Assembly: GCA_013265495.1 (NCBI GenBank) | Contig: MU058103.1 | Coordinates: forward strand, 124,001-188,000 | From: Vicugna vicugna | Taxonomy: Eukaryota | Direction: 5' to 3' | Length of the DNA stretch: 64,000 nt | Position numbers and translations under genes: made by a program | The notes under the pieces: model-generated | The model's database searches: none | Told to the model about the DNA's origin: nothing | The model's input: only the letters and a program-made list of their open reading frames with translations | Shown: positions 1 to 64,000 of the stretch, in pieces | Position numbering within the stretch: position 1 is the stretch's first letter | Layout of the letters: every line of letters begins with the position of its first letter

Positions 1-554
1 TGTCTTTTCCAAGGATGCAGGATTTGTTAGTGGTAAAACAGGAACCAGAGCCCAGGCTTCTTACCTTCCAATTTCTTGATTACATTATGCATTATATATC
101 ATTAAAATATAACTGCAAAATCTTAACTCTTGAAATATTCTGACATAACTTTGTGAAGCCAGATGCCATTTCAGATTGAACCAGAGGAAAGAAATTTAAA
201 ATATGCCATAATTCAGACTACCCGTAGACCATTTGAAGTCCAACGTGTACTTATCTTTGTACCTATGAGTTGTGATTTGTATCCCTTATTTTCCTTCGTA
301 CTTGCTTCTGAGAACTTTTTACCAAAAAATAGATTCCTGATGCATTCAGGAGATGGTCTAGTTTTTATTACTGGGTATCCAAAGCCATTTGCATATTATA
401 AGACTTATTCTTACCCTTCTTCCCTTATCTCTTACCACTGTCTCTTTCAAACTATTCATACCAATCATTAGGGACCCTGTGTAACTTCTGTCAAGGTCTA
501 CCATCTCCAGACATTTACTCAGACTATTTATTGGCTTTTAATGTTCTTATGTCC

Positions 555-825
555 TCTTTGCCTGGATAGTTCTTCAAACCTAAGCTTAGATATTACTTCC
601 TTCAGAGTAGTAGCCTTTCCTGGATATCCCTCCAGCATTTAACAACCTCCTTCTTTATGTGCTCCTATCAAATTCTATCTCCATTACTGTGTGTTCACAT
701 AGTATTACAGCTGTCAGCGTGTTCTCTCTCTTCCCTACTAAGTGACACATTCTTGTACTGTGTTCACTGTTGTATCTTCAGCAATTGTTTCAGCACATAG
801 TAGGAAACAATAAAGTAATTGTTTA
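555..825 (+). mobile_element. LINE-2 3' end fragment (degenerate)
   Basis: Ends in the L2-type tail ...ttcactgttgtatcttcagca...cagcacatagtaggaaacaataaagtaattgttt; boundaries approximate. Confidence 0.6.
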
Positions 826-3531
826 TTTACATTATATGAAAAATTAAGATGTCAGTATTGCATCTGTAAAGAATATTATTATAGTTTGAGGGGGGTTATT
901 CTCTTTCTGGTATCACCCATATGAAAGATGAATCAGTACTATATGTCATTGAAGCATATTTTCAATGTAAAAAATCAAGACACATCGAAAAACAAAGAGA
1001 GATATCTGAAGCATCAAGACAGATAGTTAAAATGAAGAGTGATACAGATATATAAAAAATCAAGAAAGATACCTGGGATTTTTTCATGGGAAATTTTTTT
1101 GAAAATCCCTGGATCATCTGAAAAACTGCATTTATATTCATGGTTAGAATGTTCATTTTTATTTTGGATTCAGCATTTGATAGCTCTTATAAGGAAAATG
1201 TAAAAGGAAGTGTAAGTCATATACTAATTATTTATGCTTCTATTACAATATCATCCTATGGATTATTAAGAAATATTGGAGTTGAAACCCATCTTAGAAT
1301 CATTATACTCAACTCCATCAATTAGCAAAAGCAAAAGCTGGGTTAAATTCTCACAAGATCAGACAGCTGGCTTGTGGAAGAGCAGGAACTAGAGCTAAGT
1401 CTCTTATCTCCCACTCTAGGGCATTTCATACCCCACTGCATATAACAATAGCAACAATAGGCAAGTTTTTAGTATTTTAGGCCTTGTAAATCTGCCTACC
1501 CATGTGGAAGGATCTTAATTTTTATAGTAAGTGTAGAAAAAAAATGTAACTCTGAGTGTTTGCTATTACAGATTGGAAAAATCCTTGGAAAATAAATATA
1601 TTTCTTCTTTGGGAGCCAATGTTAAGAAAAGCTGTGTTAAAAGTGGATTTTCTGACTTTTATTTAGCATTTGGGTTATTGTAAGCCATTTTGATATTCAT
1701 TTACTTTATTATTAAGAACCTACTGTATATAGAGCTTATGTTAGGTGCTATAAAGTCTAATGATGGAGAGAAGATCCTTTATGCAATTAAAGTTCTTTCA
1801 GGCTAGTATAAAAGTATAAAGCAATTGTTGTTGTTGTTGTTGTTAATTCAGAGTACATGTCACTCCTTAAATATAATTCTGATGTCTCCTATGGAATATG
1901 AATTAATTTCTATAAACATGATATGCATTTCTTTATTAAAATATTAGATACCCTAATGCATATGGCTTATATATACAAAGTCCTTGAGTTAACTTTTTAG
2001 AATCATGATAGTTAACACGCATGCAATTAGAATAGTAGAGCAAAATGATATATTTTGCCTATAGAATGGGGCTGCAGTTTCTTAACCTAGTTATGTAATA
2101 AGTTCCTCTAAAATGTGTTTATTCTAATGCCTGATCCAAAAACATTTATTTATTCTGAAAATGTCAAGGACCTTCTCTGTATTGGGCAGACGATTGGAAA
2201 ATGGATTTAGAGGGAAGGAAATGTTAGGAAGATATGGAGAATCAACTAAAATGCAAGTCCTTGTCCTAGGTGCTTTCATGTACGTTATCTCAGTTCAGCC
2301 TTTACAGTAATTTTTAAGGGAGACTTTCTTAGCAATTCCATTTTAGAGATTAAAAACATGGGAGCTCTGAAAGATTACACAGTATAAAATAGGAATTTGA
2401 GTTCAGTTATTTTAGCTACCAGTCCAGCACTCACACAAATTCCTTAAACATACTTGTGAATCCAAACAAGTTGGCAATTTCCCCATGATCTACATAGTAA
2501 TTTGAGTTTGAATGAGGCAATGAGTGGACCTCAGATATTTTCAGCAGAAGTAACATAAGTCTGCTGCTGAGAAGAGAAGTAACTACTAACATCAGTGATG
2601 ATAGCTAGATTCAGCTGGTTTTAAAATCTCCTTATCTGAGCAATGATTGAGATCAGAAAAAGTCTGTTTTTAGTATTGCTTTGTTGGAACACATTAATAT
2701 TGAGTCCTTCTCAAATCCTGAGCCAGAAGCAGTAGATTAACAACTATGAACAAGGATGGAGAATGACCTAATAAAGTCGGTTGATGAATGGCAAATCCAA
2801 GAGGTGGCAGAGGAGATAGACAAGCTGGAGAAAAAAATAGAAACCATAGAAAAGAATCAAGTGACAGAATGATCATGCATTAAAGAAAAAGAAATGTGAA
2901 GTGGATATATGCCATAAACCATTGTCGCGCTGTAAAGGGGAGGCACGGTCTTGTTCACACAAGGCAGTGGTCTGAGCAGACTCTTTATGGAACCTAACCA
3001 ATATGTTCCTCTGAGAATTCCAGCAATGGGGATCTAACTGAGCATCAACTCTGTCTAAGTATGCAGTTGAGTTTGAGTTGGGATGGTCAGTTTGAAAATG
3101 GGGTAGGGAAAGATAAAAAGATATTTTTATGTGTGTGTCTCAGAGTTTAAACTCAACTCAGTCTCTAAATTTTGGGAAACAAAAGGGGATATTCTTGAAA
3201 GATCCATGTTCACTATTGAAAAGAACAGAGAGAGAAGAGGAGAAAGGAGATATGGGTGTGGGGACAGGTGAATGAGATAAAGAGTGATGGAGAGAAGATG
3301 AATAGAATAACAATGGTCAGTGCAATCCCTATCAAAATACTAAGGGCATTTTTCATACACTAGAGCAAATAGTTTAAAAATTCCTTGAGTGAACTGCAAG
3401 TGCTGGTGAAATGAGTGGAAAAGCATTCCTTGTGTGAGCAGAGGCTTAGTGCTGAGAAAGATGGAGGAAAGGTAGACAGAGCCGGAGATTCTGACAGAGT
3501 AGAAAAAAGACACACAGGGAAATGAGGTTGA

Positions 3532-3567
3532 AAATCTGCCTACCCTACACACAGGGTAGGCAGATTT
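3532..3567. repeat. Perfect inverted repeat (15-bp arms, 6-nt loop)
   Basis: aaatctgcctaccct (3532-3546) - acacac - agggtaggcagattt (3553-3567); the arms are exact reverse complements. Confidence 0.95.
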
Positions 3568-4271
3568 ACAAGGCCATTTACAGACAGATTGAAGAGGGAG
3601 ATGACAAACAAGCTGGTTAGTTTAAATTTAACATTGTAGACAGGGAAGACTGCAGATTTCTGAGCAATTGTATCACTAGCAGCACCATGCTTTAAGAAAA
3701 ATTAACAGTTGTATATATGTAAATTAGAGATGGCAGTGAGGATGGAGAAATCTAAATAATAGTTATCCTTTCAGAGGTGTTTGCTCGAGTTTGGAGGAAG
3801 TTACTATTTTTTTTTCTGTAACGTTTCAACATATTTTGCAAGACAGTTTCATGAAAAGCCTAAAAGAGTAAATACGAATCATTGGTCTCTATACATTGCT
3901 TCCCCCTATTTTTGTCACACTATGAAGTGTTTTCAGTTAAAACTTCCAAGTTAATATTTAATGCAAAAATGGAGTAAGACTGAAAACAGACAAACAAAAA
4001 CTTCTGTAGTAAAGGTATTTCCTAATTGTGATCTTAATTTATATTTAGAAGATAAAAATTTGGACAGATTAACAAAGTAAAATAAATGTGCAATCAGAAG
4101 TGAGCCCACAGTGACATCCAACTCTAGCTTCTAATTATGTTCAACTGGAAATCATAGTCATCTTATGTTGGCAGTCTGTTTAAAATGATTTTTGTAAACC
4201 TCTCGTTAGTTACCGCCTTATTTCTTCCTTGAATACTGAAACTACCCTAACTGGTCTTTATGTTTAAATGT

Positions 4272-4743
4272 TGTATGGTCAGCCCACCCAAGATGGCTGT
4301 TCTCTTGCTCTCTTTGCATCCCCTGCTCAACCACTGCCTGCTTCACCTATACCTACTCACATGACTGACCTTCCTACATATTAGCCCCCAGCCCCAGCTA
4401 GTGATTATTCTAATCTTTAGATCAGAACTTCTCCACCTGGACAGCTTATCAAAGGGTCAGTGAGGGGCGAGCTTTTCTGCTGGTCTCTCTGATAACCAAT
4501 AAGCCAACCTGATGTCAATTCCCTCTGTACTTGTAACCTAACCCTCACCCCAGGAGCAAAGAATGCCACCATATCCTACCCTCTCTCTGCTGCACACGTT
4601 GGGGTGTCACCCTAGGACCATGCTTCAGACGGGTAAGCTCCCCTGTCCATTAAATCATTCATGGCTCTGTCTCGGACTCTGAGCTCTTTCATTGAAGCTG
4701 GGCAGGTACAGAGTTTGTAAGCCTTCAGGGGTGCAGCCCAGCA
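4272..4743 (+). repeat. 5' LTR (possibly MER73/MER74-related; family uncertain)
   Basis: Starts tgtatggtcagcccacccaagatggctgttctcttgc, ends ggggtgcagcccagca; poly(A)-signal-like attaaa near 4649; aligns by eye with 9312-9787. Confidence 0.85.
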
Positions 4744-4839
4744 GTTGGAGAGCAGCAGGGGGACCAAGGAAACTCCCTTGAGTGCTGAGATGTTGGGAAA
4801 TAAGCATGGGGAAGGGAAAATTGTAGGGGCTGTCCACTA

Positions 4840-5131
4840 ATGTGGGGCCCAAAAGTTGCATGGGTGATCCCAGAAGTTGCAGGGGAAATCCCAGGGTGGC
4901 CGTGCACTGGTCCATGGAGCCCTATGGTGCCTGTCCTTGATGAATGGGAGCCACCAAGACAGTACAGAGAACTCACAGACACTTCTAAGTCTGTTGCAGA
5001 GATACTGGCCTGCATTACAGTGCATTACAGTGGGAAAAAAGAAGGTAGACAGTAAGGTGATAACCACAGCTGTGAGCTGGCCTTTGCTTTTTGTATTAAG
5101 AAAGGCCACAGAGGCTGAGTTAACAGCCTAG
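4840..5131 (+). pseudogene. gag-like N-terminal remnant of the ERV
   Basis: Located just after the PBS/leader. The peptide GEIPGWPCTGPWSPMVPVLDEWEPP is reminiscent of class III gag N-termini. Frame is broken. Confidence 0.4.
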
Positions 5132-5251
5132 ATGAAGGCTAACTTGAATGCTGATTTCATGTTCCTATGAACGTGAGGGATGCGAATGTGAGTGAAAGAT
5201 ACATATTATTGTCTATTGCTGTTACTTGTTTAAACTGAATTAGCTATTTCT

Positions 5252-6056
5252 TTATTTTTGTTGAAGTATAATTGGTTTACAGTTTTTCAGGTGTACAACA
5301 AAATGATTCAGTTAAACCTATATATCCATATGTATTATTTTTCAAATTCTTTCACATTATAGGTTATTACAAGATATTGAATATGGTTTCCTGTGCTATA
5401 CAGTAGATCCTTGTTGTTTATCTATTTTATGTATGATAGTGTGTATCTGTTAATCCCAAACTCCTAATTTATCCTTTTACCCCCATTTCCCCTTTGGTAA
5501 CTATAAATTTGATTTCTATGTCTATGAGTTTATTTCTGTTTAGTAAATAAGTTCATTTGTTTCAATTTTTAGATTCCACTTATAACTGATATTGTATGAT
5601 ATTTATCTTTCTCTGTGTGACTTCACTTATGATAATCTCTAGGTCCATCCATGTTGCTGCAAATGGCATTATTTTATTCTTTTTTTATGGCTGAGTGTCA
5701 GTTCATCTCTGAGTGGACATTTAGGTTGCATCCATGTCTTGGCTATTGCAAATAGGGCTTCTGTGTTTTTTGTGCCAGTACCGTACTGTTTTGATTACTG
5801 TAGTCTTGTAACATAGTCTGAAGTCTGAGAGTATGATAGCTACTGCTTTGTTCTTCTTTCTCAAGATTGTTTTAGATTTTCAGGGTCTTTTGTGTTTACA
5901 TACAACTTTAAAAATTATTTGCTCCGTTCTGTGAAAAATGCCATTGGTAATTTGACAGGGATTGCACTGAATCTGTAGATTGCCTTGGGTGGTATGATCA
6001 TTTTGACAATATTGATTCTTCTAATCCAAGAAGACAGTATATCTTTTCATCTGTTT
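5252..6056 (-). mobile_element. L1 3' portion with internal deletion, nested in the ERV
   Basis: Reverse-strand L1 3' UTR (gttgaagtataattggtttaca...aggtccatccatgttgctgcaaatggcatt) joined near 5760 to ORF2-derived sequence (tgtgccagtaccgtactgttttgattactgtag...gggattgcactgaatctgtagattgcc). Confidence 0.9.
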
Positions 6057-6084
6057 TTGAACTATTTAGAAACTGAAAAAAAAA

Positions 6085-8400
6085 TCACTGAAAATGACCA
6101 AGATGGGAATCTTCTGACATTCTCAAACTGATTTTGCATATACCATTAGAGGAAGTTAGCTTTCTAGAAGGAATTGGTGTTTCTCTTCCTATTCCTTTGA
6201 GATGTAAATAATCTACCTGGGCTCCCAGGAAATTTAATCTAGTCCCTGAGAGTAAAAAAAAAAGAGAGAGAGAGAGAGAGAGAAAGAAAGATCTTTTAAA
6301 TTCTCGCGGGAAAACTGTGAGATCTCTGTGTCTATATATGTCTATATGTATGTGTAACTTATAAATATGTAGTGTCTTTGACTCCAGATGGCATTGCCAA
6401 GATTGGTTTGTGGATAAGCTCTGTTTAAATGGCTTAAAATAAATTAGGTGCTTAGGTGAATTCTCAGAAATGTAAAAGAAATTGGATAGAATGAATTTCA
6501 ATGTCACATGATCTGGGAAATATTCAAAACTGAATTAATATCTGGTATTGAAGCTACTTAAGCTTGTTGGTTTGATTAACATAGACATGTCCTTAGAGTT
6601 TCCAGTGTTAAGTATAATACTTCTGTTGTACATAGATTTTACTAGAGGTCAAGTAAGACCTTATTATATCTGTTGCAAATTTGACAGCAAGGAAAATAAC
6701 TTGATGTGATGGAACTTTAAGAAAAGGTAAACTCCCTAGGAATACTTATGTTTTGGGAATGTCTATCATTTTAAAATAGTCTCCTTTTACTTTGGTAATT
6801 TTCAATTAGACTAAGTTAAATGGAGAGAATTCATTGATTATCTGAGTCATTTCAAATAGGATAAAATATTGAAACATTAATTCGTGGGTGGGTCTGAGTT
6901 TACCTACCTTTGCCTTCATAGGAGAAGACTACGCATGAGTTTTCCAATCAGGAAATGCTGGTATGACAAATAGTTCACAATTACTTGCTTCCTGGTTTTT
7001 GCCAGAGATTGAGATTTTTAAGGGTTAAGATTATAATCAGTCATAATTCTAGTTATTGTAACCAAATTTTCTTTATCAATTACATTGTGATTAGGTGTTT
7101 ACCTGTGTCTTTTAAAGTCTTTTATCATGTATAGACAATTATTATTGTACTCTGATACTTTTACAAAAGTGCTTCAGCCTCAAGAAGAGTCATAGGGAGG
7201 ACCTTTTGACAAGTACTGGGTAAGAAATTCAAGAATCCTAATGGAAAATGTGATGGTTTCATAAGAAGTTGACAAAAGAATTGGTTACAGAGTGAACTGG
7301 TTATAATTTTTGTGGTTTTTGCCTGGAATATTACTGGTTTGATCTGTTTTCCAGTTATAAGGAAGCTGTCATGTTAGTTATGACTTATAGCAATTTGGTA
7401 AACTGTATCTGTAGGTAGAACTGAAAATTGTTTCTTTTTTCTCTGCCTGGTCCCTCTAGAAATTAGAGAATCTTGGGTTCTGAGTAGTCTTATCAGGTAA
7501 ATGAAAAAGACTGTCTCCTAGTATGTGCAGAATGTCCTGGCTCTGAGAGGCCTTTTAGGAATTTAGTCTGAGACTCCTGAGGAATTTCACCATAGTCAGT
7601 TTGGAGGAAGCAATGTGGTCACTTGATCAGACTTATTTTGCAAACAAATTAGTCTTGATTTGGCTATGTTTGGTGGAGATGAGCGTATTTTAGAGAGAAA
7701 AAATATGTTTCAGTGGATATTAAATTCTAGTTCTTGTTAATTAGGGTTTATATTTATGAATATTGTTGTATTAGCCACATTTTTGCCCTGATGTTCAGGA
7801 GGAAAAGAAAATTATCTAGCAAAGTTGTCACAGAGTTTAACTACTCATGATGTATCACTGTTTGCTTTAAGTCTTCTGCTAAAAGCACATGTATAATGTT
7901 TGTGTAACTATTCAGTGTAAGTGATAAAATGTAGAGCTTATAAAATGTTTCCTTGTTAACATACCTCTAAGCTTGTTCACAATATCTAATCAGTTTTCCC
8001 CCAATGTCAGCTGGGAAAATATAAAGGAGGCCTAGCACTGAGGGGCATGATATGGACCCAGGGCTGGCAGCATTCACCCTGGCTTTGGGGGTAATACTTG
8101 GTCTATCAAAAGATTTGCAATCAAAAGGGGAAGTGATGGAAAAATCTTCACATGTGGAGGTATGAGGAAGTCATTCTAGCTTACAAATGATTTAACTGGA
8201 ACATTACTGACAGAGTGGCCTGTTTTGTGGCCTATGGAACACGCGTTTGTATATCTGCTTTCGCCATTGTGCAGAGGAATGCATTTGAAAGTCAAAATAG
8301 AGTAGCTGTGGTTCAGGCATCCAAATTAAAACTAAGTGGAAATTGTAGCTGTGTTTTTGAACACATTCTTGTATTACTGAAAACTTGAGTTTTCTGAACT
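6085..8400 (+). mobile_element. ERV1-like (MER4-group type) non-autonomous internal sequence plus start of an LTR, nested in the class III element
   Basis: AT-rich internal sequence typical of MER4-group elements; polypurine tract aaaaggggaag (8123-8133) immediately followed by TG at 8134. Boundaries uncertain. Confidence 0.6.
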
Positions 8401-8805
8401 ATATTGAAGACCAGGACAAAAACCACAGACAGATGTGTTATCTTAGAATGAGAGTACTGACTGTGATTTGCTTAATGGTCATGATCTCCCCTGTGTTGTG
8501 CCTGTTAGATGTCTTACATTTCATCCCTAGCTTGAGTGAAGGAAATCTATTTGAGTACTGAGCAGCAACAGTGGCCTCACTGCAAAATGAGTCTAATTAT
8601 TGGGTCTACAGTGAGATGATTTTGTCATCTTCCTGTGGATTTCCATGAAAAATCTACCTGCTAATGTGGCTTTGTGGGATGATGGGCAGTGGAGGAGTAG
8701 GGGTTCTTACCATCTTCCTGTCCCACCTGCCAGCATATCAGAAGGACTCCCATCGGTAAACATTACTGTATGACTGGCTGCCCATGAGCATGCCTGGGCT
8801 GTGCT

Positions 8806-9230
8806 GTGTGGAATGGAATAGGCTGGCTTCTGGACACACAAGTCCCACTAGTGGGATTAACTGTTTTTTGTTTAGAAAGACCTAATGGGTCCACCCCTAA
8901 TGGCACTCAACACAACATGGGATGGCTGACCTGTACTGTGACTGCTGACTCCTGGCTAGGCCACCAAAATGTTTCTTTTAGAGCCAGTGCTTTCCTTCCC
9001 CATGGGGATAGCTCTGAGTTTATGAAAACCAAGAGTGGCCTTACCTTATGTATAACTGGACAGGAAGCTGCTGCCATTGTCTCACTCGCCACTGATTCAA
9101 TAAGTGCTTGGCTCCAAAACTTGCCCACATCCTAGAAAATGACTGTTCTTGGCATACTAGGTATCTTACTCTTGATACTCTGGCTGCTGCAGTCTGTATT
9201 GTATGTGTGTTATGCAGTTGCAGTGCCCCT
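8806..9230 (+). pseudogene. env-like remnant (membrane-proximal and transmembrane segment)
   Basis: ORF 8806-9135 continues in the same frame past one TAG: ...ISAWLQNLPTS*KMTVLGILGILLLILWLLQSVLYVCY. This is a hydrophobic anchor just upstream of the PPT and 3' LTR. Confidence 0.55.
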
Positions 9231-9311
9231 CTCCATACCTGACACCAGGGATATCGTGGAAGAGGGATAGGCCAAGACTTTTAAGGTCATGCAGGGTACG
9301 TAGAGGTGGAG

Positions 9312-9787
9312 TGTATCATCAGAACACCCAGGTTGGCTGTTCTCTTGCTTTCTGTGCATCCCCTGCTCAACCAGTGCCTGCTTCACTTACTCCCTATTCA
9401 CATGACTGACCTTCCTACATACCTGCCCCAGGCCCCAGCTAGTGATTAGATTATAACATCTCCACTATGAAAGCTATGGAAAAGAGGCAGTGAGGGGTGT
9501 GCCCCTCTACTAGTTTCCCTGGTAATGAGTGAGCCAACCTGAGGTCAATATCCTGTATAACTGATAACCTCCTCCTCCCCCCATCCCCTGGGGGCAAAGC
9601 CTGCTGCCTTGTTCTGCCAGCCTTCTGCCACACACAGTGGAGTGTTGCTCCAGGACCTTGCTTTAGATATGTAAACTCCCCCTATCCATTAAACCATTGA
9701 TGTCTCTGTCACTGGCTTTGGGCTCTTTCTTCAGTCCTGAAGCTAGGCAAGTACCAGCTTTGCAGGCCTGCGGGTTGCAGGCCAACA
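9312..9787 (+). repeat. 3' LTR
   Basis: Starts tgtatcatcagaacacccaggttggctgttctcttgc, ends cgggttgcaggccaaca, followed by the TSD aatgt. Confidence 0.88.
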
Positions 9788-10429
9788 AATGTCCATCCCA
9801 TTTGTAATTGTTCCTTTATTCTCTGCCAAAGGGACCGCTTCCACAGCATGTAACTTCTCTATTTCCCACATCCTTCTTTCCAATCAAAATAATGCCCTCC
9901 ATTACTTGTAGACTGAGTATTAGGAAGCTAATATTTATTTCACATTTATCAGATCAGTTTGGAAAAAATGATGCCCAATAGCATTCATCTAGAAAAGGAT
10001 AGATATGGAATCACAACATGGTTGGGTTAATTCAAGTGTGATCATTCTACCATAAACTGCTGTTAACTACAGTGAAATGATGCAAGTTAACATCAAAAAC
10101 TGGACTCAAATATATGTCCCAGTCTTTTCTTTTGTGTATGTTTACTGTGGCATTTTAACATGTTTTAGGAGCATTCATATGGACCTTTGATCATCCGAAT
10201 TGTTTAAGAATGCACTGCTAAAAAAGAAAAAAAAAACCCAAAAACTATGATTATAGGTAATTACTGCACCACCATTTAAAGAGTTGGATTAACATAAACC
10301 TTATATAATAATTCCTCCAAAATTGAGATTAAAGTTTTCTTATCAAAGAATTAAAACTGTGTTTGTAGTTATTTCAAACTGGATTATCTGAATGTAATAA
10401 CATAAGAAAAAAGTTTAAAAAATTGTGGA

Positions 10430-11430
10430 AGAGATAAGAATATTTTTTTCAGTGTATTTCCCTAAAAAAATCTGAATCAATTGAAGTTATTAAGACATTT
10501 AAGTGAATTTAATAATATTAGCAATAATCAGTTAGAAAATACATTAGAGTAAAAATATTTATACCTAATCTCAATAACAGTAGATACATATCTCAAGACT
10601 AACTCACAAGGAAATGTATAAAACTCACATGAAGAGGACAGATTTCAAAATCATTTTTTGAAATTCAGTAGGGAACATGAATGGGAAGAATGAGTCTTAT
10701 AAAAGTATCATTGATCCTCAAAATGATATATATATATACCAGTATGAACCACTTCTTTTGGATTATGTGACTTTGGGAAGATTTATATATTTTAAAGGTA
10801 TGTAATGAGTATGGGCTACCATACTACATACTAAAAAAGATATAAAAGATCTAAACCCTCACAGCCTCCTACAAAAAAAACCTGATGAATATATATGTTC
10901 TAATTTATTATAGGATAAGAATAGCATTTTGAATCTGAAAAAATGATAGCTTATACAACACAAGTTGGTGGTAAGACAAAAAGCCTAAATTATACCAATT
11001 TATTTTTAGGAAATAATCATAGATGTGAGCAAAGATTTAGAAATAATAATGTTAATTGTGACTCTTTTTGGGAAAAATTAGAGCCAACTTAAATGTCTAA
11101 AACAAAAGACTAGTTAAATAAATTTTATGTTCCTAGTACAAAATTATATATATCAAAAATAGTATTATAAAATATATAATAATATGTAAATATACTCGTA
11201 ATATGTTTAGTTTGAAAAATACAAAATTACTTCTATCATACGATTTCACTTATAATTTGTATTCTTTCTAACATATGGCTCAAGGAATCAAAACCAATAC
11301 CTTAACAGCTGTTATATCCATATAGGAAACATGTAGGTAGTACTGAATTTTGTAGTTGTTTGTTTTTGTATCTCTATTTCCTAAATTTTGTTGTTGAAAT
11401 GAATGTATATTATTTTGTAAATTAAAAAAT
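10430..11430 (+). mobile_element. Ancient L1 (L1ME-like) fragments
   Basis: A-rich degenerate L1 ORF2/3' UTR-like sequence (e.g. gagccaacttaaatgtctaa...agactagttaaataaatttt; ends tgaatgtatattattttgtaaattaaaaaa). Confidence 0.5.
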
Positions 11431-12296
11431 GGCAAAAAAATGGCAAGTTATACAATATAAAGATTCACTAAATGTATATACCTATACAAATGATCATCTT
11501 AAAGCAAATTTCCATTTCTGGAGTTTTCTGTACCTCTGCTTTTATTTTGGAGAAGGCTCTGAATGATGCATGAAGCCTCTTCCCTCCCACTGCAAGCTGC
11601 TAGCTAGCTGCTGGGATGCTGTGTGCTTTACAACTTACAGATCCTCAGAATCCGACAGTGAGTCACACTGCAGGACATTCATAAGGGCTGAAAGGCACAA
11701 TCCCTCGAGAAACCTGACTTTTTAGTAAGGATTTTCAAGAAATGTTCTTTGTTTTCATTTCCTTAGCTCTTCCCTCCTTCTTTTTCATTCTCTTTTCCCT
11801 TCAGATGCTGTTTCCTTAAGAGCTTTGAGAAAATTAATTTTTTTTTCTTCCCACAAAAGGCCCTTTGGAGAGGAGAAAACTTCTAGGACCTCTGGGTGTG
11901 TCCACACCTGTCTACCTCAGCCCCTATCAGCTTATAGCAGATTTACCTTCTATTAGAGTCTCTTCCGTGTCAGGTCCTGAGTCAAAAAAATCCAAAGCAT
12001 GGCCAGATGGAAGAAATGTCTTTTCTACATGAGATTGGAATGGGGAGGAGAACACCTTTTTTTTCTTCCGATGATCTGTGTGTTAGGGATTAAAAAGCTG
12101 TCAAGGACCTTTGCATGAAGGTTGTTTTCCCAGAGAGTCCAGGCTTCCTGCCAGGTCTTCTACACAGTCCCCTGCTCTCAGGCCAGAATCTTGCTGGACT
12201 TACATTCCAACCTTGAGGCCCAACCTCCTTGGTAAGGTCTTTGACCCTCAAGAAGTACCTCATCCCACTTTCTCCCCCTGAGAAATCCCTATTATC

Positions 12297-12496
12297 TTTT
12301 TTTGAATTGAAGTATAGTCAGTTTATAATTTGAGTCAATTTCTGGTGTACAGCATAATGCTTCAGTTATACATGAACATACGTATATTCATTTTCATATT
12401 ATTTTCACTGTAAGTTACTACAAGATATTGAATATAGTTCCCTGTGCTATATAGTATGAACTTATTGTTTATCTATTTTATATATATTAGTATCTG
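12297..12496 (-). mobile_element. L1 3' end fragment (camelid-type)
   Basis: ttttttgaattgaagtatagtcagtttataat...aatttctggtgtacagcataatg...caagatattgaatatagttccctgtgctata; same family as the copies at 21064, 43372, 50075 and 58740. Confidence 0.9.
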
Positions 12497-13839
12497 GTGG
12501 TGACAGCTAAGCTCAGTCTCTCTTGTCTGACTCAGACCCATATTACAGTATGTGTTCTTTCATTCAACAATAAATTTGAGCATTGGTTGTGCTTAGAACT
12601 ATATTAATTCCACTATTCACCACTGTGAGGTTGAACTCTCAGTAAGTAGGACTCAATACTTATCCAACAACTCACCATAGCTTCTTTTAGGCCTCTATAA
12701 GGACAGACAAATGTTTATTTGCTTTTTGTTATTTCAGCCTTCCTAGAATGTCCTATGGCTATTGTTGTATCTATTTTGATAGAAATAGTCTATGTCATCA
12801 ACTTCTCAAATTCTCTCAGCCGAAGAATAGTCCTTTATTGATGTCTTAACTTACATAGTTCTGCTAAACCATAGATCCTAAATGTTAATAGGATAATACT
12901 TTGTGCAAAACTTCTACATTCCATATTTGAAATAAGCAATTTCCGTTTTTGAAAAATTGCAAAATCCATTAATTGTATTGTCTTACAGACAGTTACTTAA
13001 GTTAAAATACTGGAAATTAATCCTATGAAGCTTCCTTGTCTTGCCTTCTCCTTCTGGCAAATTCTGAATCTAGTCAGTGCTATCTAGTCAATATATTTCA
13101 AATGCATCCACCTTATTCTAACCCTATTTCCATGAATGTACTTAATTTTTAAAAATTTATTATTGTAGTGGTCTTATAACTAATCTTGCTGAATCCAGTA
13201 TTTTCAACTCCAGTGATACTTAATATTGCCACCAGCATAGTAGTTTTATATTGTATTTTATGTCTATTTAAATTATGTGGAATTTATTCTTTTATGTAAG
13301 TGCATAACTTTTAAAACTTTAATGGCAGAGCTAATTCAATTTTAATTATTACTGTGAATTAAAAAATTATGAATAAACACTAAAAATCATTAGTGATAAT
13401 AAATTTCTACTACTCATCCAAAGGAATATCTTTAAAAACACATTTTGACATTCATGCTTGCGTTTATTCTCAGAGATCAGATTCATGATAGACAAAATTA
13501 CACCGAACTGTTCTTTACACATAAACTTAGTTCATAAAATAGAGCCCTTTACAGGAGAAAGAGAACTAAAATAAATATAAATCAACCCTTTATTTTATAA
13601 ATGTAGAAATAAAATTCACAAACTGTGTTATTGCCTCTAGTCTGTCATTCCATAAGACTTGCACACTCCCCGAGGTCAAGAATTGCATTTTGTTGAACAT
13701 TAAATTCTTACCACTTAGTCCACAATTCATTCACATTTGCTAAATGAAGAAACCTTTTCATTGTTACAGAGAGATGATACCAGAATCTCAGATTTCCAGA
13801 TAGGTAAATGCAAATCTCACCAAAAATAGAAACTATTTA

Positions 13840-14100
13840 TTAAGGACTTAGATTCTGCGTCAGGGACAATTCTAAATAACTTATATAATTTTGAAAATTG
13901 TATTTAAAAATAATTGATTACCTTTTTTAATCCTATGTTGTTAGGTGTTACTAGAATTACCTCCATTTTACGTATTGGGAAAGGGGAGCACAGAATGCTT
14001 ATGCATCTTCCTGCAAAGATCACACATCCAACAAGTGGTCGAATGGATTTGAACTCCAGTAATCAGAGGTCAGAGTTTGTATTCTATCTCCACTCTGTCC
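13840..14100 (-). mobile_element. MIR SINE (degenerate)
   Basis: tttaatcctat...aggtgttactagaattacctccattttacgtattgggaaag...ggatttgaactccag, a MIR-core-like motif. Confidence 0.55.
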
Positions 14101-15980
14101 CAGCTGTGTTTAGTGCTGTGCATTAAAGTCTTACTAATGTGGAAGATTAAGGCACCTACAGATAAACCCATCAAATTGCATTCTGTTCTTCATAGAAATA
14201 GGAAAATGTAGGGCTTTTTTCAGGTCAGTTTTTATATGTTGTAATATGGGAGACAATATTAATTTTATGAAAATCTAAATGGTTCTAGAAACCATGCCTA
14301 ATAGTCAAATGATATTGCTTTTCAGTCAAAAGATTATAGGGCAATTCACTTTACCACTAAAAATCTATCATTTCTAAGTGAGAAAAACAAATAGAAATGA
14401 TGACTTTTCAGCTGAATTAATTTTCATTTCATACTTCACAGAGTAGGAGTAAAACATTGACTTTACCTGGAATGATTTAAAGTTACATTTAATTTTGAAT
14501 GAAGGGCTAAGATGGAGGGATGGATAAAATTTTAATTTTTTCTAACTTTGTTATGTTTCCCATTTTGAATCTTTAACAATCACACTTCATATTCAGATTT
14601 CTTTGACTTTAAAATTGTTTTTTACCAGAGATTTATTTACCAAGGGTAGAGTAAATTTTGCAAGAATAATTTCAATGACTGACTGCAGGACTTAGATCAC
14701 TTCTGAGTTATAACATATACACATTCTCAGAAGAGTGTCTTCTGGAAACCTGGTAAAGATGTTTCTTCAAATGAAACATTTACTGTACCTAACTGAAGAA
14801 ACATATATATAAAAATAAGTAATGCAGTGTTGAAGGTATGTAAAAGAGTGATGCTTAGCAGTTCAGGGTGAGGTGACAGGCAGATGAAGATAACTGGCAG
14901 CTGGGAGAAGTCAGTTTGAGTATGTAAACTTCCATTTTTAGCTGCATGCCTTTTATGAACCTTGAATTTTGTTAGTAAATAAGGTTTTGTCTGAGACAAA
15001 GTAGACATACAATGATTTCTTAAAGGCTACTTAGGTCCAACATAAATTAGAAAAACAATGTCTAGAATTTTCCATATCCATGAAACTTCCCCTTTGTTAT
15101 TGCTACTTGAAAGCCACTGTTGTGTAAGATTCAGCTAGGAATCTTGATAGATGTTAGAACCAGCAGATAACGCGCCTTAAGCTTTCCCCCACCTTTTTCC
15201 TGTGCAGTTTTCAAATAAAATACTTTAAAATTATTTAATTAAGAATGCTGTTATTGAAGCCAAGTGAGTGTTTACCAAATTTCTGAACCATAACACTGTC
15301 TTGGCCTATCTTTTTTTCAATTTACACTTGAAACTGAGTTAGTCATTAAGAGGCTTGAAGTAGTTTCTTATTAAGGTTGAGAAATGTAAAAAAAAAAAAT
15401 GAAGTTAGAAGAGATTCCCTTTTTGTCAGTCATGACCTTTTGCTATCTGATTTAGTCTGAGAGCTTTCCAGCTGGAGTGCCTACTCTGTCCTCAAGAGGC
15501 CTGTGTGTCTATGTAAAGTCATTTATTGCTGAAATGCACTTGCCTTCTTTCATGTCTGGAGGGGACCATCTTTCCTCTGGCCCCAGTGAGTGTGACTTAA
15601 TTCTTTTTGGATAGCTCTTTGTTTAAACCTCACCGGAATACTACAAGAAGCAATATTGAGGCTCTAACTCAATAGAATATTTCACAGGCTTCTTCAAAAC
15701 ATGGCCTCTTGGTAGAATATCATTAACCTTTTACTCAAGAAAGATTCTTAGATGTACTTAACATGTTATAGGTGTTCAATAAATACATGTGCTTCCTAAT
15801 TGATCATATCTTTCCATTTCTTTTCTTTTCAATGTCTCAGGTAATAATTTCCACATAATGTTTAGTAAACTTTTGTTGAATTAAATAGAACCACATGTAT
15901 ACAATGACCACTTGTATACAAGTTATTTCAAAGGCACTAATTAAATAGAAAATATAGCTTCATTTCCAAATTTCATTGCT

Positions 15981-16065
15981 TTTCTTTTTTAAAGGTGGTA
16001 CTAGGGATTGAACCCAGCACCTCATGTATGCTAAGCATGCACCCTACCATTGAGCTACACCCACC
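15981..16065 (-). mobile_element. tRNA-Ala(AGC)-derived SINE (Vic-1-like camelid SINE) or tRNA pseudogene
   Basis: Reverse complement ggtgggtgtagctcaatggtagggtgcatgcttagcatacatgaggtgctgggttcaatccctagtaccacc has A/B boxes and an AGC anticodon loop, followed by an A-rich tail. Confidence 0.85.
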
Positions 16066-16094
16066 TCTCTTCACTTCAATTTGCTTCCATTTAA

Positions 16095-16650
16095 CACAAT
16101 TTATTTATTGAGTCTCAGCTATGTGGCAACAATTCTGTTAATCATTCAAGAAAAATGAAATAAAATAAAATATGATTATCAGCATAAGATGATAATAGTC
16201 GAGATGAGAGAAGAAATAAGCAACCCCACATAATGATTATGTAATATGCATTATATGAAAATGTTAATTGACCTCATATTAAGAAGAGTATGTCTCTTTC
16301 GGTGTAGTCAAGGAAAGCTTGAAAGAGAAGATGGTGTTAGAGCTAGGTCTGGAAGGTTGTGCTGGACTAAAGTAGGCTTGACGTTCTAGGTGAGCAATAA
16401 AAAGTCAGTGCAAAGGTTGTAGAAGAAGTTGACAAATTGGGGAACTAGTTGATAGAATTTTCTTGGGCTAAATCTAGAGTCAAATATTTAGGGAAGTAGA
16501 CTTAGATCAGGAAAATTATGGCCTAACTATATATAACCTTCCAATTATAAACTAAAGGGTATGTGTGTGTGTATTTGGGGGAGAGAAGTACTAACAGATA
16601 ACTATTTTTTATAGGAAAGATGGTTTTGAATGAGAAGACAATGGCTGCAA
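16095..16650 (-). mobile_element. LINE-2 fragment
   Basis: Begins atttatttattgagtctcagctatgtggcaacaattctgtt (L2 3' end, reversed) and includes gtcaaggaaagcttgaaagagaagatggtgttagagctagg. Confidence 0.55.
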
Positions 16651-16652
16651 GA

Positions 16653-17652
16653 AGAAAATTTAAACGTCAGTGCTAATTTTCTAGGTGTCATATCATAAAA
16701 GTCTAACGGAAAATTTTAAATTAGTGGTAGTAAAAATTGAGATTAAAATAAAAAAAATTTTTTTCCAAATGACCTAGAGCAGTGATTCTCAGAGGAGTGG
16801 TACTGGCATCAAATACAGAGGTACTGAATCTGAAACTGTCAGGTGGAGGGGAAGTAGCAATTTGTGTTATAATGAGCCCTCCAGATGATTCTGATGTACA
16901 TCAAAGTTTGAGAACTACTGACTGAAACTTTGTAATGACTTGTAAGGGTTTCTCTTTCTGTGACACTTAAATGCTTATTCACCATACATTTATTAACATA
17001 ATTCATTAACTCTAATATGCTACCAGTTTAAAGATGCACTATTTTATGTCATTAGAAAAAGATGCCAATTAAAGCAATTCATGTGACCAATTTTAAAAGG
17101 CATCCCAATTTCAGAAGTGTTAAAAAATAAAAATGTACATCTTAGAACTTATAGAAAATTTAAACGTCAGTGCTAATTTTCTAGGTGTCATATCATAAAA
17201 GTCTAACGGAAAATTTTAAATTAGTGGTAGTAAAAATTGAGATTAAAATAAAAAAAATTTTTTTCCAAATGACCTAGAGCAGTGATTCTCAGAGGAGTGG
17301 TACTGGCATCAAATACAGAGGTACTGAATCTGAAACTGTCAGGTGGAGGGGAAGTAGCAATTTGTGTTATAATGAGCCCTCCAGATGATTCTGATGTACA
17401 TCAAAGTTTGAGAACTACTGACTGAAACTTTGTAATGACTTGTAAGGGTTTCTCTTTCTGTGACACTTAAATGCTTATTCACCATACATTTATTAACATA
17501 ATTCATTAACTCTAATATGCTACCAGTTTAAAGATGCACTATTTTATGTCATTAGAAAAAGATGCCAATTAAAGCAATTCATGTGACCAATTTTAAAAGG
17601 CATCCCAATTTCAGAAGTGTTAAAAAATAAAAATGTACATCTTAGAACTTAT
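16653..17652. repeat. Tandem duplication, 2 x 500 bp, no mismatch seen
   Basis: 16653-17152 equals 17153-17652. The unit starts agaaaatttaaacgtcagtgct and ends catcttagaacttat; the offset is exactly 500 wherever compared. Confidence 0.97.
16780..16920. mobile_element. MER5A-like hAT-Charlie MITE (second copy at 17280-17420 through the duplication)
   Basis: cagtgattctca...tactgaatctgaaact...gagccctccagatgattctgatgtacatcaaagtttgagaactactg; terminal inverted repeats cagtgattctca / tgagaactactg. Confidence 0.8.
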
Positions 17653-19172
17653 GAAACATGTTGATTTGATGCCACAAGTAATGCTGAATAAAAAAGGTGA
17701 AGTTTCACAGATACATCAACCTATTTCTTTGCTTATTCTCACCAAATCTGAACCACAACTACATGAAACATACATTCATTTCTATTTCCCTAGTTTTGTT
17801 TTAAACTCAGACCTCATGTCTCAACTATTTTCTTTTCACTAGTAGGTTATCTGAATCTAAACAATCTGCCTCTATTCTGCCCACACAAGTAAAACAGATA
17901 GGAATTTCTAGGACATTAGTCTTTAGGTCTTGGCAATAATTATTTTCATTTTTCAGAACTGGAAAACTTTTTTGGGCAGAAGAGTAGATTTCCTTTTAAA
18001 CAAATATCTTTCCCATCCCACCAACACCTTATTGTTCTAGTTGCTACAGACACAATTGAGAGTAAGACACATGACAGCTATATTTCAGGAACTCCCACAA
18101 AGCCTGTTGGTGATCTGTGGGGTGTCTGGATGGGGAATGACTGGGTCACACCAGGTTTTGAAAACACATCTGCCTCCTGAAAATTCTGCTCTCATTCTCT
18201 CCCCAGAGGAGTACATGGCCAACCTACCCATATTTTTCTCTCAGTTTCTCCCATTAACTTCTGAGCTTTGCTCTTCTTCCAACTTTGACTTCTTTTGTCT
18301 CTTTTATATTCTGTCCAGATCATTCTCCCAGACCAGAAACAGCCCAGACTTCTGAATTTGCTGTAGTATATTTTCCTAGGCTGGACTAACTGAGAATGGA
18401 ATGGAAAGTGCCCTCAGGCTGAAGTACATGACCCTTGGAAGAATAATCTGAGACAGAGCAGCTAGGGGAAAATAAAAACCAAACTATGAAGGACAGTCTA
18501 ACTAGGTAATCAACCCTAAAGTATAGATAGGACAGGAAATTCTAAATACAATTCAGTTGGAAGGAAAGAGAGAGAACTAATGTAGTTTAGAAGAAGACTG
18601 CTGGTGATGGGGCTAAGTAATCTTCACCCTGATAAGTAAAAAACTTAAATAAAAGTTTTAAACAAGTTTTTAGCTGAAAAGGTGGCACTGAGCATAGTTA
18701 AGTGATTTTCCTAAGCTCATAAGGTTAATAAGCCATTCAAATGAGGCTACTGGCTGGAGTTTTTTGCCCCCAGAGCCCCACAGTGTCCCCTCTATATGCA
18801 ACTCTAGTGAGTGAGATTACATAACACTTTCTCAACAACTGCTAATTCATCACAGAGATCTGACAGTTAAGAGATGTTAGAAAATTGAGATGTTATTAGT
18901 CCAAAGCAAAACTACACCATTTTACTATGTATGTGTGTGTATATATGTGTATATATATTAGAGTTACTCATATTCTCTGAGAATAACTTTTATCCCCTAA
19001 AAGATGGGAAAAGGAGATTTCTTCAATACTGCTTCTCAAGGTTGTTTTGTACACACACGCATACAAACTTATAAAACATAAATATGCTACAGAAATGTGA
19101 GCTGCAATCAATATCATTATCATTATTCAATAGGAACCAGTCTAAAGTTTTTGCTTGGATTGAGTTAATTAA

Positions 19173-19192
19173 ACACACACACACACACACAC
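19173..19192. repeat. (CA)n microsatellite
   Basis: About 10 AC units. Confidence 0.9.
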
Positions 19193-21063
19193 CCCTGTCA
19201 CTTCCTGTACAGAGGGTATCTGGTGGTGACTTTAAGAACACAGCCTTTCCAAACTGATTTTGGTGTGTGGTTCCATGTCTGCCATTGATTAACATTCTGA
19301 ATCTGTCCATTAATCTCTCTAAAGCCAAGTTTCCTAACCTGTCACATACTAGTAATACTATTATCTATACTATAAGGGGTTACTGAGGATTAAATACCAT
19401 AATAACATACTTATTTTTTAAAATATTGTCATTAAAGTTCTGAAGTTTAGTCTAATGCCATCCCTGTTAGACACCACGCATTTTGTGGGAAGAACCATAT
19501 ATAACGATTGGCGACCACCTGCTATACCTTGACTGGAGTACAAGGTGTTTTTAAAAAGTTATCTAATTGGATACTTGGAACAAATCTGCACACTGCTTAC
19601 TAATATGTCCATTTTATTGATAAGCATGCCAAAGCACAAAGAGTTTAAGTTACTTGTCCAAGGTCGCAAGACTTGTAATTGGAAGAAAAAAGAATGGGAC
19701 ACTGGTCATTACAACTTCAAAGTCCTTGCTTTTCCCGCAATGGACACCGACTCCTCAAGGACAGCATAAAGGGATTGACTGGATTTGTTAGTCAAGGACC
19801 TACTATGATGATTACTTTTCATGGTTCATGGTTGTTTTTTGTGTTTGTGTGAGTTCTTTCATACTCAGTTAGCTCAACTTAGAACTATTTCTAAAGAAAG
19901 AGAAACCTTAGTGTCAGTATTGCTCATATTTACCATGGAAGGAAGACTTTTACTACATATGAATGGTAATTTTATTTCTGCCCTTAAAATGAGAAATAGG
20001 TCAACCTACTTACTTATTGCATTGCTTAAATCATCTTCTGGGATTTTTGCAGTTTAAGGCTTACAGGTCTTTTCTTGGCTCTCTTCCTCTAAATCTCTTA
20101 AGGGATCATGAGTATTCTATGCACATCCAATAAAATATTTATTAAAGAATATATAATATGACTGTAAATTTATTTTAACATTTTTCTTCTAAGGAGTTCA
20201 GAACCTTATGGCATAAATTACCTCATTTATCTTCATATACATTCCCAAGGGAAGAGCTCAGTAGTATTAGCAACCCAGTTTAAAAATAAATGGGCAAATA
20301 TAAGCCAGTTGTTCGGTTAGTCAGTCTGTCATCAGGATTGATGGGGTTTCCACTATTTGTAGGTAACTGTGCTGAGAGTAGCCGTGCTGTGCTCAGGGGA
20401 GCAACAGGTCAGAGCCAGGCTAGTCTGGATAAAAACCTGAAATGGCTAAGGGGTACCTCAGTTACGTTTCTCTGCTAATCTGCTTATTTGCCCAGCTGGT
20501 GGCTACATAATGTGTCCCATTGTCTCTATCTGAGATTCCATCGGCCATTGTTCTGTCCAACCACTGCGTGCTTCCAGGCTCAGATCAGCCATCATTTCAT
20601 CTGTAAGACATTTCTTGATCCTCAACAGAGGTACTCATGTCTGTGTCCAGAGTTCTGATAAGTAGATGGGGGGAGATATATGTGGTTAATATGTCCAATA
20701 CAAGATATTCAATGAGTCTTTTTTTCAACTTTTCAGTTTCCTTTTATTTTCTGCTTGATTTTTTCCAAAAGTTTAATGATAAGTATGAGTAATAAAAACA
20801 ACAACAGTTATTCAAGTTTTAATCTTTTTGCCTTATCTCTCCAACCGCATTTCAATTTTCTTGAGAATAGGCTATCATACTCACTTACATCCTCCAGCTT
20901 AGTGATACAGGAGATTTGATATAATCAATTTCTTTTGTTCACAAAGGCTGAAGACACATTTTTATAGCATGACTACAGTTTGTCACCACTAAGTTATTCT
21001 ATTGTGAATATACATACTTAATATATGTGTATTCCTTGAGGTATGAGGGATTTTTTTGTGTCC

Positions 21064-21138
21064 TTTTATATTGTAGTATAGTCAGTTTACAATGTTGTGT
21101 CAATTTCTGGTATACAGCATAATGTTTCAGTCATACAT
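21064..21138 (-). mobile_element. Very short L1 3' end
   Basis: attgtagtatagtcagtttacaatgttgtgtcaatttctggtatacagcataatgtttcagtcatacat. Confidence 0.85.
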
Positions 21139-21501
21139 CAATGAGTGTATTTTGTGTACATTATCTATAAAAGACCAAAAGCTTCTCTGAGGTAGGAACC
21201 GTGTTTTATTTCTCTCTATATCCTCGACACATATCACATCTGGCATAAAACAGACAATTAAAATCAGTTTACTGAATAATGTAGGAAACTAGAAAACCTA
21301 TTTAATATGAGAATCAAACCCATTGCCTCCTATCATTTTTACCTCTAGGTTGTATCCCACTTATCAGTGGGTTGATTTTCCACTCCAAATGGAGCCCTTC
21401 AAATGGTATTTCTGAGCCTTACTTTCACCTTCTATAAAAAGGGGAAAGTGATACTTATTTGTTCTTCATAGAGTACCATGGGAAACAAATAGAATGAAGT
21501 T

Positions 21502-21876
21502 TATATGTTAGTTTTCTAGGATTGTGACAACAAAGTACAACAATCTGTTGCTTAAACAACATCAATTTATTTTCTCATAGTTTCGAAGGCTTGAATTCTA
21601 AGATCAAGTTGTCGGCAAAGTTTATTCCCTCTAAGACCCCTCTCCTTGGCCATCATTTCCCTCTCTCTTCCAATGGTCTGTCTTCTGTGTATGGCTGTGC
21701 CCTAGTTTTTTCTTATCTTAGAGACATGTTTCATATTAGGTTAGGACCTACCCTTATGACTTCATTTTACCTTGATTCCCTTGTTTTAAAATCTCCATCT
21801 CCAAATACATTATGAAGCACTGGAGTTTATGATTTTAACCCATGAATTTCATAGGGACATCATTTAGCGCATAACA
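21502..21876 (-). mobile_element. MaLR solo LTR (MLT1A/B/C-like)
   Basis: ttagttttctaggattgtgacaacaaagtac...ttaaacaacatcaatttattttctcatagtt...ctaagatcaag...catttagcgcataaca. Confidence 0.8.
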
Positions 21877-22590
21877 GCATAGAAAAGGTCCAACAGGATG
21901 CCATGCATGTAGCTCTCATGAAAATATTGTTGCTATCAGTTTTAGTCAAAGATTTCCCATAGATCAAAAAAATGGCTTTGCTTCTTCTTGTTAAATTACT
22001 CCATTGGTCTCTGGCTCAGCTGGCTTGAAAAGAAAAATAACATGAAGACAGGGAACAAGCAATCCCCAGCATGAAGTGCAGGGCAGAGAAAGAAAGACAA
22101 AGAATCCTCCTAAAGGAAGAAACACTCTGATCTCATTTACAGATTTAACAAGACCTTGTCATCACTGGAAAAACAGATGGCCCAGGTGAAGAAAGAGTTG
22201 CTATAAATGGTAGCAAATTTTTTAAGAATAAAAATGAAAAGCATGTGGAGGCATATTTGGCATTTGGGAGAGGTGATAGTGAGTCTGGATGCCAAGCATG
22301 AAAGACATTAAAAAGGAACATTTCCCTGAAAACCTGGCAATCAAATTTTGATGGGAAAAGAGTTATTAGCCACAACCACGTGTCAACTTGTGATGAGCAT
22401 CCAAGCCATTTTTCATGCCATTTAGTCTCTGCTGGCCTTCTTTCTCTCTTCTCTCCATTCCTCTAGTCCTACTTCACTTTCTGCCACAGAAAATGAATTG
22501 AGTCCTTATTATACAATAGGCATTGTCAGAGTACCGTGGTGTATACAGAGATAAATAAATCCTCAAGGGGATTAAAGGACAACTATATAC

Positions 22591-22900
22591 AGTTAATTCT
22601 CAGTATTTGTTCAAGTTCTATGAAGCCACCACCAACACCGAATTAGCAAATACTCAACTAATGCTCCTAGAGGAAACATACATACACAGACATACACACA
22701 CAGTGCACACTACACATGGACTGTAGTCTTAAATCCTAGAAATAACTCATTCTGGTAGATTCTATTTTCTTTATCTTTCAAAAGAGAAAACAAGGCTCAG
22801 AAGTCTTAAGTAACTTGCCTTAGGCCATCCCACTAACAGATGCCATAGATTATTGGAATTCAAACCCCTTTTATCCTAAACTGGAGCTTCTTGTTCTACA
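22591..22900. mobile_element. Tigger-type (MER82-like) end followed by MIR-like sequence
   Basis: ta|cagttaattctcagtatttgt...caacaccgaattagcaaatactcaac...ctcctagagg, then gaaaacaaggctcagaagtcttaagtaacttgcc...ggaattcaaaccc. Confidence 0.5.
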
Positions 22901-23269
22901 TTGCACTTCTCCCTACCATCTCCATCTTCTTCTGGTTACAGAAGGAGAAACAGAAGTATACACACACACACACACACACATATAAAAAGAGGAGACCATA
23001 TATATCCATATGTATGGAAATATATATCTGTATATCTTTCTATATATAATTATAATTATATATACATATATGGTACATATATGATGTAACTATATTTATA
23101 GATTCCAGATAAGTAAATGACTAAATAGCAATGTAAATATTGGCAAGGGAAGTTAAATAGTACAGCTACAGGATTCTGAAGTTTCTTTGAAAATACATCC
23201 AATATTCTACACAGAAGTGTGTTTATCTTAACCTCCATATATACGATTCCCCCTTTTGAGTAACTTCAA

Positions 23270-23460
23270 TGTGCCTAGAACTGTCCTAGGACTTTAATAT
23301 AAATTAATCCCCATAATAATCTTATCAAAGTGGTATTAAAGTCTTCATTATCATACAACGAAACTGGAAATCACAAAAGTAAATTTGTTAAAGATTATGC
23401 AGCCAATAAACAGCAGAGTCGAGATTTGAACCAGGTCTCCCTGACATCAGTAATCCAGAC
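23270..23460 (-). mobile_element. MIR SINE
   Basis: ttaatccccataataatctt...gaaactggaaatcac...cagcagagtcgagatttgaaccaggtctccctgac. Confidence 0.6.
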
Positions 23461-25624
23461 CTGTGCAGAGAGGAGAAGTAGGATATCACCTTCCCAGCTG
23501 AGATTTCTGCCTCCTGCCTTTTCTGTTCCAAACATCTTCATCCTGAAATAGCAAGGCACAGCAATCAGGGAAAACAAAACAAAACAAAACAAAAACAGAA
23601 TTGGAAGAGGACAAAACTGGTCCTGTGTTAGGAAGGCAAAAGAAGAGAATGAATGCTGAGTAGGAGGTAAGTGTGTCCACTTAGGTATAAATCTCAAATG
23701 AGAGAGGGTTAATGGAGAAGATGTTTCAGAGAGTAGTGATGAAAGATGAAGGAAGATTAAATTACCCAGTGGTTAAGAAACAATGATGATAGCTAGCAAG
23801 TAGAGAAATTAGAGCAAGAAGGCAGGGAGGAAGGGGCGACAATCTTCTTGGGAGCTGAGCTGTTGGGCAGAGGGTGTGAGAGAGGGAAGTACAACCAGCA
23901 ATGCTTGGCCCCGCAGGAGTCTGGCAGGGTGGTCAGTATGAAGAGAGGAGATGCATAGAAGTGGGTTTTGAATGTTAATGATACTAGGTTTGGATATTTT
24001 CTCAAGGCAACATGTTATAATAATATTTAAATTTTAAAATGAGAAAACTTACTTTGACCAGCTCGTCAAAGAGTTTAAATGATTTATCTGAGAAATTCTT
24101 ATTTAGAATGTGGGAGGTTATGCAGTGTCTATCCCAGAACTCTGACTCTACACTTAGGTTCCACTACAGAACATACTCTGTTATAATGATAACAGCAATA
24201 ATAATAGATTTTTACTGTCTTTAATAAATGCAAGAGAAAGATTTATATATTATCTCAACCTTAACCTCAAAAAATACAAAGTATGTAAGAGGACCTGTTG
24301 CCTGGAAATTATATTTGCAGTTTCCATTGTTACATATAATTGGTTTGTAATGCCTTTAATAGAGAAGAAAGTAGTAAAATGAAATAACATAAAATAGACA
24401 AAGCTTCAATTTCATGAAGTTGGGATTGTAACATTTTTACCTGCAGACGTAATGTTAATCATTTTGGGACTATGTCTGCTTTGTTTTTATTGTGTTGTTG
24501 TCTTGTTTTGCTTTTAACCATTTTCCCACTTTCTGATTCAGTGGCACTCTTCTTTCAAAAATACTGGAGGTACTAGTACATGTATGCTAGAGAAGACATT
24601 CTCAGTCCTTAAAGGGCACACATGCACAAAGTAATACAGATGACCCGTGGGGACATGAGGGCTGCAACACATAAGCATTGCACTGAGTAAGGAAAGATTC
24701 AATACGTCAAAAAATAGCATATCCAAAGTTAGGAGGAAAAATAGCATATCCAAAGTCTGTAGGACGCTAATACTGTCTGTATGACACTGTCTATAGGACT
24801 CTCTGTTACAATCTCACCTGGATCATACATCTCTATATAATTGCCCCATGACATTTAGGGCTCTGTGCTGAGCTGAGGATGGTCAGCTGGCCAGTTAGTC
24901 CTGGAATTATAGCTGCTTGCACGGAAAGGGAATTTTTTGTGGTATAAATATTTGTTAGGAATGCCTGTGAATAAATCAAGAGGATTTAACAAAGAGGTAT
25001 TTTATCCAGAAATGTATCCATTGCTTTATTGCTTTCATTACTTCAGTGATAATCTTCTGGCATAGCATTATAAATAAGTTAATACTCTGAGGACAAAGTT
25101 GTTCACTGGCATACAGTGGACGCAAGTCATTGCTGTCTGTCAAGTAACTAAAGAATGAGGCTCAAGTTTCTTTGTAGATGGCTAGGACACACACACACAC
25201 ACACACCCATATATACATATTTTCCCACCCAGTATCTATATACCTACCTGTATATCACTGCAAGCAACACGATGCTAAGAAAAGTGACTGGGTTGAATTC
25301 TGTCTGATTTGCTGCTTGCTGGTTATATGACATTTGACCTCAAATCTCTGAGCCTGTTTCCTCCACTGTAAAAGCAGAATAACAGTGCCTACTTTAGCTG
25401 TAAATCTTATATGAAGATATATATTACTCTAAACTTATTGCTAGTTATACCTGTTTTTCAGCCACCCTAGTAACAAGGAAAACATGCCATTGTCACAAAG
25501 CTAGCAAGTAATAGTAAGTTTCTAAATCTATTCCTGGATTGAGAAACATACACTGGAGGTGTACCCCACACACAAAATTCAACGTGCTGAAGTTTTAGAT
25601 CAGAAATAAATCTATGTGCACTAG

Positions 25625-25825
25625 ATTTTTTAATGAATAATACTTCTTTTTAGAGCAGTTCTAGGCTTACAGAAAGCTGAGCAGAAAATTCAGCACCTCC
25701 CTACAGTTTTCCCTATTATTAAAACCTCTCATAGGTGTAGTACCTTTGTTACCAGTGATCAACCGACATTATTACATTATTAACTAAAGTCACTAGTTTA
25801 CACTTGGGTTCTGTATTTATGATGC
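25625..25825 (-). mobile_element. L1MC-like 3' end fragment
   Basis: tttttagagcagttctaggcttacagaaagctgagcagaaa...cagttttccctattatt...tattaactaaagtcactagtttacacttgggttc. Confidence 0.75.
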
Positions 25826-27414
25826 AGGAAGATAAACCCTGTTTGTCTGTTGTGGGTCACTGGAAGTCAAGGAGAGCCTGAGTTTGCAGGGACCCGTCTG
25901 CCTCATTTACAGCCAGATCACATTGTGCTGAGGGAGAGGATTCAAGCTCAAATGATGCCTGCTACCACATACATGATACAATTTTATCTTTATAACAAAA
26001 CTTTTGTCTTCTAAAAATCTCTAAGGGAAATGGTCATCTGTTAAGTGGGTTACTTCTCTTTTCCTTCTGTGGAAACTGAGGTTTAGACAGATCACTTGCA
26101 TAGAAGCCCAAGGATAACAAGCAGTAGAAATAGGATTTGTATTTGAGTGTGCTGACAATGTGTCCAGTCTATTCCCCACACCTCTGGGACGCTTCTCTGA
26201 AAGATCCTGAGGGTTCAAATGCCTAAAGACATTATAGTCAAAGGAATGAAAATAACGGGGAGGAATATTCTCCTCTCCTGAAATATTTTCGTATCTTCAT
26301 AATTCATGTAATTAACACTGACCTAGTACTTATCATATACCTGGCATCCTGATTTGCATGGAAGAGGCAAAAATTGAAGAGCATTGGTTGATTACCTCTT
26401 GGAGATCAAAGAAAAATTTTTTTTGGTTACACAGATAAACGGAGTATTACAGTATTGAAACAATGGCACAGCTAGGGTGTGCTCATGATATGAGGATAAA
26501 ACAAAGGAGAGGCAGCTTAGTGTATCTGGGGAAGAGAAGGTCTTATTTTCTTCCTCCTTTTTTAATAAGCCAAGCTTGTACTCTGTGATACTTCTTGAGT
26601 CCCAGAGTCGTAATTTGGAGGCCTGGACAGCCTTTGATGCTTCCCAAGTCTCTAGTAAACAGAGCTCTTTTTAAGATTTGGCCTCTTCTTAAATCCCATT
26701 CCTCTTGCTAAACCCTAATGGCCTTGTAGGTGTTGTTGGCAGTTTCTGAATCTTTTTTATCTCTATCCAAAGTCAATTCTCTTCAAGGACCACAAGCTTG
26801 TGTCCCACACATTGTATCTTCAGTCCCCAGCAGAGGGCTCTATCCTGAACAAGTACTCAATAAATAAATAGGGAATGAACTTAGCAAGTGATGTTAAAAT
26901 ATTTCACTGAATTTACAGCTATGTCTACACATGTTAACTCACTTGCAGCAGTAAGGCAAATTTCTGTTTAATTCCAGACAGGAAAATATTTGAGATAAAG
27001 TAGAACCATATTGTCTTCATAAAGACATTTGCAAAACTCATCCATTTAAGTTCCTGGGAAGAAGTGGAAAGTAGAAGATGACAGTTTTATTTTACAGAAG
27101 GTAAAGTGATAAAGTGTTCTATACATGTGCATACACTGAATTCTGATACAGTCCCCTGAAATGGAATGGAATGCCTACATCCAGTAAAAGTTCACTGTTT
27201 TTGTGGGTTTTTAAAAATTTTTTAGGAATGAAATTTTTTTTTAAAATCTAAAACTCACCAAAATAAGTCCATCAGTTACAAGGGTATTTGTTTCTGTTCA
27301 GAGTATCTGATCATGTTCTCCAGAAAGCATATTGTTATTAAATCAAAACAAACAGTATCAGAAGTGATCTGATTTGAGTTAATGCTTTTATAGTAGATAG
27401 AAACTCATCTTAAT

Positions 27415-27467
27415 TATATGTGTGTGTGTATATATGTGTGTGTGTGTGTCTGTATATATATATATGT
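27415..27467. repeat. Compound (TG)n/(TA)n microsatellite
   Basis: Read directly from the sequence. Confidence 0.9.
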
Positions 27468-28234
27468 AGTCCCACGGAACACCCTTCTTGATAATTAGAG
27501 AACTGGGCTCTAGCCCCAAGATCACCATCAAACAGCTGTGTAATCATAGACAGTTTCTCTTATCCTTGGATGTGAGTTCTCTCTTCAGAACTACTAAGGA
27601 TTCATTCAAAGCTCTCTACAGTATTTTGCACTTTAAAAACAAAATCATGGTTAGCATATTAGCTTCCTAAAGGCTTTCCAATATAGCTAAGTAACTAAGA
27701 CAAAGGTAAATCAATTTCTTTAGTTTCTGTTGTTTTGCTGAACAGTTGTACACAGTTTAAGATAGAAGATTCTGAGAACATTAAAGCATTTACTGCCCTA
27801 ACCTAATGCTAGGGAATATCTAATGCCCCTCCTGTACCTGGGCTGAGCTTGAACCCTGAAAGCAGCATAAGCATAGGATGTACAGAGAGATACCTCCCCA
27901 TTGCCCATGGCCACCTGCTATCGGAATGATATTGGATCAGGCTGTTCACTGTTCAGAATCCTTTGATGGCTACCGTTCTTTATAATAGTGTTTTACAAAC
28001 TATGGTATTTACTAGCCTGGTAAAGTATTCCTTTATATGAAAATAAATAAACTTATTTGCCCTTATTCAAATAAATAAGTTTGGGGAACACTTGGAGAGT
28101 CACACTACCTCATTAGAAGCTTTGAGAAGTTCTGCAGTTCAGAAATCTGCATTACTTTCCCAGTACTCCTCTTCTATTTCTTCCTTGCTATCACAACTCT
28201 GGTAATATGTCCACATAAAACACTCACCTCTGTG

Positions 28235-28616
28235 ACTTCGTTTCACCTAGGGGTTGGCTAGGTAAGCCAGTCCTGGCCAATGAAATTTAAACATAGTTGA
28301 TGGGCGGAGCTTCTGAAAAGAATATTTTCAAAAGGAGGGCTACCCTCTGCTAGCATGCTCCCAATGTTTTCATACCTTTCCTTCTTCCTATCTCGAACAC
28401 AGACTTGACCCCTAGAAGAGCTGCCATGAGCACACAAATTGAATTGTTGAGATGACAGAGCACTGAGATAGGAGGATCTTGGGTCCTAGTATAGCTTCTC
28501 TAGCCCACAGTTCCTACCTCTGGACTTCTTGTTAAAGCAGAAAAATACATCACTTATGTAAGCCACTATTTGTCGTGTTATCTTATTACTTGTGAAAAAA
28601 TTTCCCAAAGATTACA
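28235..28616 (+). mobile_element. Old MaLR LTR (MLT1H/I/J-like)
   Basis: ccagtcctggccaatgaaatttaa...cctacctctggacttcttgtt...aagccactatttgtcgtgttatcttattacttgtg. Confidence 0.6.
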
Positions 28617-28680
28617 ACAGGAGTTTATTACTGTTTAACTGCTAGTAAGATTTCTTGGAAATGTTTTCAGAGATGTTGCC

Positions 28681-29178
28681 TATATCACATTTCCATAGCT
28701 GCTGTAACAAATTAACAAACAGAGGCTTAAAATAACACATGTTTATTATTGGAAGGTAAGAATTCTGACATGGGTCACACTGGGCTAAAATCAAGACTTT
28801 AGCAGGGCTGCATTACTTTCTAGAGACTCTGGAGGAGAATTTATTTTCTTTCCCTTTCCAGTTCCTCTATAGAGGCCACTTGCCTTATTTGACTCATGGT
28901 TCTTGCTTCCAAATTCAAAGCCAACAATGTGGAATCTCTCTCACTCTTCTTCTAACTCCATATCACTGTCTTTTGGAACACAGGTGGGAAAAAGTGTCAG
29001 CTTTTAAGGACTCATGTAAATAGATTAGGAGGACCCTTTGCATACTCCAGGATAATATCATCTCAAAATCTGTAAATCTGATCACATCTTCAAAATCCCT
29101 TTTGCCATGTAAGGTAACATATTTACAGGTTCTAAGGATTTGGACTTGGACATCCTTGGAAGCCATTAGCAAACCACC
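28681..29178 (-). mobile_element. MaLR solo LTR (MLT1C/D/E-like)
   Basis: tttccatagctgctgtaacaaatt...gggctaaaatcaag...atcacatcttcaaaatcccttttgccatgtaaggtaacatatttacaggttctaaggatttggacttggacatc. Confidence 0.85.
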
Positions 29179-29359
29179 TGAAAGGATAAATCTCATACTC
29201 CTTGGCATCAGTCTTTTGTGATTTGACTTTAATGTCTCTTCCTAGTCACCCTTTCCTCCCCACTCTTCATTCTTCTTTTCTATTTTTCTGTCATATAGAT
29301 CCATATACCATGACCTGGCCAACTCACTGTTCTGGTTAGATCATAAGCCATCCCTTGGA

Positions 29360-29930
29360 TTTGAAGAGCCTGGAGCAAGCATCCAAATGGAGGTCCACCT
29401 GCCATATGTATAAATAGTGAAAAACTGCAAATCACTGATCAACTGTGCAATGAGGTCTATCTTCCTACTTTGACAGGTCCACCTAAAGATCTTGAAGGCT
29501 CAGTTCAAAGTTAGGAGAATTCTCTTCCTCTCTCACTCATCTATCCCAGAATATGGTAGCACAAAAGGCAATTACCCTAAACCCTCACCGCTGGTCAATA
29601 TTCTGAAGCCCATATGTCTGACAATCAGCCCATCATTCCAAGCTGCAACCACATTCCTCATAAACAACCAAACCTTGGTCTCTGTTCACTGATATTGTTA
29701 TGATAATATGGTGCAATGGGCACTCAGGAGAATAAAAGTGAAAAAAAATACTGTACACCTCTTGGGAACCCTTGTGACCTGGGTATCCAGAGCATGGTCT
29801 AGAAGGTGTGGTATGGGCTTTGTGTGGGATGTAGTATGACTTGAGAAAGGTTGGAGGTTATCTCTCTAAAGTTCAGGATTTAGGACACAAGCTCCTCTTT
29901 CCTAAGTGTAAGCAAACTAGTGCTTAAGTG
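29360..29930. mobile_element. Probable hAT-Tip100-type DNA transposon fossil (MER115/Zaphod-like)
   Basis: gagcctggagcaag...aaatggaggtccacctgccatatgtataaat...tctatcttcctactttgaca...ttcaaagttaggagaattctc resembles the recalled consensus. Confidence 0.4.
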
Positions 29931-31614
29931 CCTTGCTCAGAATTCTACTCCTCATTTTCATATTAACAGGACCTAATTTATTTCTCAAGCTATCCCTAGT
30001 TTCTCAACCATTTTATGAGAGCTTTGGTGACTTTCCTTCCTTATCCTAACTATAACATACTACTTCCTCTTCAGAACTTTAAAAAAACCCTCTGCTTTTA
30101 ATAATAATATTACATATATAGCATATACATGGCATATAGTACATATGGTATATATGAATACATAATGTAACTGTGCTTTTAATATTATGGTACATAGACT
30201 AATGCCTCAATATTTACTGAGGCATTGCATGTACCATGCATTGTGCTAGCTAATCTATAGATATTGTCACATACTGCTATGATCACATGACTGCATCTTG
30301 TATTTACTTATGTGTCTGTGATCACAAGGATTGCATCCTCCTCCTCTCTGTATCTACAGTAGCTGTGATGTGCTTATCCCAGACTAAGTTTTAGATAACT
30401 GCTTGCAAGGTGAATGCACGATTGATTGGAGCTTTATATTTTTCTGATGCTATCAGTCTCCTTCTGCATTATTCCTTTTCTTCTCCCTGGACATGACCAG
30501 TTGGATTTGCCAAATTGGCCACAGTTGAGTCTTTAATGATGCAGTGAACAGCTTTCTGAATGACTGAAGATACTTTTCTCACTGTTTTCCTACCTCATGA
30601 CCCATTTTAAAGATACTATGAAAGGTCCTGGAATTTGGATGTTTGATGAGAAAAGTGAAAGGGTTTGCCAGGATAGATTCCACTGAGCATGTTAGGAACA
30701 TGGTTACTTTTTTCAGCCATCATGTTGACACATTTATTTTGCAAACTAAAAGAAGTTCCATGCTTGAGGGATAAGTTTGTAGAGAGTTAAAATGTAATGG
30801 AACAACTACCTATACGAGATTTCAAGAGTTGTTCTTTTAAAATGTTGAGTACATAATTATTTGTCCCTTTTCCAATGTGTCTGGTATATTTAGCATTCAC
30901 TTACCTGCAAGAAAATGTTACACCCCTTATTCCTTGAGCTGAACAAAGATTCTTATAAATGCCATGCTCTAATGAGTTGATAATGCATTGGCAATGAGTT
31001 ACAGCCTACTTCCTAGTGAATTTGTAAAAAGAGATTTTGAATATAAAAATCATTATTTATGTGCTTTAGTAAATATGAATAATGTATTCATTTAGCTTAA
31101 GCTGAGTAAATCAACTCAAATGTTCATAAGTGAAAAAAATTACAAACTATTCAGAAAGAATCATCTTTCCCCAGAGATTTTTATCAAATTTGTTTAGTTC
31201 AGATCTTACATATATACATGTATATACATAAATAAGTGAAAAGATAATAGTGAGCTCTCCTTATTGATATAAACTTGTTTCCTTTTGTTTAGCAAATCAC
31301 ATTTTTGTTCTATACAGTAAATTGTCAAGTAAAACATTTAGGGATAGATGGAATCTGAGAAGCTGAAACAAATTATATGGGTCAATCAGATGCTTATGCA
31401 CAAGGAGACTGTAAATGGAATGAGCTCAAGTAAAGTATATCTTTAACATACTTGATTGTGACAGTAGAATTAATGGAAGAGTAAAATAGTTACCTAAAAA
31501 ACAGAAATCTTTTACCCTGCCCCTAAAGGAAACATGGATCCTAATTTTTAGATAAATTTTACTTATAACTGAGAGGTGACATCATCATATCATCATCACC
31601 TTAATGGTCTATTG

Positions 31615-31840
31615 AAATAGAAAATGTCTCTGAAATCAGGCAGACCTGGTTCAACCTCCAGTTTCACTACTAATCAGCTGCATAGCATCTGACAAGTCAC
31701 TTATATCCTCTCTTAGCTTCCATTTACCCACCAGTTAAATATAATGATTAACTCTCAGGTTTGTTGTAAGGGTTCCATGAGCTATTCTATGTAAAATGGC
31801 TGGACCATTCTTAGACATAAATAACTAAGAAATACTTATT
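31615..31840 (+). mobile_element. MIR SINE
   Basis: tctgaaatcaggcagacctggttcaacctccagtttcactactaatcagctg...gacaagtcactt...ggtttgttgtaaggg. Confidence 0.7.
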
Positions 31841-32124
31841 ATTTTTTCTTTCCACCCAGCTTTGCATGAGTATCCTGCAATGAATTAAGTGACAAAATAC
31901 AGATAAATTATGCTAAATGTTAAGTTTGGGAACCACAGTGCAGGCTAGGTTCTACATTAGACTTTAGGAAAAGACCAAAAACCTATGTTTCTGGTGCATA
32001 CAACATGGTTGAATAGAAAAAGAAAAAAAAATCACTTTTGATGGAGGTCATTCAGGTACCACCTCCTTGAAGATTCATTTACATACACAACCTCATTGGC
32101 TAAAAGCATCTTCTCTGTCCCTTA

Positions 32125-32630
32125 GCTTTCATTCAGTCAACATATTGGACTCTTACTATGAGCCAGCAAGAATGTTAGATGTTGGAGGTTTAACTGTAAT
32201 GAAGAAACTAATGATTCATGATTATCCAGACAGTAGGAAGACAGATGGTGTCAGTTTACAGGATGTTTCAACCACATATCATCATTGTGATGACAGAATG
32301 CTAGAATTCAGAGGAGAGGTCTGAGAAGGAATGATGTCTGGGATAAGAGATAAAGGCTGATTCAGCCAGGTAAAAGATGGAGGCGTCAGAATGGAGCAGC
32401 ACAGCCCCATGTTACAGTCCAGGAAAAAGCAAAATCTGGAAGTGAGGTTTGGCCTATTTGAAGAACTGAATTTTTAAAAAATCACTTAATCTACATAGAA
32501 CATAGAATAAAGAGAGGTGATGCCTAGCAAGAGATAAAACAAAGAAATACATAAATAATCAAGAGATCAGAAGACCAAATTGTGAAGGGTTGTTAAGAGT
32601 TTGGACTTGATACCCAGGGAATGGGGAAAA
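32125..32630 (-). mobile_element. LINE-2 fragment
   Basis: ttcattcagtcaacatattggactcttactatgagccag...aagagtttggacttgatacccagggaatgggg. Confidence 0.6.
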
Positions 32631-32974
32631 TCTTCCAGTATCTTTGTAGTCCCCTATGAAGTATGTACCTTCCCCATTCTGTTTTGCATGATATTTACTT
32701 TTTGATGAGTTTTATCTCTTTTATGCAGTTTACTCTCCTTCAAAGTAGGATTCATATCTGATTCATCACTGCATTCATTAGCATAGCACAAAACTTATTA
32801 TATGTACATTTCTCAATTTACAATTGACCTTCACAGGTGTTACCTCATTAAATCCTCATAAGAACCTTTTGAGAATGGCTTACTCATTGCTCCCTATCTT
32901 CAAATAAAGCAGTTGAGTTACAGAAAGATTAAATGACTGGTAAATGGAAAATCTAGGACATGAGCACAGGACTT

Positions 32975-33178
32975 CAGTCTAACAGAACTGTTGGCACCTT
33001 AGAAATGTTCTATATCTGCACCATCTAATAATTTAGCCACTAGCCGCATGTGACTATTAAGCACTTGAAATGTGGCTAGTGGAACTGAGAAATAGAGTTT
33101 TAAATTTTATTTAATTTAAATCAATTTAAATTTAAATAGCCACATATAGCTAGGGGCTACCGTAATTGGACAACACGA
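32975..33178. mobile_element. MER3-like hAT-Charlie MITE
   Basis: agaaatgttctatatctgcaccatctaata...agccactagccgcatgtgactattaagcacttgaaatgtggctagtg...tttaaatagccacatatagctagg...ttggacaacac. Confidence 0.85.
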
Positions 33179-33596
33179 CTCTATATTATGATATCTCATC
33201 ACTGTTGCTAATTAAATGGGTGTCAAATAATGCACGAGTAGGTTAAGGGATTATTTTATCATTAAGCTATTCATATGTGATTTTGGATTATACATCAGTT
33301 ATATCTTTGAAATATTTTGTTTATAGACCTCAATGAAACCTATACATTTTTTAACATATTGTGCTAAAAATATGTTCTCTGATAATTGACTTTCCTCATG
33401 AAGACATACATTCTTTAAGCTTTTACAGTGTTGTTTTAACAGCCATTTAATAAGTTTGAAATGATTTTTATTATATTACTGACACCTTTTAAAAAATTAA
33501 TAATCTTTTTATAAATGATATTGTTTTTCCTTGAAGTTAGCCAGAATAATACATTCTCCATGCCTTGTATGAGAAATAATTAAAGAAATACATACT

Positions 33597-33975
33597 GAGA
33601 CTTAATTTGCTAGGGCTTCCATAACAACATACCACACACTGGGTGGCTCATGTAATAAGAAATGTGTTTTCTTACAGTTTTGGAGGCTGAGAGTCTAAGA
33701 TCAAGTCCGCAGGGTTGGTTTCCTCTGAGGCCTCTCTCCTTGCCTAGCTAGTGGTTATCTCTCTGGGTACAGACACTTATGGTGTCTCTCTGCATGTCTT
33801 TATTTCCTCTCCTTATGAAGATGGACTAGTGCCCACTCAAAGAGCCTCATTTTAATTAAATAAGCTCTTGAAAGGCCCTATCTCAAAATACAGTCACATT
33901 CTTAGGTACTCGGGGTGGGGGGTTAAAGCTTCAACATATAAATCTGGGGACTGGGGTATAATTCAGCCCATAATA
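33597..33975 (-). mobile_element. MaLR solo LTR (MLT1A/B-like)
   Basis: cttaatttgctagggcttccataacaacataccacacactggg...gagtctaagatcaag...aaaggccctatctcaaaatacagtcacattct...attcagcccataata. Confidence 0.85.
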
Positions 33976-36527
33976 TCACCCTTCCAGACCCTCAATTTCT
34001 TGGTCTGTTTTTCCCAGGTGCTCTTGAAGAGGTATTTGAGAACAAAATTGAAGAGCATTACATCATTGTTATAACTATTATGCACTTTTTAAGTGTATAG
34101 TCTGATGTAAGGGATGCTTTATTCAGACAAAATGCTTAACTCCTTCAAATCTTTGTAAGGCAGAAAATTAGTGGAAAATGCCAAAGGCCAATCATTAATT
34201 TCCAATAAGCATTTTAAAGTACAAAGGCCTACAATTTTTATCAGAACTTTTAAAATGTTAATCATTTTATTATCTATACTAAAAATGTAATGATTATTAA
34301 AATTAATCCTGCAGTCTAAACATTTTTCAAGTATATTTCTTCCTTCAAATGTACTTCTCATTTTAACATTTGTTTGCTTAGGATAAGTTTCAACCAATGA
34401 AACAGTAGAAACTTGCTTTATGTGCCCATCATATTATTTTTTCTGATGCAACTTAAAATAAATGCACATGTTGGTAAGAAAAAAGTGGTATGCCATAAAG
34501 ATTGGCCTGATCCAGCACTAACCTGTGTTAATTTTACTAGTACCAGAAACTAAATGATTAAATTCAAGAAATGTTAATATGTGGGGAAGTAATAATTACA
34601 TAGCATTCAAATCTTTAATGGCCCACATCTTCAAATGGAGAGGCAGTGTGGAAACAGTCCCAGTTGGCGTCAGAGAGAGTCATTCTCTTACCACTGCTTA
34701 GTTGAATGATCCTGAGTCAGTTGCTCAATCTCTCTGGGCCCTGGGTTTCTCCCATTCATAAAACCCAGATACTAGGTTCTTTATCTCCTATGTCTTTAAT
34801 CCCACCATGGTGTCTATAGTTTCTTTCTGGTGAGATTAATAAAAAGCCTAGAGAAAAGTCAGCTGTTCTGATCATTCTGAGATGGCTTATTTCACCGATA
34901 TTATCACTACCCATATTAGTGGTTTTCTGCTGGTGAGTAGAAGGTGGGGCGGTTAGTCCCTTTCCTTTACCAAGTGAGCACAAATATTGGGGACCTAGAA
35001 AGTGACTTTTATTCAACAAGTATTTCTAAGTTCTCAATATTATTATCTCACAGTGTTATTAACTCAATCTTAGAAGAGTTGGAGTTTTGGAGAGTGTTGG
35101 CATGATTAGTCTAGCCAGTCTCTTTTCCTGATTCCCTAGTTCCATTGCACTAAACCCAAGAATAAGGCCTCAGTAACCTTTCCACTATGGGACATCACTT
35201 TCTGTCCCTCAGATTACCTGAATGTGGCACCTGCCACTCTGTTTTTATCAAACTTTTACTTCCCCTTCTTCCTAGAGCCTGGGTCCTTTTAAATCTAAAT
35301 CTCCTACCCCTTCTTTTACTCACTCTTCTTCCAGACTATGCCTTTTCCTGAATCTATTTTTGTTGTAAATTTTCAGGCCTTGGGGCTCAAATGTGAGTGA
35401 CAGCTTCTAGTTATTCACAGAGGAGGGCAAGGGAGGTGGATATAAAGAAGGCAGTTATTTAAAATATCTTGCTTTTATTTTAATTTTCTCCTTTCTAAAT
35501 TCCTTTGATGATCCTCAGAGAACTGGAAAAAATATAAACCTTACATTTTAGTGGTGTATAAATTATCTCCTACCAGTAGTCCTATCCTGCTTAATAATGA
35601 AAATTTGTTTCCCCTTTTGTTAACATAATTTGGAAGCAATTATGTGAACAGCCTGATGCAAGCTTATGACCTACATTTGGGAACTCCTCATTCATGGAAG
35701 ACAATTGCAGTGCCTGATCCCTATCATGAATGGTGGCTGAACACAATTTGTCCAATAAGAAGTTGGGGGACAGATGCTAACCGCTCAGGGGTCCCATAAC
35801 TAGTTAGCATGCCAGTGTCTCATTCATTATTGTAGTTAACCAGACAGACTTCTCCACCAACTATGAATGGCCGTGCATTACCACTCAGAGTCAAGAAAGA
35901 GCTGTCAGTGGGTCAATGTCATTCATGTTCAGGGAAGCTCCAGGATCTGAGCAACATGGAAACAAAGAACAACAATAACAAAAACCTATGTTTTTCACTT
36001 TTTTTTCATTCACTTAGTATTAGGTGGCGCTATGTTTTCCTGGCTATGGTTTTGTTTTCAATTTGATTTCTTTGCTTTACATTTTTTCTCTTCTATGAAT
36101 TTTACTTTTCATAATTGAAAATATCAGTTAAAAATCTAATTTTTGCTTTATTATTTGAAAGGGAGAGAGCATAAGTTGAAAAACTATCCAGTTAGCATCA
36201 TTATGAATCTTAAATGATGACAGTGTTATAGTACTTGTGAGAAAGGTTAGCATGGGTAACTCTGGTAAATTTCTTAAAAATAGAATGCTGTTGCACATAT
36301 ATTCATAATGAATATTTCCATTGATACCATTTTTTGTAGGTCAATGGGAAAGTCAGAGAAGGTGTAGTTTAAGAATAATATTATTTAATTTATATCTGAA
36401 GTAGTCATTCAAGTCTGCCTGAACTTGGCACCATGATTATTAGGAATGGGCCAATCTGTGATAACAGGAGCTGCCCTTTAATGAGTGTGCCTTCTATGAA
36501 CCAGGAAGTATGGTAAGTACAGCAAGT

Positions 36528-36740
36528 GTGTCATAGGAAGTCAAATTCTTCCCAAGAGTTTCAAATGAAGCCGCTTTAGCGAATGGCTTTTAATGGATTT
36601 ACAGAGGTGTTGACAAAGCTAACGGGGCAAACAAGCAGGGTGAGGCACCCAGAGATGATGGGAAGGGCTTATCACCCTCAGGACTGAGGAGAAGAAATAG
36701 AGCGTCAGTCCTCAATGAGACCTGAAACCACACAGCTCTG
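36528..36740. mobile_element. Old ERVL/MaLR LTR fragment (family uncertain)
   Basis: atttacagaggtgttgacaaagctaacggggcaaacaagcagggtgaggcacccagaga...tcaccctcaggactgagg resembles ancient eutherian LTRs. Confidence 0.45.
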
Positions 36741-37369
36741 GCTTCGAATTTCCTTTTTTCCCCTAACATTTAAGATGCCTATCTTAAGGATTTAACAGTG
36801 CTTTACTAAAATTATACTGATTTATGCATCTCTTTTATTTCTTCCATGGAACCATAACAAACAGATTCTTTGCTACTTATCTTTAAACCCCTCAAAGGCT
36901 CAGTTTGAGTCTTACCCCATAGCAGAGGCACAACATTTAATTAAGAAAGGATGCATGAATAAATTAATTCAGAGGTTTTTTTCTGATACCATTTAAAAGC
37001 TCCTATTACAAGAAAAGCTCTTTTGTAATCTCTGCTGACATTTTTCTACAGAGAAAAAAATTGTTGTATGAAAATGAAGCAGTATTTCTGTTTTGAATGT
37101 GCGAAGAAGAGAGCTTAAGAAAGAAATAATAAACAATACACCTCTGATGTGCATAAAACAATCTGAAGAACTAGTCATTAAGGAGCATGAAGTTTTTAAG
37201 AAGGTGACTTAGAAACAGTAATAACATTCCTGGCGTTCAGGTCAGCTAGCCTTGAGATTGTGTTTCCTTTCAGATGTTTAGTTTCCATTATTGGATGAAT
37301 GAAATTGGTCCTTTCTAATTTTAAATGAGAACCAAGAGCAAGTTCCTTATCTGTAAAAGGATAACTGTT

Positions 37370-37720
37370 TTATTCAATCTTCGAAGCTTATTTCCATGCC
37401 ACCAATGTAATGCCAGTACGGGTACTGGAAATACAGAGATGGACAAAGACAAATCCCTGTGGAGTCTACACTCAAGTCTGGGGAAGGAGAAAACACACGC
37501 AAAAATGAATATAAAATATAATGTCAGGGATTTTAATGTGATATAAAAATAATAAAACAGAGTGAGAGGATAAGGGTGATATGAGGTGCTATTTTAAATA
37601 GGGCAAAGAGAGAAGTCCTCTTTTGGGAGGAGACATTCCAAGTAAGACTTTAATAAAATAAAAAAAGAGCTCAGCATATATTGAAAAATAAATACCAGGT
37701 TAAAGGAATGGCAATGTATT
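37370..37720 (-). mobile_element. LINE-2 fragment
   Basis: gtactggaaatacagagatggacaaagacaaatccctgtggagtctacactcaagtctgggg...gctattttaaatagggcaaagagagaagtcctc. Confidence 0.65.
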
Positions 37721-37816
37721 TAAAATAGACATAGAAAGGATTACTTGAAGAAAGTGAATTAAACACAGTACATGAAAAGATGGTGTGATCTGTAATAGAT
37801 ATACAATTTTATATTA

Positions 37817-38258
37817 TGTATTAGTTTCTTGCTGACATAAATTACCACAAACAAAATGACTTAAAATAGCAGAGGTTTGTTTTCTCACAGTTTTGGAGCC
37901 TAGAAGTCTAAAATCAAGGTGTTAGGATGGCCACACTCCCTCTTAAATCCTTTGTTGATTTTCTCTTAGCTTCTGGTGATTGGTTGACGATCTTTGGTGT
38001 TTTTTGGTTTGCAGCTGCGTAAAACTACAGTCTCTACCTTCCCCCTGTGTGTCTGTCTTCATAGGACATCTTTTAATGATGTCACATTGCATTAGGGGCC
38101 CACCCTACTCCAGTAGAACCTCATTTTAACTAATTACATCTGCAGTGCCTTTTTTTTTTTTTTAACCAACTTGGGACACATTCTGAGGTATTTCAGCTTA
38201 TCTTTCTGTGCATGTGGTAGGCTTGGGTCGGGGGACACACACAACTCAGTGGATAGCA
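37817..38258 (-). mobile_element. MaLR solo LTR (MLT1B/C-like)
   Basis: tgtattagtttc...aattaccacaaac...ttctcacagttttggagcctagaagtctaaaatcaaggtgtt...gggcccaccctactccagtagaacctcattttaactaattacatctgca. Confidence 0.85.
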
Positions 38259-39814
38259 CTGCGATATTGCTGGAAAGAATTTCTTACTTTGGATAGTTTT
38301 ATTGGAGGGAAATCAGAAGTGTTAGGAAGGGATGACAGAGAAGACGAATGATTATTTTTCCTTTTGGAGCAAATATTTTCGCAGTGTATCTGAGGTCAAA
38401 AGCAGAGCTCTAAAAACACAAAGTAAACCCTGATCTTTGATTAAGGAAAGTTCTAGACTCATTTTTCCTCTCAGGATTAAAAAAAAAAAGCTATTTTAAA
38501 TCTGGCCTCTAGATCATTAGAAGCATGTCATAGGAAATGCTTTTAACTTGAAGTATAAAGCTAGCTATGGTAAATGGAAAGAACTGTTCTACTTATGCCT
38601 GAGGTCAAAGATGAAATTAAGCTAAATAATGGCCAAGAATAATTAAAAACTGAGAAGAATATTAAATTATACTGAAAGCATTGGCTTCTTTAAAAACACA
38701 TTTATGGGTTATCTACAACTCTTTTTAAGGTTATATTGTTTTAATTAAAAGTTTGATTTTCTTCTATTTTTCTCCATGTGACTGTGTGTGTATGCCTGTG
38801 TGTGAGTGCCTGTGTGTCTGTGTGTTTTTTTCAAATAAGGCAAAGTGAACAATTATCCAGATTACTTTAGGAAGCCATGACTGTTGCAATATTGAATCTA
38901 GTATGGAAGAAAAGTCAGGGTATTTGGAACCAGAAAGTAAGAATTTCTGCCCTACCACCACATATCTGCCTATTTTTAGGAAAAAAAAAAAAGATCATCC
39001 TCTGTAACTAAATCATTTCATTTATCAGGATTGGTAAGAGGATTAAATACCGCAGATACAGCATCTGTCCCTTGATATAACTTTGATTACCCATGAATGT
39101 TGATTCTCTTTCCTTCTAGCAATAGTTTACTCTAACTTATAACTGAATTGCCATGGAGCAATTAACTTTTTCAAAACTAAACCAATGCAATTATATTAAA
39201 AAAAAAACCCCAAACTGATTGTAAGTCATCTCTGTATCTTCCACAGTGCCTAGCAAAATTCTCCATTTCAATTATGTGTTGAAAGAATAATGATCATAAC
39301 AAAAAAAGACCTTGGTAAAACTAGCTCCCTTACTCCTCATAAACTCATAAAGTCTTTCCAAAACATACCAGCATCTCTTCACTATTGTCCTGTTTTTAAA
39401 AGTTATCACCTTTCCTCACCTTGTCATCTGCAGTGATTCCATTCTTGCCTTCATTTAATTAACTCTCTAATATGGTAGCCAGGGTGAGCTTTTAAAATGC
39501 AAATTAGTCATCATCACTTTCCTCCTTTCAAACTTCCAAAGAATTCCTATTGCCCTAGAGTGAAACCCAAAATTATTATTCTCAGACTATGCAGCACTGT
39601 AAGCCCTGGCCTTCACTTACTACCCTGCCGTCCGCTTACTGCCTTGCCCTCCGCTTACTGCCCTGCCCTCATTTCACATCACTCATCCTCATGTTCACTG
39701 TCCCCTGTTTCTCCCCTTCAAGCACAAGACCAGTTCTGCCTTTGGTCCTATGAACTTGTGCTAACTTGACTTTCTCTCTCCTAGATCCTCCCATAAATTC
39801 ATCCCTTTACCCAT

Positions 39815-40348
39815 GTATTAAACAAATGTTTATTAAGCATCTTGAATGGGTTAGGCATGGTTCCAGGTGTTGGTGTCACAGGTGTAAACAAAACAGACAA
39901 CAAACTTCACTCATGTGTGACTTTAGTCAATAGGGGGATATTAACAGTACAAATAAACAAACAAACGATAGGAGGTGATAAGTGTTATGGGGGAAAATTT
40001 TAAGCAGGAAAGTAGTCTGAGTACTGAGGATGAGGTACTCATCATTTTACTACTTAAAATGGGTACTTCAGTGTGGCAAGAAAGGGCTCCTTGGTAAAGA
40101 TCTGCAAGAGGTTAAAGAGTGATGGTATCTGCAAGAAAAGCATTCCTGGCAGGGAGAACTGCTAATGCAAAGGCTGAGGTAGGAGCCTGATCAGGGTACA
40201 TCAGCTGGAGCTTCATAATTGAGGTATAAGAGAAGGACGTTCCATCAAAGGGGTAATGATGTGGAGATTCTGCTGGGTAGTCTAGAACCTTGTAACAACT
40301 TTGCATTTCCTTCTAAGTGAGATGGCGAGCCTTTGGTGGGTTTTGACT
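39815..40348 (-). mobile_element. LINE-2 fragment
   Basis: aacaaatgtttattaagcatc...aaacaaaacagac...gcattcctggcagggagaactgctaatgcaaaggctgaggtagga...ttctaagtgagatggcgagcctttggtgggttttga. Confidence 0.75.
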
Positions 40349-41036
40349 AATAAATTAAAGATAATAATAATGATACCTGTTTCCAGTGTTTTCATATGTC
40401 TGAAATGAGACAATACACATAAAATCACTTTTAAATGTGCCTTATGTATCATAAGTACTGCATAATTATGTGCCTTTTTTTCTTTGAGAAGTTTCTCACA
40501 GATTGGCTGGGCTCCATGACCACTAACGTGCGATGGAAGCTACTTACGATTGTCTCATGGAAAATGCTGCTTGCTTTTCTTGTTTGTTTTGTTTTTTTGT
40601 TTTTCCTTCATAACATGGGACTGAAAAGAGTGAGCCTTGGTTTTGCTTTCCTAATATCTTTCATTTAATCTTCTCTCTCTTCGTCCTATCTGACATATAC
40701 TCATCCTTATGTTTCAACACAAGGTTAAGATTTTCAACCCAGGGGTAATTATCTGGTAAACCTTCACACAACAGGACACTTTATTAACAATTAGATTTAG
40801 AGATTCTAAAAGGGAAACTTGTGGTGAGTAAAAAAATATAGATAGTTCTACCTCTCTGAATGGCAGAAATGCCATTTTAGGAATTCCTGATGCTGAATAT
40901 ATGAGACATTAAGAGTACATGACAAGAAACATTTGGTTAGTGGCATAGAATTTTAAAAAGTATTTTGTTTTAATTTTAATTAGTTGTATTTACCAATATT
41001 CTATTTTAGTGAATTTAATTTTTTTGAACAACAATA

Positions 41037-41232
41037 TAACATTTTTTATTGACTTACAACCATTGTACAATGTTGTGTCAAATTTCAGTGTAGAGCACAA
41101 TTTTTCAATTATACATGAACATATATATATATATATATTCATTGTCACATTTTTTTCTCTGTGAGCTACCATAAAATCTTGTGTATATTTCCCTATGCTA
41201 TACAGTATAATCTTGTTTATCTATTCTACAAT
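41037..41232 (-). mobile_element. L1 3' end fragment, younger-looking subfamily
   Basis: aacattttttattgacttacaaccattgtacaatgttgtgtcaaatttcagtgtagagcacaa...ccctatgctatacagtataatcttgtttatctattctaca; the tail matches the type at 55096. Confidence 0.85.
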
Positions 41233-41254
41233 TATTTTTTAAAAAATAGTTGAG

Positions 41255-41975
41255 TCCAAGGTAACTAAAATATTTTTCTTTGTTTTATTCTAGAAGCTTT
41301 ATTTTTTTCAGATTTTACCTTTAAGTCTAGTCCATCTTGAGTTAAATGTTATGAGTAGTCTGAAGTAGGATTCAAGATTTACTGATTTTCCGTACAAAAT
41401 ATCCAACTTCTCCAGCACCATTTACTGATAATGCTATCCCACTCCTTTCTAAATTGCAGTGGCACTTTGTTGTAAGTAACCTCAAAAATGTGGATGTGTT
41501 AAAAAAATTCTATTATTTTCATTGATCTAAATTTCTATCCTTGTGCCACTACTATACTCTCCTTATTATAGTAAATCTGACATATGGTATTATAAGTTCT
41601 TCAGTCTTCTTCTTCAAGATTGTTTTGACTATTTTAATGCTTTGTCTTTCCATATAATGTAATTAAAAATAGCCTGTCAGTTTCATACACACACACATAC
41701 ATGCACTTGCGCTTTTATTCTGATTGAGATTTCAGTCAGTATCATCAATTTGAGGATAACTGACATGTTTATAGTGATAGTCTCTCTCAATTCATGAATA
41801 GTGTACTTTATTTATTTGAATCTTATTTACCTTTTCTCAGCAATGTATTTTGGTTTTCAGTATAGACAGCTTACACATCTTTCATTAAATTTTCCTAATT
41901 TGACAGTTTAGGATGTTAATGTAAACTTTTATTTTAAAAGTCAGTGTTAAATTTTCATTTTCTAATTTTTTTGTT
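41255..41975 (-). mobile_element. Old L1M ORF2 fragment
   Basis: ttctagaagctttatt...tccatcttgagttaaat...tccagcaccatttactg...ttcttcaagattgttttgactatt...ttttctcagcaatgtattttggttttcagtatagacagcttacacatct. Confidence 0.8.
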
Positions 41976-42953
41976 CAGATTAGCAACTATGTTTATGATT
42001 TGCATATAGTCATTATTAAGGTTATGAACAGCTATCTTTAATCCAATCACCATGCCAATTTACTACCATATAGACTTTTACTTATATAAGACTCTGAATT
42101 CTTACAGCATGTCTAGCATATATTGCAGAAGTCACCCTTTCATTATATGCAACTTTAGAGATGCAACTACATGTTCTAGTTCATTTTTACATATAAGGCT
42201 TTTCTATAAAATACAAGGTCCATGAGAACAGTAGTCACAATTTGTGTTTCTCATGAAGTTTTGTGCCTGACCCAACATAATTCTGAGCATGTATGATATT
42301 CTCTTAGCCCTTAGATGCTCATTACACTAGGCACCTGGCCTCATTGTCCTCTTTTGTCAACCATAGTAGGCATATTTTTTTCAAACACAATTTTCCTGCT
42401 GAAAGCAGATGGAGTCTCTCAGACTCTCCCCAGATTGCTTCTAACAATTAATTGAATTGGCATACAAGAGAGAAGCAATTTGTGATCTCTGATTTAAACC
42501 TTCAATAAAACTACAGAAAACTAGAGTGAACTTTGGATATTGTGTTTCTGTTTTCTCTAGCTGGGGTTCCCTATTTTTTCTCGCTGGCACTAATCTCTAG
42601 AGGTGAGTGGACATACTCTATCTTATTAGGGTTTTCTGTAACACACAGAGTTCTCGGTTATTATACATATGTAATATATTTTTTTCCATTTTATGTGCAT
42701 ATATGTATATATTCATATATAATCTTGATTTTAATATAATCTAATCTATTTTAGTGATTATTTGGATTATTCTTGATTATAAAGAAAACATGGAAATGTA
42801 CCTCTTACATAAATTAGATAAATGATGTTTTGCACCAAGTGATATCAAGTTGTTATACAAATGAAAGTTTTAGCAGTTTGAATAGAGAAAATCACTTAGA
42901 GAACACGAGGGTAACATGGCACATGAAAATGTTTATAAGAAAACAAAATAAAT

Positions 42954-42997
42954 AAAAGAAAAGAAAAGAAAAGTAAAGAAAAGAAAAGAAAAGAAAA
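42954..42997. repeat. (GAAAA)n simple repeat
   Basis: Read directly from the sequence. Confidence 0.9.
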
Positions 42998-43371
42998 CCT
43001 GAACTATCAAGACCCAACATACATTCAATGTCAATGACATAGAATACATAGGAAGGGAAAACTAAACTAGGTTTCTTCAGTTGGTAAGGAGAGGCTGAGC
43101 AGCCAGGTTGCTGCTAGGTCGAAGAGTTGTGGGGTTGGGCATCTGCCTCTTGGTCTTTGTTTTCATAATTTCCCAGCATTATAGAGCAATTCCAGATGGA
43201 ATTCAGGGAAGGGGTATGTATGTGTGTCTGCCCGTGTGCTTAAGACATATAGTAGGGAGCTGTGCTACCTTAATGGTTTTTAATGCATCTCTATTTGAAA
43301 ATCTTGAATCTCAGGATTTACCCAGTCTTAACATCTCCATATCTTTAACAAAATTAAGAGGGTAAAGTGGA

Positions 43372-43740
43372 TTTTTTTAATTGAAGTATAGTCAGTTACA
43401 AAGTGTCAATTTCTGGTATACAGCACAATGTCCCTAGTCATGCATGTATATACATATATTCATTTTCATATTCTTTTTCACAGAGTTATTGCAAGATATT
43501 GAATATAGTTCCTTGTATTATACAGAAGAAATCTGTTTTTTAATCTATTTTTATATATAGTGGTTATCATTTGCAAACCTCAAACTCTCAAATTTATCCC
43601 TTCCCACCCCGTTTTCCTCAGTAACCATAAGATTATTTACTATGTCTGAGAGTCTGTTTCTGTTTTGTAGATTCATTTGTGTGCTCTTTTTTCTTTTCTT
43701 TTTTTTTTTTATATTTCACATATGAGTGATATCATGTATT
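43372..43740 (-). mobile_element. L1 3' end fragment (camelid-type)
   Basis: tttttttaattgaagtatagtcagttacaaagtgtcaatttctggtatacagcac...ttcacatatgagtgatatcatgtatt. Confidence 0.9.
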
Positions 43741-46700
43741 TAACTTGAGTAATTATGAAAATAATAAAGAATTTTTTAAATGACTAAAACTGAAGTTTGA
43801 AATCTACTCCCACAAAAATTACACATATGTATGCATATCTATGTGATTTTAACCATACTTTGTGGCTCTAAGGCTCTAAGGCATGATGCTAATATCACTC
43901 TCTCTGATTCCTAATATTGAAAGACTTGAGAATAATTTGTAGCCAATTTTGCCAGTGGAATAATAATAATAAGTCAATATGACTTTTCCTGATGCTGTCA
44001 TGTTGCTGTCACTTCACACCATGAGTTTTAGTGGGATTTTAAATTCCCATGAGAAAACCTTTATGACTCAGTGTGTCTTTTTTTATTCACTTATTCCAAG
44101 TGCAGTATCACTGTTCTCAGTCTGTAACACATGATTTTGCCTTGCTTTCTTTTAACATGATATATGAAATCTGACTGTGACTCGGGATGCCAGAGCACCT
44201 TGTGTTTCCCATGTGGAATCAGTTCTCTCTCTCTGGTGGTTGCATCCTTACTACTTGCACCGAGAAGGAGGATGTTCAAGCCCTGAGGTGGAAAAAAAAT
44301 CGCTTGTTGCTTATATTTAGATTTGAAAATAAATGAATCCTTTCCTGCAGTGACATGACACTTTCCTAGTGGCATCACTAGCAGTTTCTTTTACTTCAGT
44401 TTTATCTTGAACGTACATTTTTAACAACTTCATACGCAGCAAGATGTTCATGAGTGCTCCATTTTAGCTTATTAAAAACAAAAGCAAATCAATATGTCTG
44501 CTATCAGTAGGACAACAGCCTCTGGTAGACTGGTGTGATGTCAGTCTTACACGTTAGATGGCACATTATGAATAACACGTATTAAGTTACATTGCAGTAG
44601 AAGTCCCAACTCCTGAGTTCCAATCCCTGGGCTTTGCGCCCCAACTAGCCATTCTCCTGACGTTACCTTACTAACCTCTCTGGACTTCAGTCTCCTTGAT
44701 TAAAAAGAAAGTGTTTGGCTTCTATAACTCTAAAGTTGTTTCTAGTTCTATCTGTTATCCTTGGACTATAATAATATTTCTACATTAAATAATTTTGATC
44801 TTTAATTCATAACTGGGGACTTATTAACATGTAAGCTTTCTCATTGAGCTTCTAGTCAGGACCATCTGGCTAATTTCTAGTCTATTTTAGGCACTATTTT
44901 GAGTGAGAAGATATCCACCCTCCAATTACAGGAGCCTGGAGACTAACTCTGGAACCTTTGAAGCTTTGTTCTATTCCCAGTAAAGAGACATTTTTTGAAA
45001 CCTGCAAGAGAGGATGACATTTCTAAGGTTCAAGGAAGTGTGAACTTTGGCACTGAATATATTATGCTATTCAGTTGTACTTCCTGAAGTTTATACTTAA
45101 TGTAGGCATTGTGCTGCTATTGTTAAACATACTTTTGAATCAAAGAAGAAAGAGAAAATATCTCGATTAAAGGTAATCTTGACATAAAGATGTCTATTGT
45201 TACTAGCAGAGCTTCTGAATACACTGGAACAGTTCTTGACAGTAAAGGGGTTTTCATTACATATTTTACATCACAATCAAACAAGCAGGAATAAAAAACT
45301 GAACAATGCTTACAGGTCTATGGTTTTTGACCTGTGTCAAGAAATAGGAAGAGAAAAATGAATTTCACAGTTAAGAATGAGAGTATTTTCTTTTTGTAAT
45401 CAGTGGACATGATTTGATTTCTTTTGCAGGAATGTCTATATTAAAACACATTAAATAATGTTTCAATTAATACATTTTAACTGAGGATGTCTAGGTTTAT
45501 TCACTTAGTCATTGTAGTTGCTATTTTAGAGTATTGTATAATTGATGCTTCTCAAAGAATTTTCAGGATCACTTGCTTCAATGCATGTATTTTACAGATG
45601 CTGTGATATTGTAGGAGGTTGCTTTTGAATCCTTAGTTTCATTTCTCATTTGAGAAACGTTGGTCGGGAGACTCTCTAACCCTTAGTTTGCTCATCCATG
45701 AAATCTACAGAATATAATCACTATTGTAAATAGTTAGGTAGGGAGGTTTGCCCAAAGTTACATAGTAACTACTAGTGTTAGAGCTAAATTAGATAGAAGA
45801 TCTGAAATCCAGGCCTTGATTTTTATACTATAGTAAATTACCTCCCTCCATAAAGTATAATATATGCATTCCCTCCATAAAATATAATATATGCTTTCCA
45901 GATGCACTAATGTTATATATGTGTGTATGATTATATATTACTATGTGCCAGACACAGTTTTAAACATTTATATTACATACATTTAATATATTATTTAATC
46001 CTCACAACAATCGTATGATACAAATATTATATATTTTCCAGTACATTTATTATGGCATAGCAATGTCAAATTACTTATTCAATGTTTCATTCTATAGTGC
46101 TTGCTTTTAATTACTACTATTTGTTACCTGTACATTGTAATAACTGAGTTCCTAAAATAAGGGCTTCTGATAGCATTGAAACAATACTCATTCAGTTTAA
46201 GTTCTGTGAAAAATCTTTTCTACTATTTTCCCAGAAGGCACAGGGAAATGCTTATACTATGGCAAAGTGGTGATGGTAGGGCAAAAACTAATCTATGTAA
46301 TATAAAATACAGTTATGTAAAGCTAAAAATCACAAAACTGACCACAATTGGGTTAAAGTGGTGAAACTTCGGCCATTTTATTTGATGATACATTTCCACA
46401 TGTGAAAGGTCATCCTCATGCCTATGTAGATTAGGTTAGTGAAGGAATTGTTGAGAGACTGGGATACTGGTTAGAAGTTATTGTAATTGTTCATGTAGCA
46501 GGCTAACAGAACCTGAACTAGGGGAGAGACCTTGAGTCTCAGCCACAAAAGCGAAGCTGTTGTTTATTACCATTATTGGTCCTGAGCTTTCAATGAAGAG
46601 TGGACCAACTTTATTCTGTCATATCTACATGGCCATTTTCTCTGTTGCTGCCCCTCAAACTCTCCATTCTGGGAAAGAATCTCAGTGCAAAAATGCAGAC

Positions 46701-49494
46701 ACTTCAGGAACATCTAAACTATGTCATCTCAAGATTTCTAACACATTCCCTTATACCTCCCCTGCCCCCAGTTCTGATAACATTTTGCCTACCCTCCCCC
46801 ATCTCCTATTATATCCCTAAAACAAATTCAGCTAAAGATAAGAGTTGAATATCCATTGCATTTATCAAAGTAGGAAGTCATTTTTGGCATTAGATAGAAC
46901 AGTTTCAATACAGGAGTGAGGCAAAAGCAAATAGTGGTAGACTAAGGAAGAATGAATGCAGGAAGAAAGTGGAGATTGACAAGGAAGAGACTGAAGATAC
47001 AGGAAGGAGAGAAAGAAACAGAAAGAGAGATGAGGTCGGGGAGAGAAAGAGAGGTGGGGAAGAGGGAGAGAGAGAGTGAGAGAGAACATGTGAGTGAAAA
47101 GAAGATAAACATTCTGCAGGAGTCATGGCTAAATGCTTATGTTACGAAGTGATAATGGTAGGACAAAAATAATTGAAACAGTATCATTACAGTTATATAA
47201 AAATAATATAACAATGATTATAAAAGTAAAAAAATATAACTATGGTTGGGTTAGAGTGGTAAGAGTACTTGTTTTTCATACTTCACTTCCCAAGTTTTCT
47301 ATTATGCTGTTATATTACTTTATAATATTAATTATATAATTTGAACTTCATACTAAATTTAAAATTAGAAAGGACTCCTTAGCTAAGTCTTCCACAAACC
47401 CACATACACACATGTGCAAACTTACTCATTTGTACACACAAGGGCACATTAATATGTGGTTAAAAAAATAAGAAATGTCAACATCAACATATACAGGAGA
47501 GCACCAAGGATTGATTGAATGTTAGAGGACTTGGTCCATGTGCCATGTCTTACAGAGAAGTTGCTATTCCTTGGAACAGAGGCCTCTATGTAAAAAGTCA
47601 TTACAGATAATTCCATATATATTCTAGTATTTATGGACAAAGAGAAGTTCCTCCATTGGAAAACATCTTCATATTTTACAACAATTAGTGTTCAAATAAC
47701 TTCCAATTCACTACCAGAGTTGAGTTTGAGGACAGAAAATTTTGGAAGAAGAAATTTGGTCAAAAATTGAGATCACCCTCTGCTCTCATATAATTGGCCT
47801 TCAGTTTTTCCCTTTATAATGGGTACTCAAGAATCTGTAAACTCATTTCCTGAATAATGTAGAACAATGGTTATCAATACAAAAATGAGTTCAGAAAACT
47901 TTACAAATTCCTACGTATGGTGAGCCAGCTTGATGGAATTTATAAGCATGAGGGAGAGAGATTAATGTAAGAACGATCTAATTAAGTAATTGTTGTGTTA
48001 TAAGTTATGAGCTTTCAATTAAATAAAATCCTAAATTATTCTTTTTGCCTTCACTAATTAGTGGGTTTTGTATCTGCTTCAGTTAAGCATGAAGACTGAT
48101 ACTGGTATAGTCTTTTCACTTTGGGGACTGAATTTGCAATTTTCCTAATCTTCTGGGATTTCATGCAGTTAAAATGAAATTGAATCCTTAGCTTAATTCT
48201 GCTTTGGGAGTTTGCTGGACAGAAAACCCCATAACTTCACAGGGTAGAGACTTGAATAATGTGAAGTTTCCACTTTGTTACCATCTCAAGTGTGTTTATA
48301 TACTATCTTCTCCATGGAGTTATCCTTATCTACCCAGTTGGTATTGATCTCTGGACTCTCTAAAGGTCTTTGTGGGATTTCCATTTTTGCAGTGTTGATA
48401 ATCTCTTGTTTACTCATCTCTCTTCCTTAATAAACTGTATACTTTGAAGATCAGTACAATATCTTATTATTACAATGTTTGCCTACAATGATGAGATCAT
48501 TGTTTGGTAAGATCAAGGTTTGATGTATGGTATGTGCCAAGTAGTTACTTCATGTATTGTCTCAGTGGACACATACAACACTTTTGCCTTCATCAGTCAC
48601 AGGGCACATGTGTGGAACCTGCCTTTATTCAAAGCACTGATCCTCAGAGTCACCATCAGTTGATTCCTTTTAGTCTGTTTCTGACTACTACAAATAACGT
48701 TTCTTCCAGCAGCTACTGTCATTAGACATAAATCTATAATGGATAACACCTTCTCTTTTCTGGGGATCTAATGGAAGAATGGACACAGACTCAGGAATTA
48801 GTCTACCTCAGGTCAAATTTTACTATTCACATCTTTGAATTTAAGTACCTCTGATTTCTTATTTAAAGAATGAAAATATCAATGATTTTTTTCTTAGATA
48901 TAAAGGAGAATTTAAACTTAAGGCTTTATGGTTGTGAGGATTAAAATTAGGTAGCATTACATATATTATAAAAGAGGGAAGAAACTTTCCTTTGGCTTTA
49001 TCCTTTGGAAAATTAAATTAAAAATTCTAGAACAATTTTTAAAGGGTGCTTTATACTTACTTCAAAGAAAGAGCAACAGCTTAAGCTTGTATGATTTCAT
49101 GGAGGATAGGACATGGTCCACCAAGCACATTTCTTCTCTTTGCTATGAAGTTATAGATTGATTAGAGAAAGGAAGTCAATATTTATGGATTTAAGGCTTA
49201 CATTTGTCATGGTCTCTCAATATATACTTGTGAATAAGTTGGAGAACTAAGGAATGTGTTTAAAGACAAGCTTTTGAGTAGCTACTTCTTTATTCATGTT
49301 GATAAGCCAATGTCATTTTTATAGCGGGAATCACCTTGTGCTGGCTCCATGGTTCTGTTCTAAGTTTCTTGTGTAGATTCTGTGACTTGTACAAGAGAAG
49401 GCAGAGCACATTCATGAGATTTGTAGGGTGGAATAAGTTTAGACATGACAGTAAATGCAAAACACAAGTTAATTAAAAAGATTTAGTAGAAGAG

Positions 49495-49682
49495 TCATCA
49501 AAATATGGTTTCTGTATTACCTATATGAGATTTACTGTAAATATTTTTTAAAAAGTCAGAATTCTTGACCATACCCCAGAAAAACTGAGTTTGGATCTAT
49601 AATGAAAGGATCAGAAATGTGAAGTTTTAGCATTTTCACTCAAGCAGTCCCTATGCAGAGTAAACTTTGCATATTACTGATT
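49495..49682. mobile_element. MER5-like hAT MITE (degenerate)
   Basis: ttaaaaagtcagaattcttgaccataccccagaaaaactgagtttggatct...tatgcagagtaaactttgcatattactg. Confidence 0.5.
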
Positions 49683-50074
49683 TGGGTAAAGAATTAAATC
49701 CATCAAGGTGAAATTTAACTGAAATAGAGACCAAGGCCTATTACGTTTCTACATGGGTAGACTGGTAATAAAGACTATTTAGGAATTCTTGTCAATAGTT
49801 AGCACAACGTAAGTTAAATATGAGGTGAGGTTGCCAATAAATACAATGTAATTGTTTTTCTAGTTAATATTCACCTTTTTATTCATTCATTCACTACTGT
49901 CTGTCAGTTGCTTATTTATACATTTACTCATTCAACTCTTACTGTGAAGTAAAATTCTAGATGAAGTAAAAGTTAAATCTTCGTCTATCTTCAGAAATTT
50001 CTTATTTCAAAAGGGGAGACACACAAAATAATCTGAATTAGTACTGAACAGTACTTGCCATATTAGATATAGCA

Positions 50075-50766
50075 TGGCTTGCTAAAAAAAAAAACCCTAA
50101 AAATAGACTTACTGTATGATTCAGCAATCCCACTTCGGGGTATATATCCAGAGCGAACTCTAATATGAAAAGATACATGTACCACAATATTCATAGCAGC
50201 ACTATGTACAATAGCCAGGACATGGAACCAACCTAAATGTTCATTGACAGATGACTGAATAAAGAAGTTGTGTTATATTTATATAATGGAATACTGCTCT
50301 GTCATAAAACAGAATAAAATAATGCCATTTGCAGCAACATGGATGGACCTAGAGATCATCATTCTAAGTGAAGCAGGCCAGAAAGAGAAATAAAAATACC
50401 ATATGATATCACTCATACATGGAATCTAAAAAAAAGGAGGGGGATACTAAAAACTCATCTACAAAACAGAAACAGACTTTCAGACTTAGTAAACAATCTT
50501 ACGGTTACAGGGGGAAAGGGACCGGGGAAGGATAAATTTGGGAGTTAGAGATTTACGAATGTTAGCCGTTATATATCAAAATGCATTTTAAAAATGTTTC
50601 TTTTGTATAGTACAGGGAACTATGTTCAATATCTTGTAATAACCTTTAATAGAAAAAATATGAAAGAAAATGTATGTATGTATATGCATGACTGGGATAT
50701 TATGCTGTACACCAGAGATTGACACATTGTAGTTGACTGTACTTCAATTTTAAAAAATATATACAT
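50075..50766 (+). mobile_element. 5'-truncated L1 (end of ORF2 plus 3' UTR)
   Basis: ctaaaaatagactt...tcagcaatcccactt...aatgccatttgcagcaacatggatggacctagag...gactgtacttcaattttaaaaaa; possible TSD atatagca at 50067-50074 and 50767-50774. Confidence 0.93.
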
Positions 50767-53260
50767 ATATAGCAGAAAAAACATAATAAAAATAAGAGGA
50801 GATATGCCTCACCCAGTTGGTTGCTGATGAAAACTCGAAGTTGAGTAGGAGTTATCTAACTAAAGAGGGGACAGAAGCAAGGATTATGGCAGGAAAGTGG
50901 AACAGTCTGTGCAAAGGTAGGAAGACAAATATAAGCATATTTTGAATTTGTAAGTAATCTGTAATGGCTAGAGCTTAGGGTAGGAGGAGAGTAGTGAAAG
51001 GTACACCTGGAGGCCGTATAATTCTCGGAACACGCAGAACTTTAATGCCAGAGTCACTATTTTTATCCTATGTGGCCTGATTTCAATATAATAAGATTTT
51101 CATGTGCCATTTGAAGAAGGTGGCTTAGAACCAGTAAAGAATGTCTTATTTTCCACAGATAAATTATGCTTTTAAATGGTAAACTTCAGTATGGAAAATT
51201 GTGGCTGTAGAATTTAATTTCTGAGCGAGACTTTACCAAGATGTAAAACTGACTTTATGTAAGGGAAAGGATTGTCATAAGAGAAGTATTTTATTGTTAT
51301 AAAAGGTTATGCACTGTTTCATTGTGTTTTAATTAAACACTGACAACCCATCTATAAGCTTTATTTCTTAAGAAATGTCACGGCTAGTTTGACTATTGAA
51401 TTAGTTTCTCTTTTTCTTCCTTGGTAGACCTTTATCCTCCTGTAATATTATTCAAGAAATTGATTTTACCAATTATGTTCCAATTTCATGGTGTGAATTT
51501 TAATTTTTTTCTATAAGTAGTTATGCTTATTATGTGTCCAAGAAAACTTATACATTGGATGGGATTCTTTGAGAAGGTGAGGAGATTGACTCCAGAATAT
51601 GGATTTGTCATCTATAATGAAAGATTTCCTACCAATTAACTATTATTAACAGGATATGATTAACTCAAACAGATAAAGACTCTTCATTTACTAGTTCAGT
51701 ATCCTGGGTAAGTTTGTGAACTAAATAAATGTTTTAACATCCTAAGTTTAATGCTGGTTCTTTAACTGCATTCAGGAAAGGAGAGAAAGATGTTAGGATA
51801 TAAAGATGCCCAGGAGCTAAAAAGGAAAATACATTTCTTGCAAAGTTTGCTAATGGCATGCTTTTCTGACAGACAAAAAATACACAATTAGTTCTTTTCT
51901 AGAACTAGAAAAGTTTGGGTGAACTGTAAGGTTCTAGCTGGAAGTACAAATATGCTAATCTGTAAAATACCAAAACCTTGGTTTTATTTCCATCTCTCTA
52001 ATCCCTGCAATAAATAGTTCACCTCTCCAATTCACCTGCCACTCTAAAATTCTCTCTATAAAGCAGATGTAGCCATGCTACTCTTAAAAACCTATGATGC
52101 CCATCTATGAACCCATGCACACACACATACACACATTAATCACAGGTTTAAGCCAACCTCTCTTTAGACAGAAAAGACTGTTCAAAATGGATCCTCCTTC
52201 CTTTTCAGCCAGATGTCTACCGGTCCCTCATGTTTCAATGTAGAAAACCAGTTCTTTCGTCATCAAAGGGACAAGGCTGTTCATGCATCCAGGCTTTTAA
52301 ACCTGCTGTTCTCTCCGAGTGGAGTGCCTTTCTGCTATCCCATACGTGGAGAAATGACAGAAACCTTTCCTACACAATAGTGGACAATGCAGATAAAGCT
52401 CCCTGTAAAGAGAATATTTTGTAAAACACCTGAGAAACCCTCAGTTTTTCTTTATTTCCTAACATGGAATACATAGCAGCTACAAAGCTGCCTGACAAAG
52501 CCAATCTCATGAACTGCTTCCATTCAGTGTTAAGTGGGATATAATCCAAAGGGTTTACATTTTACACTAGACCAGATGGTTGAATTGTAAATCCAGGGCC
52601 TTTTGATTTTGTTATACCTCATGGCCTGGTTAAATGGATTTTTAGCAGTAACCCACTCAGGGAGGGACAACAACTAAAAATATGTGCCCTGAGGGTTCAC
52701 CATGACACTCCAAATGAATGACTATCTCAGTATGAAAATCTCAGTGTAGTGCTGAGTCCCCTTCTCTAGTCTCTGCCAGCTGCTGAAGTAAGTTAGTCAT
52801 CCAAAGCCTCTGAATCTGAGTTTCCTTGTCTATAAAATGTAGGTTAGTCATACTGAAGAGCTGCCCATGACATGCTCATTACTTCATTGGGCATTACTGA
52901 GTTGTATCAATAAGGATACTATTGACAGCAAGAAGAGACTCCTAGAGGGTTGACCAGTTGTTAAAAAATGCAGTTACCCATTTTACTAATAATATCAAAC
53001 AGTCCTCAGATTGGCTTTCTCCTGAAGAGATTTTTTTTACAGCATGGTCTCTAACATGCTATTCCCAAAGAAAGAAAAGTAATGTGCTTTTCTAAGAATT
53101 ATACCAGGCAGATACTAGCCTGCCGTGCTTTTCTGTGGCATGGCAAGTGATACTTAGAATCTTGGAATTTCCTAGGAGAGGCTTGAGCCATCTATGGGGA
53201 CCCAACTATACTTGAATCATTGGATTTTAAATGGAGTTTTGGTCTGAAAGAAGAAGGTTA

Positions 53261-54336
53261 GTTTTATTCCTAGGTATTTTATTACTGTGGGTGCTATTTT
53301 AAAGGGGATTGTTTCTTTACTTTTTGTGTTAATTTATCGTTAGAGTAAAGAAATGCAACTGATTTTTGAACGTTAATCTTGTAACCTGCTACCTTGGTGA
53401 ATTCTTCGATCAGCTCTAGTAGTTTTTCTGTGGACCTTTTAGGATTTTCTATATAAAGTATCATGTCATCGGCATATAGTGACACTTTTACCTCTTCTTT
53501 TCCAATTTGGATCCCTTTTATTTCTCTCTCGTGCCTGATTGCTGTGGCTAGAACTTCCAACACTATGTTGAATAGGAGTAGTGATAGTGGGCATCCTTGT
53601 CTTGTCCCAGATTTTAGTGGGAAGCTTTTGAGTTTTTCACCGTTGAGTACTATGCTGGCTGTAGGTTAGTCATATATAGCTTTTATGATGTTGAGATATG
53701 TTCTGTCTATACCCACTTTGGTGAGAGTTTTTATCATAAATGGGTGTTGAATTTTATCAAATGCTTTTCCTGCATCTATTGAGATGATCATGTGGTTTTT
53801 GTCCTTTCTCTTGTTGATGTGATGTATTACATTGATTGATTTGCATATGTTGAACCACCCTTGTGTCCCTGGGATGAACCCCACTTGGTCATGATGTATA
53901 ATCTTTTTTATGTGCTGTTGGATTCTATTTGCTAATATTTTGGTGAGGATTTTGGCGTCTATGTTCATCAGTGATATTGGCCTACAATTCTCTTTTTTGG
54001 TAGTGTCTTTGCCTGGTTTTGGTATCAGGGTGATGGTGGCTTCATAGAATGAGTTTGGGAGTATTCCCTCCTTTTCAATCTTCTGGAAGAGTTTGAGAAG
54101 GACTGGTATGAGTTCTTCTTTGTATGTTTGGTAGAATTCCCCAGTGAAGCCGTCTGGTCCTGGACTTTTATTTGTAGGGAGGTTTTTTTTTTATTGCTTA
54201 TTTGATTTAATTTCTAGTGATTGGTTTGTTCAAGTGGTCAGTTTCTTCTTGATTCAGTCTTGGTGGACTGTATGTTTCCAGAAACTTGTCCATCTCCTCT
54301 AGGTTATCCATTTTGGTTCCATATAGTTTATCATAA
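53261..54336 (-). mobile_element. Internal L1 ORF2 fragment (reverse transcriptase region), disrupted
   Basis: ORFs 53666-53968 ([34 protein letters not shown]) and 53294-53563 ([14 protein letters not shown], with the catalytic YADD motif); flanked by direct repeat AAGGTTA at 53254-53260 and 54337-54343. Confidence 0.97.
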
Positions 54337-55095
54337 AAGGTTACACTTAATTTTATTATAGCAGCAGGGCATGTACATGGTGGCTAGAAGAAGAGGGTAA
54401 TTAAAAATGTTTTCATTTAGCATCAATGAGTCCAAATATCTGTTCTGGTTTTTGTCAAGTTAATTCAGTGGGTGATCCCTTTAGGAAGGTTAACTGTGTG
54501 GATACTCTGGCTGAGAGATGTGAAATGTAGGGTGAAAGAAGAAAAGTGTAAGGGGGAAATACCTTAAGAACATTTTTAAAAAATTCAAGATAATAAAAAT
54601 ACTTAAAGGATATGCTTGGTTGATAGGCTTCCGTAGATGTCTTATTGAAGCCTGAATTAATATACAGTAGTTACGATCACAACATCTAGTATCTATAGCC
54701 TTTCATTGATGACTTCATTTTCATCTCCCCAGGGCAGAAGAAATGGCTTCTTCAACTGAACTTTCTTAGGCACTCAGGGTAGCATTCATATAAAAGTTAG
54801 TTCTTTCATTTCTTTTATTTCCATGCTGTTTTCTCTCCCAAAAGTTTTGGAAACTATTTAAAAAGGATAGATATTATATTCAGCTGTATGTGCATGTATT
54901 TAATAATCCCTGATTTTCCCACTGTGCTATGCCTATTGTAGCTGTTCAAGGAAAATTTGTGGAACCAACATATAAATGAGCACAAAGAGTTATACAGGGC
55001 AGAAACATACTTTCCACAAAAAAGTTATGATGTCTTTATAAAAGGAAGAAAGCTGGCATGTTTCTTCTAAACCTATTTCAAAAGGAGGTTCTACA

Positions 55096-55164
55096 CACAA
55101 CATTGTAAAATGACTATAACTCAATAAAAAATGTAAAAACAAAAAACAAAAACAAAAACAAGCC
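55096..55164 (+). mobile_element. Extremely 5'-truncated L1 with A-rich tail and 17-bp TSD
   Basis: cacaacattgtaaaatgactataactcaataaaaaatgt plus an (A/C)-rich tail; caaaaggaggttctaca at 55079-55095 and 55165-55181. Confidence 0.92.
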
Positions 55165-56398
55165 CAAAAGGAGGTTCTACAATGCTTTAGTGTTGCAGAG
55201 ATATTCTTGCTTGTGCTTAAGAGTTAGTTGCCTTAGTTGTTTTTGCTGAACCATGAGTGATTTACTATAAATTATATATTTATATTTAAAACATATAAAA
55301 CATATTATATACATATATGTGAAATATGTATACACCTATTCACATATAAATATATATTCTTATATATGAATGTATGTATTTTATATGATATTTGTATATT
55401 TGTTCTTTTGCTTAATATCTTTTTTTATCTTTCTTGAGGATTTAGTAAATAATTCCCATTCTGTTCACAAAAAACAAGAAAGGTTGATTGTAGTTTGGAT
55501 TCACACTGGTAACCCTTTTCAAGAATACCTTCAATTTGGGTCTGAAAACATCCAACTATACTAAAGCAATTTTTTTTGTTATTTTTTGATTTCCTTCCTC
55601 TATGCCTGTTCACAATGTATGTTTTTTCTACCTGAAAGGCTCTCTTTCCTCATACATGACTTGACTAAGCTACATGCTCTGAGAACATTTCATATCAAAA
55701 ACTACTTATTCCAGAATTCTTACCTAATCATCTCAAGTGAAAGCAATAATTAGGTCTCATGGTTTCCCATTAACTACATATGCACCTCTTAAGATATATT
55801 TTTAATGAGAATTATTACACTTACCTTTACATCTTATACCATTAACTTATGGCCATTAGATGTTATGTTTAGTTTACTTTTATATTTCATAAATGGCTAA
55901 TAGAGAGTAATTATTAAATATTTTATATATGATAAACAGAAAATATACATAGATTTCAAAGTGAGATAGAATTTACTCACTAAACTTCAATGGAAATATT
56001 GTTAATGTATTGCTGTGAATAGATTATTTGAAAATAAACAACTACAGTTTTATAAGGTCCTCTGTAAAGGGATATTTAATAATATTTCACTTCTGAAATT
56101 CTAGAATCAGAACAAGAATTCTCATTTGGAGAAAAAATGTTCATGTAAGTAAATCAGTTAATATAGATAGTGAGCAAAAGCAACTCTGCTTACATTGTGG
56201 TAAGCATTCTAAAAGTGTCAAAAAACTTTCAACTAATCCTAAAATGTCCAGACCCAGTAATAATGGACAACTGAGAAAATATTAATTATAAATTAAATAA
56301 AAAATAAAAACAAAGAAAACCAAAAATCTACAAACTCCTTGAGGCACTTAGTTGTATTCTCAAGGACTATCCAGAGGCCAAGGTTTATCATACACTTA

Positions 56399-56460
56399 TT
56401 TTTTCACATTTTCACATTTCACATTTTTCACATTTTTTCACATTTTTCACATTTTAACAT
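56399..56460. repeat. Degenerate (T3-6 CACA)n tandem repeat
   Basis: About 7 units of ttt(t)cacat. Confidence 0.85.
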
Positions 56461-58249
56461 AAAAATGATCTTAAGTGGATATATATCTGTCTTTTCCCAT
56501 TATCCCAGTCCAAATGGAGTCCTTCAAAAATTTTTTTCACAATACCCACTGGCAGATATAAATACTAGAAGAGGATATGTTAAAGAAATTACAATGACTG
56601 GAATTATTATGGCTTGATATAGTTGGTATAAATAGTGTTTATAAAAGAAAATTCATAAAAATTTATTTAAAAGTCTAATATTGTTTGAAAATGTAACTAT
56701 TTGTCTCATCTTAGGGGAATTCAAAGCCCAGGATGAACCTTTGATGTGATCCTCCAAGTTACTTGCAGTAATCAGAGAACACTGCATCTTTTCTGTGTAA
56801 AAGCTATTTCAACTGGTCTGTAAGAAAAGACTGGTGCTAAGAGATAGGTAGTCAGTCATTGGAGATGTTTCTTGATGTTATTAGTCTAATCAGCAGGCAG
56901 AATTTCAGGGGAAAACCTTCAAGAAATTCTATTATTGTTTCCAGTTTCACTTTTTCTTCTCTCAGGATAGGAAAGTTTGTATTTGCATTTTTAAATATTT
57001 CAGTCATTCTTTATATAGTCTGTTTGTAAAATTTATTAAACAAATTCAGTGTGGACAGTTTAGAAAATCAGCTGTGTGTTGGATAATTAAATCTGTTTAT
57101 ATATGGAATTAGTTATTCAAGCTTGACAAACTCTCATTAACACTTACAGAAATATGGAGTGCTATATACCATACAAACAGGAGCAAAGAAACCACAACAC
57201 TTTCAGACTTGATTATTTCTCCAAAGCCTCTTACTTTCTTATCTTTCTGAATATCTTACATAACCTCAGTGATTATCCTAATGTTATGTGTGTTTAGAAA
57301 TTGAGCATAAGAATTTCTAAATGATGAACCATAATCTTCTGGTGGATTGGCCTTGGAGAAGGAAACATGTAATTGCCCTCAAGCCATTGTGATCTCAAGA
57401 ACCAGTAATTTGTAACACCGAAGATCCTATGAAGACTTACCACCATTAGTATTTATCTAAAGAATTTTGGAAAATAGGATAAAAGCATTTATGAACTTGG
57501 TGGGAATAGAGAATAAGGGTTTTTTTACTCAGAGTTTTACAGTAGGAAACACGGAGGACTCTCAGAGAAATAGAATAAAAATGAAGTCTATGGGGCATGC
57601 TTAACTAATTCAGCTCTAAACAAGATTTAATTAGTCAACTATCTAATAAACATTGGAATTCATAAAGTACACATTTGAGTATGTTGAATAAAAGTTACAA
57701 ATTGCCTATATTCATAACGGATGATTGAAACATCATTAATGATATGTAAATGGAAAACCATTTCATTAGAATTTTGAGGAGGAAAAAGGTAATTAAAAAA
57801 AGAAGTGATGTTAGGTATCTTCCCATTTGAAATGTGCTAATGATAATTTTTGCCAGAAGATGATTGCAGTTCAAGTCCATTTAGCAACCAATCTGCAATC
57901 TAACTGGCTCTTGCCTCTCTCCCTCTTCTGAATTTGGAAATACCTTGTAAGCCTGGTGTCAGGGAATTTGGAGAAGTCCTTTTTTTTTTTTGTCTCATTT
58001 ACTAGATTTTGAAAGACATGTTTGGCAGGGAGTCCCATCTTTATTGTAAATGAAACTTATGCTACTTAAGTTTTCTAAAGCTGTCTGTTTCACTAGCACA
58101 ATGTGTATCACTGAATGCACTGGAGAACTGGCATGATTGTCAAAAGACACTCAGCTGCTGCAGTTTTCATAATGTATGCTCAGACTTCATTGTTTCAGTG
58201 TGGGTTTTGAAGGAAGGAACATATAGCCATTCTCAATGTCGAATATATA

Positions 58250-58460
58250 TGTATTAGATTAAATATAAAATTAAACTAGAAGACCATTCAACTGACGTGG
58301 CTTTAATACTTTGATGGCTTACATAAGTAAACCAAAACCCAAGCCAGTGCCAAGGCACTTGAATCTGAGAAAATGAAACTTAAGAACAACCAATCACAAA
58401 GAGCCAGCTAGGCTTTCCCAAATAAGGCAACCCCTTAAGTTACAGCCAGTCAAATCATCT
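58250..58460 (+). mobile_element. Possible ERV1-type LTR fragment
   Basis: acataagtaaaccaaaacccaagcc...aaccaatcacaaagagccagctaggctttcccaaataaggcaa...acagccagtca, a U3-like motif arrangement. Confidence 0.4.
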
Positions 58461-58739
58461 TAAAATTATCCTTATTGAACAGAAATCCACCTCCATGCAA
58501 CTTGTAGTTCATTTCTCTTTTAAGTAACAACCCTTCAAAAATATAAGCAATCTTTCCTTCACTTTGTGTATATGGTATCCCCATGAATTCAGTCATTACT
58601 CCCCCTAGGTTAGTGATGAACACATTAGTTGTTCTCTGACTTTCTTGCCTAAGCCCCAGAAAGTATCTGATTTGGTGGGATCACCATCGTTCCAAGGAGT
58701 GGTTCTCTCCTTATGACCAGGGACTAAACTTTATATGTT

Positions 58740-59260
58740 AATTAATTTTTTAATTAAAACAGTTTAGTTGAAGTACAGTCAGTTTACAATATTGTGTCAA
58801 TTTCTAGTGTACAGCATAATGTTTCAGTCTTACATATACATACATATATTTCTTTTCATTATAGGTTATTATAAAATACTGAATATAGTTCTCTGTGCTA
58901 TACAGTGTAAACTTGTTCTTTATCTATTTTATATATAATAATATCTGCACATCTCAAACTCCCAATTTATCCTTTCCCACTCCTTTCCCTTTATGGTAAC
59001 CATAAGTTTGTTTTCTCTGAATCTGTTTCTGTTTTGTAAATTAGTTCAATTTTGTCTTTTTTTTTTCTTTTTTAAGATTCCACGTGTGAGTGATATATAG
59101 TATTTTTCTTTCTGGCTTACTTCACTTAAGAATGATGATCTCCAGGTCCATCCATGTTGCTGCAAATAGCATTATTTCATTCTTATGGCTGAGTGGTATT
59201 CCATTATACACACACACACACACACACACATCTTCTTTGTCCAGTCATCTGTCCATTTAG
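58740..59260 (-). mobile_element. L1 3' end fragment with internal (CA)n
   Basis: gttgaagtacagtcagtttacaatattgtgtcaatttctagtgtacagcataatg...tccaggtccatccatgttgctgcaaatagcatt...catcttctttgtccagtcatctgtc. Confidence 0.92.
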
Positions 59261-59591
59261 AGTCACTCAAAATCTGAGGGACTAACTTAAATTAACCGAA
59301 GTCATGAGAGAACAAGTAAGACATCTCCTCTTTTTACTGGCACTGCTATTTATTTTGCATCGCCAACTCTCCTGGATTATTATAAAAACATCCAACTTCT
59401 CTATACCCCTGCCTCCTGTGTTTTGTTGTCTTCAATCTATGCAACCAAACATGTAACATTTTGCTTGATGGGTAGGTTCTCAATAAATGTTTGTTTCAGG
59501 TGTGACTATAACGCCCCACATTATAAATAGATAAGATGGGTGGACCACATGTCTAAATTAGCCCTTAAGAAAAATGATGATAATTTATTAC

Positions 59592-60112
59592 TGTGATAAT
59601 CAGCATAGAAAATAGCCCTTCTGGCTTCCTGATATGCATGGTCTTGTGTAACCCTCTCTTCTACATTGTATCAGAGTTGACCCAGATGAGTAATAAACTA
59701 TGACAAAACTGAGCATATGACCTCTAAGATTGGGTCTTAAAAGGCATTGCATATTTCTTTTGGGGCTCTTGAATTGCTGTGTCTAGGGAAAGCTAGCTTA
59801 TGGGTGAAGGACCCTCAAGTAGCCCTGGGGAAAGACCCACCTGGAGGGGAATTAAAACCCACCAACATCTGTACCAATTTTCTAGGCTTGTATGAACCAC
59901 TTTGTAAGTGGGCTCCCAGCAGTGATTGAGCTTTCAGATGGTCGCAGTCTGAGCAGACATTTTATTGTAGCCTATGAGAGATCCTAAGTCAGAACCACTC
60001 AACCAAGTTAATTTCAAATGTCTCATCCACAGAAACTGTGAGAGATAAGAAATTAAATTGTTGTTTTAAGGCACTCAGATTTTGTTTATGTATGAATAAT
60101 TAATAACTAATA
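59592..60112 (+). mobile_element. MaLR solo LTR (MLT1F/G-like)
   Basis: tgtgataatcagc...ttgtgtaaccctctc...gagagatcctaagtcagaaccac...ccacagaaactgtgagagataag...tgttgttttaaggcact...aataactaata. Confidence 0.8.
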
Positions 60113-60364
60113 AAATTCATAACTAACGACCTTGTTTGAAAAGTTTTAATATCGTTTGAAACTGCTTATAGGCTCCTATAACCCTAGGTCAATACACCCA
60201 TCTCTAAAAACAATAAGGTAAATATCATTTAATTCTTCCAAAACAAATGTGTTGATTTGGTTAAATCCAACTTTCATTTTAAATGGCTACTGCAAATTAC
60301 ATGACTATCTATATATGTATATATGTGATTATTGATATTGATAAGTATATATAAGACTATATAT

Positions 60365-60510
60365 CTCATTTATATGGCATTTTCTATGTTCTGACATAGT
60401 TGTAGACTTTTTGTAGATATTAACTCATTTAATCCTCATAAAGTGTATGGGAGTAGGTACAATTATTAGTCCCCATTTTACAGATGAAGAAACAGGTTTA
60501 AATAAATTAA
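60365..60510 (-). mobile_element. MIR SINE
   Basis: aactcatttaatcctcataaag...gtaggtacaattattagtccccattttacagatgaagaaacaggtt. Confidence 0.75.
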
Positions 60511-62394
60511 ATCATAGACAGGCTCCAAGGTCCATGACTTGCCAGTATGCTATGCAGGCTTGCTGCCTATCTGCCTACATATTTATCAAAATTTCATTTT
60601 GCTACCACACCCCTGAGACATTCTGCATGCTAACCACCTTAATGTTGACTCATTCCTGGCATAATTCTCAATGAGGCCATATACCCTTCAGGTTATGAAA
60701 TAGAATTTTGGAGCTAAAGGGAAAGAGGATGATAATACAGGATAGAAGAAGGACATAAATAGAACAAAATGAACAAGTATACCCTACAAACACAAATCTT
60801 TGCTTGGAATATCTCATTCATATTCCTTTTTACACAGCATCCTTCCCAACCAAGTTAAATTTCTTATCAATCATTTTGCCTAATGAGAGGAAACTATTGG
60901 AGATTTCATGAAGAAACATTGTTTTCTCTACTGATAGACTTGGGTCATCAATCCATTTTTAAGATGGGAAAAGGCTTTGATGTCATGCTATTACATATTT
61001 GCTGCACATTTCCAATAATCTCCAGGGAACTGAGTCAACTAAAATCTGTTTTATGGGTATATTTTTAGTCAGTATTTTAAATAATTATCATCTAAATAGA
61101 TAAATATTAAAAATGTCAAGAACAACAGTGACTCTGTTTTTCCTTTGTATGAATTTCCTATATGCTGCATTTACACAATGGCACTAATCAATTCATACCA
61201 AGTTATCTGGAATATATTTGGATAGATTTGATCTGAGACTAACTTTGCATCTCTGTCTCTTTGAACCTTTGTGTATACTTTTTCCCATAGAAATCTACTG
61301 AACATTCTTAAAAACAAAAATATAGATTGATTCAATTTTTTGCAAGCGACTTATTCTCCCTCTCCAATTTTAAATCATCAATCTGACTGAGTTTTTGGCT
61401 TTTCAAGCATTATTTTTTTTTCCCGCAGTTCTCTTCATGTACTTACAGTCTGTCTTATCCTCCACTCCCATTAGATGCATTTTGTCTCTTTTAGCAGTCT
61501 TGTATTTTGAAAGAGTGCTTTCCATTTCACAGCCTTTCATTCTGACTGGAGACTACTTGTATCCATCAGTGTCCCAGGCACCTGAAGCACAGACAAATTC
61601 AGGGGTAGTAGCATGTGTCTTTTGTCAATCCACCTATCCTGGCTTCCATCTCAATTGTAATAATATACTGCTTTATGGATTGGTTGAGGATCCAGAGTTA
61701 GAGAATCACTGTATGATTATACTTTGTAAAATAGACCAATAATGTTAAGGTTGTCATTATAGGCCTTTGAGGTTTCCTGAAAATGCTCAGTGTATCCAGG
61801 TATAGTTTTACTGACTCTAGTAGATGAGGTTTGAAAATCCCCCTTAAAATTTTTTAACAGTGGAGAGAAGAACACACATGGCACAGAACACATAATTAAA
61901 GGAGTTGCATATTGGAATTTATATTTATTTCTGCATTTTTATTGATCTCTGACATTGGGCATGCCTTGAATTTCTCATTGGTTAAGTGAGACTTAACCGA
62001 TACCTGTTTACTTATTTAATTTCTGGAGTTGTTTGCAAGAATCAAATGAAGGGGGCTGTTTACAAAGACACTTTAAATATTAGCAGTCTTACATAAATAT
62101 GCATAATCTTCAATACTAAAGCATTACATACTTGAATATCTATCCATTCCCCTTCCCCTCACTGAAGGAAGGGACTATATTTTATTCATCTTTGTACCTT
62201 CTATGGCATCAATGTCACTAAATGGCATAAAGCATATTATCAAGCAATCAATAAATATAGAATAGATTGTGATTGATTTTTAAAAATTTTTCCATGATGC
62301 ATGGTGCAGAAAAATGGATGGTATCCAAATACAGCATATTATATTTTGACATGTCTGGGGGAAAAGAGGAAGTTATGAAGAAATACTATGTTCA

Positions 62395-62815
62395 TTGATT
62401 GCTGGTTAATATTTAACAACCAATTTCCAGGAAAGGTGCAGAGGAATGGAAGTCCTATTTTAGAATCTGCTGATGTATTTCCATGGTATAAACACTCCCA
62501 CCATTATTGAATTCTGGTTACAGTGTGGGAAATTGGAGTTGGAAAGATATATGCACTAGCACACCATTATATAGTATTTCCAGATTACAGATACAACAGA
62601 TGTAAATAACTTCAAGAACAAAGATATGAGTAAAATGTAGTAGAAGTTAAGAAGTCATGCATTTTGATTATTTATTACTTGTGTTTGTAACATAATTTAA
62701 CTAAGTTTATAAGATTTAATTTGTAATGATTGCTGTGTTTAACAGTCATATCACAAAATTACTAAAAATGTGAACATTGGCTCACATGAGCTGAGGTGAG
62801 ATAGCTCTGGTACCT
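62395..62815. mobile_element. MER63-like hAT-Blackjack element
   Basis: gctggttaatatttaacaacc...ttccatggtataaacactcccacca...gcacaccattatatagtatttcc...acagatgtaaataacttcaaga...aacattggctcacatgagctg. Confidence 0.7.
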
Positions 62816-63134
62816 AGATGAATGTATTCCTTTCTTTGAGATAGCTCTGACACTTTGCAAAAACATTATCCGTAGTATATCATAGTTTGTAATGAAACAT
62901 AAAGTGGGTTTTTCTGCACTTCATTCCAGGAATTTTATATATTAAATATTAATATTTGTTTTGCAAGGAAATTTTAGATCCTGTCCCTTTTTTTTCATGT
63001 CTTCTGTCAAGAATTAAAATATCTTTATAAATTGTACACTGATTAAGATGTTCACCACTTTACATATGCATATAAAGTAACCACATCATGTTTTAGATCA
63101 CTGCTGCAACTGTAAAGAATAAAAGAAAGATTTA

Positions 63135-64000
63135 GGAGGAGGAGTCAAAGTGGTAGAATAGGAGGTTGTGGAGCTCACCTGCCCCCATGAACACATCAAG
63201 AATACATCTACACGTGGAGCGATTCTCACTGAAAACAAACTGGAGACCATCAGAAAATCCCTTACACAACCAAATCTGTGAGAAAGATCCCCACGGAGTC
63301 ATGTAGGAAGGAAAGAGAAGGGATCAGGTTTGGACCCATACCCTTAGGATGGGTCACAGAAGAAGAGGGGCATTGCAGGGGCTCATATATCATTCCTTGG
63401 GACTGAGCATTTCAAACCACATATTGAGCACCCCATATCTGGAGTCTGACATGAGGGAAATAAGATATTTTAGCTGGTTTGAAAACCAGTGGGACTGATA
63501 GCCAGGCTGTAAGAAACCTAGACTCCTTTTGTGAAGAATGCATACAAAATTGCTTACTCCCCAAACAAAGTAGAAGAAGCAGATTAAAACTGCCTGCGAC
63601 TCTGGCTGGTTTCCTGTGACCACCCCAATGCATGCCCCAACCTGAGCCAAGCACCCACTCGAGCCACTATTCCTCTGTGGAGCTGCTCCCAACCAGGGCA
63701 AAGGCTGCTGATACCAAGGAGAGTGCACGATTATGAGGTACAGAGCTGGCTAAGCCCTAGCACAGCATCTGAACGGGCCCAAGACAGTCATTACTCGTGG
63801 AGGGAGCAGTGTGGGAGTGATCTGGAACTCTTACTGGTATGCCAGGAGTGTCCAGAATGGGCCCTAGCCTGCACCAGGCACCTGTTCCAGCCTCTCTTGC
63901 TTGAGCACTGCTATCCTCTGGGGTGAAGGTGCCAATGTTGTAAGGGAACAGAGCACACACTTAGAGGAAACAGAGCCAGCTTGGACCCAACCTTCAGGGA
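63135..64000 (+). mobile_element. L1 5' UTR (element continues beyond the window)
   Basis: ggaggagtcaaagtggtagaataggaggttgtggagctcacctgcccccatgaacacatcaagaatacatctacacgtggagcgattctcactgaaaacaaactggag resembles laurasiatherian L1 5' ends; GC content rises; preceded by an A-rich site. Confidence 0.8.

Follow-up and report, generated by a model that had tools for sequence, protein, structure and literature searches.

A mismatch-free 500-bp head-to-tail repeat in a Vicugna vicugna contig is probably a duplication made in assembly

The window, a stretch of 64,000 nucleotides from contig MU058103.1 of Vicugna vicugna (assembly GCA_013265495.1, positions 124,001 to 188,000), has a GC content of 35% and a CpG observed/expected ratio of 0.12, a composition typical of mammalian non-coding DNA. 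No CpG island was present in any 2-kb bin of 1–64000, the ratio per bin ranging from 0.04 to 0.22. All 136 stop-to-stop frames of at least 62 aa were searched against Pfam; two gave matches, both to reverse transcriptase at 53297–54190, and the other 134 were without a family. The long frames thus contain no host protein domain recognized by Pfam, in a search which short exons would escape. The window is gene-poor or deep intronic DNA. The two matching frames are consecutive, lie on the minus strand, and resemble RVT_1 with E-values of 3e-22 and 5e-18; they belong to a broken L1 ORF2-like fragment.

Other repeats are spread over the window. LTR-like direct repeats lie at 4272–4743 and 9312–9787, about 5 kb apart, with identity at 355 of 459 aligned letters (77%), and the DNA between them is decayed and carries an L1-like insert near 5250–6060. 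This pair and its interior (4272–9787) constitute an old, dead endogenous retrovirus-like element, the long frames of which gave no Pfam match. One further repeat family is dispersed at 5348–5706, 12306–12496, 41049–41247, 43436–43742, 50183–50739 and 58768–59256; its copies occur in both orientations, are 60–96% alike, and are taken by us to be L1 3' ends. The sole Rfam match in the window is a tRNA-like sequence at 15993–16064 on the minus strand (RF00005, 32.7 bits), which is situated outside the duplicated unit described below; rather than a tRNA gene, it is probably a SINE head of tRNA origin.

The feature under study is a 500-bp unit which is written twice. The first copy occupies 16653–17152 and is non-coding, with 31% GC; the second follows it head-to-tail at 17153–17652, and neither is assigned a strand. 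An exact, mismatch-free duplication had been claimed in the original prediction, and comparison of the copies bears this out, with 0 mismatches in 500 positions at a constant offset of 500. The maximal exact run at this offset starts at 16653 and has a length of exactly 500, neither flank prolonging it. Since the run stops at 500 on both sides, the junction (17152/17153) is blunt and without microhomology in the window sequence, again as had been proposed. TRF reported a period of 500, 2.0 copies and a score of 2001. The window contains no second exact direct repeat of at least 25 nt, the next-longest exact run at offsets of 7 to 9999 being 24 nt. There is no N anywhere in the window, and hence none between the copies. 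The copy boundaries equal 152 modulo 500 in window coordinates, and the position within the window is not informative. As a repeat, the doubling is far beyond chance; at issue is its existence in the DNA.

The unit itself is composed of old debris, which we presume to derive from L2, from a MER5A-like element (16780–16920) and from a Tigger-like element (17497–17660). An Rfam search revealed no family inside the unit. The element at 16780–16920, which is present again at 17280–17420, is small and decayed and has weak inverted ends; 10 of 12 letters of its arms are alike, a score reached by 67 of 2000 shuffles. The second decayed element, at 17497–17660, possesses terminal inverted repeats and is whole in the second copy plus the right flank. 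Its arms, 17492–17530 and 17628–17665, pair with a score of 31, which was reached by 6 of 2000 shuffles. In the first copy, where the right arm lacks its terminal bases, the score falls to 18, and the junction truncates the element 8 bases short. The earlier observation that the junction cuts an element with terminal inverted repeats is therefore upheld by these arms. With the final 8 bases of this element lost from the first copy at the junction, the unit is not itself an element. A transposon insertion unit, which had already been denied on sequence grounds, was accordingly rejected, as the ends of the unit do not match the ends of any element within it.

Other samples were examined with positions 14500–17152 as query (260 sampled words). 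The 24 runs listed included 20 with 0.93–1.00 of the words, all present as contigs; four (X21–X24) had no matching words or were not indexed and were left out of the comparison. Contigs were compared for four of the 20 matching runs (X1, X2, X3 and X4), the remaining 16 lying outside the comparison. X1–X3 contained all 260 words, and X4 comes from another study and carries another organism label. The comparison target was 16903–17402, that is, one unit rotated such that the junction is placed mid-way.

In each of the four runs exactly one contig aligned to the rotated unit, and its path led from the left flank through a single unit to the right flank. The contig enters at 17153 from a loose end that equals the left flank of the window, continues to 17402, steps back 500 to 16903, and leaves again at 17153 into a loose end that is identical with the right flank of the window (4/4 runs). 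The 17152/17153 junction was bridged by none of these contigs: in all four runs, for which contigs and not raw reads were used, none reached more than 1 letter across it. A search for sequence spanning the junction had been proposed in the original prediction, and when run on contigs, as a proxy for the long-read, depth and PCR tests named there, it gave one copy and no junction in four out of four. One of the two copies in the window is surplus with respect to these samples.

The distance from the start of the unit to the first base past it was 500 letters in X1–X3 and 501 in X4, where one extra T is found in the T run at 17257 (and 16757) relative to both copies in the window. No substitution was seen within the 500 letters in any of the four contigs. 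The extra T of X4 reflects natural variation in run length between samples; between the two window copies there is no difference. When projected on the window, the left ends of three of the four contigs fell inside the tRNA-like repeat at 15993–16064, and all four right ends fell in dinucleotide repeats of the right flank, near 18955 or 19192. Contig ends are thus where short-read contigs are expected to stop, which fits colinear contigs. Depth is available as one flat figure per contig and was not used. Contigs drop rare variants and may lose a junction of low depth; the contig result makes a heterozygous copy unlikely, not impossible.

As a control, a de Bruijn graph (k=31) of 15001–19500 was simulated for a one-copy, a two-copy and a mixed genotype. 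The two-copy and mixed genotypes each yielded pieces of 60, 500, 1682 and 1878 letters, the graph being cut at both ends of the unit and the 60-letter piece carrying the junction. The one-copy genotype yielded a single piece of 4000, and it is this result that the four observed contigs match.

The first base past the duplication, 17653 on the plus strand, deserves further attention. It is G in the window and appears to be A in all four contigs, a base which is deduced from piece lengths and table coordinates and is not printed. In 4/4 contigs the piece that ends at 17153 is 251 letters long (other letters: 0) and is followed by a loose end whose first letter is that of 17654; A produced this gap-free end in three of four scoring schemes, and G in none. 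A 30-nt right-flank pattern meant to read this base had 0 matches in a metagenome scan. With A at 17653, the junction would be 1-base homologous on the contig allele. The G of the window pairs with the opposite inverted arm of the 17497–17660 element and, by virtue of this agreement, is probably a natural allele and probably also the ancestral one. Judging from this apparent difference, it may be that the assembled animal is not among the four runs. By chance, one or other of the two flanking bases would differ in about 0.3–0.5% of cases, and a variable base at the boundary is what a break in the assembly graph or in a contig would give.

Taken as a whole, the repeat is present in the sequence and most likely absent from the animal. 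We consider it probable that the DNA holds one copy and that the second arose in assembly, through the doubling of an overlap or gap of fixed size (500 bases) at a break. The original prediction had preferred an artefact to a very recent duplication, a preference with which the one copy in the contigs of all four runs agrees. The break would have fallen immediately ahead of the variable position 17653, and the pieces would have been rejoined untrimmed by a step that handles a fixed 500 bases. Settings of 500 bases may occur in some overlappers and polishers. Our first choice for such a step would be an overlap of fixed length left untrimmed where two graph edges, contigs or chunks meet: edges of this sort end at variant sites and have a fixed-length end in common, and an overlap of this kind would account for length and position together. 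Alternatively, a scaffold gap of fixed size (500 N) may have been set at a place with a true gap of zero, and the adjacent 500 bases may later have been written over it. With a 1/L size prior assumed, a length of exactly 500 is expected for 0.04–0.07% of natural duplications and some multiple of 100 for about 1%, both of these being rough, after-the-fact figures.

On this reading, the duplication is without biological function and is an ordinary artefact. No gene or known RNA in the window is touched by it, and its importance is one of quality control only. Reads mapped to the window would lead to a homozygous 500-bp deletion being called falsely, with half depth and zero mapping quality expected over the 1 kb. 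Should further exact 500-bp doublings turn up in this genome, its other 'perfect recent duplication' findings would need screening for this signature.

It is unlikely that the copy was instead added after assembly, either through a slip in file handling, with overlapping chunks being joined, or by a deliberate synthetic insertion, in which case the assembly as deposited would be single-copy. An insertion of this type would agree with a length of exactly 500, zero mismatches, a blunt junction and a lone event in ordinary DNA, as well as with the absence of the second copy from all four runs. Random placement, however, leaves the base difference at the boundary (0.3–0.5% by chance) unaccounted for, and the G at 17653, which matches the opposite inverted arm, looks like a natural allele and not like an arbitrary change.

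Rather improbable, too, is a real tandem duplication of very recent origin, restricted to the assembled animal or heterozygous in it, which would have arisen by blunt end-joining or by template switching in break repair. In its favour, a new event should leave the copies identical, no run among the four has been identified with the assembled animal (X1–X3 are possible sources only), and rare variants can be dropped from contigs. Against this, the duplication is missing from all four runs, three of which contain all 260 sampled words of 14500–17152, and it would require two coincidences, namely that the length is round and that the distal boundary falls on a variable base; nor is there microhomology in the window. 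We see a slim chance that the locus holds either a blunt, brand-new private 500-bp duplication of the assembled animal or, if it is an artefact, one instance of a recurrent 'exact 500' signature across the assembly. The former, if true, would be a germline event caught within a few generations on a haplotype with the rarer allele at the next base, and the latter would be the mark of a so far undescribed software fault. That the unit is a mobile element or otherwise functional, as a transposition product or a regulatory duplication, is very improbable in spite of the remains of small elements with inverted ends inside it, for its ends do not coincide with element ends and the junction cuts an element 8 bases short, no Pfam family lies near it and no Rfam family within it, and it is not doubled in the other samples (one copy in 4/4 runs).

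A false duplication made in assembly, which we prefer, was compared with known kinds of duplication. Microhomology-mediated tandem duplication was rejected, given that flanking microhomology is 0 in the window (at most 1 base, on the contig allele) and that the junction occurs in independent DNA in 0 of 4 runs. In the available part of the account of such events (bioRxiv 10.64898/2026.02.28.708716) they resemble the present case in comprising two head-to-tail copies of single-copy DNA, but they need flanking microhomology and a junction that is real in the DNA, unlike what is found here. False heterotype duplication was likewise rejected: the copies are identical and carry no haplotype-specific variants, the sole base difference from the contigs being at the boundary (17653).

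With regard to the length, a literature search returned no paper on an 'exactly 500 bp' duplication in an assembly. The portions available of four papers (PMC5368935, bioRxiv 10.1101/2021.07.02.450803, PMC10690975 and PMC11249255) describe no 500-base doubling and do not confirm a 500-base polishing window. According to the accessible part of another source (PMC8466942), 3D-DNA inserts fixed 500-bp gaps; a gap of 500 N from this program supplies the number 500 and can stand where the true gap is zero. The literature search found no paper showing a fixed scaffold gap overwritten by a tandem copy, and we infer the overwriting step. An untrimmed graph-edge overlap of fixed length would be like the present case in giving an exact repeat of parameter-like length at a graph break, and an overlap of 500 would be required here.

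The closest comparison is with false homotype duplications, which in the available text of Rhie et al. 2021 (PMC8081667) stem from overlapping contig boundaries at branches of the graph and finish up as tandem copies; a related account is contained in the corresponding part of Ko et al. 2022 (PMC9516828). The copies in those accounts, as far as the available text goes, are usually about as long as a read, with a gap between them, in contrast to the exactly 500 bases and the lack of any N here. The window has no N, and the unbridged junction in the contigs is a proxy for a gap in depth and not a measure taken from reads. In other respects the agreement with the duplications of these two sources, as there described, is close: one locus is written twice in tandem, a single unit being present per contig in all four runs, there are no copy-specific letters or k-mers (0/500 mismatches), and the junction is without independent sequence support, with the break beside a variable site.
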